In this document: piece by piece, positions 1-64,000 of the stretch | Layout of the letters: every line of letters starts with the position of its first letter | Position numbering within the stretch: the stretch's first letter is position 1 | Assembly: GCA_964187785.1 (NCBI GenBank) | Contig: OZ076409.1 | Location: 21,144,001 to 21,208,000 of the forward strand | DNA length: 64,000 nt | Direction: 5' to 3' | Source of the DNA: Amphiscolops sp. MND2022 | Taxonomy: Eukaryota | The notes under the pieces: model-generated | What the model was told of the DNA's origin: nothing | Database searches by the model: none | The model's input: the letters and a program-made list of their open reading frames with translations, nothing else | Made by a program: the position numbers and the translations under genes

Positions 1-562
1 TTTCTCGTTATTCGTAGTATTTTATTCGGTCCCTAGTGATACGAATTAGGCGGATTCCACTGTAGCATTAAAATTCTTGTAAATTAAAGTCAATCACATT
101 CGGATATAAGTAGGTTTGAACAGGGCCGCAATTTTGCGGTTCGGTTGGACAAGACTGATTAGATACCAAGCGGATACAACAGTATCCCTCGACTATGAGA
201 AATGGATTACTTATTCAAGAATTGGGTACCATGTAAGACGAAAAATGAAATAGACTTTTGCTCCAAAACGATTAACTATTATTCTTGTTGATATTTGACT
301 CCATCATAAATTTAGGTTTTAATAACTTCAAATAGTTATAGTCTCAGATGGACAAATCGTACGAGATATTCCGGCAGAATCTTATCAAAAGTCCGTCCGG
401 ATAAACAAGACCGGACCTGAAATCCGGGACATCTTTAGTATAACGAAAGTTTTACGGCAGAAAATGCGGTATAAAAAATTGTTTACACTGAAAAAAACCT
501 AGTAACCTGAAAAACAAATTCAAGTTTTCAACATGCTAAGTTCTCAAAATAGTGACACTCAC

Positions 563-3500
563 CTTGGTGAGTGTCAAGGTGGAAGACATGATGACCACAG
601 TTCCTTCACTAGACCCTGTTGCTCCTGCCACGTGATCTTCAGTAGTTCTGATGACCGCGTGTTCCGTTGAATTAGGTTCAATCACTTTGGACTTGAACGT
701 CCACTCTATGCGAGGCATCTGAATCAAGGCTCCAGATTTGACCACACACATGAAAGATACATCTTCATTTAGGAGCACAGACTGTGTTTGAGGCTGCGAT
801 ACTACGTTGGGTCGAGCTGATGTCTCGGAACACTGCAATTCTGGGACCCTCAAGTCGAAGAGTTTCTGACTCCGAAATACTTCCGGGTAAGCACACCTGA
901 AACGAAACATTTGGTTAAAACAAGCTTCAAAAATTTTCAAAGTCGAGTTACAAAAACATCGATATATAGACTAAAAGTGGTATGATAAAATCATGAAATA
1001 ACATTGAACAAAAATTTCAATGTATTCAACTCAGCTAGCGAATAATTCTTAGAAAACAGCTAAAAACATTCAATTCGTATGAGGCATTTCTTTTGACCAC
1101 AAATGTATTGAATATCGGAAGACGTAAGAAACGTATGTAAAGGATACATAGTTTTTTGGAAAACAGTGAATTTCAAATCCAATGTATGAAATAAAGATGT
1201 ATTGCGAATGTAGCATAAAGACAACATGAAACGTGAAAGTATGCTTTCTAACCTGATATCTAAAGTTGCTTCAAACGATGCCGATAGCAACCACTTGGGA
1301 AGCCAGGCGACGTTGCAGTCACAATACATGTTTCTGGTCGACAGCTGCAAGAGTTGCAAACTGGGGAATAAATGGGAGAGAGGCTCTTCTGATAGCGTAG
1401 AAATAGATGTGTCCATCAACGAGAGATATTGCAATTTGGGCGAAATTTCCATCAAGATTCCATCTAAATACAACAATGATGGAACAAAATTTGTTCCTAA
1501 ACAATTATTTAATGTCGTCAGATTTATGTTCGATCCCAGTGTTCAAGTTGATATTCGAAGAAATGGGCGGTGTCCGTTAAAATCTGCTGAACTATAGAAA
1601 CGTCATTAGCCCTTAGAAACATTCGAAATGCCCATGGTGTTTTAAATGCAGGAAGGCTAGTTTTGACAAAGGATAATTTGAAGGGTAGCAAATCACTGCG
1701 AAAGGAGGGCAGCCGAGTACAACCGTTTTTGAATCCGTTCACATTAGATTAGCATTAGCACAACTTTTGACCTATGATACAACTTTGGAACAACTTTTTG
1801 AGTATAAAAATTTTTGGCATGTTGCCAAATGGACATTACCCATTTCTAGCACTAACCAGGAAGGTTTTTGATGGGGTTGCTGGACATGTTTAGATGGAGC
1901 AAATTGGGCATGCTCGCAAAGATATTGGCACTTTTTTCGAAGGAACTCAACAGGTTGTGAGCCAGGTCGAGCTTCTCCAGAGACACTAGATTAGCGAAGG
2001 CACTGTCTTCTATGTGTGTGATTTGGTTGTGCGACAAGTTGATCACCGATAGGCGCGGCGCAGTGCCCACCGGAAGAACCCTGCTTATCGAATTGTTGCA
2101 TAGGTCTAGGCTCACTATTGCCTGTACAAACTGCAGAGGCAAATTACCACCAAATACGTCTATATTGTTGTGAGACACATTTCTAAAACAAAAACATCAA
2201 TGATATCCGGCGATAATAATCCAAGAAAGAGGAGTGTTTTTGGATAATTTTGGAACGGATCCTGCAGATTGAGATCTCACAATTTCCAATTGAAAATTAG
2301 AGAGCAGAGTTTAGAAAGCTTTTTAGAATTGGCTTCAAAACTTACAGAACGGTGAGGTTATGCAGCCCAAAAAAGGTTCCATTGAGTAATCGGGTGAGTG
2401 AGTTTTGACTGAGGTCTAGTTTCTTCAGGGCGCTGAGATGGTAAAATGTGGCACTTTGGAGTTGTGCCAACCCATTTCCGTTCAAGTTTAAGGTGTCCAA
2501 TGAAACCAAACCATCGAAAGATAGCGTTTCCAGCGTTCTTATTCGATTGCTGGATAAGTCTAACGTCTGCAGCAGATTCACATTCACAAACAGTGATTGA
2601 TTTTTGTTGATGGATACTAGCTCATTGTGACTCAGAACTAAGCTTTTTAGGCTAACAAGAGGCGATAACGCTCCGGTCCCAATTGACGTGACTTTGTTGC
2701 TTTCAAGATTCCTATAAAAAGCAAAAAATGATTGTTCACCATGCGTCTAAGCAAAACAGACGGGTAGTTTGACAGACGATTTCAAGGGGAAGTCTGATGT
2801 CCCTATGATTATGCATTGTGAAGTAGTCTGTCGAGGTCAGATATGTTTACGATTATAGGGGGTCGATTATTTTTACAGTCAGAAGTTATGCGGCACCCGC
2901 GCCAAATGGGTACGTATAACAGTACAGGTACAAATTCCAAATGAATAGTTCATTCCAAAAATCAATTTTTCCTTCTTTCAGCAATCAGAATTTTTCAACA
3001 GTATTTAGTTGTCGCATCATTTTTAACACTGTGAGATGATGCCTAAGGTCTATCGCGAACGAATACGATTCACTGATAGTTACCTTGGAGAAAAGGTGTC
3101 TCATCTAACATTAGTTATCTAGCTTTTTTTACATTACAAGTGAAATGCAAGAACGAATAATAACTGTACAAAACTAACAAGCCGCGAATGGCCAAAGTCG
3201 GCGCTATATCTAAGTCTCGAAAAGCACAAAGTTTTTAAAATTGTAAAAGGTGACCCTTTGGGCTTTTTGAAACTCCAGTTAGTTGCAGAATATGAAAAAA
3301 TTAAAGGGGGACCTTTGGAGATTAAAAAAATCAAAAAATGAAATTTTTGAACAGTGTCATAGTGCCCAAATATGTAAAAGGGGAACCCTTTGGGATTTTT
3401 TAACATCCATTATGTTGCAAAATATCGAAGCAAATGAAGGGGGACCCTTTGGTGCAATCCAAAAAATTTCATAGTGCCAAGATAGTATGTTTTTGCGGTT

Positions 3501-4229
3501 CTGGACGCCGGTTTTGTTTTGGACAAGGTTCTGAGGTTTCGAGTATTTTGAACCTCCGTAGTTCACGTTGTTGAACAAATGAACAAAAAAGCGGACCTTA
3601 CGCGTCTAAACTACCCACTGTAAGCGTCGGGCTCTTTTCTTCAAAAGCGCCGACTAATAAACAGTCTCTTGTAACGATGACAGAAACTGTTCTTCATTGA
3701 ATTCAAATGTACTAACAAGCTTTCTAGTTGCACGCAGCCTTCAAAATCGTTATGACGAAGATGGCGAACTTGATTCCTTGCTATATTGAGTGACTTCAAA
3801 GATGGGAAAACATTGCAAAGGCCAGAAGGGATTTCGTTAAAATCGTTGAGTTCACTGGAAACAAAACAATTATAAGCTTCAAGTCAAGGAAAGGTCAGTG
3901 AAATTTCCTTCATAACAAAGTACTCACAGATAAAGAACTTTGATATTCTTGTTGAAACTTCGCACGGGTAGTGATGAAATATTATTTCGTCTGAGATTTC
4001 TAAAACCAAGAAAACATTTTCCATATCGAAGAATTCGACAAAACGCTAAGAGTAGATGAGAAACTTACATTACTGAAATGTGATCAGGTAAGTCATCTAT
4101 TGAAAATTGGCTGTTTATTCTCTGACTGCAATCTGCGTAATTTCGGGTGCAACTGCAAGGATCACAGAGTTGAACAATTGCCATGCAGAGTTGCAATGTT
4201 GTAGTCAGTAAAAGAAAACGAGATCCCAT
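563..4229 (-). CDS. Host multi-exon LRR + Ig-domain secreted/membrane protein (LRIG/kekkon-like), 5' part; gene continues beyond the window start
   Basis: Exons joined by GT-AG introns in consistent phase: 4229-4069 (MGSRFLLLTTTLQLCMAIVQLCDPCSCTRNYADCS: signal peptide + LRRNT), 2711-2346 and 2182-1857 (LxxLxLxxNxI repeats), 1496-1253 (LRRCT start MYCDCNVAWLPKWL), 896-563 (CAYPE...C completing LRRCT, then Ig I-set start VSFMCVV...IEWTF; ends at an AAG|GTGAGT donor). Confidence 0.88.
3175..3657. mobile_element. Non-autonomous Helentron/DINE-like (HINE) element in an intron
   Basis: Subterminal inverted repeat AGTCGGCGCT (3196-3205) / AGCGCCGACT (3646-3655), 3' stem-loop 3626-3654, internal repeats of AAGGGG-ACCCTTTGG, A-rich flanks, no TSD. 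Confidence 0.5.
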
Positions 4230-5059
4230 TCATTTCAATGTTCACATGACACTCTGAAGGCCATTCAAATATTGTGATTGAAAATAACACAAGCAAGGGA
4301 GTCAAGAATATCGATTGTAACCTAAAAATGGGAAATTACAAATACTGGAAAGGTAAACAAAAATGCTTTCCAATTTTCATCAAATTATTAGAAGGACCTG
4401 CGTAATGTCAATACTTACAATGCCAATTTACACCAATAACTGAAATCGCAATTTTTCAGCATTCAACGTAAACTGAAGACAATGAAAGAAGATCCGATGA
4501 TTTTTTTAATGTACAATGTAAAATATAGCAGAGTACAGTACTTAATTTTAAAACAATTAGGCAAGTAATGTGGACCCGTCCAGAACCTCAAGTAGTGCGG
4601 ACCCGGCATACGGAAAATTCCAATTCCATCATCAGGAGTCTCCAACCATATACCACACAAGTTCCTTGTAGTTAAAACCTTGAGAACACGTTCCCTTGTT
4701 TACTAATACTCGCGCCTGCCGGTGGTTGTCTTGAGCAATCGAGTGGAAGCAGGTCTTTTCGATGGCGAGCGTGTATACGACATAAGTTTTCGGGTCCTCT
4801 CTTTTGGTGTTTTTCGGAACCACTTACTTGAAGAGTTTCAACTTTATTGAATGGAGCTACTTAAGAGTTCAGATTGTGTCCGCACACTTAAAAATTACCT
4901 AGTTATCAGGAGTTAACCATAAGCGTTGTTTTGGACGTTTGTGGTGACTAGATTAAATGAAGTCTCAATATGATAATCAATGTATATGTAGCCCATGTTG
5001 AAGGGGGGCTTGTGAGCAAATAGTTCTGTAGTAAAAGACTTAAATTCTACTTTTCTGTA

Positions 5060-5620
5060 GATATTAAACAGCCTGATTATTTATGATTGAAAATATAAGA
5101 AACAAAAATCAACAGCAATAGCACTTCAAAAACCTTCTACAATCCGATTTATCATAGCCATATTTAAGGTAGTTTCGGAAAATATTTTTCAGTTTAGGCT
5201 TAAATGAGGTCGTGTCAAAGAAGTCAATCTCGAATTTCGATGATACGAAATTAGCTAGATTAACAACTCTGTTTATGAAAAAGCTGTCAGTGGACTTCAG
5301 TCTTGTTTTCTTTTTAAAGAGAAGTTTTCGTGATGAAAATCGGGTGTCATAATGGCGGAGAGGTTCTTTGTAGAGCAGTCCTGAACATATCGGAGAATCG
5401 TTCACAATACATTGATGTAGGAATAGGAGGTCGTTCAACTGAAACAGCAGAGAAAAGGGAAGCAAATTCCTTCGCTGAGCTGTTAGTACCGATTGATGAA
5501 AACACGATAAGAGAATTCAGTTCAATTTAGAGGTTTCCACAAATTACTCGAACTTAAAAAGAGCCGCCGCTGCGAAAGTTATACAATCTAATGAGCTACT
5601 GGAGCTCTTTGCACAAAACC
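5060..5620 (-). mobile_element. Degenerate 3' fragment of a LINE ORF2
   Basis: ORF 5109-5465 (LNDLLFLHQCI...TDSFFINRVVNLAN) resembles the C-terminal tail of CR1/L2/Jockey-group ORF2 and parallels the tail of the neighbouring LINE ORF. Boundaries approximate. Confidence 0.6.
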
Positions 5621-5729
5621 CTAACACTACATTCTGCATTGAACTAATGCGAAAGATCCAAAAAAGCTGAGAACACAGGCATGGAAATCGACAATCATTT
5701 TCCAGCTCCAGAATCTGATAATATTAATG

Positions 5730-6778
5730 ATAATAATAATAATAAAGACTTTAGGGTTGCCCCAAGGAATTTGCATTCCCGGTTGTTTATCATGAAGTCT
5801 AGTTTCTTGATGTTTTTGCAGTTCGAACATGCACAGGACAGACGCCATGAGCAAATGTTAGCAGGATCGTAGTGTTTGCGGAAGTAAGTCCAGTAGACAT
5901 GTAGTATCTCTCTCTTCGGGTTTTCTGTGGAGTGTACGTCTCTGCCAATTGCGCTGCCCAGTTTGTTTGCGAGGTAACAAGCTCTTGTCCAGAAATCATT
6001 TCCTTCTTTAGCTGTATTGCACTGACGTGTTTTGAATACCGACAGATTTTCAGATCTCGTGGGTTGTGTGACTTTGGTAACATTCAGGTAATTTGTCCAG
6101 TTCAAGTTGTATTTCTTATGAATGATGTCTACGAGTGGTAAAAGTACATGTAATTCGTGGTAAAGTGAAAGTGGCAGTAACTTGAGTCTCAGCAGAGTTT
6201 CTTTGTAACTTTCTCTCCGTCCAGTGATCCACCTCACAGCTTTTTCTTGCACACTTTCAGTATGTCTGAGGTCGGTCTTTGAGGCTTTCCAGAGAACTGC
6301 TCCGTAGGATACGATGGGAACAATGTAGCTTTTGTACAAGCTTTTCTTCGAAGTTTCGGAAGTTTTCCATGAGACATTTCGCTTTATTAAGAAGAGTGAT
6401 CTCACTGCTTTTTCACATCGTCTCCCAGCTTGTTCTTTCCAGGTCAGCGATTTCGAGACTATGATGCCTAAATCTTTTTCAACTTCTGCTTGCTGAATGG
6501 TAATTTCACTCATTTTGACAGTAGATGTCCCTTTGAAACTGACAGTTTTGCACTTTTTCAAATTTAGGCTCATCATGTTATTCTGGCACCATTTCCATAT
6601 CCGATGGGCATCAACTTGGAGAGTGACTGGATTTGTGGCAATTACTTTATAGTCATCAGCGTAACCAAAACACTTGGACATGATCTGCTGTGGGAGATTG
6701 TTAATGAAGATATTGAAGAGCATGGGTCCGACTATTGAGCCTTGCGGTACTCCACTAAGAACATTTTCGACATTTGAC
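5730..6778 (-). mobile_element. 5'-truncated CR1/L2-type LINE, RT C-terminal part (3' piece; the 5' piece is at 22157-22303)
   Basis: GVPQGSIVGPMLFNIFINNL, YADD and EKDLGI RT motifs; (TTA)n tail at ~5730-5745. Confidence 0.92.
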
Positions 6779-8822
6779 TGTCACAACCCGCTCCCGGTCA
6801 GGATTTTTCTTGCTGCGGGGGAATTCCGCAGTTCTCAAGAGGAAAAGGCCACGGAAGAACAATGCAAAGCTGAGTATAAGTAAACCTTAATTAATGACTT
6901 ACCTTTCTTCAAACTGCAGCACGAATTAAATTTAACGGAAGCGCAACGTAAAATATCCAAAAGTGACTTTAAGCGAAATAGAATTTCCGGTTTAATGTTT
7001 TCACACGCAACCATTTTATTACTTCCGGTTTCGACTACTGAAAATTCCATGCCAATCTAAATACTAAAAAAGAAACATTCTCAACGCTGGGATCAATTTT
7101 TCTTTTCTCCACACTAAAATGAAAACATTAAAACATTATTTAATTTCGCGATTCCAACGGAACACTTACGATCTAAAAAAAAAGACATAGAAATAGTATA
7201 GTAGATTTGTTTTCAAAGTTTGGAGTAGCTGTAAAAAGCCACTCAAATCACAGTCAAGTAATTTGAGCAAACCTTTACATCAATATGACGGCGTCGCTCG
7301 AATAAGCAAAATGCTGGTGTTTCTAATTTTACGGACCAATAGCGTTATAGCAAAAACCGGCTATTTGCGCTCGAGCTAATAAGAACCATTCTAGTGACGT
7401 CATTAGGAATGAATTTAAAGAAGGCGAATCACTCCGTTCTAGCGCCGCTAGCAGCTAAGAAAATTATAGTTAATCTTAATACGTACGGAGCGCTTACGGG
7501 ATGAATTGTAAATCGATGAAGTTATACCCAATCTTAATACATGTAGAACAATAATGGTAAAATCTGAAAGACAGGAACTATCCTAATACCCCAAAATGCT
7601 CCTTAAACCACGCAGAATTGCATCTGAATATTCAAAATATCATAAGTTTTAAATATTACCTCCCCGAATTTTACCCGTTCTATAGTTAATTGAAATGCTC
7701 GTGCTGCAGGCTGAAATAGAGGAAATGAATGAACAAAAGGTGCTTTCCTTCAATTCAAGGAAAAACATTTGTTGTGTGATCATTGTGTTACGTTTATTGG
7801 GCTGAATGGTTTAGCTATTTTTGTTGGAATGTATGTAAAATCAGAATTGGAACAATGTTGCATCAAATTATGTGTTAATTCAGTCCTTGAACTGCACTGG
7901 TCATTTTCCAGCATCATTTGTTCCTTCTCAGAATACCTTAGTACGTTAGTTCAAAATTCATCCGCGATATTTCCGTAATCAATTTTGCTTGTCATTCTTT
8001 TGCCGCGAAAGGAAACTTTTCGCTAGTCACAAAGTGAATCACTGTTCACGCCCGCGTGTTTTTCTCGATGAGAATTCAACTAGACAACTATTTTGCCGCC
8101 TTTTCGCGATCATACCGGAAATGAGATTAATGAACAAAAATGATTTCAACAAGTATCCCGTAAGGGAGCCGTGACTAGGAATTTTAAACCGTGAACAATT
8201 AATAGAAGGGTTGGAATAATAAGGATAATTAAGCTTTTTTGATGAACAAAACCGATTCTAAGGATTCCTAGGAAATTTTAGGTGAGGAACAAATGATGCT
8301 GTGAAAGTATATATACCTAGGGATTTGTAAAATAAGTCAATCTGTTTCTTAATATGCTACGTTAATACTTCGTTTTGAAAACCATATTTTCTTTGAAGAA
8401 TTCGAGTTTTCCAAAGAACAACCTTTCACTTCTACTAAAAATGACTACAAGAAGCCAGAAAAGAAAAGCTGTTGAGGAACAAGTCTCTACTGAAATTGAG
8501 ACTCCGATACCTGAGACTAGTCAGAACCTAAACCCCGTAGCGGGAACGAGCAAATCCCCTAGAGTACTCACTGAAAATCTAGAAGAAATCAAGTCTTCTC
8601 TAAGGAAAGAGATCGTGTCTGATCTTACTAAAATCTTGGCTGAAAACCAAAAGTAAATGTTGAAACTAATAGCTCCTACGTCTAAAAAACAACCCATCAT
8701 AACAGCTGCTGAAGAAACAGACTCTGAGTCCAAAAGCGTTCCGGAAAATGCAACCTCGACTCCAATTAAAGCCAAAACTACTGCGACTACTCGTAAAATT
8801 ACACCGGTGAATAGTCGTAACA
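6779..8822 (+). repeat. 5' LTR (2044 bp)
   Basis: TGTCACAACCCG...TAGTCGTAACA; collinear with 20106-22151; TATA-like TATATATA at 8308-8315. Confidence 0.96.
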
Positions 8823-9850
8823 TGGTGACAGGAGTCCTCAATGACTCCACAAATCTGGGGAAAAAGAAGACGCGACCACACCGTCCACAAAGTCTGCCAC
8901 CCAATGAATGACCCTCAACATCAAGACTACTATTCGCTCCTCAGCCGGAAATCCATCCACCACCTCAACCGCTTTCAATGCCAAAAGCACTCACTGCATC
9001 TCTACCTGTGTTTGATGGTAAGTCCGAAAAATTCGAACTTTTTGAGGACTTATTCCGAAACAACGTTAAAATGTACCCACATCTAACAGAAATTCAAAAA
9101 ATCAACCGCTTCCACTCACTACTACGAGGCAATGCACTACAAGCATTTTGCAACTTAGACGATGCCAAAAAAGATAACTTAGAGGAGGTAATTACGGCAT
9201 TCAAACGGCGCTTCGGAGATTTTCAATCTTCGGCCAAGGCGAGATGCGAATGGGACTCGCTACATTTTGATCCAACCAAGCAAAAACTACATGAATTTTT
9301 GGACACACTACAAAAAACTGCTAAAGAAGCGTTCGGCTCAGAAGCACAAAAATTTATAGACAAGGCTATATACGCCAAAATCCCGGAAAAAGAGATTCTT
9401 AACCGAGCCTACCTCGAGGACAAACTCGATAACGACATTGTCCTACATCTTGAACGAGAGATGCGCCTCAATGGTCTAGGAACCCCAGACGAAACCACGC
9501 TAGTACCACTAAATACGGTCGACGTCGTCAGCCCGGAACCAAAAAAGGAAGTCAACCAACGAGGAAACTGTTTCCACTGTGGCAAATATGGGCATTATAA
9601 AACCCAATGCCGTAAATTACGAAAAGGCCGCTACTATGAAACTAAAGCACAGAACGGCATTCCCAACACTCACGAACCACCCAAACCAAAATGCGACACT
9701 TGCGGAAAACTCCACAAAACTGAGAACCGCTGGTACGGAGCTAATGCGGCGAAGGACCCTAGGAAGAAACGACACGAGTTCGCCACACCCACGAAAAAAA
9801 AATCAACGAACAACCAAACCCCTCTATTGAAATCCAGCCAAAAAAACTAA
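8441..9850 (+). pseudogene. gag: gag starting inside the 5' LTR; two in-frame stops (8654, 8909)
   Basis: ORFs 8375-8656, 8657-8911 and 8978-9850 share one frame. The 3' LTR has GAA where the 5' LTR has TAA, so the first stop is a point mutation. Zinc knuckle CFHCGKYGHYKTQC plus a second CDTCGKLH motif. Confidence 0.88.
8823..8835 (+). promoter_or_regulatory. Primer-binding site (tRNA-primed, possibly Leu)
   Basis: TGGTGACAGGAGT immediately after the LTR-terminal CA; TGG pairs with tRNA CCA. tRNA identity is tentative. Confidence 0.7.
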
Positions 9851-9900
9851 GAACGCCGCGCCTCCGCCGCTTCGGGGAAACGGTAGACGCAAGGCGTACA
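9841..9900 (+). promoter_or_regulatory. Putative -1 ribosomal frameshift signal (A AAA AAC followed by a GC-rich stem)
   Basis: Slippery heptamer at 9841-9847 directly before the gag stop, followed by ACGCC...GGCGT complementary segments; similar signal at ~45235-45290 in the related element. Confidence 0.6.
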
Positions 9901-12900
9901 CATTAGAAGACCCCCCAAATAGGTATGAAGAAGACTTCCTCACAGAATGCAATGAGGAACCCACCCAAGACTGGCAACGTCGATGGAACGTAGGCATGAT
10001 ACTTAGACATAATGCCCGACACCCAGAAGACCCAACACCACTGCCCCAATGGATAACAGAATCACCCGATAACTACGCGACACTAAAAAGACCCAACCAG
10101 AATCAAAGACCGAACGCATCTACATATATGATAGAGACTATAGATGTGATCCCTGGGACGAACCAAACATCTATGACACAAACAAACTCTCCTTTAAAAT
10201 TCAAGTTTCAAATCCTCAGGCCCAATTCGCCGAGGGCACAAACTTACCATCACCACCGTCACCAATCCTCAAAAAGACAACACAGTCCCCGCCAGTACCC
10301 GTCACCACCCCGTACACACCAATAGATGCAGAGAAAATCATCTGCTTCGAGGATAAAACAATATGGACACAACAAGACAGAGAACAACGGAGGAAAGCCG
10401 ATCATACAGTGTCACCCCCAACAACAGCACCTGAATTACCAACTCAAGACAACAACCATGAAGACGAAGAAGTAACGGAATGCCCACAACAACTGCCATA
10501 TGACCTCAACATCATAAAAGAATGCATACAGCATGACAAAGACGACGACTACATTCCGCTAATGTCAGCAATTACCCTCAAAAGAATGCTCTTCATCCCC
10601 CTTGACTTTGAAAACACTAGAATTGATGCACTAGTTGACTCGGGAGCCTACATTAACGTCATCAGCGAAAGAGACGCAGACAAGATACAAACTGAAGCCA
10701 ATGCAACCATAATTGCGAAGGCACTTCCGCCCCCTTTCAAGATACAATATGCCAACACCGAACTTGAAAAAGCTCGAGCAACATACGCAATGAAGTTCAA
10801 AATCGGGGACTACGCGTTCGAAGAGACCTTCATCATCATGACCAAAACACCTTACCCAATCATCGGCCTGGCATTCCTCCGGAAACATTCCGCCATCCTA
10901 GATACTGCACAAGGAACAATAGACTTTCCTAAAATACAAATCACCCTAGCCTTAAAGGATGAAAGACAAAAGTGCAACCCCAAACCCATCACCATCAAGA
11001 CGGAAGAAAAACACACCATACCAGCACAAGCCACGCGGATTATCCACGCGTCCATTACTGCAAGTAACGACCACCCAATAACTGGGACAGTTCAACCTCT
11101 ACCACAGTTCGACGAAAATGCAAAACTTATAATAGCCCCAGCAATAACAACAGCTCGAGACAAACGAGTCGCGATAAAAATAGCGAACACCACAGACTTC
11201 TCCTATACAGTAACGCCACATACTAAACTAGCAGAATTACAAATACTGAAACCTTAAGAAATGAATATGATACGAGCAGTAGATATAGCAGCCCTCAATC
11301 TACTCACCGAACACAACGATGTTGTCGCGTACGTTAATGCACTAATGCAAGTTGATTCGCCAGAACAAACAGAAGAGAAATTCTGGTTCCCAACTCCTGA
11401 AAATCCCGGAGACGAATCGGAACACACACCCATCCAACAGCGCATTCTACGAGAACTACGCGAACTACAAAGATCAGAAGAACTAGACACCAAACAAGAC
11501 GAAAACTCCAGATCACAATTCCTCTCATTGTTCAAATGGAATGATATGTTAATAACGGGAGAAGACCGTGAATATCTAGAGTCCATACTAGTTGAATTCA
11601 ACGACATCTTCGCACGTCACCGGCTGGACATCGGAATGAACAACCAGTTCAAGGTACGCCTAACTCCCAAAAACGACAAGCCGGTGTACACACAAAGCCT
11701 ACCAGTACCCATCAACCTCAAAGATGACCTAACTGTAGAGCTAGCACTGATGCACAAATACGGGATCATCACAACCCTACCCTTCTCCAAATACGCCAGC
11801 CCCATCTTCGCACAACGCAAACCCAAGACTTAAGGAAGATCAATGCACTCATCTCAGATGACTATATCAACAACAACCACCCCAGCAACACCCTCTCAGA
11901 TGCCGCACAACACCTAGCGGGGAAGCAGTTGTTTTGCAAACTCGATTGCTCACAAGCCTACCACTGTCTCCAAATGGCAGATCAAAGGTCAGTAGAACTC
12001 CTTGCATTTAGTTTTGCTAGTAGAACGTTTGCCTATCGTAGGCTAGCCCAAGGACTTAGTAGAGCCTTGTCAGCCTTTTCGAGCTTCAAGCGGGAATACC
12101 TCGACACCGTCATCAAAGCAGACCAGTGTGCCCAATATGTGGACGATATCGGGATTGCCGCTAACACAACGGAACAACTCATCAAGAACATCAGAGCAGT
12201 CTTCAAATGCATCCGCAAAGCCGGACTAAAACTCACAATCGAAAAATGCCACTTCGGTGTCACCCAAATCGAATTTCTTGGAAGAACCATCACACCTCAC
12301 GGAGTAGCACCGCAAGACCACAAAATCACCAACTTTTTGTCTTGTCAAAAATCAGATTTCCCCGATCAAAGAAACAAGTCCAGAAAAACATTGAATTCAT
12401 CAACTACTACAGAAACTACATACCAAGACTGTCCGAAAAGATGATTGGAATGTACGAACTCCTAAAAGCAGATGCAAAAATCACCATATCAGAAGAAATA
12501 GTCGACAACTTCAAAGCCATCAACGCAAGCCTAGCGGAAGCATGTGGACTAGCCCTCAGACAACCAGTTGCGGGAAAACAATACGTACTAATGACGGACG
12601 CAAGTTTCCGAGCATCAGGCTACGCTCTAATGATAGAAGAAAACGACGATAAAAAACTACTCTCCAAACTAAAAACTTTCGCACCGGTTGCTTTTGGTTC
12701 CCGCGTATTCTCTCCGTCACAACTAAAAATGTCAATATACTGCAGAGAGTTCCTTGCCATTTACCACGCATTCCTAGAATACAGTCACATCTTATGGGAA
12801 ACGACATTACCAACCCTAGTATTAACAGACAACAGATCAGTAACACGATTCTTCCAAACAAAGACAACGCCACACGCCCTCTGGAACGCCTGTGACTACG

Positions 12901-15034
12901 TACTACAATTCAAGTTCCGCATCATGCACATAGCAGGGTCACAAAACACAGCAGCCGATTTTCTGTCTCGACTGGAACTAACGCCAAAAGAAAAGGTTCA
13001 ACTCAAGCTACGAGACGACATTATAACGGCACCCATTGAAGTCAACCTACAGTCCACAGATGTTGCCGACGAAGAACAACTTTTCTTTCTACCAGATGAG
13101 GAAGAAGAATCAGAACAAGAAGTTTTTGCGAGAAAAGCCCTTAGCAAACAACGAGCAGTGGACGAAAAAGAGCAACAAAACCTATCCCCCGAAATAACAG
13201 AAACAGTCCATATACCGCTCAATACAGCAGTCTACGCATTCGGAGCAATCAAAGAAAACGCCCGAATACGCAACGAACAAGATGCGGATCCGATACTAAA
13301 AGCGCTGAAACTGCGCCTACTCCATGAAGAATACGACAAACACCTCCTTAAAACTGAACCCAGAGGACGAAACCTACTACGCCATGAAGAAAGAATAATA
13401 GTCAAAGACGGAGTTCTCATGCGCAAATACTACGGAGAAGATGGTACAGTCACGCATCACCAAATTCTCATCCCGAAACATATAGTCCCAGAACTTCTAT
13501 CAACCCTACATGGGAAAACGAACAAACACCCTGGTATAACGAAAATGATACAAGAAAGCCGAACCAAAGACTACTACCCAGGGCTAGCACGGAAGATCAG
13601 AGCTTGGGTAACCAACTGCCCTGACTGCATAGCCAACAAACGAATCGACACGCGGCAAATACGTCCGAAAATGCTAAGCAACACAGAATTCACGTTTGAC
13701 CCGGAGAATTGCTTAGAAGTAGACATTCTACCTAATCTACCTTCATCAAATGGATACAGACATATCAAAACAATGATGGACGTATTCTCCCGCTATCTCT
13801 TCGCATACCCTACACAAGACATGACAGCACGAACAGTAGGACGTTGCATAATAGACGTAATGACTCATCATTGTTACCTACCTACGGTCATCCTCATAGA
13901 TAAGGGATCACAATTCCGATCAGACGTCGTAAATCAGATCACGCAGACACTTGACATACGGATTAGCCACGCGTCGACAAAACGTGCACAAACAATCGGA
14001 ATACTTGAAAGAACACCTGCATCCCTAAAAACGTCCCTCAAAATATTGACGGGAGAACACCGTTCAATGTGGCACAAATACGTCCAAATCGCAGTTATGA
14101 ACTACAACACAAGCTACCATGAAAGCTTAGGCTGTGAACCGACAACAGTAATTCACGGACGCATACCGTACAACATTCTGGATATCAAGCTGGGACTCAA
14201 GCCAGAATGGAAAAAAAAGACGCCAACGAAGACCTAACGGACGAACTACAGAAACAAATAGCCGAAATTCATCAATCGGCTAAGGACAACTTCATGCAAT
14301 CATACTTGAAATATAAGCGATATTATGATAAAAAAGCGACAGCAACGCCATTGAAAATCAATGACTACTGCTACGTCCTGAACCCGAAGGCTGATAACCA
14401 GTCAATGAAATTCGCTTTAAAAGATTGCATCTGGACGGGACCGTACATAGTGGTCAAGGTCCTTTCTAATAATAGTTACGTCGTAAGACGAACGGGAACA
14501 AGATACACACAAACCCTCCAAAAAATTCGCCTAAGGCTATATGCGCCCAATCAATGAGTACCTGACGTAACAGTCAGTGCGGAAGACCAACTTCCAGACC
14601 CCGAGGTTAAAACAACCCATGACGATTGGTACGCGCAAGCTTGGGAAACCGAATTCGGAGAAGTTCTGTTCGGAAACTCATCAGAAAAGGAAAATGAAGA
14701 AGCTACCATCACAGAAGTACCAACCAACGACGCAACTACAACGGAAAATGAAGCAGATATAACAACTGCAATCGAAACTTCAACTGAAAATAACATATCC
14801 CCCGGAGACAGTACGCCATTCATCTTCGACGTTAGCGATAACCCCTATATAATGATACCACCGCCTATGGAAAGCCCCCCTATACCGCCTAATATACCAC
14901 CTATAGGTGTCGGATACAATCGTAGGAAAACGGGAAGATATAATTTACTACCTAACCGTAGACCTAATGCACACCCTGATTTTCGGATGCTTGACGCAAT
15001 CATCACGGAGGAAAGTTCCCAAACTCCAAGCTGA
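9880..15034 (+). pseudogene. pol: pol polyprotein (aspartic protease, RT, RNase H, integrase), disrupted by stops and frameshifts
   Basis: Protease ALVDSGA (ORF 10409-11257); RT KLDCSQAY, LAQGL, YVDDI (11261-12340); RNase H LMTDAS, TDNRS, ADFLSR; integrase HHCC (HGKTNKHPG...CPDC) and D-D-E (EVDIL, IDKGSQF, LERT) in 12207-14237; GPY motif WTGPY in 14207-14557. Confidence 0.95.
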
Positions 15035-15205
15035 ATAAAAACAATTAGTGAACCAAACCGAACCGGGGTGGCAACGTCAATTTTCTCTTTTCACCACAAT
15101 AATCAATTCAAACCAACTAACTAAACAACATAAAACAAAGGATACTGGCCAAGAAAGGAAGAAAAACAATACTAGTTTCAGAAAAACAATACTAGTTTCA
15201 TCAGT

Positions 15206-18200
15206 TCACATCAATGACAAAGTCCAAGGCTTCTTTATCCTATGACGAACATCAGGATCGTCATCTTTTGACGACTTCTTCTTGTTTTTTGGCGCCACAG
15301 AACTACTCGCAGCCCCTTTATTACTGCTCGTTGTTGACCCTGACGCAGACCGCTTACCTCCCACCTTGTTCTTCCCAGAACCCGAAGTTTCAGCGCCGGC
15401 AGCAATGACATTTGTTGACATCTGTTGGGCACAAGCAAGTCGGTTCGCTTTATTCATCTCCACATACTGAGTCTCACATGATTTCCGACGTGCCAACAAA
15501 AAGGCACCATACAACCGGCTATAATGAGAGATGAAATCTGAAACACTCCCCCCACAAAATCGGCCCACAAATCAAAATTCGGAGCAACATAGAATACGCC
15601 ATCATTACTGATAGCACCTTGCACAGCTTCCATAGTAAGCTCAGTGAAGAAGGACTGGTGCTCATACCCCGGACTTAGCACGTAGCTCTGCACAAGGCGC
15701 AGACATTCTTGGAACTTGGCCTTACTCAGCTTACTGCCACTTAGGTCAAAATTCACAGTCGGATAAACTGCGCGAGGTCTTCCAGTCACCAACACACAAA
15801 ACTTCAAAACGCGACAGACGCGATGTCGGGCCAAGAAACTAAAATCCCGTAGTAGCCAGCTAACCATGTTGGAAATTTCACTTGCCACTCCATAGACCGT
15901 TCGTGCTGGTTCCGCTTCTCCACCACATAACTGCTAAATTCTTCAACTGCAGCCTTAGAATCATCTGAGGACAGACAGCCGCACGACTCTAGAACACGAC
16001 AGAGGTCCGGGAACAACTGGAAGACAAGCTGACCATCACCCTCCAGCAGCAGCTCAGGACAAAAGCTATAAATACCCCGTGACACACGCGATGAAGCACT
16101 TGGACCTTTCAAGATGATACTGACCAGTCGATCCATAAACTCTCGACATCGAACGCGGAAAGTCGGAAAATCACTAGTTTTCCCAGCAACAACTCCCGGC
16201 CAAAATCGCAGTTTGCCAAAAACACATCGTCAGCAATGGAAGGAAAAGCTGCGGCCTTCTCCTCGTCCATGAACCCGTCCCAATCGTTCAGGCTAGGCAG
16301 ACTCTCTGTAGCTCGGGTTTTCAGCAAAAGGCAATAGATAAAATGACACAGCTCACCATAGCCGTGAAAAGCGTAGTCTTCACGCCCCCGATGAAGCTTC
16401 GTAAAATTGATGTGGACTGAAACAACAGGAAACGATCAACAACGAAACTAAGCTCACTTTTAGGCATCAATCTGGCAACAGAAAGAATCAGTCGAACAAG
16501 CATTCACAAACTACAAAAACCAATCAACCAGGCCATACTCACATGTATCTAGCACCAATCGCAACAACCCGAAACGATACGGCGTCATATTGTCAGCAAT
16601 TATGTGCCAGTCTGTCCCCTTCATCTACAACCAAACACCATCTAAACTTTGCAAATTTACTAGAAAAAAAAACACAGAAATGTGATCACATAAAAACAAT
16701 AAACTTGGCTAACACTTTCAGCTTTTCCTTTCGCGTCCGGGTGCCCGGTGCAACGAATGAAAGGACGTATGCATGGCCACAGCTCAATGAATTCGGTCAA
16801 CAGTTGACGATAATCCATAAAATCAACGGACCCTTGCCGGATACATTTGCGCAGTACCACCTTGCCCTCTGTCCAGTCCTCATACAAGGCAGTTTTCAGA
16901 CGCTGCAACAAATAATCCACTAGCGTCATCACGTTTACCATCCCGAAGATGTCATGATCTGCCTGCTGCACGCACCGCAGAAACACCTGCTCATCAAACT
17001 TCTCATATATGACGAAACGACGGGCATCAGAACGGTCATCCTCTAGCACGCGAAGTAATGATGGACTCCCTCCGAGAATCGCAATGGGCAACAAGGTCGA
17101 ACCCAAACTGCACACAATGCGGGACAAGGGCACCAACTCTGGAAGTGGCATGGCTTGATCTAACGACTCACACCCAATACAAATCTTCATCAGATGCTTG
17201 TCATCCCAGTATAGAACGTAGCATCGCTCCACATTGTCTTCTTTCTCGTACTGCAATCCATATGCACGAAAGCCAGAAACACTACTCAGCATAAGGCGTA
17301 ACACCCGCGGAGCCAAGCCTTGGTACAGAAATGCCTAAAACAGATAACAGTCAAAACGTCCCATACCCTACCCACTTAATACAAAAAAAACAGCCACATG
17401 CGAGTATTATACGGAGTGCAAAAAACTACAAAACGAACAAGCACATACTCACCACAGTCTCAGAACGACTCCAGTTGAGATTAAACTGTGGTCCTTTCTC
17501 CTTCGGTAGTGTCAACAGGAAGTGGCTCCAAAGACGACGCAAAAGCACAAAATCGCCACCACTACACAAAAGCTCACAGACGCAGCCCACCAGTGTCATG
17601 AAAGGGACCTTCGACTCTACGCGGGAATGCTTCGGCAGCAAATCCTCAGGAAAAGGATAGCCTTCACTCAATTCCTCAAATGCCTTCGAACGGTATTCGG
17701 CCAGCTGACCCTCAGACAGCTCCATGGGTTCCATGAGCCTATTGAGAACAGGCAAGCTCATGTGAACGCGATATGTCAAGTCTTTAAACCAGTGGCTATC
17801 AGACTGAAAATGTCGCGCAAACTCTCCGGAGCCCTGTGCCTTCATGCCCACGTCCCGTTTGCACACACGACAGTGAAAATGTGTCGACTGCCCACCCTAT
17901 CAGCAAACTCGTCAAGACCTATAAAAACACACAAAGCAAGACTAGTACATTTAGAATGGACACAACTGAACGGTACTGATACGAAAGACAACACAAGCAC
18001 TTAGCTACAGACAAAACACCAAATAACTCACCAGTCTGTAAATGAGTCTCCACATGATCGGCGACCTGACGTCCAACTTCACGAACAACGTCCGGACTCA
18101 AACCAGTGCCAAAGATATGCGCCCCCTCTGGATCGTCTAGACCTACACAATTAAGAAGTACATCATAACTGAACAGTACTATATGCCTACCAACAAAAAA

Positions 18201-19172
18201 AAAACAAAGAAACAAGGACAAACAACAAAAACTTACTAGTCCAACCACCAGAAGCGGGTGTCAGTGGAAAAGGAGGAGGCAATGGTTTCTTCGCACGCTT
18301 GGGCAGGATCCCAGAGCCCCCTTTCTTCCGAGAACCACCCGCTTTGGAAGCTAACAAAATATGCATATCACACTCCGAAACTCGACGAAAATAAAACCCA
18401 GTTCACTACCAATACAATAGATTCAAGACTACTAACCCGTTTCCTTTTCGGAGGGCGGATCGGTCTCACCTCCTTGAGACTCACTGTCACTGTCCTCGGC
18501 CTGCACAGCGCGAAAACGCAAAGGTAAGGCCTGAACTCCCGGAGCCTCCCCGGCAGCAGATGAAGGAACCACAGGAGAATTAGAAGGAGCAACAGCTGAA
18601 GAAACATCGAGCACAACAGTATTCGAGAGACCAACTAGGGCCTCATGCACAGAAAAGATTGGCTCAGTAGAAAGTACGGTCGAAACTGGGGGCAACGGGC
18701 CCGATGCAGACGGAACAACCTCGGAAACTGCACCAGAAGAAATAACAGCTGATGAACTGACAGGTTGAGTTACTGAAAAATCAAGACCTGGTTCGACGCG
18801 TCAGAGTTGCGGGTAGGACTTCAAAGGCTGATCACCAAAAATAAATAGTCCGATAGCACAAGGAAGGCAGAAAAGATTTTTACCAACCTGAAACAGAACG
18901 AACAAAAGCCGGCTCCGGACGGACATCATTATCAGTGTAATTGAACACTGCCTCGTTCCCACTAAGGAAGCCTCCGGCAGGTACGATAGGAGGTGCGTTT
19001 TCTCCATCCATTTAAGAAACTGCCACAAAAGAATCTTCAGAATGGTCTGAAACAAAGAAAATACATTACCCAAAATTAATCCAAATTCACCATGTTGGAA
19101 GTTCATAGTTTTCAAAAGGATGCAAAAATGGATCAAATTAGTTTGAAATCCTGAAGGAAAAGAAAGAACCAT
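15206..19172 (-). CDS. Spliced antisense accessory gene inside the Gypsy element, with BED-like CxxC...HxxxxxH zinc finger; carries some frameshifts
   Basis: GT-AG introns at 18436-18351, 18236-18143, 18031-17919 and 17452-17335 join ORF pieces in phase (...EKET|ASKAGGSRKK...GGWT|SLDDPEG...LQT|GLDEFAD). After a 1-nt frameshift comes HFHCRVCKRDVGMKAQGSGEFARHFQSDSH. Further ORF pieces run from 17334 to 15206. Start and later exon borders approximate. Confidence 0.72.
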
Positions 19173-19465
19173 TTTTAAATCTGTGACGTCACACGGATCA
19201 TCATCGATAAGAAATTGGCGACGCCATGACGAAGTTCAAATTTAGAACTTAATTAAACTTTTATTCCTACGGTTCAGCCAATCACAACACAGATGGAAGC
19301 GAAACGCTTTCCGAAGATGAAACGAACCGGAATGAAATAAAAATAACAGCCAATAAGAATGCAAGAAAATTACGAACGAAAGAAAGTTAACCTTTTCACT
19401 TGCCGCACAATAATCGCAAAGAAAAGTTTGTTTAAAATAATTTCTCCAGAGCCAAGCTTAAAAGA
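19173..19465. promoter_or_regulatory. Putative internal bidirectional promoter
   Basis: ~290 bp between divergent ORFs; palindromic TGTGACGTCACA (CRE core) at 19182-19193 and CCAAT at 19278 and 19350. Confidence 0.45.
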
Positions 19466-20200
19466 ATGAGCAATTACGACTTGGTTATAGACATCTCTTC
19501 AGATGAAGAAGAACGAACCAACACCATGAGGCAGAGCACCCCCAGTAAAGCGCTTCCTATCAATGTAATAACCACGCTGAACCTCTCCGGATCATCATTA
19601 GAAGCAACAAAAGGGAGTGCAGGAGAGATGATGTCGTCTATTAACGACCTTAACCTATCGGAAATTCCCGCATCCACCTTTGAAACAATTGGTTCTCCGA
19701 GGAAAATCACATTCAGAGCGGTAAGCCCTGGAGAAGAATTCATGGTGGAAAGTCAAGCTGCCACCTTGTCCGACGAAAGCTACTTTGAAGAACCGGACAC
19801 TCCCCGTCAATTGCCCTCACTACAGCCTGCAGTAGTCTTACGAGACGTGACCAACGAAGAACTCCCGTACAACGGACCGCCTGCGAAAGTTGACAGACTC
19901 GACGACTTGATGGAACCGCTAGTAGAAGAAATTGAAAATCCTTACGGCATAAACCTACAAAACAGCCTGGAATACAGCCCGTCGTGCGGACGTGGGACTC
20001 GCTTCACTTCTACCAAGCTGACGAGAGCACGCAAGCAGCCGGTGCTCATCACTAGAGAAATTCCGCACTGCCCCAGACAGTGGACAAGTGGATTTAGAGG
20101 CGCCCTGTCACGACCCGCTCCCGGTCGTGATTTTTCTTGCTGCGGGGGAATTCCGCAGTTCTCAAGAGGAAAAATCCACGGAAGAACAATGCAAAGCTGA
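19466..20200 (+). CDS. Extra acidic/Ser-rich ORF (244 aa) of unknown function running into the 3' LTR
   Basis: Uninterrupted ATG-started ORF; the last 95 nt lie in the LTR; no recognisable env features (no signal peptide or transmembrane segment). Confidence 0.55.
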   Translation: MSNYDLVIDISSDEEERTNTMRQSTPSKALPINVITTLNLSGSSLEATKGSAGEMMSSINDLNLSEIPASTFETIGSPRKITFRAVSPGEEFMVESQAATLSDESYFEEPDTPRQLPSLQPAVVLRDVTNEELPYNGPPAKVDRLDDLMEPLVEEIENPYGINLQNSLEYSPSCGRGTRFTSTKLTRARKQPVLITREIPHCPRQWTSGFRGALSRPAPGRDFSCCGGIPQFSRGKIHGRTMQS

Positions 20201-22151
20201 GTATGAGTAAACCTTAATTAATGACTTACCTTTGTTCAAACTGCAGCACGAATTAAATTAACGGAAGCGCAACGTAAAATATCCAAAAGTGACTTTAAGC
20301 GAAATAGAATTTCCGGTTTAATGTTTTAACACGCAACCATTTTATTACTTCCGGGTTCGACTACTGAAAATTTCATGCCAATCTAAATACTAAAAAAGAA
20401 ACATTCTCAACGCTGGGATCAATTTTTCTCTTCTCCACGCTAAAATGAAAATATTAAAGTTTTATTTAATTCCGCGATCCCAACGGAACACATACGATCT
20501 AAAATGGAAAAAGACATAGAAATAGTATAGTAGATTTGTTTCCAAAGATTGGAGTAGCTGTAAAAAGCCACTCAAATCACAGTCAAGTAATTTGAGCGAA
20601 CCTTTACATCAATATGACGGCGTCGCTCGAATAAGCAAAATGCTGGTGTTTCTAATTTTACGAACCAACAGCGTTATAGCAAAAACCGGCTTAATTGCGC
20701 TCGAGCTAACAAAAACCATTCTAGTGACGTCATTAGGAATGAATATAAAGATGGCGAATCACTCCGTTCTATCGCCGCTAGCAGCTAAGAAAATTATAGT
20801 TAATCTTGATACGTACGGAGCGCTTACGGGATTAATTGTAAATCGATGAAGTTATACCCAATCTTAATACATGTAGAACAATAATGGAAAAATCTGAAAG
20901 AGAGGAACTATCCTAATACACCAAAATGCTCCTTAAACCACGCAGAATTGCATCTGAAAATTCAAAATATCATAAGTTTCAAATATTACCTCCCCGAACT
21001 TTACCCGTTCTATAGTTAATTGAAATGCTCGTGCTGCAGGCTGAAATAGAGGAAATGAATGAACAAAAGGTGCTTTCCTTCAATTCAAGGAAAAACATTT
21101 GTTGTGTGATCAATGTGTTACGTTTATTGGGCTGAATGGTTTAGCTATTTTTGTTGGAATGTATGTAAAATCAGAATTGGAACAATGTTGCATCAAATTA
21201 TGTGTTAATTCAGTCCTTGAACTGCACTGGTCATTTTCCAGCATCATTTGTTCCTTCTCAGAATACCTTAGTACGTTAGTTCAAAATTCATCCGCGATAT
21301 TTCCGTAATCAATTTTGCTTGTCATTCTTTTGCCGCGAAAGGAAACTTTTCGCTAGTCACAAAGTGAATCACTGTTCACGCCCGCGTGTTTTTCTCGATG
21401 AGAATTCAACTAGACAACTATTTTGCCGCCTTTTCGCGATCATACCGGAAATGAGATTAATGAACAAAAATGATTTCAACAAGTATCCCGTAAGGGAGCC
21501 GTGACTAGGAAATATAAACCGTGAACAAATAATAGAAGGGTTGGAATAATAAGGATGATTAAGCATTTTTGATGAACAAAACCGATTCTAAGGATTCCTA
21601 GGAATTTTTAGGTGAGGAGCAAATGATGCTGTGGAAGTATATATACCTAGGGATTTGTAGAATAAGGTAATCTGTTTCTTAATCTGCTACGTTAATATTT
21701 CGTTTTGAAAACCATATTTTCTTTGAAGAATTCGAGTTTTCCAAAGAACAACCTTTCACTTCTACAAAAATGACTACTAGTAGCCAGAAAAGAAAAGCTG
21801 TTGAGGAACTAGTCTCTACTGAAATTGAGACTCCGATACCTGAGACTAGTCAGAACCTAAACCCCGTGGCGGGAACGAGCAAATCCCCTAGAGTACTCAC
21901 TGAAAATGTAGAAGAAATCAAGTCTTCTCTAAGGAAAGAGATCATGTCTGATCTTACTAAAATCTTGGATGAAAACCAAAAGGAAATGTTAAAACTAATA
22001 GCTCCTACGTCTAAAAAACAAACCATCATAACAGCTACTGAAGAAGCAGACTCTGAGTCCAAAAGCGTTCCGGAAAATGCAACCTCGACTCCAGTTAAAG
22101 CCAAAACTACTGCGACTACTCGTAAAATTACACCGGTGAATAGTCGTAACA
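20106..22151 (+). repeat. 3' LTR (2046 bp)
   Basis: TGTCACGACCCG...TAGTCGTAACA followed by TSD TTGAC; contains an intact copy of the gag N-terminal ORF from 21770. Confidence 0.96.
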
Positions 22152-22156
22152 TTGAC

Positions 22157-22303
22157 AATACTCCATTCACGACTGTCCGTTGTTTCCGATTGAAAAGGTA
22201 GCTTTCGAAGAGGCGCAGTGCATTTCCACCTATTCCAAGTGCTCTCACTTTTTCAGGAAGCTTTTGATGGCAGACTTTGTCGAAGGCTTTCTCAAAGTCT
22301 AGG
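22157..22303 (-). mobile_element. 5' piece of the LINE split by the Gypsy insertion
   Basis: LDFEKAFDKVCHQKL...LFESYLFNRKQRTVVNGVL joins in frame to S-NVENVLSGVPQG at 6778 when the insertion and one TSD copy are removed. Confidence 0.93.
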
Positions 22304-23118
22304 TCTCAATACAAAATCACATTGAGAATGGATAATTGCTATTGGGTGTTCAGTCTGTGCTGGTACCTACATGGGACAAACTATCCGACACCTTTCAACG
22401 TGGCAAAAAGAGCAGGAAATGAACTCTCCTGCGAAGCTACTTTTTCAATCCGTCATTACCAAACAAAGCGGAGTCAATTCGAAAAGAAAAACGAAGATTG
22501 AAAATGAAACGAAACCATCTGATAGCTGAATTGGATAATAACCAAAAATACGGGTGGCTGTAAGTAGGTTGATTTTTTCTGGTCGAAATGACAGAGGTCG
22601 AACCTTTTGATCGAATTGCAGAGATCGAATGGAATGCGGTCGAATTTTATCGTATTTGATGTATGGCTCGGTCGCTTCGCTCTCTTTGCCAAGTAGCAAC
22701 ATTGAGGCATGGCCATTGGGCACGTCGCTCCGCTTCGCTTCGCTCCTGCATTCAGGGCACCAGGGGTATGTGAACATATCTGACTACGTTACGAAAATTT
22801 CGATCCGAGTTGTTTCGATCCCATTCAAAAATTTGGTATGTCGACCTGAGGACTAACTCTGATTTTCGATCCCGTTCCTTCGACCTATTTCCGCCCACCC
22901 CAAAAATAATAACTCGAGCTAGCCTCAGAGAAAGGACAGTGAAGTTGGATTCACGCCCTACCATTGCAACGTTATAATTTTGACTTATCTAAGTCTGAAA
23001 TCAGAGATTGAATAGCTCTCAGGTACGGATGGGACCCAAAGAGAACCTTCCTACTGTACATGCGGCGAAAGGTTTACCGTTTCGCATGCGATGCATTGAC
23101 CGAAAAGTGGATACATTC

Positions 23119-24145
23119 GGAGGCTATGTGGAATCAGGTCTAATGAAATAGATCTAAGAGAGGGGGCAAAACTGAGATCTAAATAAATTGATCTAAACAA
23201 TCAGGTCTGAAAATCTCTTCTAATTTGATCTAATTTGAGAAAAAAATAAGTCAATTAGGATCTAAAACTAAAAAGTGATATAAAATATAAGACGTGCCTC
23301 GGATATGTCCCCATTTCCTCTGATGACCCGCGGCCCCTTGGGGCCGCTTATATTCCCATCTTGCTAAGCGAGGTCGAACAGGAGCAAAGACCTAGCGGGA
23401 ACGGAGATCACGAAGCGATCGTAGAGGAAGTTGGTCTTTGCGACGGTGAGGGCGAGCGTGCATAAATCATTGTATTTTCGCTTTCAGAACACATATTAGA
23501 TCATAAAAGGGTTAGACCTACGTATTTTAGATAAAATTATATCTGAAAGTTAGACCTAACTGTTAGATCTCTTTCCATTACACCCAAGCAATTAGATCAA
23601 AGGCGTACACACCACATTCGGATACGGGACAATTTGCCGAAAATTGACTCAGGGACAATTCGCCAAATAATTTTCGACGAATAGTCCTTCACGTTCGGCA
23701 AATTGGGTTTCAGCAAATTGCCTTTGGGCAAATTGTCCCAAATCCGGTTTTCACTGCTGCGAAGCGTTTAAAATAGATTAGGTACTTCTCACCTGATATG
23801 GGGTCATATACGGTGTATGGACGCTCGCCCTCACCGTCGCAAAGACCAGCTCCCACTACGATCGCTTTGCGATCTCCGTTCCCGCTAGGTTTTTGCTCCT
23901 GTTCGACCTCGCTTAGCAAGATGGGAACATAAGTGGCCCCATGGGGCCGCGGGTTACTAGAAGAAATGGGGGCATATCCGACGGCCAAAAACATTGTTGA
24001 ATGAAAACGCTAGGTATTCGGCAAAGTGTCCCTACAAAATTCGGCAAATTCAAAGGGACAATTTGCTGAAAATTCGGCAAATTGTCCTTCACGTTCGGCA
24101 AATTGGGTTACGGCAAGTTGTCTTTCGGCAAATTGTCCCTAACCC
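23119..24145. mobile_element. Two adjacent foldback-type MITEs sharing a ~160-bp core
   Basis: Arms built of GATCTAA/TTAGATC repeats (23130-23600) or GGCAAATTGTCC repeats (23620-24145; TIR 23617-23642 / 24123-24148); flanking GA(T/A)ACATTC at 23110-23118 and 24146-24154. Confidence 0.65.
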
Positions 24146-24415
24146 GAAACATTCACATTAGGTTTAATGAAATCAGCGATGAAACTGATGGACGAAGTAT
24201 TATGCTACGACTATCAGTCGAACGGAATCTTCAAACGTTCCAAAGTTAACGGTTTGATAATAAATCCACACCGCTAGATGAGTCTCGATTGGTCATCAAA
24301 GCAAATAGACTTCGGAAGGCGAGACTTACTAAAATATTTTTCGACGTCAGGGTCTTCAACCCCTTGGCTAAACCGTGCCCTAAAAGCATCGTAGACGCAT
24401 ACAAATACCCCGAGG

Positions 24416-24915
24416 GCTTCGGGCAATAAGTTCGATTTACTAAGTTCAAATTTGAATTAGTGCAGTAAGTTCGAATGGAATATTTCCGAGACACCAAGTT
24501 CGAATTTTCATATCGGGCATATCTGGGGTAAACTGGAGGTCCTTCGCACAAGATCCTGAGAGCTCCACCGCCTAGGATCTGAAGGAATCTAAAAATTGAA
24601 ATGTGGGTAAAATCCGGTGTATACACGCTTGCCCTCACCGTCCCAAAGACCAGACCCCACTACGATTGCTTCGCGATCTCCGTTCCCGCTAGGTTTTTGC
24701 TCCTGTTCGACCTCGCTTACCAAGATGGGAACGTAAGCGGCCCCAAGGGGCCACGGGGCACTAGATGAAATGGGGAAATATCAGAGGCACATTTTATACT
24801 TAGTTCAAAATTCGAACACAGTGATTCGAACTTGTTCCGGTTTTTGGAAAAGTCGAACTTAGTCCATTCGAAATTAAAATTCGAACTTATGCGTTCGAAC
24901 TTATTACCGTGCTAC
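24416..24915. mobile_element. MITE with a 9-bp TSD (Mutator-like)
   Basis: ACCCCGAGG at 24407-24415 and 24916-24924; AATAAGTTCGA/TCGAACTTATT inverted ends; TTCGAA-rich arms; same core as 23300-23460 in reverse. Confidence 0.65.
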
Positions 24916-25199
24916 ACCCCGAGGCGTTCGAAAAAGTAAATTTGATGAATGCGCCATCAAAGTCGAGAGAAGCACGTTTTGTCCACTGCCATTTTCATGC
25001 AACGGAGGTGAAGGCCCATCAGCGACCAAAGCGACAAAACGACTCTCTAGCTTGATCAGTGGCAACAGAAACGAGCCATACGCAGATGTTGTTTCATACA
25101 TCAGAACGAAACTGTGCTTCACCCTGCTGAGAAGCAGTTTTATCTGCAGGCGGTGGGCGTTTGGATTGAATGAATTTGCGCGAATATGCATACTGTCAC

Positions 25200-25600
25200 T
25201 GAGATCGAAGTAAAAATGTCAACGATAATGAGATCGAATTAAGGTTTTCAAACACTTAGCATGTTTTTGCCCGTCGGATATGCACTCATTTCCTCTAGTG
25301 CCCCGCGGCCCCTTGGGGCCGCTTATGTTCCCATCTTGCTAAGCGAGGTCAAACAGGAGCAAAAACCTAGCGAGAACGGAGATCGCGAAGCGATCGTAGT
25401 GGGTGCTGGTCTTTGCGACGGTGAGGGCGAGCGTGAATACACCATATATGGCCCCGTATTAGTTGGGGAAAAGTACCTAAAATATTTTAAACGCTTTGCA
25501 GGAGCAAAAACCTTGCAAAAACGGATCAATTCGACCTCAAAATTTTCGATCCATTTTCGATCTCGCTTTTCACTCACAAAAACATATAATTGATCGTTTC
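25200..25600. mobile_element. MITE with the same core and GATCGAA arms
   Basis: Core at 25276-25435; GAGATCGAA repeats on the left, TTCGATC repeats on the right. Boundaries approximate. Confidence 0.55.
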
Positions 25601-26499
25601 ATTGCTTGGCCACTCGAAAACGCCAAGCAACGTTTTAACTCTATTTTAAAACCAATTTTCTAAAAAAAATAAATATACAAACATAGAAAAAATTTTCGTT
25701 GTAAATCAAGGAGATAGCCAAAAGTGCATTTTTCGAGGAAGAACCCTAGAAATTTGCAAAATTGCACAGAAGGTTGCACTAATTGCTAATTGCTAATTGC
25801 CCTCATTGTTTTTTATAAGTGCTTATTGAAAGTGTATGCCTCAAAGTCTCAATTAATTGCCTTTGCATGCAATTAATTGCTTTTAAAGTTGCAATCTCTG
25901 CCTACACTATTGAACAATAGTTCTTTAGAATTGCTCTAACCGTTAAGGTACCAAGCAAGGTCTTCAATTTTTGATATTCTAGAATTAATGAAACTTCTCT
26001 GTCGACAGACCACTAAAATTGGTGAGAGATAGAATTTGTTATAAAAAGAATTGTCCTAGTAATGTAATGTTGGGATTCGAGAATCATTTTGACTTGGGCA
26101 GAACAATATTGACAAAAAACTGCCGTAAACTCTAAAGATATTCAAATAGTGAACATAAAATCAACGTTTTGTCAATTATGAACTCAACGCGCGTGTACTA
26201 AAAGTCATCGTTTATTAAACGGGCATCAAACATTATATAAAGTAACGATTATCAGCAAACTGTTTCAAATAGAGTTAATCCAAGATGTTTTTTTTATTGT
26301 TGGGTCTACTTTTTTTGACTGAAAAAACCACGTACCAAAGTTTCCTTCAAGGTGATTCTTTAATTTGAAAGATGCTTCGAAAAACTTCGTTCCCAACATA
26401 CCGTCCGCCTTTATTTCGCCTAGTAAATCAAATAAGAAGATTCTTTGACAATTGCTCAGAGACGGTTCCATAAACGTACCAATGCCCGAAGATGTCCGT

Positions 26500-29400
26500 G
26501 ATCTATTCCAAACTGTCATTGAGTAAGGGAAGCTTTCGTAGTTCGGCGACTCGCCTGTTGAAAATTGCGTTCGAAGTTTTCACTTTTACAACGCGTAGCA
26601 ACTTGTCGGATCCGCTATATACTTACAATATTCGACCGTGGGGCCACTGGAGCGGAGCAACATTATCAATTGTCAAGTATAGAAGATCACCGATTTCTAA
26701 AATTTTGCTTTCACTTATCCTCCTCAGACATTGCAAAGAAGAAACGTTCTTTTTTTGTCCAACGCATCCAAAAATTCCTTCGAACATTTTCCAAGAAAAA
26801 CAAACGATTTTGTGAAGACCATATTTTGATGTCATCTGGCACGCTGGATCTTTTCATTGGAAAAACTTCTAAGTTCCCATAGCAACAAAAATGTCCGGTG
26901 GTAAATGGTTGGAATCCTTTGGAAATTCTGAAAGCACGCCTAATGGTCTTGAGTTCGAGACCCATTCGATTTGGCAGAACAATGTTGTTAGTTCCTCAAA
27001 AAAGAGCACATTGTACCCCATAACTCTCATCAAAGGGTATTCGGCATTTTTATTGAGGCCTCCCATAGCCTTTTGAAATGAGGAGCAAGTTGCGGTATCA
27101 GATATCACTTCAACTTCAAAGTGGCAGTTTAAGCTTGGTAGGAACCTATGTGCTCGTTTTTTAGAGTATTCTGCAACAATTTAGTTTTGTTTGCTGCAAA
27201 GTTTGATCAATTGTCAGTTTATATCATAGTTGGGCAACCACTCCCGGCTGTAAAGCGACGTAGAGCAGCGATGCAAGCTTGTGTTTTTCAATCGGAAACG
27301 GCTTATAGGTGCGTTGCGCGACATTCGGAGCGAACGAAAAGAGCGAGGTATGCCTTTATTGATTGCTTTTGATTTTCCCTACAATCGAAGGACATCCAAA
27401 GTCAATTCCCACATGTTGAAATGCTTTTCTGGGCACGTCTGTTTGAAATTTAGGAAGGTCATCCATCAAGGGCATAGTGCCTTTTGTGGTAAATCGACTA
27501 CACTTCAAACAAATGAGAATAAATTTTTTGGGTTTACAACGACTGTCAGGGATCCAACAATTTGTTCGGTTCGATGCCAGAACCTGGCATGTGTCAGCAT
27601 GAAGAGTTTTTCATGAGCATTGGCTATTACCAATCGAGCAAATTGACTCCCAGAAGGAACAACTCTCTTGTACTTTGCCTCGACAGGCAAGTTCACTCGC
27701 ACAAGACGTCCATCCACAGACAAAACATGTTCGTGAGGAAATGGGCAGAGCTTTAAAATGTTACCGAATTTGTCCATTTGGATTTTAGTCTTAAACTTCG
27801 ATACCTCATCCATGTAGAACAAGCCCTGTTCTTGTCGTTGAAGAATGCACAGAGCTACAGCCCTTTCATCAGATGTTATATAACATGGAAAAATTTTGTC
27901 CTCTTCTCTGAACCGGGCAAGTGCTCTCTTAACAGTTGCAACAAGTCTCAGCGATTTTAAAAAGGATATTGTTTCGGTAAATCAACGACTGTTGTCACAA
28001 TTAATACAATTTGGTCCGGGTTGTTCTGCGTTACTTTATAATCTGCGCGTTTTAGTTCTTCTTTTGTCTCGCAAAACTGACGCTAAGCTGGAAGCTTGGC
28101 GGTGACCAACCACTGTGGACCAGACCACCAAAAAGAGTGATCTTTCAGCGCATGAGGATCAAATCATCTGGCTGCAGCATCAGCCCCGTACCTGCTCTCG
28201 GCACATGTCGCCAAGTAACATCCGCATTTTCCTGATTTTTAATTCTATTCAAAACGAAGGTAGACCATTGACTAGGTACCTTCAAAAGCAAAAACAATAC
28301 AATCGTAGATTCTGTCCATGCGTGTTTTGACTGAATTTTTATTTCCAACTTTTGAGAGACTTTTTAGTACAGCGTCCAAACGATTCACCGTCAACAGTGC
28401 AGCGCTTCATTCTAGTCGAGGAATGGATCAACGCGAAAACTTTTGATTTACCAGTCAGCAAGCTAGACCAAAAGTTACCTTCTGTGTCACAAGAAACAAC
28501 ATGAATGCAGGCCTCATAGCCTTTTCCGAGGCGTTGCAAAAGACGTGTAGACTCATCGCATGAAATTGCTCGTTACAAAGACCGATACATCAATAGTGAT
28601 TTCATTCAAAAGCATACACTTTGGCGTCCATTGGCAATAAAATTTCGAAACCTTAGGAGGAAGGTTTGCATCCCAGTCAGTTCTGCATTTCCAGACTTCT
28701 TGCATTAGCTGCTTCAGTTGCAAGATGACTGGCGAAAACGAACCAAGGGGGTTGAAAACATTAGCGCTATCACTCAGGATTCGTCGTTTGATAAACTTTT
28801 CGAATAAATCCAGCTTTGTTTGTTTGACTGTGAATGGGAATTTGTCCTTGATGCTTCAGACAATTGCCAAGTGTCTTGATAGTATGGTTCTCTTTCAGGA
28901 ACTGGAAGTTTCCAGTTGCCTCGCGATACTAAGGTGGAAGACCTTGGGTCAGTCTGGCATCACTACGTGTCCTTGTTTTAGGGACTCAATGAGACCATTC
29001 TGCAAAAATTTCACCTCTTTCAATTTTTTTTGCACCAGTTTGAATATCATCAACCGAGAAGTCGCGTTCAATGGTTTCCTTCACAATTTCAGGTGTAATC
29101 GGAAAGTTGGAACAATCAAGCATTGATCTGTTTTTATGAAATGAAGAACTTGCAACAACATTGGTTACTCGAGTCATTCGATATGTCAAAATTGGTTCAT
29201 TCGGTTTCATGCGCAATAGAATTCATTGCAAACTGCACTCTTCAAGAGGAAGCCCAGCGAAGCAGCAAGTTCAATTTTGGCAAGCTGAGCTTGCCCGCGG
29301 CACTTCTTGGTGAAAAATTTCTTCGCAAAGTAGTAGGATCACTCAATTCTACCTTCTTTTGTAATTTTCGATTGGAAACGGTTATTCTAGCAATTGCAAG

Positions 29401-29520
29401 GCAGCTACGTATGTCAAACTCGATAGCATTATCTTCCTTGACGTCAAATTAAGCACCATCTTCAGTTTCGAACCTAACTTCAAAAATTCCAACAACAAAA
29501 ATTGCGTCCATTCGTTGTCA
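26500..29520 (-). pseudogene. Degenerate BEL/Pao pol (RT, RNase H, integrase, C-terminal domain)
   Basis: YRMTRVT, DFSVDDI, KRRILSDSANVFNPLG, LLTGKSKV, WTESTIVL...FVLNRI, TWRHVP, VRRNFWMRW, QWPHGRI, KLLRVVKVKT: typical Pao motifs; many frameshifts. Confidence 0.85.
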
Positions 29521-31639
29521 TGTTGGAATGAACAGCTTCAGCTTTTCAAGGTTGGTCCGCAATATAAATTCCTGTCTTTACCAATGTGTCTAAACGGTTT
29601 CTAAACGCCTAATGCTCCTTTGTTGTCGCTTTGTACCTTGCATATTTGTTTGCGGTCTAATTGTTCTGCAGCGCGCTCGTCATATACCTAAATGAGCCTG
29701 GTTTTCATTTTATTTTCACTGAAAGATCTCAACTGTTACGCTGTAAATGTCCTTGTCGAGTAGTTCCAGATAAACCCACAACCAGATCTTGTCAATAGGC
29801 AACACTAGATTCACTGACCAACGTTTAAAAAAAGATAAAGCCACGAGGAGAATACGTCAGTTACACTAAGTCTTACGAGAAAACGCGAATATAAATCTAT
29901 CCAAATTTGGTTTTAGACGATTTTTTTCTGAACGATCCGCAGTTTTTTCTGTAAAAGTTGTTAACTTGGCCACCTTCAATTCTAAGCGAAGGCTTTGAAA
30001 GTGGAAGAAGACTTCAAAACTTGCGTTAAGGCGCCAATTTCCAGGAATCCTTATTAATGAAGCTGCAGATATTGATGTAGGAGAAAATCATCTTGTAGTT
30101 TTCAGAGCGAAATAAATTTTTTTGTAACTCCAATGATGATAATAATGGTTTATCGTACAATTTCGAAGACTTGGGGCGCTTCACATCTTTGGCAAAACAC
30201 ACTAGCTGCTGTTCGTTCCTTGTATTTCAGCAAAAAGCTCTGAGTTGACTTCTATCAAGACCAACAGAAGCTTTAGACTTTTGCCTGGTGAGACTGTTTT
30301 TGATATCGTTGTGCCAAATCACTCAACTTGTTTCTGACGTTCCAAGAGGTCTTAGACGTTGATAGGAGTTCTTTTGGAAGAAGTATTGTAACTTAGATTT
30401 AATGATGGGACTGCGGTGACAATTTTCCCAAGAATACGTTTTTCTCTAGTATGAAGTATATCCATTGTGTATATATCCTTCGAAGAACTTGAAAGAACAA
30501 TATACACCAGTTTGGTCTCAAAAGCTCACGAGCGAACAATGTCAATGGGAAAAGTCCCAGAAGTTTGCTGATTTTGCATTATCCGGAAGTATTGATGGGT
30601 TTTGTTTTTAAGTCCGGTCTGGATTTTGCGGTCGTTAAGGTCAAATAAATGTACAAGAGTTCTTTCGAAATGCTCTTATTGGGTTTTGGCTAAATTTCTA
30701 ACCTATTGTGAAATGCAATGTCTTCAAAATTTGATATTCTAGAGTTAACGAAGCGTTTCTGTCTATGACCACTAACAATTTGTGCGGTAAAACAAAAACT
30801 ACAAAAACAATTGTCCAAACTTTGTAAAACTCGGTATCGAGAAGCCACTTTGGCTTCGGCAAAACAGTATTGACAAAAAACTGCTGCAAACCTTTGCAGA
30901 TATTCAACAAACAAAACCATCGTTTTGTCAATGAAGAAACCCACGTTTTTAAAGTTTGAGTGGCTTTCCTGCAGCGCGTAGCTATTATGTGGTACTAAAA
31001 TGTCATCGTTCATTAAGTAGGGCATCAAACAGAGTCTATCAATGTATCAAGCAACGATTATCAGCAGAATGTTTAATATAAATATGCTCCAAGATGTTGT
31101 TTGTTATTGCGAGTCCAACTTCCTTTTGACTGAAAAAAACACGTTCCAAATAACGTTTAATGTATGGCTTCATTTTGAGACTTGGTTCGAAAACTTTCGG
31201 TGCCGACAACTTGCTTAATATATCTCGGGAATGAAAAATGTTGAATTCGAAGCAGCACCAAAAATAACGAATCGCGTGAAGTAAGTGTGGGTTCGAAGAC
31301 ACTTCGCCTAATGCATTGCTCAGTTCCAAAATTGAAAACATTTAGGCAACAAGACCCAGCCAAGAAAAATAACCGAACGTTACGGGAATGAACAGAAAAA
31401 TATTGCTTCGAGATCTTCGTTCCCGCTAGGTTTTTGCTCTTGTTTGAAGTCGTTCAGCAAGATGAAAACAAAAGCTGTCCCAGGGGGCGACTGTGCACTA
31501 GTGGAAAGGGATACATGTCCTTGTCACGTTTTCTAATTTTATTCATTTTCCGGTTCAAGTGATAAAAGACAGCGTATAGTTAAAACCATCTACACAGTTC
31601 GCGTGGAGTTATTAGGCTAAGTGGCGGCCACAAGTGGCG

Positions 31640-34600
31640 TGGCCTAATATCTTTTAGCGTATTAATTTACGTCCAAATTGCTTATGCGGAAGGAAAACAT
31701 TTGAATCAAAACTTTTTCTCACAAAAATTGACGTTCCAAAGTTATACTCATGTTGAAGAATGCCACCCATCAAATTATACTGGTGTAAATTTAGTATCAT
31801 GCACAGTGGATTCGGAGAGACTTCCGGACTCTTTCGGATTTCGGATGACTCCAAAAACACCAGAATGACCAAAAAGTTACCAGAATTTGAAAAAAAACAT
31901 CCGACAGCAAAATTTTCCGACTCTTGTCGTTTATTTGCAGTTTTTGTCACGTTTTCGACAGATTCCGGAGCTGAGAATGTTGGAAAATTTCAAAAAGGAA
32001 AAAACTCGATGTCCAAGAGGGTTTTTGAAGAAAGAAAATCCTCAAATTGGAACAAAAAATTATGAAAAAAAGTGCAAAAAAACTCATGTTTTCAAAGTTT
32101 TTATGCAATTTTTGTCCAACTTTCAGAAAAAGTGCTGGCTCAAAATGTCAAAAACGTTCAACAGGGACGAATTGATTTTCCAAGAGATTCCTTTGAAAAA
32201 ATAAATGAAATTTATTTGGAAAAGGTCTCATTTTCAGACCGAAACTGAAAAAGAATCAAAAACGTCCGATTTTTTGTTTTTTATGCAATTATTGTCAAAT
32301 TTTTGAAGAACTTGCTGGATGTTGAATGTTGAAAGTTCAACAACTAAGAATCTTGAAAACGTCCAAAAAAGGGAGAACTTAATGATCCGCGGGTATCTTT
32401 ATGAAGAAACAAACTAATTTCAGTTTTTCGATGAAAGAGATTCAAATTGCAGCCAAAATCGACAAAAATTCTATAAATCACCAATTTTTCACGTGTTTAT
32501 GCATTTTTCGTCAAATTTGCTAACCTTTTCGTATATCAAAACGTCGTAAACATTCAACAAAGTATGATATTGTTGTCCAAAAATGTTTTTTGGGAGGATA
32601 AATAGTTTTGTAGGGAAAAACTGTTAAAATGTGCCGGAAGCAGTCAAAAACCTCGCTTTTTTAAATTTCTATTTTTCTAACCCCTTTTTTGTTAAATTTT
32701 TAACGTTTTCATGGAATAAAACTTTGTAGCCGTTCAAAAACAACTAAATTTGGTGTCCAGTAGGACTATGAAAGTAACGAATGAAGTTTTTTTAAAAAAA
32801 TGTGTTCCAGTTTGACACTAAAGTTCCAAAATTCCAGATTATGTAGCTATTCACGATATTTAAGAACAATTCTCGAGCGTTTTTAATATTTAAAAAGTTC
32901 AAAACAACCAAAAGCGGAAAACTTGAAACATAAACGAATTGAGCAGATTCTGTGAAATTTTCGGAATGTTTCGAGTGCTAGAAAACATCAATGGTTTAAC
33001 CAGGATTGTAGTTAATATCCAGTTGAACTTTCTGAGATGTATTTGTCAATTTGTGTTGACCCTAGAAAATCTCCTAAACATCGAAGTTTCGACTTTTGAC
33101 GGAACACTTATGTTGGAAATTTCGTATTGTTCGTATTTTAGAGGAATAAGAACATTCAACAGCGAAAAATCGCAAAATCGAGTAAATTTTATGAAAATCA
33201 ATTGCATGTTCGAAAAAACTTCAAAATGACCCCCAAAATTATCAAGAAGTGCGAACTTTTCACAACTTTTCACATTTCAACGCAACTTTTCCGAATTTTG
33301 AATTGTCTTGTATATTAGAACGTTGGAAAGGTTGATCAACAACTGAATATTTTGTCCAGTAGGTTGTTTGAAAAAAGAAATACAGGTTATCGTTAGAGAT
33401 TTGCCTCAATTCCGCCCCAAACTATTGAAAACCGAAATCTTTTCAGTTTGTCGTTTTTTCTGCAATTTGTGTACACTTTTTGAAAATTTTTGTGACTTAA
33501 AAGGCCGAATTACCTGAGTAGTACGCTAGTGTAAGGAGAAAGTTCAAGTGTTTTGATTCAAAAACACTTCAAAAATGATTCTGATGTCAGAAATAAAAAA
33601 TCCAAAATCAACGTTTCTGAATGGTTTGAGCATTTTCCATCGTTTGAAGAATGGAAGCGTTCAAGACTAAACAAATGCGTTAGGCACTAGGATTGTTGAA
33701 AGTCAATTGAAATTTCACGTTAGAAAAGAGCCTCAAATTGACCTCAAATTGATGAAAATTATTTGTTGATTTTTGGGGTTGACGCCAAATTGTTTTTTTA
33801 AACAAATGTTGACGTTCCAAATTTACATTCGAGTTGAACGATTCCACCCATAAACTTCTACTTGTGTAAAACTAGTATCATGCAACGTAGTTTCGTAGAG
33901 ACTTCCGGACTCTTTCGGATGACGCCAAAAACCCCAGATTGCACAAAAACACCCCAAAAACTAAAAAATTGCAAAATTTCCCGACTCTTGTTGTTTATAT
34001 GCAGTTATTGTCGTTTTCGATAGATTTCGGGGCTGAGATTGTTGGCAATTTTCAAGAAGGAAAAATTTCGATGTTCAAGAAGGTTCTGAAAGAAAGAAAT
34101 CCTCAAATTGAGACAAAAAAATGTAAAAAATAGTGCAAAAAAATTCATGTTTTCAAAGTTTTTGTGCAATTTTTGTCAAATTTTCAAAAAAAGTGCTGGC
34201 TTAAAATGTCAAAAACGTTTAACAAGGAAGAAATTGTTTTCAAAAACTCCTTCGAAAAAATTAAAGAAATTTGTTTGGAAAATGTCTCATTTTCAGACCG
34301 AAACTGACAAAGAATCAAAATGTCAGATTTTTAATTTTTATGCAAATTTTGTCTAATTTATGAACAACTTGGTGAAACAAAATGTTGAAAACATCCAGAA
34401 AAGGAGAATTTTCGATCCGGGGGTTTTGTGAAGAAATGAATTAAACTCAGTTTTTCACTGAAAAAGGTTAAAACTGCAGCCAAAATAGATATAAATTCTA
34501 AAAACCATCAGCCTTTCTGGAGTTTCTGCAACTTTCGTCAAATTTTCTAAAATTTTCGAGAATCAAAACGTCGAAAATGTTACCATCGTATGAAATTGAT

Positions 34601-35700
34601 GTCCAAAAGTGTTTTTTGAGGCGATAAATACAGTTTTGTAGGGAAAAAACTGTCAAAATTAGCCGAAAGCAGTCGAAAATGTTATTTTTTTACTATTCCT
34701 AATTTTCTGACGCCCTCTTGTTAAATTCTTAACGTTTTCATGGATTAAAACTCTGAACCTGTTCAAAAACAACTGAAAATCCTGAGACCAGTAGAATATA
34801 AAAGTGATAAATGGAGTTTTTTTTTGAAAAAAACTATGCTTCAGTTTGACACTAGAAGTACTAAAGATTCCAGTTTATGTAGCAATTCACAATATTTAGG
34901 TACGGTTCTCGAGCTTTTTTGTAAATGAGAAAGTTCAAAACAAACATAAGCGAAAAATAGGTAGATAATATCCTTTTCTGATGAAATCTTTACAGTGATT
35001 TACAGCAGAAGCGACCTCAGTCAGCTAGAAAGCAAAAAATTGAAACTTTTAAAAGAATTGTGCAAGTTCTATAAAATTTTCAAAATGTTTCGAGTGTTAG
35101 AAAATAACAATGGTTTACCAAGGATTGTAGTTAATATTCAGTTGACTTTTCCGTGAAGTACTTCTCAATTAGTGTTCAGAAAATGTCTCTATATGACCGG
35201 AAGAAACTCTAAAACAACGAAGTTTCGACTTTTGCAGGAACACTTATGTTGAAAATTACGTAATTTTCGTATGTTAGAGGAATAAGAACATACAACAGCA
35301 AACAATCGCAAAATCGAGTAGCTTTTATGAATATCAACTGCAAGCTCGAAAAAACCTCGAAGTAGTGCTAAAAATCGACCGCAAATAAGTCAAAAAATCA
35401 AAGTCTAAATTTTGTTTTTTTAGTGACTTTCCGTGCAAATTTATGAAAAAGTTGATTAGTTAGGTTTTTGTATCCACTCAGGCCGACAAAAAACCAATAT
35501 GTGTTCAGTGTGTTCTCGAATTGTGTTTCCATCTGAAAAAGACTGACATTATTCAAAAAGTGTTAAAACATTTTTCATCAAACTTCTATACGTTTTCATA
35601 GTGCAATGGCTACTCTTGAGCCTCAAACTTATGTTGAGCCTAAAACAGTTTGGACGTAAAAAATAATTTTTGAGACATTTGCGCTAATAATTTCAAGCCA
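31640..35700. repeat. Non-coding AT-rich element with a diverged internal duplication (31728-33230 vs 33809-35360) and imperfect inverted ends
   Basis: Collinear copies with ~2.08-kb period; TTTACGTCCAAA near 31665 and TTTGGACGTAAA near 35650, with TGGC/GCCA outer ends. Confidence 0.6.
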
Positions 35701-36582
35701 ATTGACTCTACGTATAGTATTGCCTAGTTTTGTACAGTATCGTGGTGACTAGTGATACAGCCAAATTTACAAAATTGGTTTCAAGTACCAAAAATAGAAA
35801 ATAGGTTCTGTATGGAACTTTATTTATCTGAAAAATTTAGAACACTTGCTGTATAGCTCGGTCGCTTGGCTTCTTCGTCAAGTAACAACATTGAAATATG
35901 GCTATGAGGCACGTCGCGCCGCTTCGCTTCGCACCTGCATTTAGGGTACTAGGCGTATTTGAACAAAGCTGACTACGATATAATAATAGTTTGAAGATCT
36001 GCCAACTGAGCAATTTCCAGCCAAAACAGATTAGGCCAAGTGACCATTAACCCAAGATTTTTGACTTTAAAAAGTTAAGCCAAGTGATCAAATGTGTTAA
36101 GCCAAATGGTATTCGGCCAAGTGACCAAGTACCAAAGTGATAAAACAAGTCGACTTTCGGCAAAATGGAGTTATGCAAATGTCTTTTTTACCTAAGTGTG
36201 GCATAGGAAAATCAAGAAGAGAACAGTACAAAGATTGAGAAGTTTCAACAAAAATTAAAGTGTCTACATGATAGCCAGAGCACACAAGTAGCAAAAAAGA
36301 CTTGTAGAGCTGTTAACAGGGTTCTGGGCGTGCTTTTGCTTAGAGGAAGAAAATATTGTCCAAAATCAAGTTTAAAAGGTTTGAATTATGGGATTGTAGG
36401 CGCCTCAAACAATAATCAACAAAAACAGAACAAATTGTTGAATAAGTCATCTCCAAAGAGCTGTAAAAATTTCTGAACGGTCATTTTTTAGCAAAAATTC
36501 TGTAAAACGACACTATTGGACCTGAAACGCAACCTAGAAACTTTCTGATTTTTTTGTCTTTTTCGCCTCTCCGCAACTTAAT

Positions 36583-38530
36583 GAAACATTGAAACATTGA
36601 ACCATTGAATTTCATTGGATTAATATACATGACATACATTACGAGTATTCATAAATGTATACAAAATCCAATGTGGACACAAAATGAGCATCAGTGCCCT
36701 TCAAGTTTGTGCCCATTTGATCAATCTCAGCACAGTCTAGTATCAAAGTATTAAAAAAGCACTTCTAGAAAAATTTTTCCATCAAACCTCTGTTGTTCAT
36801 GATATTGACTGACAAAATGTCTTTGTTACACATTTTACCTTGGTTTTAGGTGAAATGTCCCAAGTTCTCCTCTGGAAAAAAATCAAAATCCAGCGAACCA
36901 ATTATAAGCTCTTATCATAGTATTCGACAACGATTTTTGCTCTGCTATTGTTCGGCTATAAGGTACATCCTTAACTGTCTTTTAACTGTCTGCCTAGTGT
37001 TTATTGACTTGCCTGTAGTGAAAGTTAGAGACAGTTCAAAGATGTTTCTTTTGAAAATTGCTTGAACAACTCTTAAATTACTACCACCAAGAAAAGTTCA
37101 AAAGCGTTGAGAATTTTGTGGTCTGCTAATACCTGGACCGTTGAATCAATCTTCTTTATGAAAAAAATTGCTCTCAATTTTCGCCTCTGAGCACATTCAA
37201 TTTTTTGTAAATTGGTTTCCGCTGCACTACCATAAACCAGCAAACCATAGCAGATAACAGATTTAGCTAAAGCGGTATAAAACTTTTTGGGACATTTCAA
37301 TGGATAAATGTGTCGAACTCTGTAAATAGGACCACAGAACTTATTTAGTTTTTTTTACTACACAATCTATGTGCTCTCGGAATAAGAGTTTATTAACCAA
37401 GTGAGTTCCAAGATACCTACAGGATGCTTTACAATCCAATTCACAGACCCCGATTTCAATTGCATCCGGTCTCCTATAACCAAAACACATTGCTTCACAT
37501 TTTTCAGGCCTAACTGTCACTTTGTTTGATGAGAAACAATCCCAATTTCTTGGCTAAGCAGAGGATCAAATTTTTTTCCTGATTTATTCAAAGTCGTATC
37601 GTCAGCAAACATTGCTACTTCTGCCTTCTCACATGAACCAGGAAGGTCATTGATGTATACAAGGAAAAAACGGTCCCAGAACAGATCCTTGTGGTACACA
37701 TGTTTGGACAATTAGTTTATCGGTTTCGATTTCATTCAATCTGACATATCGCTTTCGATCTTTCAAAAAACTTCTCTAAATCTTGTTGATTTTTCCTCTG
37801 AAACTGTAATATTTCAACGTGTGCAATAAAAATTCGTGATATAAGGTATCGAAAGCTTTTTTGAGGTCAATGAAGAAGCATGCTTGTCCAGTCATTTTTT
37901 GTCAGTTTGCTCCCGAGTATGTTCCGCTTCTTTAACGACAGCTCTAGTTTGTACACACCACATCTTTGGTCGAAACCCAAACTGGGCTGATGCGAGAACT
38001 TAATGCTTTGTGCAAAAAGACAATCATTCGTGTCAATAGAAGTCTTTCAAAAACCTTTTTGAGGGAACTTATCAACACTGATAAGGCGGTAGTTCTCTGG
38101 GATGTTTCTATCACCTTTTTTATACAGTTGAGTAATTTTTGCTAGTTTCATCCAATCTGTGTATATAGAAAATTCAATCATCTCATTGAATATTTTCGCC
38201 AGAATGGGTTCGATGACCGGTGAGCAACACTTGAGAAATTCATTTGATATTCCATCATGGCAACTACTTTTTTGATTTTTAGGTGCTTCAGAGTTCTCGC
38301 AACTTTTTGTGAATTTGTGGGAGTTGTAACCATTGTGTCGTTGATTCTGTTAATCATAATCTCATTATCAACTGGTTTAGTTTCTGCAGCGAAACAGAAG
38401 CAATCTTGGCGAAATATTCATTAATTGTACCCGAATCCAGTGGAAATTCACTAATCTCACCCTGTCGTTTTTTCTAGATTTGAGCGTTACATATATTTTA
38501 TTGGGACTATGATTTTTACAACTTAATGAC
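36583..38530 (-). pseudogene. Degenerate CR1/L2-type LINE ORF2
   Basis: ENYRLISV, QFGFRP, FIDLKKAFDT, VYINDLP...FADDT, YGLLVYGSA motifs; (TTCAATGT)n-like tail at 36583-36610. Confidence 0.85.
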
Positions 38531-39088
38531 TATTGTTGCGAAACTAGAATAGTTTTGTTTTTTTTATTGCTGGCTTTTTATTTATACACTGTCATGAACG
38601 TAAATTTAGAACTACGTAGGTGCTCGATGCACTCGAAATGACTAGTAGCAACCTTTACTTAGTAATTGAAAACAAACAACAAGGGTAATAAGGTCCTAAT
38701 CTTGCTCTTAGCTTTTCTTCCATCACCTAGATTTTTTTCCTGGAAACAATCAATGTTACCTCCTATCGTACCTACAAAAAGAAAAAAAACAAAGCTCCAG
38801 AAGTTTCTGAAAGTCAATGTTTGTAACTTTATTGTTTCAGTACTCATTGTTTGAGCTTTTCAGTTTTATGTATTGTATCATCCTGGATTTGAGACTTTCA
38901 CAAAAATTAAATCATTATGTGACTTTGGATTTTTGTTCGCCCTTTACAGATACAGGAATCTTCGGATCATTCAATAAGATATCTCTATTGTGATTATCTA
39001 CTTCTCGTAATCCTCAGGAATTCATCGGCCCAATGAATTCATCGGTCCAGTAATTAACTTAAATTAACAAAGATTTAGGTTTACGAAG

Positions 39089-40786
39089 TGTCACAGGCTG
39101 CCGCCTGTGACGGCATTTTCTATCAAGTACCAGCAGGAAACAACACACCTAACCCCCACGAGGAGTATTGCCCATATGAACCCCAATAGAACTTGGGGAC
39201 AGTTGCCTACAAACATTACAATCTACTTCCGAAGTGTATTTAATTTCGACCATGTAAGACCCTCGGGTTTGGCTACAAGAAACTTTTGTACTTAATTTAT
39301 TAGTTGCATGGCTTATGGGCCGCTTTTAACAACTTCCTTAGTTTAATTACCATCTGTGTTTGAAATACCTTTTTGCAATTACCAAATTGTTGTAATAACG
39401 TTGTATTATTCAAGATGATGTAATCGCAAAGTGTTGATACAGTTTCAATGTTAAAATTAGAACGAACAAGTAAGCACAATACAGGAAACGAGTTCAAATG
39501 ATCGTTTCCTGTAGCTAGCTGTACACGCGGTCCAACGCTGTAGCAGCCAATCACAGCGCAGTATTGATATACATTTACTGTGGCCGCGCGGACCGTGAGT
39601 CCGCGTGGTATTATTTACTTTCATTCCAACACTAATGTACACTCTGATGTAGCCACGTGGACTGAAGGTCCGTCGTGGAGTTATTAACATAAAAGACAGT
39701 TCATACGTAAAGTTATGCAACTACTTGGACTCTAAGTCCGTTATGAAATTTAGGTGATAAATTGTCCTTTATCGTGTTCAAAAGTCATGCAGATGCATAT
39801 ATTCATATTCCAATTCATTTTAGACCTTAAGGCTGATCTGCCTTGCCCCCCAAAGTTCCTTTGATGCTATTTTTATTCATAACATTTCAGTGACGTAATC
39901 TTGATGTCACTTCTCAGACCTGATTTGGAATTCAACGACACCTATTTATAGTATCATGACACCCCAATTTTAGCGGGTCATGCAGTATTAGGTATAACGA
40001 CCCGAGGCCTTCAGCTCCAGGGACAATTGGATTTTACGCTGAAAATACACAACCTGCAATACTGATTTGTGATTAATTCTTTCAATACTTACTCGCTTTG
40101 TCACATTGTACTGCCCTGTTAATTAACTGTTGAAAATACCAAAATTCCTTATGCCTTCTACTAGAAAGCAAAAAGCTAGGGAAAGTCGCTCTAGACAGTT
40201 TGACATGATGTCTGATGCAGAAAATGTTGATATAATGTTAGGCAGTTACTCAAGGGATGATGAGAGGAATGAACAGAGTGAAAGTGAACTAAATTTGGAC
40301 TCAGGCTCCAGTAGGCCTCAGCAAAATTCTAACTTGACTGGAAAGGATTTTAAATCAATACTAACAGTGGGGAGAACAGTGAAATTACCACAGAAACTAC
40401 CAGGGTTTTTGGAGATGAAATAGCTAGTCAAGTCACAAGAAAACTCAATGATATCAGATCTAGTTTTAATTTGCAAATTCAGGAAGCTATTAACAACGCA
40501 ATTACTGAGAGAGTGCTCCCTTCCATTGAAACTAGCTTAGTTGCGCGTGGGAGAGCTAATATAACCATGGAGGACCAGAGGGCCAACGGGCTACAGGATA
40601 GCCCTAAAGCACCTAATTTTACTATGGTGGACCACAGGTCCAGTGGGCTACAAAGGAACTCCGAAGTTGTAAATCCCCAGAAAACGAAGGAAAACCGCTC
40701 AAAAATGGGATTATCACGTGTAAACGAAAGATAAATGTCCAGAGCCAGTTCAGTAGACTCATATACTAGCGAACAAAATCGCGACA
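39089..40786 (+). mobile_element. Solo LTR (1698 bp) of another Gypsy-type family
   Basis: TGTCAC...GCGACA ends; 5-bp TSD CGAAG at 39084-39088 and 40787-40791; gag-like N-terminal ORF remnant from 40151 (MPSTRKQKARES...) to the LTR end. Confidence 0.85.
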
Positions 40787-43679
40787 CGAAGCATTTCCAA
40801 AACTGATTAAAGACGCAGTAATTGCACCAGCGACCAAAAGACATTGCTGTATTTGACCAGTAGGTAATTCATTCGAAATTTGCTTTTCCAGTGATTTAAC
40901 TCAGAGCGGTGAAGTTTTATTCCTGTATATTATACTTATTTGGCTGCAAAACGAATATGTAACTGGAAATCAAATTTCAGTTTTTGCCTTTGTTGGTCGG
41001 GAAACTATTTCATATTTCATTTTTTGCGCCCTTGGCTACTTTAGCAGCGCGTCTAGTGGCTATATCGATGATAAACGCCATATGCGATATCTTGACATTA
41101 TTCTTGTTCTTTTCGTTTTGACAAGAGTAGGTCAAAGTTCGTATCTATTCCTTTTCAAACTTTTGTTTTTTTTCCAAATATAAGTTTTTTGTGATGGATG
41201 GTATATAGCAATAAAGTTTTAGTTCATCCAGTTGATTAAATTTTTCGATTTATGTCTGGTTTGCGATTAAAAAAGCGTGCGTTTTTGTTTAAAAATTGCC
41301 CTTTTTTGAATTTTGCTCTTTAGGAATTGCCCGAAAACTTCAGTTTTTTAGATGTGGTACTTTTTCCTAGAATAAGAAACATTTCACAGTTCCACTGCAC
41401 CCCATTTCTTTGCACTTTTAAAAAACGTCACAAGATGAACGCTTGAAACGTTCCATCAGGGCGTTTTTACGAAGACAAAGTGAAAGAAATCTGACTGTAA
41501 CGAAATCCGACAGATCTGAAAACGAGTTTTAAAATTGTATCTCAAGATTTCCGGAAGTCAATTCAATAAATTGTAAATCTTCAAGGCTGATTGGTTTCAA
41601 GTCTACTCGTTCCATCAGGCAAAAACTGTTTTCACTGTACCCAAAATCTGTTCGGTATAAGCAAAATTCCATTCTTTGGAAAATTGAACAAAAAAAAGTT
41701 TTGGTTCAGTACGATTTGAAAAGATATAAACCTTCGACACTGATTAGGTTCAAATTCCAACCTTCTTTTTAGCAAGACGTAATTAAATTGCAGGTATCTT
41801 CATCAGTGCACATAAAATATATTGAATATATGTTACATCAGGAAGCGGTGTTAGTCTAATAAATTTTCAAAAAATAGAATAAATTGACACTGGTTTATTT
41901 CCAACCACCGCCTTTTTGCGCACTTTTTTCTATATAGACGTTACCTCTGCAAACAGTGTTAGTATAGTTTATATTGAAGGTATACAAATATTCTGTATAC
42001 ACTGGATAGACTTCACCTCCCACATTCTTCCTTGTAAATTTAATATGCCACGGATATATTGTCAATAAATCAGGTGTAGAGCATTTTTCTCTGTATTCAT
42101 TACATCAGGAAAAATTGGTACTTTTCTTCATTTTGAAAAGACGAAAAAGTTTGGAACTGTTCAAGAAGGAACCCTTCCTTCTTTGTAGAAGTTGTAAAAT
42201 AATTACAGGTTTTGACAATAAATCGGATGAAGCGCACTTTTTTCGTTATATACGTTATGTTATATTCGATAACTGTCACAGCCCCAGCTGTGCTGTGAGA
42301 ATTGCCACCAAAAAAGCGCAGTCTATGGAGAAGGAAAATGGGAGTAAGTTGAAAGAAAGGAATAAGTGAAACAATCGACATATTACTGTTCTGTGCTAAT
42401 TTAATATTGATAACTTGAAAAAATCGGAGCTAAAATAGTATATAATAATGTTTACATAATTACAAACAAGAATATAAATGTGTACAATATGGAGCTATTG
42501 TGCAGTTAATAATTTTAATACAGTGCTATTTAAAAAATAATAACCGAATCATAACGCTCAGCAAGCAAGCGGCCTGAGAAACCAATGGCGAAACTGCGGC
42601 TTGGCAGCCGGCCTCAAACTCAAGCAGCGAGACACTGGGCTGGCAAGCGGCCTGGGAAGTGAAAACACGCCACGCTTTAATCTAACATGTAAATGCATTG
42701 ACAATCAATACATGTAAAAGTAATAATGTTGTAAACATAATTAACAAGGCGCTATACACGTAATTGTACATATAAATGAACACCTGTGCTAAATTTGAAA
42801 CACCAATATACCGTGGCACGGGACGTGGCCTGAAAAAAGAATTTGCTGAAACCCATTCTGGAAATGGAGAACGATGATGTCATTAGTATTTTCTGTTCTC
42901 TCAATGAAACCGCGACCTAATATACATGATTGTAAGCGATAATAGTTGATTGCATGTAATTTGTAACAATTATATTCATGTAACTGAGTTTAGTTTCTGA
43001 ACGCATTAAACCATGGCCTAGAACCCGGCCTAGGATTAAATTCTTTGACCCGTGCTATTTAATGACTATTAATGATCCGTACTACCTTTCCCAGCCAATT
43101 TCCATTCAATTAGATTAATCAACGTCCCAAATAATATTCCCGACATGATTTATTCCACGTAAAATTCCGCTTGTTGCTACTTAACCTTTGTTATGAGGCG
43201 TTATTTATTTTTCCTAAATGTCCCAGACCACAGCCTGGGACCGGGATTTTCTCTTTTGTACCTAATTAGTGCTTTATTGCCCCATGAGTGGATTTATAAA
43301 TCGCTTTGCAGTTTCGTTAATATAATCGTTATTTTGCGCAGTATTTGAACTGATTAGTTTGGGAAATTTTCAATTTCCATGAAATGATTGTCATTGCTTT
43401 ACTGTCATTTTTCCATCGCTTGAGCGTAAATTATTGAGTCATTGTACAATTCCACGCTGAATTCAGCTTCGGCGTCCTCAAGAGGCGGGAATTGGAGGCG
43501 AAGGGAAGCGGAGTCGCAACTCAGACAGGAAGTGAACGCGTGCTTTCCTTGGAAAGCATGAACAAGCTGAAAGTCTGAGTTCGACAAAGCGGAATTGAAC
43601 TTCCGGTTTCCTTGCCTTGGAGAGACACCGGACTGAATGAAGTGTGAAAGTGTTGTGGATTTTTCCCGCTTCACGTGCG

Positions 43680-46600
43680 CGGAAAGTATATATACTTGTA
43701 AAATGTGAATTAATTTTAGTTGAAAAATTATTCAAAATACAATACACATCAAACCTCTCAATTTTCTTCACCTTGTCAAATAGTCTTAAGCTTTCTGGAA
43801 AACCCTAAACTAAAATGCCTGAGAGATCGTCTAAAAGAAAAGCGAGAAGTGATTCTGCTTCTAGTCCACAAGGCGAACCTGAGACTGCTTGTCAAAGGAT
43901 TGAGAACGTGCCTAGCATTTCTGAACGAGACTTCTCTGAGATATCAGAAAAGATTAAAAAATCCGTCATTTAGAGGACAAAAGATACTGAGATCGGACAA
44001 AGGGGGATCCTCAAAATGATTGAAAATCTATCCTCGAAAATAGATTTACTGTCTGACCGAACGCCCAGGACTGAAAATTCAGAAGCAGGCTAAATAGACA
44101 TTGAAAATCAAGCCTCAACATCCAGATCAACTGCATTAGGCGAGTTGCCCCCATTAGAGGGTCCCCCAAACAGAAATACCGCCCCGGTCGTCGAACCTGC
44201 CGCCTCCCAACCAGAAATATCCAGACCAAATGGTCAATAAATTGCTTGAATTACTCAGGAATGTTACCCAACCGAACATCGGACTTCCCAGACTGCCGAA
44301 GGCATTGTCAACAATCATGTCTACATTCAACGGACGAAATGACAAATTCGAGCATTTCGAAGACCTCTTCATGACAAGCCTCAAAGTATACCCTAACATC
44401 TCTGAGGAGGAACAAATCCATTACTTTCACTCCCTACTCAGGGATGATGCCCTCCAAACCTACCGCAATATGACTGACACAAATCGTGCCAGCTTAGAAG
44501 ACATTATTGCTACATTCCGACGCCAATATGTACCCCCCCAATTCATAGCGACAGCCAGCTGCAAATGGGAGCAATTCTACTTTGACCACACTCGACAAAC
44601 AGTCCAAGACATTTTGGAACAATACCAAAAACTAGCCCTGGAAGCGTAGAAGAGATGCCTGGAAGATGCCCCAAGTTTATCGAAACACCCTTCTACGCCA
44701 AAATGCCGACCCACCTGAAACGAATCCTCAACCAATCCCGGTTAGAAACGGAATCCTATGACATGATGGTCCAAAATTTGGAGAGGGAAACGGAATTAAA
44801 CGAGACCAACATAACGGGAGTACATCAAAACGAAGTACAAGAAACGCAACAAGCCCAAAACCGTCAGGCCTATGCCATGGATGCGGACAATCTGGCCATG
44901 TTGTCAAGAAGTGCCAAAAAGTAGCCTGCGAAGCTCGCAACCGAGGCAACAGAGTACCCAACAAATTGTCGAACCATGTGAAACATGTGGCAAGAAAAGC
45001 CACACAACACAGGACTGCTATTCGGGTGCCAATTGGGCAAATAGACCACAGTGGTGGAAAACCCCCAAGACTACGTCCTCAAACAACATTCTGACACCAC
45101 CACAACCACAAGGTCAGTACGTAAAAGAAAACTCACAAGTGGCCCAACCTCAATATCACAACCAAAGCAATCGGCCAAATGGGCTATCTACACCCTACCC
45201 AAATGAAAGCTCAACCCCAAGATCAAACCCATCCAAAAAACTAGTTTTGCCACATCTTCAGTTTGGGGAAACTGTCGAAACCCGACATTTCACAACATCT
45301 CAACCCCCAAACACGTACGATCACGAGGAACTTAATGAGCGCTAATGAGCGCAGCGAATCGACTGGCAGCGAAGATGGCAAATTCATGAGCTCCACAAAT
45401 ACAACCGCCAAACAACGACCAAAAAAGACTACCCACAATGATACCTTGACAACCCGACCGACTACAATACTCCAAAACGACCCTTACCAGAAAGCACCTC
45501 CCCCGAAACCAACATTCATGACCCCGACTTCAACTGTGACCCCTACCACAACCCCCAACTCTACGACAAAGATACTCTAACCTTCAAACAGCAAGAGTGC
45601 ACGTCATTCGAGGAGTACATCAAAAAGACCCGAATGAACATCTCAACAGAACCACGTCACAGACCAAAAAGTGTCCAACCAGGTCCCAGAATATAATCAG
45701 GACGCAGAACACATGACAGACATCTTAGCCGATAATACGAACCACAGGACCAAATCCATACTCAAAAACCAGGGATCCCATGCCACGGCTCCACAATCAC
45801 CACTGAAAGATCACCCAGTAAACCCCATCAGAGCTGGAACTATACGGTCTCCAACAATGAACGTGGCACCCGACTGCCACCAACATGAAAATCTCACCGG
45901 CAGGACCTCGACTGAAGCCGTGGACCCGGTCTAACCCACAATCAACACGGGGACAACAATCTCCAAACTGAAAACAAAGAGAATAAAGAGGTCTCTAATC
46001 TTAGAGCCCCCTCCCAGATCAGCCAGTCCGAAAATGAGGTCGCGGACCCCCGACCCATTGCTACTGACGCAACTAACATGCAGTCTGAATCCTCACCAGG
46101 TGTTGCAAACGACACACCGCAACAGTACAAAACTCAGTCCTACCCCGCAGACCAGACTGCAGAATACCCGAGACAAAATCACCTAGACAGAGGGACATTA
46201 ACCGCCCTCTTCTCTCTTACTAGGCAGTCTGGAAATGAGGAAACCAGAATATGCATACTACAACGCCCTAGGGGTCAATTCAGCAAAATTGACAAATCCG
46301 GACAAAAACTTGGACGATGGCCCAGAAATACAAGTGTTGGCGGGCCTCGGCCCAGACGGTGGCCTGAGATCAGAACGTTACTGAGGCCCCAGGCACTGAC
46401 ATAGCCGGCGACCCTACTACTTAATTTCAAATCTCCTCAACCTACGATGGACGAGACCAACATAACGGGAATACATCAAATCGAAGTACAAGAAACGCAA
46501 CAAGTTGCAAACCCTCCCAAACCGTCAGGCTCATGCCATGGATGCGGACAATCTGACCATGTTGTCAAGAAGTGACAAAAAGTAGCCTGCGAAGCTCGCA

Positions 46601-47430
46601 ACAGAGGCAACAGAGTACCCAACAAAATTGTCGAACCATGTGAAACATGTGGCAAGAAAAGCCACACAACACAGGACTGCTATTCGGGTGCCAATTGGGC
46701 AATTAGACCACAGTGGTGGAAAACCCCCAAGACTACGTCCTCAAACAACATTCTGATACCACCACAACCACAAGGTCAGTACGTAAAAGAAAACTCACAA
46801 GTTGCCCAACCTCAATATCACAACCAAGCAATCGGCCAAATGGGCTATCTACCCCCAAGATAAAACCCATCCAAAACCTAGTTTTGCCACATGTTCAGTT
46901 TGGGGAAACTGTCGAAACCCGACTTTTCACAATATCTGAACCCCCAAACACGTACGATTACGAGGAACATAATGAGCGCAGCGAATCGACTGGCAGCGAA
47001 GATGGCAAAGTCATGAGCTCCACAAATACAACCGCCAAACAACGACCAAAAAAGACTACCCGCAAAGATACCTTGACAACACGACCGACTACAATACTCC
47101 AAAACGACCCTTACCAGAAAGCAACTCCCCCGAAACCTACATTCATGACCCCGACTTCAACTGTGACCCCTACCACAACCCCCAACTCTACGACAAAGAG
47201 AATCTAACCTTCAAACAGCGATAGTGCACGCCATTCGAGGAGTACATCAAAAAGACCCGAATGAATATCTCAACAGAACCACGTCACAGACCAAAAACTG
47301 TCCAACCAGGTCCCAGAATATAATCAGGACGCAGAACACGTGACAGAAATCTTAGCCGATAATACGAACCACAGGACCAAATCCATACTCAAAAACCAAG
47401 GATCCCATGCCACGGCTCCACAATCACCAC
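43680..47430 (+). mobile_element. Truncated Gypsy relative: gag remnant with an internal ~1-kb duplication
   Basis: ORF 44230-44649 (LPKALSTIMSTFNGRNDKFEHFEDLF...FHSLLRDDALQ) aligns by eye with gag at 8978; CETCGKKSHTTQDC knuckle; 44801-45803 repeated at 46452-47430. 5' limit uncertain. Confidence 0.85.
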
Positions 47431-48031
47431 CATTACAATGCACAGGCAAGCGTTATTTGCTCAAAGCGCAACATAGTGCTTTCAATATCTCGGATTCCAC
47501 GACCATACCTTTAACCGTGCAAAATTGGCAAATTACGTCATTTGTCCCGGATTCCACGGATTTAGTCGTGGATTCGAGTAACAAACGCTTAGCTGTACGA
47601 ACTGTCGGCATGCAGCGGTGTCCCGGATTCCACAAAAACGTAAGTTTTGCGAAATGAACCAATCAGATTGCAGAAATCATAAAATTCCTGGATTCCACGA
47701 CTTTATGCTTGACGCGATACGCGGCATCTCTTCTTGAATTATTGTCAAGTGGAAGACTGAACAAACATAACATTATGCACTACTTTTCGTATATTATTTC
47801 AAAATGATTCAGACAATCACACCAATATCACACAAAATTTTTGTACTTTTCAGTTTAGTACCAGTTTTGAACAAACTGCCAGATCATCACAATCTGCCAT
47901 TATTTGATGACAGGCTTTTATTTTGGTACCAGTCATGAGTATCTCTATTCGTACTTTGGGACTTTTCGTGTCAATCAAAACAAGTTCCATTGATTTAAAT
48001 TGAATTAGTTTAAATTTTTCTATCTTTCCAA

Positions 48032-48033
<2 letters not shown>

Positions 48034-48075
<42 letters not shown>
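48034..48075 (+). repeat. (GTA)14 microsatellite, left target remnant
   Basis: Direct reading. Confidence 0.98.
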
Positions 48076-49059
48076 TTATTATGGAGGACAATTTAAAGTC
48101 CTTAGTAGTAGTTAATCTTGGGACAATTTAATGTGTTCAGGACTTTAAATTGGCATTTTAAATTGGAAGTGCCAAAAAAAACAACAGTGGAAGCACTTAA
48201 AAGAACAAAAATGGGCTAGAAGGTAGCTTTGGTCCCAAAACGTAAAAAGAATGTATTTGGAGATATTTTTCTTTCGTCAAAAAGAAAGTATTAAGAAAAA
48301 TTTTTCGAGGACAATTTGAACATAAATTTTAGCATGGGGACAAAATAAACACCACCAACTTTAAATTGGTATGTCGAGCAACCTCAGTAGCAACAGCTTG
48401 GTGAGACAAAGAATCCTTAGCAATGAATTCAAAAAGATTTTTTTACTTTGACGTGAAATTTCGTGACATTAAAAATGCTCCTCAAGCTGCGTGACAACCA
48501 TATAAACAAAAGAAACTGATGTCGGACAGAGATTGATGTTTTGAATAAAATCCAAAACATGAACAATTCAAGTCCATTCAATATATTTTTATAGAGGCTC
48601 TCAGTTAGGGGATCACATAGTGTCACCCATAACAAGACCCACGTCGAGAACGTGGCCTCTGAAGGGTCTCACAGAAAAATTTCAAAAATTCAAAAATTAT
48701 AAAACTTTGAAAATTACAAATTTTACAACGCAGTGAGATCATTGTATATTTAAGAAACAATGTAAAATTCGTGGACCACGTCATCTGATCTCCCCAGGTG
48801 CACCTTGTGGGGAATACCCCTCCCCCCTCCAACACGAAGGCGCTTTTGTTCTTGAATAAAAATATTTCACTGATTTTTTTTAACGTACAAACTTAGAGTA
48901 TTGTCTCTTTAACTGAGAATAGAATGCATTTTCGTGTTGGAATTACGAAGGGGAAAAATAGAAAACAAAGGGGATATTTAAACTTACATATACAGACTCA
49001 AAAAAAAGAGAAATCTGTTGAAATATTCACTAATTTTAGACGTTTTCCCCAGTTCTAAC

Positions 49060-49310
49060 TTTCTTCTAACTTAAAGAAGAAATCAACTACTTTTAGACGT
49101 TTGTCATGCGAAGGAGATATCAACTCATTTTAGACGTTTGTCATGCTAATGAGAAATCAACTAATTTTTGATGTTTTTCAAGCTAAGGAGAAATCAATAA
49201 TTTTAGACGTTTGTCATGCTAAGGAGAAATCAACAATTTTAGACGTTTGTCATGCTAATGAGAAATCAACTAATTTTAGACGTTTGTCATGCTAAGGAGA
49301 AATCAACTAA
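49060..49310 (+). repeat. ~37-bp minisatellite (TTTTAGACGTTTGTCATGCTAAGGAGAAATCAACTAA); related inverted array at 52830-53060 and copy at 63710-63945
   Basis: Direct reading; TTTTAGACGT and ACGTCTAAAA arrays face each other near the two ends of element A. Confidence 0.85.
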
Positions 49311-51640
49311 TCGCAGTAAAATTGCTCATTAAGAAATGTCGCGTTTTTCCAGAAAAATTACTGTCCAAGTTGAAGATTTCTTAAACTACTAATGAAGACG
49401 AAAAAAAATAGATAGCATCCAATGTGTCTTTTGTGTACATATCTTCCGTTTTATTTGAAGTGTTTTATTGTTTTTTCTATTTTAATATGATTTTCTTGAG
49501 AGCAAAGATCACAAAGTCACGTTTCGCAAATTGAGTGCAGCATGGTACCAAGTAAATGAATTTTCTCAGTAATTTTTTCTCAGGAATCTTTTCCGTTAGA
49601 TGCAAATTTTCTTCATAATATTGGTTTTGGTCGACGTTTTTCTTCAAGAATGAAAAAACAAAAAGATCTTCACTAAAAATGGGTGAATTCAGTAAAAAAG
49701 TGTACCTGATGGGGAAATAAGAATTTACATATTTACATATATGCAACCCCCACCCCCGAATAAGCAAACATGAAAACTTTGCTGGTATCTAATGAAAAGA
49801 TTTAAAATTTAAATTAAAATGCTCAAGTTTGATTGGCTGCCGCATTCGCCAATCAGTTATTTGATTTTATAATTTGTCACACATACGGTATGTTATACTT
49901 TGTATGTTATAACTGTTATTAAAAATTTGTCAACGAAAGCAGTACCAGAAATAAAAATATGTTTCCGATCAGTCACCCCCCTCACAACACGAAAGCATAT
50001 ACTCATTACGATGCCGCTTCCTTATTGGACGAAGGTTCAACCAATTAATTGTTACTAACAAGTAACTGAGTGAATTTTACACCGGACAGGGATGTTCATT
50101 ATTGTCTTGTAGTATATTGACTCAAAATAGTCCATATGTTTAAACTTAGGGCTACAAAAATCAATAATTTATTTTTTCACTTTTAAAAAATCAATAGGTG
50201 AAATTTGTGGCACAAAGCTTGTATCTCAATGATAAATTGTCATTCTGGAAATACATTTAGACTTGAAGGATTCTGGTTTGTATTCAAGTCTTTTTGTTAT
50301 TATAATTAATTGCAAAAACGTCATCTTGAAAATTGTGGGGGAAAAGGAAAAAGTTCCAATAATTGTTCTTTGCAATAATTAATTCAACACCCCTGATACC
50401 GGATGTATTTATATCAATTCAGTTTAAAGTTTAGTTGACGATTGGTTGAACTTTCGGCCAATGAGAAAGCGCAATAACGTACAACTCAGAAAACTAGAAA
50501 TCTTCATTGGAATCCTTCAGTTTCGCGTAAACGATTGCAAAGGTAAACGTCTCACACTGTAAATTTTGCTACTATTAATATTATTAGTAATTTTTGACTG
50601 CATTTTTTAATACGACTTTCTAATTTCACAATTTTTCAAATAATGTTTTGCTGTTGAACTCCTATTTTTAGAAAGTTTTTTGAAATTGTTTTCTTAAATT
50701 CTCTACATACAAGAAAGATGCACAAAGAAAACGACACATAATCACAGCGTTGCTATATTTTAAAACAGGGATTACCAATATATTATTATAATGTATACAT
50801 TTTAAATAATAAATTTTATATAAAACACAAATTTATGTACATGTAAATATTTGATATATTAGTACAATATAATTTTCCTAGTTTAGATATTAAAACATTC
50901 TTTGTAAAAAGAAACGGTTGAATTCTTTTCATGCTTGTGAATTAGAAATAAGACGTACCTGGGGGGAAATAATACACATATAATTTGTAAAATGTATTAA
51001 ATAGTAGATTTTGATAACTCATAAAATAGAAAGACATCGAATAAGTTTGGCAGTTTTAGAGGAAGCTTGCTAACAATGATCACTATTGCTTTTACAAGCG
51101 AAACTGAAGAAAGTGTTTCGCAAGTGAAGAAATAACTGACGAAACTGAAATGAAATAACTGATTTAAAGGACAAGTGAGAAATAACTGAAGAAACTGAAA
51201 TGAAATAACTGATTTAATAAAATGAAAAGCAAATTATACATTGATGCATAATGGCTAAGACAATGGTCCCCGCATGAGTCAATGCAGTGATGCGTTATAA
51301 TTCCCCAAATAATTCGTTAAAAAAAACAAGGAATAGTACATATTTTGATAACTGATAAAATAGAGTTCGCAAAAGTTTGTCAGTTTCTAATTCTGAGAAA
51401 TGTAACTAATGTAAATTCCCTGTACAGTGAGTGCATGCAGAACATTCTTTGCACTGAACAAGTGTCAATGAAGTGTGAATGTGTGTGTGCATGATTACAG
51501 AGTGTGTATGTACAAGTAAACCAACACACGCAGTGACGTAATTACATGTAATTACATGTATGGAAGGCGAGTCAGGCCGAGCTCTAATGGCCAACCTCCA
51601 CACGTGGCGGCTGTGTGAGGATTATACAGTGAGTAATGGT

Positions 51641-51812
51641 GAAGTGGGACCAGAGCGGTCTCAGATGCACATTCTCCACTTGGTTCAACCTTGATGACCT
51701 CGAGGCACAACTGCATGAAATACAGTAGTGATTCCATGCAGTTATGCCTCGAGGGTCACCAAGGTTGAACCAAGTGGAAATTGTGCATCTGAGACCGCTC
51801 TGGTCCCACTTC
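51641..51812. repeat. Long near-perfect hairpin (~77-bp arms, ~17-nt loop)
   Basis: GAAGTGGGACCAGAGCGGTCTCAGATGCACA...TGTGCATCTGAGACCGCTCTGGTCCCACTTC. Confidence 0.92.
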
Positions 51813-52117
51813 TATACGAGTCCGAAAATGCCATTAAAAATTGTCTAATGCTCTTAGTTTCCGATTTAATATTTTCATATTTAACACATATTTGTTTGAA
51901 GTTTAATCTATATTATACTCTATATATATTATATCATATATATTATATCATTCATATTAGATCAAAAGGACCAGAAATTATTATATATGTTGGTCAACAA
52001 AATGTTTCAAAGCTTTGAACGCTGAAGTTCAGTTGAAGTTCAGTCAATCATTCAATTTGACAACATTGCTTTCACACATTCGAGTGTCAAAGAACTTTCA
52101 CACTTTTTCACACATAT

Positions 52118-52750
52118 TTTCTGAAAACTTTTTGAAATTGATTCGTTAAATTCTCTACATACAAGAAAGATACAGATGGCGGGTTGGTATCATTCGATTC
52201 GTCATGGAATGCAGTACTTGGTAAGTAGAACCCCCCAGCCTGGGAAAATTGTTTCTGTAACTTTTTTCGATGTTATTTCAAAAATAACCTAAAAATATCC
52301 TATTTTCTGAAAACTTTTTGAACTTGTTTTGTTGAATTCTCTACATACAAGAAAGATACAGATGGGGGGTAGGTACCATTCGATTCGTCTTTGATTGCAG
52401 TACCTGGAAAATAAAACCCCCCAATCTGGGAATTTTGTTTTACTACCTTTTTTGACGTTTTTTCAAAAATAACATGAAATTTTCCTATTTTCTGAAAACT
52501 TTTTGAAATTATTTTGTTTATTTCTCCACACACAAGAAAGATACCGATGGGGGGTTGATACCATTCGATTTGTCATTGAATGCAATATCTGGGTAGTAGA
52601 ACCCCCGAACCTGGGAATTTTGTTTTAATACATTTTTTTGATGTTTTTACAAAAATAGCATGAAATTTTCCTTTTATCTGATTTTTTTAAATTGTTTTGT
52701 TGAATTCTCTACATACCAGAAAGATACAGATGGGGGTAGGTATCATTAAA
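52118..52750 (+). repeat. ~190-bp tandem repeat, ~3.3 copies
   Basis: Recurring TTCTCTACATACAAGAAAGATACAGATGG; inverted copies at ~63340-63650. Confidence 0.8.
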
Positions 52751-53287
52751 TTCATCATTCGTTTCATGTCAAAAATTGTACCATAGTTTTCGAATTTTTT
52801 ACATGGAGTCTTAAACAGGACTTCACGTGACAAACGTCTAAAATAGGTAATCTCGAGACAACCATCGAAAACAGATATTCGCGTTACTAACGTCTAAAAA
52901 AGGAATTCCCGTGGCTAATGTCTAAAATAGGGTTTCGCGTGACTAACGTCCAAAATAGGCAATCGCCTGACTACCGTCTAAATTAGGAAATTTCGTCACT
53001 AACGTCTAAAATAGGAAGTCTCATGTAACTAAGGTCTAAAACAGCAAGAATTCGCGTGACTAACATCAAGAAACGGTAATTTCCTTCATAAATGTCCCAA
53101 ATATTTTGTACTCTGCTGAAATTATTTTAAAATGGTACTTCGAATACTGACGGTAGTAAGCTAACAGAGGACAATTTAAAATTAATACTCAGTATTAGGC
53201 CATTTTATATTGGCACTCCACGCAATGAGGACACTTTAAATTGGTATCATAATACCAAAATCCGCTTTAAATTGTCCCTCAGATCAA

Positions 53288-53308
53288 GTAGTAGTAGTAG
53301 TAGTAGTA
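53288..53308 (+). repeat. (GTA)7 spacer between elements A and B
   Basis: CAA-(GTA)7-TTAT junction. Confidence 0.97.
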
Positions 53309-54965
53309 TTATCCGGAATGGCGTTTTACAGATAGGAAATTCACCGCCAGAAGCTGTAAAACGCCAGCAAATTGGTCTCTCGGAGTTTAAAACGCCAGCT
53401 GCGAAACAACTTCGAATTTGCTTTCGGAATCATTTGCAAACGCTTTAGGAGGTGTTTTTGTGCATGTTTGTAGTCATTTCTTCTTGTTCTTATCGAAATT
53501 TTTAGGTCTTGCCGTATCTGGCGGTTTACCACACCTCCGCTTTTACTAGCATTTACAAGCAAAATTTCGATTAACGCTTGGAGGTTGATTTCATGGGAAG
53601 GGCGAGCGGGAATCAACGTTGAAGGAATAACATCTAAAAGCATTGTAGGAATAACTTCTACGACCATGACATGCTCATTCCGTATCATAATACATTGAAA
53701 TTCAGACGTTATTCCTTAGACGTTGTTCCATCCGCTAATGAGGAGAGCGGAATAAGACCTACGGAATAAGACTTGAATCGAAAACGAGATATTACCTAAC
53801 ATGTATTTCATTTATCGGGGATAAGACCTAAAGTTGCCTCTACTTTTTCATTTTAGTTCTTTTTCTTTTAGGTCTTACTCTTTTTGAATTTTTAGGTCTT
53901 GTTCGTGGTCACCATTTTATGGATATTTCGATTCAGAGTACTGGCTCGTACATTTCCTGCAATTCCAGGCCTGTTTTCTAGGTCTCCAATCCTTTCTTTT
54001 GTGATTCTAAATGGTCCTTGCCGTCAAGAGCACGCGTTTTTGTTGTCCCAAACAGAATTTCTACACTGGATAAGATTAATTCAAATGCGCACTCATTCAC
54101 CTCTAATGGGGAAACCTCTTTTAGATGGAGAAGTTACATATTCATATCTCGAGCCAGTATTTCCTCAGTCAACTGCAGATGGCTTTGATATTGTCTACTC
54201 TTATGCAATATTGTTGGTGTGTGTGTGTTAAGGTGTTATTTTTGATTCACTGTTACTGTTTTAACGCTGTTTTAGTTGATATTCATGAGTTTACACGCTG
54301 AATCAGGTGATATACCTACCGAAGATGCTAGATGTGAAAATTTGATCCATGCCACTTTATTAGTTCAGAAAAATATTGCAACAAACTTATGAATATTTTT
54401 GAAAATGTTATCAAACGCAGGTGTGATTTTTTTGCTGTATGCGTGAAAACCGTATCAGTTAAGCCCAAGCTGAAAACAATCTTTTGGAATTACTTTTTGA
54501 GCTATTACGAACGAAAATCATGTGCTGCGTTTATTACTTGCTATTGCTGCTCCATGTAAATACTTTTGTTTGACATCCATTGATTTATGCTCAGACATAG
54601 CTTAAATCTTCTAGTAGTAGTAGTATGCCATTCTAACGATTTGATTGGAAATCGAAGCCTCTATCCATCGTCTTTGCGTTTAGGCAAATACATGTTTCTT
54701 CAGTTGAATTCCAAGCATACATTTCCGCTCTGTTTCAGAAGAGTAATTGAAGTTATGGATGTTGCTGAAAAAAACCATTCAACTGAACGGCGTGAATCAC
54801 TGCCTGACAAGGCTGATGACATAGATGAACCGAAGGAAGAAATTCTCGATGAAATAGCTATCGTCCTCAGAGTAAATGATTTGTTACTCGACTCAACGAA
54901 GATCAGCGGCGATTGTAAAGAACGTGTTGAGAAGTTGAAACTGTACCACGGAGATAACAGCGCAA

Positions 54966-55427
54966 GTGCTCACAATGAAGTTGGGAACACCCAACTTGTT
55001 GGCCCAAGGACTTCTCCTCAGACCAGGCACAGCCACGCATAACACCGCAATGATCCAGGACGTGTGTGCATCTGTTCCAAATGAGGACCCATCTCTCCTG
55101 CGTTTAGTGCATATACATTGTCCAACACACTGTGGAAAATCCACTTCGCTAAGTGTTGTCAGCCTCGAGTGCTGGATGAAACTCGAGTGCATGATTTGTT
55201 TCATGAAAACAGTCGAAAACCCCACACCCTTGTTCGAATCCTCGAACACTGAGTACCGGCAACAACAAAGGGAGCCTTATCAAATCATTATTGGTGACTG
55301 CCAAGGAGTCTGCAAATGTCTCCGGGTTGTTTGCGAAGAGCACCAGTCTGGATCGATGCAACCCAAATTTAATGGTAAAGAACTGGTATGTATCGTTGAG
55401 AACTTGCTCCCGCTACCAGGAAACTAG
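54966..55427 (+). CDS. Small Cys/His-rich hypothetical protein within element B
   Basis: HIHCPTHCG, CWMKLECMIC and CQGVCKCLRVVCEEH clusters; start uncertain (first ATG at 55050); overlaps ORF 54587-55042. Confidence 0.35.
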   Translation: MLTMKLGTPNLLAQGLLLRPGTATHNTAMIQDVCASVPNEDPSLLRLVHIHCPTHCGKSTSLSVVSLECWMKLECMICFMKTVENPTPLFESSNTEYRQQQREPYQIIIGDCQGVCKCLRVVCEEHQSGSMQPKFNGKELVCIVENLLPLPGN

Positions 55428-56223
55428 ATATAAAGAGTTTTATCGAGCCAATTTTTCGGGAAGCTGATGAAAGATGATCTGTAATCATACTTAACTTATT
55501 TCGTGTTGTAGCTTTCAGTTTGTACAATGAATCTAGAAAGTTTTGTTTTTCAGTAATTTCAAATGATCAGTGAATTAATTCTTAACTTTGTTTTTCGTCT
55601 TTTTTTCTCTCAAATTTTTGGAGTTACGGCACTCGATTTTATTTTTGGAGCTAACGGAAGTCTTGTAGCAACATTGAGGCATGGCCATATGTGTTATTTA
55701 TCAATTGATAATGTTTTTCATAGTTATTAACATATTTCATAAAGTTATTTCATAAGTTAATAACAAATTTTATTCATTGTATGAAACCTCTGGTTGCAAA
55801 TTGGTTAGTTCAAATGTGCAAGAGAGGAGAAATCGAAACACGAAGCTTGCGAGAATGATATGGAAGGAACCACTTTCCATCGAAACCAGTGACGAGTACC
55901 AGCAAGAGAAGCAAGTCGGATGAAAACAAGCACTAGAAGGAGACTGTTGGTTACAGAATGTCTGAAGTTATTAGTTTATTGTCAGCTTTGTTTTGAACTT
56001 TTGCGATGAAGGTTCCACCGATGGGACTCTCAGTACTATCTTTTCATATCCAGTTATGGATACCAGGTTGAGAGCCGTTACACTTTCTTTCCTTTTGGGC
56101 TAACTCTTTTGGAGATAGCCAATTTAGATTCGTTTGATTTACTGCGCGGTGTCAACTTCTCTCAACTCTACATTGTCGGGCCTTGAGGAAGTCTCTCATT
56201 GGCAGTTGAGTCTCAGTGTTATC

Positions 56224-59200
56224 ATGCGACCTCGAAAAGACAACAACGTTGTTGAACTTGATCCGTTCAATTTCATGGACAAAGATCCAGAGCATTTTGA
56301 AGTTAGAGAGGTTCCTGGTGCAGGAAAAGGACTTTTTGCCTCCAGAGATTTCAGAAAAGGAGAATTCCTAATCAATTACAGAGGTACCATCAAAATAGTG
56401 TCAGCCGACAATCCATACTCGTTTGATACAGGGCCACCTGAAGATTTGATCGTTGATTCTTCTGATGACTTGAGTTGTTTTGCACGCTTCATTAACGACA
56501 TTGACCCGTTTCATAAAAAGAATTGTCACCCCAAAAAACTTTACAACTCAGATGGCAAATGGGCAATTGCCTTCTTTGCTACAACATCAATTTCTGCGGG
56601 CGAGGAATTGCGGTATAGCTACAATACCAAAGAAGCTCCTTGGAGACAAACAGCCTACTGGACCAAAAGTGCAGGACTAGCAACCCAAGGTCCCAAGAGC
56701 AAGAAAACGAAACAGGAAAAAGTGCCGGCCAAAGGAAAAGAGGACAGAAAGGCAGCCGCACAGGAACTGATCTCCGCCGAGCAAATGTTATCCGCCGAGC
56801 AAATGTTATCCGCCGAGCAAATGTTATCCGCCGAGCAAATGCTATCTGCCCAGGGACTGCCACCCACCCTAGACATACTGCCCGCCCAAGAAATAATGTC
56901 CGCCCTAGAAAACCTACCCGACCTAGAAATGCTTTCCGCCGAGGAAATGATTTCCGCCGAGGAAATGATTTCCGCCGAGGAAATGTTACCAGCACCAGAA
57001 ATGCAAAGCTACCATGAAATGCTACCCGCTCAGGAAAGGTTGAATGCTGAAATGGTCAATCCAGAGAAGTCAGTTTTGACGAACGAAACAGAACTCGTTA
57101 CAGAACTCGTTACCCAGGAACCAGCTGCCAAGTCGAATGCTGAAATGATCAATCCAGAGATGTCAGTTTTGACGAAAGAAACAGAACCTGTTACAGAACC
57201 TACCCAGGAACCAGGAGCCAAATCGAATGCTGAAATGATCAATCCAGAGAAGTCCGTTTTGACGAACGAAACAGAACCTGTTACCGAACCTACCCAGGAA
57301 CCAGCTGTCAATTCAAATGCTGAAATGATCAATCCAAGGAAATTAGTTTTGACGAATGAAACTGCTACAGAACTATTATTCAATTCTGATGACGACGATT
57401 CACCCGAAGTCTTGCAGAAGGAGAAACGAAATAGGCCAAAAAGAGACAAACTGGAAAAGTGCTTACTTTGCGATTCTGAAGTTTCCAAGATGCGGGACCA
57501 TCTGGTCAATAAACACAAGATGAATGAAAACGCCTTCTTTAAAAAGTTTTTGTCGTCTTATTATTCCACACTAAAAAGCAAGAATTGTTTCCAATGCAAC
57601 ACTTGTCAAAAAAGGTTCGCTTTCAGGTATAACCATCCCAAGTCGCACCAACTAACCGTCATACGTGACAGGAAAAACATTGAATTTTTCCCTGAGCAAT
57701 TTCGATTGGCAATTTTATCGACGAGGGAAAAGCAATCTGCACGGCCATCCCTGCAGTTTGTCAATGATTTCGTTGCTCACCAAGATGACCTGCTCCAAGA
57801 AGGAGAGTATGTTAATGTCACTCGTTACTCAACCAGTGTAAAAACTTTTCTCAGCATCGCCATGGAAGAAACTTCCAATTTCGGAGAGAGTTCAAAACTT
57901 GCAGCAATGGTGAAGTCTCATTCACAAGACAAGGGTCTGTCGAAGGCAACCATGGTACATTATTTGTCAACCTTGTCAAAGTTCATCGACTACTTAACCT
58001 TGCACCGTTTTCGCGAATTCCCCCTCATTCGAGAAATTAGATGGAACAAAGTTATAAAAGAAATCAGAATTCCTTATCAGAAAAACTCAAACAAAGAGAA
58101 GCGTGTTGTTCAGAAGGAGAAATTTCTGAAGGTCCCAACGTTCAAGGAGGTAAAGAAGCTTCACAGTAGAGTTTGTTCAGCTTTTGGCGAAGACACCAAG
58201 AAGAAGCATCTGAGCTACAGAGAGTTGCAAGTGTTAAATTTTTTTATACTGTCTGTACGTTTGAACTGTCGTTCGGGGCCAATTCTTGCTTTGAGTTGGG
58301 ACGATGTTGAGACAATTCGGAAAGAAGGGAAACTTGAAACAAACATCCATAAAACTGGTCATCTATACGATGTGATGATTACGATACAAGAGGATCAATA
58401 CCCCTTTCTTAGAAGGCAGAAAGAGCAATTTTTGAAAGAATTCAAAAATGAATCAACTTTGGTATTTGCATCCCCGACCAACACCGTGGAACATAGTGTC
58501 CCCAGGTACCTGAGGGACGTCATCCGAGACAACTTCCGCGACCTGCCGAGAGAAACTTTGAAAAAGGACTTCCATAGTAATTCTTTGAGGAAGATGTGGG
58601 ACACGTACGTCAACGATAATCAAGAAAGCATTCCCGAAAATTTGAGAGAATTACATTTAAAGCAAACAGGTCATTCAGAAAAAACGGCACTAGCTAACTA
58701 TATTGTTCCTGAGGGAATAAACCCAACATTAGAATTGTACCAGCAAACCCTGAACAGAGATGACGCAGAACAAGAAGAGACAGAACACCACAGTGATCCG
58801 GAATGTGAAAAGCCAATGTGCGACAATGTTGAAACGCCTATTCCGGTGGATGCGGAAAGAAGTTTCAACTCAAAAAAGCGTCACAGGTCGAGCTCGAAAG
58901 TCGACGAAGAACCACAGGCGACATGTAGTACTTGGACCAAGCCTTCCAGGAATAAAAATCTCTTAAAAATAAAGAAAAGTGTCGAGTTAGATTGGACCCC
59001 AAGTGCTTCAGAAACAACTTCTGTCTGCCACTCGCCACTGGACTCCGAACGATCACTGGCATCAGCTGAAATTGGAGACGAGAGCCGTTCAAAATACGTG
59101 AAGTCATTGTTCAGTTTCCGAGGCTTCACACCGTCATCGAGTGAGCGGAAAGTCATGCAAATTTTTAGATCGTTTCAAGGACCTTTCACCAAGAAAATAT

Positions 59201-59298
59201 TCCAGAAAATTTTGCTAAAGAATGATGTTGTTTTGAATTCGACAGAATTCAATAGATGTTATCAGAAACTGAAGTTTGCCATTAATGCCTACCTCTGA
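56224..59298 (+). CDS. SET domain - low-complexity repeat linker - C2H2 zinc finger - tyrosine recombinase fusion (~1024 aa from the first ATG)
   Basis: SET: GAGKGLFA, GEFLINYRG, ARFIND, GEELRYSY. Zinc finger: CLLC...RDHLVNKH and CNTC...HPKSH. YR: NCRSGPILALSWDD (R), HKTG (K), HSNSLRK (R), TGHSEKTALANY (H, Y). Single uninterrupted ORF. Confidence 0.92.
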   Translation: MRPRKDNNVVELDPFNFMDKDPEHFEVREVPGAGKGLFASRDFRKGEFLINYRGTIKIVSADNPYSFDTGPPEDLIVDSSDDLSCFARFINDIDPFHKKNCHPKKLYNSDGKWAIAFFATTSISAGEELRYSYNTKEAPWRQTAYWTKSAGLATQGPKSKKTKQEKVPAKGKEDRKAAAQELISAEQMLSAEQMLSAEQMLSAEQMLSAQGLPPTLDILPAQEIMSALENLPDLEMLSAEEMISAEEMISAEEMLPAPEMQSYHEMLPAQERLNAEMVNPEKSVLTNETELVTELVTQEPAAKSNAEMINPEMSVLTKETEPVTEPTQEPGAKSNAEMINPEKSVLTNETEPVTEPTQEPAVNSNAEMINPRKLVLTNETATELLFNSDDDDSPEVLQKEKRNRPKRDKLEKCLLCDSEVSKMRDHLVNKHKMNENAFFKKFLSSYYSTLKSKNCFQCNTCQKRFAFRYNHPKSHQLTVIRDRKNIEFFPEQFRLAILSTREKQSARPSLQFVNDFVAHQDDLLQEGEYVNVTRYSTSVKTFLSIAMEETSNFGESSKLAAMVKSHSQDKGLSKATMVHYLSTLSKFIDYLTLHRFREFPLIREIRWNKVIKEIRIPYQKNSNKEKRVVQKEKFLKVPTFKEVKKLHSRVCSAFGEDTKKKHLSYRELQVLNFFILSVRLNCRSGPILALSWDDVETIRKEGKLETNIHKTGHLYDVMITIQEDQYPFLRRQKEQFLKEFKNESTLVFASPTNTVEHSVPRYLRDVIRDNFRDLPRETLKKDFHSNSLRKMWDTYVNDNQESIPENLRELHLKQTGHSEKTALANYIVPEGINPTLELYQQTLNRDDAEQEETEHHSDPECEKPMCDNVETPIPVDAERSFNSKKRHRSSSKVDEEPQATCSTWTKPSRNKNLLKIKKSVELDWTPSASETTSVCHSPLDSERSLASAEIGDESRSKYVKSLFSFRGFTPSSSERKVMQIFRSFQGPFTKKIFQKILLKNDVVLNSTEFNRCYQKLKFAINAYL
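56761..57365 (+). repeat. Coding tandem repeats: 18-bp (SAEQML/SAEEMI) and ~90-bp (NAEMINPEKSVLTNETEPVTEPTQEPAxxS, ~3.5 copies)
   Basis: Direct reading; all units preserve the reading frame. Confidence 0.92.
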
Positions 59299-59726
59299 AG
59301 TTGCTTAATGTCGTGTGAATTCCATGGAATCAAGCAAATAACGCAACCAAGAAACCAACGTATACCAATCAACCAACGTAACTGCGCAACCAAGAACTCT
59401 AATGGAAAAAGGTCCCACTTCATGAATTACTACTTTGTAACCAAGTAAACTCAATCGGCTGCTTGACCTCCTGTTGGCACGGGACCAGGGTGGGTTGGAT
59501 GGAGGTGCCCACTCATTCCTCAAACCTTGTTGTTTCTAAGTTGTTGTTTCTAAGTTGGGCTCTTTTTCCTTTCCCCCCTCCACACGCTGTGAACACCATC
59601 TTTTTATCTAATGAAATGTATTCAATCATAACTTTTATCTGTCTTTCAGCCAAACAAAGACTAGAATTTAGCTAAAGTTTATAAAAATTGCATAAATTGC
59701 TATCATTTTGACACTATTTACCAATA

Positions 59727-59899
59727 CAGTGGATCCCGGATATAGTCAACGTCTCGAGAATGACTAGTGGTGCTTCTTTTAATCGAACTTTCCTAAAAGT
59801 GGGTTTTCAAAAGATTAAATTGGCATTCGGAGCCAAGATACGCATTGACTATAAGCGGGTATTCCTTATAAGAGGGTTTCTTATATCCGGTATCCACTG
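59727..59899. mobile_element. Tc1/mariner-type MITE nested in element B
   Basis: TA|CAGTGGATCCCGGATATA...TATATCCGGTATCCACTG|TA. A similar right end (TTCCACTG|TA) closes at position 62 of the window. Confidence 0.8.
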
Positions 59900-61154
59900 T
59901 AATTCTTTAGTGTTTGTGATGTGTGGGGGGGGGGAAAGGAAAAAGTTCCCTAAGTTGTTGTTTCTTCCAATCCTGTTGTCCAAGACAACGCAATCTATGT
60001 TTTTTCCATCATTTTTTTGAGTGAATCATTATTTGAGTGAATCATCATCATCATCGAAAACAATCAAGCACCTCAGCTCAATTTACACGTTGTTTTTAAA
60101 TTAGGACGGGTTGCTTTGTTTATACACATCTTGTTTCTGAGTTGTTGTTTCTTTCAATGCTGTTGTTCTAATACAACGCAACCTGTGATTTTTTTCATCA
60201 TTTCCTTTGAATGTTTGAGTGTCTTGCTTGAAAACGATCAAGTACATCAGCTCAATTTACTCGTTATTTAAGTAGCACGAGTTGTTTTATTTTTAGACAT
60301 CCAGTTTCTCTCGCTTCACCTGATCAAGGCCTTTGCCAAGGTGCATTTATATTATACTCTTTAGCTTATCTTTCGTTTTTTTTTCGAGCAGTTGGTTACA
60401 AAGCTTTCAACTGATGAAGATGTTTGTTGACGATGAAGTTGTTGATGATTTTTGTTGATCACGTGTTTGCCACTTTTTCGTTTAGTTTGTTTGGCTCTTC
60501 TATCACGCTACGTTCAGGGGTTTTTGAAAAAACTCAGTAAATGCAGTAACTTCAGTAATGCTGAAATGGTAATTTGATGAAACTACAAATACACGACCCA
60601 TGCAGTAATTGAACTTCAATCACTGGATGGGTCGTGTATATGTAGTTTCATCAAGTTCGTGCATGGGTTCAGTTTACTGCATGGGTTGAACCCTTGCACG
60701 AACCCATGCAGTAATTGCAGTAAATGCGGTAGTTTCAGTAATTGAAATCATCAGTAATCTGAAATCATTCTGAAATCTGAAATCATAGTCAATAATCATT
60801 TCAGTAATCTGAAATGGTAATTTGATGAATCTACATATACACGACCCCCATTTGCTGCCGAATAATTGTGGGAAGTTTGAACTACATCGTGTCGACAGTT
60901 TTGACAATTTGATTAAATTGAGATAGAAAAATCGCAATTTTCACCATTTTTCGATCAATTTTGGCTATTCCTCTAATCGAAAAGTTACGATTTTGATGAA
61001 ACTATATATAAACGACTCCCATTTGCTGCCGAATACTTGAGGGAATTTTGAAACAAATCGTGTCGCCAGCTTTGAAGAATATCAAATAGTTAAACTTTTT
61101 TAATTCACTACATACAGAACCAAGCTTGATTAACTTTGATTTTCAGAACCAAAA

Positions 61155-61576
61155 ATGAATGTCTTCATGAAGACTTTACCAGGAAAAACCATCACCTTGG
61201 AAGTTGAACCTTCCGACACTATCGACAATGTGAAAGCCGAATTCTAAGACAAAGAGGGAATCCCCCTGATCAGCAGCGATTGATCTTCGCTGGCAAGCAA
61301 TTGGAAGATGGTTAGTTTTCAAACTTTTCAATCTGGTTTTGAAGGACTTTTTTGTTTTTTCATTCTTTTGATTGCTGGTGTTGTCAGGGCGAACTGTGCC
61401 AGACTACAACATCCAAAAAGAATCTACGCTTCATCTGGTTCTTCGACTGAGAGCAGGAAAGCAAATGTTTGTGAAATTATTGACTGGCAAGAGAATTTGA
61501 AGGTCGAGCCCTCGGACACCATTGACAATGTGAAGGCTAAATTTGGCTGATTTTTGCTGGAAGCAATTGTCAGATG
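61155..61576 (+). pseudogene. Degenerate polyubiquitin fragment (~1.7 units) with introns
   Basis: [50 protein letters not shown], intron 61311-61387 (GTTAGT...CAG), [23 protein letters not shown], then a second unit ending at the equivalent donor (61577). Contains a stop and frameshifts. Confidence 0.92.
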
Positions 61577-62445
61577 GTAAGTAATTACTTGAAGGGTTGT
61601 AGTTTTTTCGTAAACTGAAAAATTAGCTGAACAACACCCATTTGTTGTCGAATATTTGAGGGGGTTTGAACCAAATCGTGTCGACAGTTTTTCTGGAAAA
61701 ATAATTAAATTGAGGAATTTTCTTCGGAAACAACAACCCGAAAATTTCCTGATTGTGAGACAAGTTAGTTAAATACTTATCGTTTGATCAGCAATAATTG
61801 CAAAATCGCGTCCCACTGTAATTGTACGGGAAATTTCAGTACCCGGGAAGTTTTAGTGTAGAAAAGCACTTTTAACAACCTGAGGTAAAATTTAATTCTG
61901 AATTAAATTCTTCCAAAACATGATTCAAAAGGTTGTTTTTTTCAACTTGTTAGCTGAAAATAAGAGCCGTATACTGGATGTTTGTTTTATGCCGTATACT
62001 TGATGTTTTGAATGAATTTAATTCTGAACTGAATTCATTTAAAATATGATCCAAAAGGTTGTTGTTTTTTTAAACGTGGTAGCTGAAAAAAATAAGCTGT
62101 GTACTTGATGTTTGTTTGAAGATGTTTGTGTTATTGTGTTGCTTAGTTTGTTGATCTTTGTGTTGCTGTCATTGTTGATAACTAGTAGCAAAAACATTAG
62201 AATTTGTTAATGTTATTTGTCATTTAATGCCAGTAGTAATAAATGGCAGTTTTAATTCAACGCCATTTTTTAATGAAACGCCAGTCGTAGTGGTAAGCCA
62301 GTAGTAGTCTACTTCAGTAAAACGCCAGTAGTAGTCTACTTTAGTAAAACGCCATTCGTTTCTCGCCAGATATAATCAATCACCAACATTAGTAATGCGC
62401 CAGTTGTAATAAAATGCCGTTTTTCTGCGAAACGCCATTGAGGAC

Positions 62446-62447
<2 letters not shown>

Positions 62448-62480
<33 letters not shown>
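62448..62480 (+). repeat. (GTA)11 spacer between elements B and C
   Basis: CAA-(GTA)11-TTAT junction. Confidence 0.97.
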
Positions 62481-64000
62481 TTATGGAGGACAATTTAAAG
62501 TCCTTAGTAGTAGTTAATCTTGGGACAAGTTAAAGTGTTCAGGACTTTAAATTGGCATTTTAAATTGGAAGTGACAAAAAAACAACAGTGGAAGAACTTA
62601 ATAGAACAAAAATAGGCTAAAACGTAAGAAAAGGTCCCAAAACGTAAAAAGAATGTATTTGGAGATTTTTTTCTTTCGTCAGAAAGTAAGTATTAAGAAA
62701 AAATTTTCGAGGACAACTTAAACATAATTTGTAGCATGAGGACAATATAAAGACAACAAAATTTAAATTGGTATGTCGAACAATCGTGGTAGCAACAACT
62801 GGGTGGGACAAAGAATCCCTAGCATTTAGTTCAAAAACACATTTTTCGTTAATTTTTGCACCAATGTTGGTAATAACGAAAATGTCGGGAACAAGTGGTT
62901 GCTATGATACATTCACAACAAAATATCACTTTTCCCAGTATAATGTAATTTTAAAGAGGCTCTCAGTTAGGGGATCACATAGTGTCGCCCATAACAAGAC
63001 CCACGTCGAGAACGTGGCCTCTGGAGGGTCTCACTGAATCAAAGAAATTAGATGGTAATGAGATTTATGGGTAATCACTCCCTTTATAGTTTAGTTATGA
63101 GACGAATCTGCATCCTGCCTGTCAGTAATTATTTGATCGAGGATCAATTTTTAATTTCCCATACCACGAGGCCGCTTGGGATAAAATAGAGTTCATTGAA
63201 AAGTGCTTTGAAACATCGTTTATTTGAAAAATTCTTACCTGAGAGAATGGAGCGATTGGCGAATGCGGCAGCCAATCAAACTTGAGCATGAAAAAATTTC
63301 AAGCTTTTTTCATAAAAACATCAAAAAAGTCAATAAAACGAAATTCTTAGGTTAGGGGGTTCTACCTCCCAGGTACTGCGTTCAATGACAAATCGAATGG
63401 TACCTACCCCCCATCTGTATCTTTTCTGTGTGCGGATAAATTAAAAAGTAATTTAAAAAATATTCAAAAATTCAGAAAATCTCAATTATTTTTTTCAAAA
63501 AACAACAAAGTGGTTAAAATAAAATTCCCAGGTTGGAGGGTTCCATTTCCTAGGTACTGCATTCAATGACAAATCGAATGGTACCAACCCCCCATCTGTA
63601 TCTTTCCTGTGTGTAAAGAAATTAACAAAACAATTTTGAAAAAATATTCAGAAAAAATGGGTTCGCATAAGTTTGGCAGTTTCTAATTCTGAGAAATGTA
63701 GAACTCAGCAACTAATTTTAGACGTTTGTAATGCGGAAAAGAATTCAACTAATTTTAGACGTTTGTAATGCGAGAAAGAATTCAACTAATTTTAGACGTT
63801 TGTAAGGCGAAAAAGAATTCAACTAATTTTAGGCGTTTGTAATGCGAAAAAGAATTCAACTATTTTTAGACGTTTGTAATGCGACGCAGAGTTTAACTAA
63901 TTTTAGACGTTTGTAATGCGAAAAAGAATTCAACTAATTTTAGACTGTTATCATGGGCAGTCACGTCATTTATAATTCAGTTACGAAACGATTTCATTCA
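62481..64000. mobile_element. Element C: second, diverged member of the element A family; runs off the window end
   Basis: 62481-62835 matches 48079-48432 and 62955-63034 matches 48593-48672; shares internal modules with A. Confidence 0.88.

Follow-up and report, generated by a model that had tools for sequence, protein, structure and literature searches.

The question raised by this locus is where a multi-intron gene on the antisense strand of an LTR retrotransposon came from, and what its product does there. The window analysed (64,000 nucleotides of contig OZ076409.1 from Amphiscolops sp. MND2022) contains a Ty3/Gypsy element at 6779-22151, the LTRs of which are ~2 kb long, 96.5% identical, end in TG..CA and are flanked by a 5-bp TSD, TTGAC on either side. 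Its membership in Ty3/Gypsy follows from these termini together with a PBS, a PPT and the pol order PR-RT-RH-INT, and the domain order by Pfam is gag(zf-CCHC)-PR-RT-RH-INT. Between pol and the 3' LTR, a minus-strand gene of eight predicted exons starts with an ATG at 19011 and is interrupted by seven phase-consistent GT-AG introns (Table 1). The first-pass annotation had recognised at least four introns of 86-118 bp; the phase-consistent GT-AG borders were confirmed, but the introns had been undercounted and measure 86-126 nt. The motif FHCRVCKRD...EFARHFQSDSH was found as claimed, with its Cys and His residues spanning 17872-17792. The finger itself is there, but the name "BED-like" is loose, as Pfam zf-BED (PF02892) gave no match to it at E<=1 and only weak C2H2-type matches were obtained (E 0.03-0.8). 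Exon 6 is likely the degenerate RNase H-like core of the protein. Compared with 10 close copies, the gene in the window is broken: 118 nt are lost at 17885, exon 8 has single-base gaps near 16190, 15892 and 15560, and the spliced frame ends at codon 254.

Table 1. Features of the retrotransposon and its antisense gene, in positions of the window.
Feature	Position	Strand	Remarks
Left TSD TTGAC, 5 bp	6774..6778	+	element insertion splits LINE reverse transcriptase ORF
5' LTR, 2.04 kb	6779..8822	+	gag frame begins within LTR near 8441
gag: zf-CCHC, DUF1759, Retrotrans_gag	8441..9850	+	stops present in window copy
Primer binding site (TGG...)	8823..8835	+	
pol: PR-RT-RH-INT, Ty3/Gypsy order	10073..15034	+	several frameshifts and stops in window copy
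Conserved non-coding block directly past pol stop	15053..15066	+	42/46 clade-1 loci
Exon 8: helical region aligned to hAT insertion and C-terminal region, then basic low-complexity tail	15206..16416	-	
Intron 7, 126 nt	16417..16542	-	
Exon 7, 82 nt	16543..16624	-	
Intron 6, 89 nt	16625..16713	-	
Exon 6, 207 aa: helix, three-stranded meander, helices	16714..17334	-	
Intron 5, 118 nt	17335..17452	-	
Exon 5: C-x2-C-x16-H-x5-H finger (17872-17792), then helical domain	17453..17918	-	
Intron 4, 113 nt	17919..18031	-	
Exon 4	18032..18142	-	
Intron 3, 94 nt	18143..18236	-	missing from several subfamilies
Exon 3, basic, Pro-rich	18237..18350	-	possible nuclear localisation signal
Intron 2, 86 nt	18351..18436	-	
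Exon 2, Ser/Pro/acidic, fast evolving	18437..18772	-	
Intron 1, 115 nt	18773..18887	-	85-95% identity among subfamilies
Hairpin-loop palindrome in intron 1	18829-18834	-	second palindrome 18795-18802
Exon 1, start ATG 19011	18888..19011	-	AT kept in 21/21 and 20/20 rows
Candidate bidirectional internal promoter	19184..19354	.	TGACGTCA at 19184; CCAAT at 19278, 19350; putative function
Sense ORF, 244 aa	19466..20200	+	divergent from antisense gene; stops inside 3' LTR
3' LTR	20106..22151	+	purine-rich tract just upstream
Right TSD, 5 bp	22152..22156	+	

A large and recently active Ty3/Gypsy lineage carries the antisense gene as a constant component. It was found inside an LTR element at all 58 genomic places examined, which were picked by hand, and in each of them it is antisense and lies between pol and the 3' LTR, gag taking the place of pol in one pol-less element that still retains the gene open. 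First-look candidates in the genome amount to 5677 for exon 6 and 11112 for the single-exon clade, and the LTR pairs of family copies are identical up to 99.9-100%. The same position is occupied in clades with RH-INT only about 53% identical. The segment is thus not absent from other family copies, and no pair of inverted repeats brackets it (around 14950-19500), nor was a hAT-type TIR with an 8-bp TSD found; both outcomes go against the nested insertion that the first-pass annotation had named as its own counter-case. Location, antisense orientation, presence in most copies and conservation are those of an aORF-3R. Among metagenome contigs, 111 pattern matches yielded 0 confirmed relatives.

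Of 20 copies modelled, 7 have an open spliced frame, which is 1039-1124 aa long. By scoring 11 splice dinucleotides (donor 2 and intron 3 were omitted because both are variable), preservation was observed in 18-20 of 20 further loci (L041-L060), while 72 intron-internal GT/AG dinucleotides in the same loci were kept on average at 16% (max 70%). The dN/dS values were 0.02-0.35 across 12 exon comparisons in four close pairs, and 0.10-0.21 between subfamilies where dS was computable. The corresponding values for pol were 0.01-0.03, so the antisense gene evolves faster than pol, with dN/dS below 0.4 in every comparison. Judged from these comparisons, the gene is under purifying selection and its splice sites are conserved, against the lack of exon conservation that the first-pass annotation had named as a further counter-case.

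The finger is the best-kept part of the protein, and its four ligands are preserved in 37-39 of the 39-40 family rows having a residue there. A transposase origin, which the first-pass annotation had put forward, is supported with moderate strength by profile similarity to hAT proteins, both from the finger to the first catalytic strand and over the whole length. The family HMM matches intact hAT proteins carrying PF05699 at E about 1e-5 (160 sequences; best reversed decoy 0.54), and hhalign gave P=2.2e-4 from the finger to the first catalytic strand, with a probability of 87% for the finger alone. In profile-profile comparison with one hAT subgroup, which was selected by a motif and not by an unbiased search, z was 6.1 over the whole length and 3.3 without the finger, and 0 of 60 block shuffles reached either value. 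An S/T-K/R-T...L.P...F-S motif ahead of the first catalytic strand aligns with hATs, and length and domain order agree. Past that strand only weak similarity is left: z is 1.6 for this part taken together, -0.1 for the middle core and 2.1 for the C-terminal half. Further leads are Atlas hAT families with scores of 0.81-0.83 and Hermes as the top Foldseek rank (E=0.15). An ankyrin-like Atlas match of exon 6, under 0.9, was rejected as noise.

Catalytic residues are not kept in the family, which answers the check on DDE residues suggested at first pass. Whereas D at the first catalytic position is present in 118 of 126 hAT rows and the ER.FS motif in 99 of them, neither occurs in any of the 51 family rows. 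The second catalytic D is a gap or aligned to G, depending on the alignment. No tested family member (exons and 56 relatives) matched Pfam hAT or zf-BED, and neither the exons nor the full-length relatives matched PF04195 Transposase_28. Searching PDB by sequence from three alignments produced no usable match, AlphaFold models of single exons were of low confidence, and Foldseek (exon 8) and VIA (exons 6 and 8) returned common helical matches only, Hermes not among them. A homodimer model of residues 25-330, in which the alignment was not used, had an uncertain fold. Five intact classical hATs and 12 hAT fragments from the same genome showed no similarity to the family. Neither PF14291 nor the subgroup motif had a match there, so no donor hAT element was found. 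The 2215 first-look PF05699 candidates indicate that hATs are common in this genome.

Three features of the element were absent from the first-pass annotation, namely cassette swapping, the conserved intron 1 and the divergent sense ORF. The tree of the antisense gene is uncoupled from that of the integrase (rho 0.03-0.08), indicating that the gene is exchanged between element backbones as a cassette, one edge of which was placed by breakpoint analysis at the block directly past pol. The cassette assorts freely from the LTR, the sense ORF and the integrase (rho -0.05 to 0.09 for the latter two), and near-identical integrases are accompanied by some ten or more deeply separated allele groups, at 30-45% DNA divergence. 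The sense ORF has no Pfam match, and its dN is well under dS. CRE-like and CCAAT motifs are conserved in the putative antisense promoter region, and the layout with two divergent ORFs sharing this region recurs in all three clades examined.

Intron 1 is better conserved than the exons. In clade 1 its loop palindrome is TGATCA, in clades 2 and 3 it is TGGCCA, the closing stems vary in sequence between clades with pairing retained, and the second palindrome reads GACGCGTC or AACGCGTT; both palindromes change symmetrically between clades. They are a candidate dimerisation or packaging signal of the genomic RNA. Covariation within clade 1 was not significant (79/500 shuffles), folding z-scores ranged from -1.6 to +1.1, the data favour neither strand, and the clade-1 intron HMM fails to detect clade 2. 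A snoRNA, snRNA, spliced-leader RNA or known ribozyme was rejected for intron 1, as there was no Rfam match and box motifs were unshared between clades; the three Rfam matches at E 1.3-1.7 were far from threshold and lay outside intron 1. Retroviral DIS are palindromic RNA dimerisation signals. In the available text on Ty1 PAL1/PAL2 (PMC6844567), two short palindromes, one of them hairpin-looped, likewise lie in a conserved non-coding stretch. Ty1 and retroviral signals are at the 5' end of the genomic RNA, whereas the candidate described here lies 10 kb downstream, within an antisense intron.

We hypothesize, at about even chances, that the conserved and predicted-spliced gene encodes a hAT transposase devoid of catalytic activity, which would bind DNA in the nucleus as an accessory factor and keep the element transcribed. 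The general interpretation at first pass, a captured and possibly transposase-derived DNA-binding protein, is supported, its accessory role in regulation, targeting or anti-silencing being putative. An ancestral Ty3/Gypsy element would have received a hAT transposon in reverse orientation, and the insert would have lost its ends and catalytic residues while retaining the zinc finger and body. The gene would be transcribed from the internal promoter shared with the sense ORF, and its introns, lying in reverse orientation in the genomic RNA, would for that reason not be lost on retrotransposition. The protein's putative target is the promoter or LTR of the element itself, which it might activate or shield from silencing; transposases can act as sequence-specific activators and turn into regulators on losing catalysis, according to the accessible part of bioRxiv 10.64898/2026.08.24.746577. 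Since the cassette assorts freely from the LTR, a VANC-like mode, in which the protein co-evolves with an LTR site specific to its allele, fits poorly, and any binding site would have to be invariant or inside the cassette. More loosely, intron 1 might carry a palindromic signal by which genomic RNAs pair, moved there as the usual leader is taken up by the gag frame, and co-packaging through it might drive the cassette swaps. The fullest version, still doubtful and offered tentatively, is that the lineage domesticated a DNA transposase as an intron-bearing antisense regulator, keeps at least 10 interchangeable deep alleles and moved its dimerisation signal to intron 1, where its loop palindrome determines the lineages that can be packaged together and exchange the cassette.

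The same tamed transposase could instead be aimed at host proteins or the integration step rather than at transcription of its own element, for example by countering a restriction factor, tethering the pre-integration complex or assisting nuclear import. Deep allele groups on near-identical integrases, free of the LTR, are the pattern of an arms race or of balancing selection, and the gene outpaces pol. However, a partner of integrase should co-vary with it, which the near-zero rho contradicts, and neither the finger being the best-kept part nor the uniformly low dN/dS agrees with such a role, which we regard as somewhat unlikely. An exclusion or addiction module is quite improbable; here the antisense protein and the sense ORF would govern competition between lineages as an immunity or toxin-antidote-like pair. 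Two divergent accessory ORFs share a promoter region in three clades, at least in layout, both are under purifying selection and the pol-less element keeps its antisense gene open, yet the ORFs do not co-segregate (rho -0.05, 0.09) as a matched pair would.

The hAT ancestry itself can be challenged, as the protein might be hAT-like in its finger alone and otherwise stem from a captured host gene or have a separate fold. In favour of this are the lack of a clear match in Pfam, in PDB by sequence and in VIA by fold, and the middle core with its z of -0.1. Collinear similarity that stays significant without the finger, the aligned motif, the agreement of length and domain order, and the Atlas and Foldseek leads toward hAT make it unlikely. 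Finally, hAT-like ancestry in a genome rich in hATs would suit a nested DNA transposon passively riding in the retrotransposon. Purifying selection despite absent catalytic residues is not expected of such a passenger, nor are the missing inverted repeats, the same place in distant clades and 0 stand-alone copies among the 58 places, so that it is highly improbable. By comparing these readings, the catalytically dead accessory factor is the one we prefer.

In plant and fungal Ty3/Gypsy elements, additional ORFs in antisense orientation are known from the interval separating pol from the 3' LTR, namely maize Grande gene23, rice RIRE2, Retand TRP28/PF04195 and Boty (PMC7264820, PMC11963269, as far as their available text goes). 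They resemble the present gene in position, orientation, presence in most copies, conservation and a proposed role as nuclear DNA-binding regulators, and the Grande ORF has its own upstream promoter, comparable to the candidate promoter here. Unlike them, the gene here contains 4-7 introns, codes for about 1050 aa, gave no PF04195 match and is probably traceable to a hAT transposase; similarity of those ORFs to other transposons is lacking and their origin unknown according to the accessible text of PMC7264820, and cassette swapping or an intronic signal is undescribed for them in the available portions of both papers. With the hAT GCPCH/TRWL subgroup (PF05699; annotated FAM200/ZBED5-like) and Hermes (PDB 8edg), the family shares finger spacing, collinear domains and weak end-to-end profile similarity, but it is without the catalytic D, ER.FS and terminal inverted repeats, has longer disordered ends and is carried by a retrotransposon. 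VANC (VANDAL), TnpA (Spm) and FAR1/MUSTANG are sequence-specific regulators derived from transposases by loss of catalysis, in the parts available of bioRxiv 10.64898/2026.08.24.746577 and PMC13547354, a role that is putative here. Their beneficiaries are either the host or DNA transposons of their own class, whereas here a class II enzyme would serve a class I element. The ORF3s of bdelloid rotifers (env, GDSL, DEDDy) differ in lying downstream of pol and giving enzymatic or env-like products, and the words "intron" and "transposase" are absent from the accessible text (PMC5408684). In the literature covered, which consisted of full texts with few subscription papers, no LTR element was found described as carrying an antisense gene that is spliced and of hAT origin.

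In the reviews, as far as available, both origin and function of antisense accessory ORFs of LTR elements are unknown; the case here offers a probably traceable origin, in which a class I element has tamed an enzyme of class II, together with thousands of natural copies and many alleles on shared backbones. If true, the intron-1 signal would be a rare internal dimerisation signal, and its compatibility would predict recombination between lineages. The gene would also show intron gain or loss in a retroelement gene unable to shed introns via ordinary genome splicing. It would mean that the route from transposase to regulator carries over from hosts to other mobile elements.

An antisense gene of eight predicted exons lies between pol and the 3' LTR of the Ty3/Gypsy element in the window. 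In the window copy, Pfam domains follow the Ty3/Gypsy order of gag (zf-CCHC), protease, RT, RNase H and integrase, and gag-pol carries frameshifts and stops; the host genome is 1.07 Gb. The gag frame opens about 380 nt within the LTR and reads on through the PBS, an arrangement also observed in clades 2 and 3, distant relatives of the window copy's clade 1. The sense ORF, divergent from the antisense gene, has no match in Pfam, and its dN is far under its dS. Its lineage tracks the element backbone rather than the cassette (the antisense gene region), and in clade 2 an unrelated-looking ORF of ~210 aa takes its position. Elsewhere in the window, an open frame with a SET domain is possibly a mobile element bearing a histone methyltransferase domain, and two repeat-bearing regions may be another element.

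Coordinates of features in the window and of one related element
Feature	Position	Strand	Details
LTR pair	6779-8822 and 20106-22151		2.04 kb each; self-comparison, 96.5% identical, K2P 0.033; termini TG..CA; 5-bp duplication TTGAC
PBS	8823
gag start within LTR	near 8441 (LTR parts 8441-8822, 21770-22151)	+
Post-pol block	15053-15066	+	14 nt, AACCG-type tandem motif
Looser AACCG-type copy	19323-19335	+	promoter region
Antisense gene ATG	19011	-
Bases absent from window copy	17885; near 16190, 15892, 15560		118 nt; single bases; vs 10 close copies
Sense ORF	19466-20200	+	244 aa; conserved start; terminates within 3' LTR
LINE reverse-transcriptase ORF	5695-6780, resuming at 21850-22305	-	split by element
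Open frame	56128-59298	+	1056 aa; SET domain (E 5.6e-10); 90-nt tandem repeats; weak phage-integrase N-terminal match (E 0.13)
Skewed region	44000-48400		C- and A-skewed; direct repeats at 1.6-kb spacing
Repeat region	62447-62846		200-nt repeat pair 14.4 kb apart; 37-nt tandem arrays
Pol-less element (L194/L195)	G000:C13:36187757-36205756		gag and open accessory frame

The first-pass annotation had claimed a minus-strand gene with at least four phase-consistent GT-AG introns of 86-118 bp. Minus-strand three-frame reading and alignment with 20 other copies bear this out, with seven such introns of 115, 86, 94, 113, 118, 89 and 126 nt. All 14 splice sites except acceptor 2 (15/21 at the aligned column) keep their dinucleotides in 19-21 of 21 rows. 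The splice-site conservation that the annotation had proposed to check extends to 20 further, more distant loci, where each of 11 scored sites survives in 18-20, the mean for 72 intron-internal GT/AG dinucleotides being 16%. Another of its checks, dN/dS (Nei-Gojobori pairwise, natural copies), gave 0.02-0.35 in 12 exon comparisons from four close pairs and 0.10-0.21 between subfamilies, where dS was computable; the values for pol were 0.01-0.03 (five pairs). Core exons 5-8 mostly exceed introns 2-7 in similarity between subfamilies. The predicted spliced frame is open in 7 of 20 loci (1039-1124 aa), with uncertain N-termini in the three where donor 2 as modelled by script is non-canonical; that of the window copy terminates at codon 254. 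Intron 3 is missing from several subfamilies, and in clades 2 and 3 the entire core forms a single exon of ~830-900 codons, preceded in clade 2 by four introns. Four distant relatives (P0072, P0079, P0106, P0151) appear to have an additional intron inside the exon 8 region, which would make intron positions in the family more variable still.

Searches with exon 6 gave 5677 first-look candidates, of which 150 were scored, and those with a distant full-length relative gave 11112, of which 51 were scored; loci for context reading were hand-picked from the top-scoring lists. Antisense placement inside an LTR element was found at all 58 distinct hand-picked places (20 + 10 + 12 + 7 + 6 + 3, the 12 being the new ones in a set of 20 with 8 repeats). 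Many sampled elements are young, with LTR pairs 99-100% identical, and the second clade is ~70% identical to the window element in RT and ~53% in RH-INT. The pol-less element, with LTRs 99.3% identical, is non-autonomous. One element (L035/L036, G000:C2:57657171-57677170) carries antisense exons 1-6 in three tandem copies of a 2.5-kb unit, and the gene is partially duplicated at L040 too. The best matches of ENA protein relatives in the genome under study reach only 36% or 49-53%, which suggests that the family is also present in other genomes.

This structured and conserved gene is exchanged between backbones as a module. Across 29 loci, exon 6 and exon 8 distances correlate (rho 0.73), as do integrase, sense ORF and LTR-gag distances with one another (0.66-0.73); exons 6 and 8 give 0.03 and 0.08 against the integrase end and -0.05 and 0.09 against the sense ORF, all descriptive values from non-independent pairs. 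In the pair L020/L052 the integrase end is 2% divergent and the exons 38-40%, and in L074/L084 pol is 98% and the accessory protein 66% identical. Sliding windows over 17 pairs map the similarity switches to the pol end and to intron 1 or the promoter. Of 46 clade-1 loci, 42 retain the block that follows the pol stop; none of 7 clade-2 loci showed it. With the looser copy in direct orientation, this candidate binding site stands on both sides of the cassette. At the places read, clade-1 cassettes never sat on a clade-2/3 pol, nor clade-2/3 cassettes on a clade-1 pol.

The antisense protein begins with a disordered Ser/Pro/acidic N-terminus that includes a basic stretch. A C-x2-C-x16-H-x5-H finger and a helical domain come next, and exon 6 contributes a three-stranded meander with helices, after which a long region of helices leads into a basic tail. 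No match was found in Pfam, PDB or the classical hATs of its own genome. Two leads pointed toward hAT: the Atlas features of a full-length relative (DUF4371, FAM200/ZBED5, DUF659 and PF05699 clusters at 0.81-0.83, below three clusters without names at 0.84-0.85), and Foldseek, which ranked Hermes top (E=0.15) for a poor exon-6 model (pLDDT 44). For comparison, 80 metagenome loci were fetched with a motif of one hAT subgroup; 7 of 8 long ORFs from them exceeded the PF05699 cut-off, and one of these yielded 120 further relatives. The family HMM matched the subgroup at E about 1e-5 (reversed decoys 0.54 or worse), and hhalign from the finger through the first catalytic strand gave P=2.2e-4 (reversed 0.67; ten column shuffles 0.12-0.95). 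Profile-profile alignment reached z=6.1 over the whole length and z=3.3 with the finger excluded, each unmatched in 60 block shuffles, but z of only 1.6 beyond the first strand, -0.1 in the middle core and 2.1 in the C-terminal half. Descent from a hAT transposase is quite probable. The first catalytic position holds R, Q, E, H or K in the family (D in 0/51 vs 118/126 hATs), and ER.FS is found in 0/51 (vs 99/126); the finger ligands are retained. Given hAT descent, the protein is almost certainly catalytically dead. No inverted repeats bracket the cassette, which speaks against the nested insertion with its own TIRs that the first-pass annotation had considered. One intact hAT transposase on a metagenome contig (L135:260-2959, minus strand) has an OTU protease domain (E 3.5e-14) at its N-terminus.

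Intron 1 is 85-95% identical between subfamilies (flanking exons 49-76%, other introns 40-74%). A scan detected a 7-nt loop that contains a palindrome and is closed by a stem, then a second palindrome, in 61 of 72 loci (39/47 in clade 1, 22/25 in clades 2-3, where the pattern is visible by eye in the three misses, one with an altered loop). Clade 1 has TGATCA as its loop, clades 2-3 have TGGCCA, and the second palindrome is GACGCGTC, or AACGCGTT in clade 3; each changes symmetrically, and the closing stems pair despite differing sequence (GG/CC, GGG/CCC, GTTAA/TTAAC, GTTAG/CTAAC). These palindromes are a possible, still tentative, RNA pairing signal, of the kind known as kissing loops in retroviruses. 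In Ty1, too, dimerisation relies on short palindromes (PMC6844567). An internal signal would make sense because gag occupies the usual leader, and a loop common to clade 1 would account for cassette swapping within it. Against this reading, covariation within clade 1 is not significant (79/500 shuffles), neither a folding-energy excess nor an Rfam family was found for the intron, and the RNAalifold covariation term, -0.52 on the genomic strand and +0.48 on the gene strand, clearly favours neither strand. The conserved element could instead act as a DNA enhancer, or as a splicing switch, its outer stem pairing across the donor.

Antisense ORFs of the same position and orientation are described in Gypsy elements of plants and fungi, in papers that leave their origin and role open (PMC7264820, PMC11963269), and rotifer LTR elements are animal elements with extra ORF3s (PMC5408684); our literature search found no report of an LTR element with a hAT-derived antisense gene that is spliced. 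We hypothesize that a hAT inserted backwards in the element and then lost its ends and catalysis. Antisense introns are invisible to the spliceosome on genomic RNA and for this reason persist; for clades to differ in how many introns they have, either gain or recombination with cDNA from the spliced message would be needed. The gene would be expressed from an internal bidirectional promoter common to the sense ORF, with TGACGTCA and two CCAAT boxes as candidate motifs in clade 1; in clade 2 the conserved blocks are different ones and include a TTACGTCA. The product is likeliest to be a nuclear DNA-binding regulator supporting element transcription, as the analogy of transposase-derived regulators suggests (bioRxiv 10.64898/2026.08.24.746577). 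Since the cassette assorts freely from the LTR, the regulator's site would be invariant or within the cassette, or its target would be a host protein.
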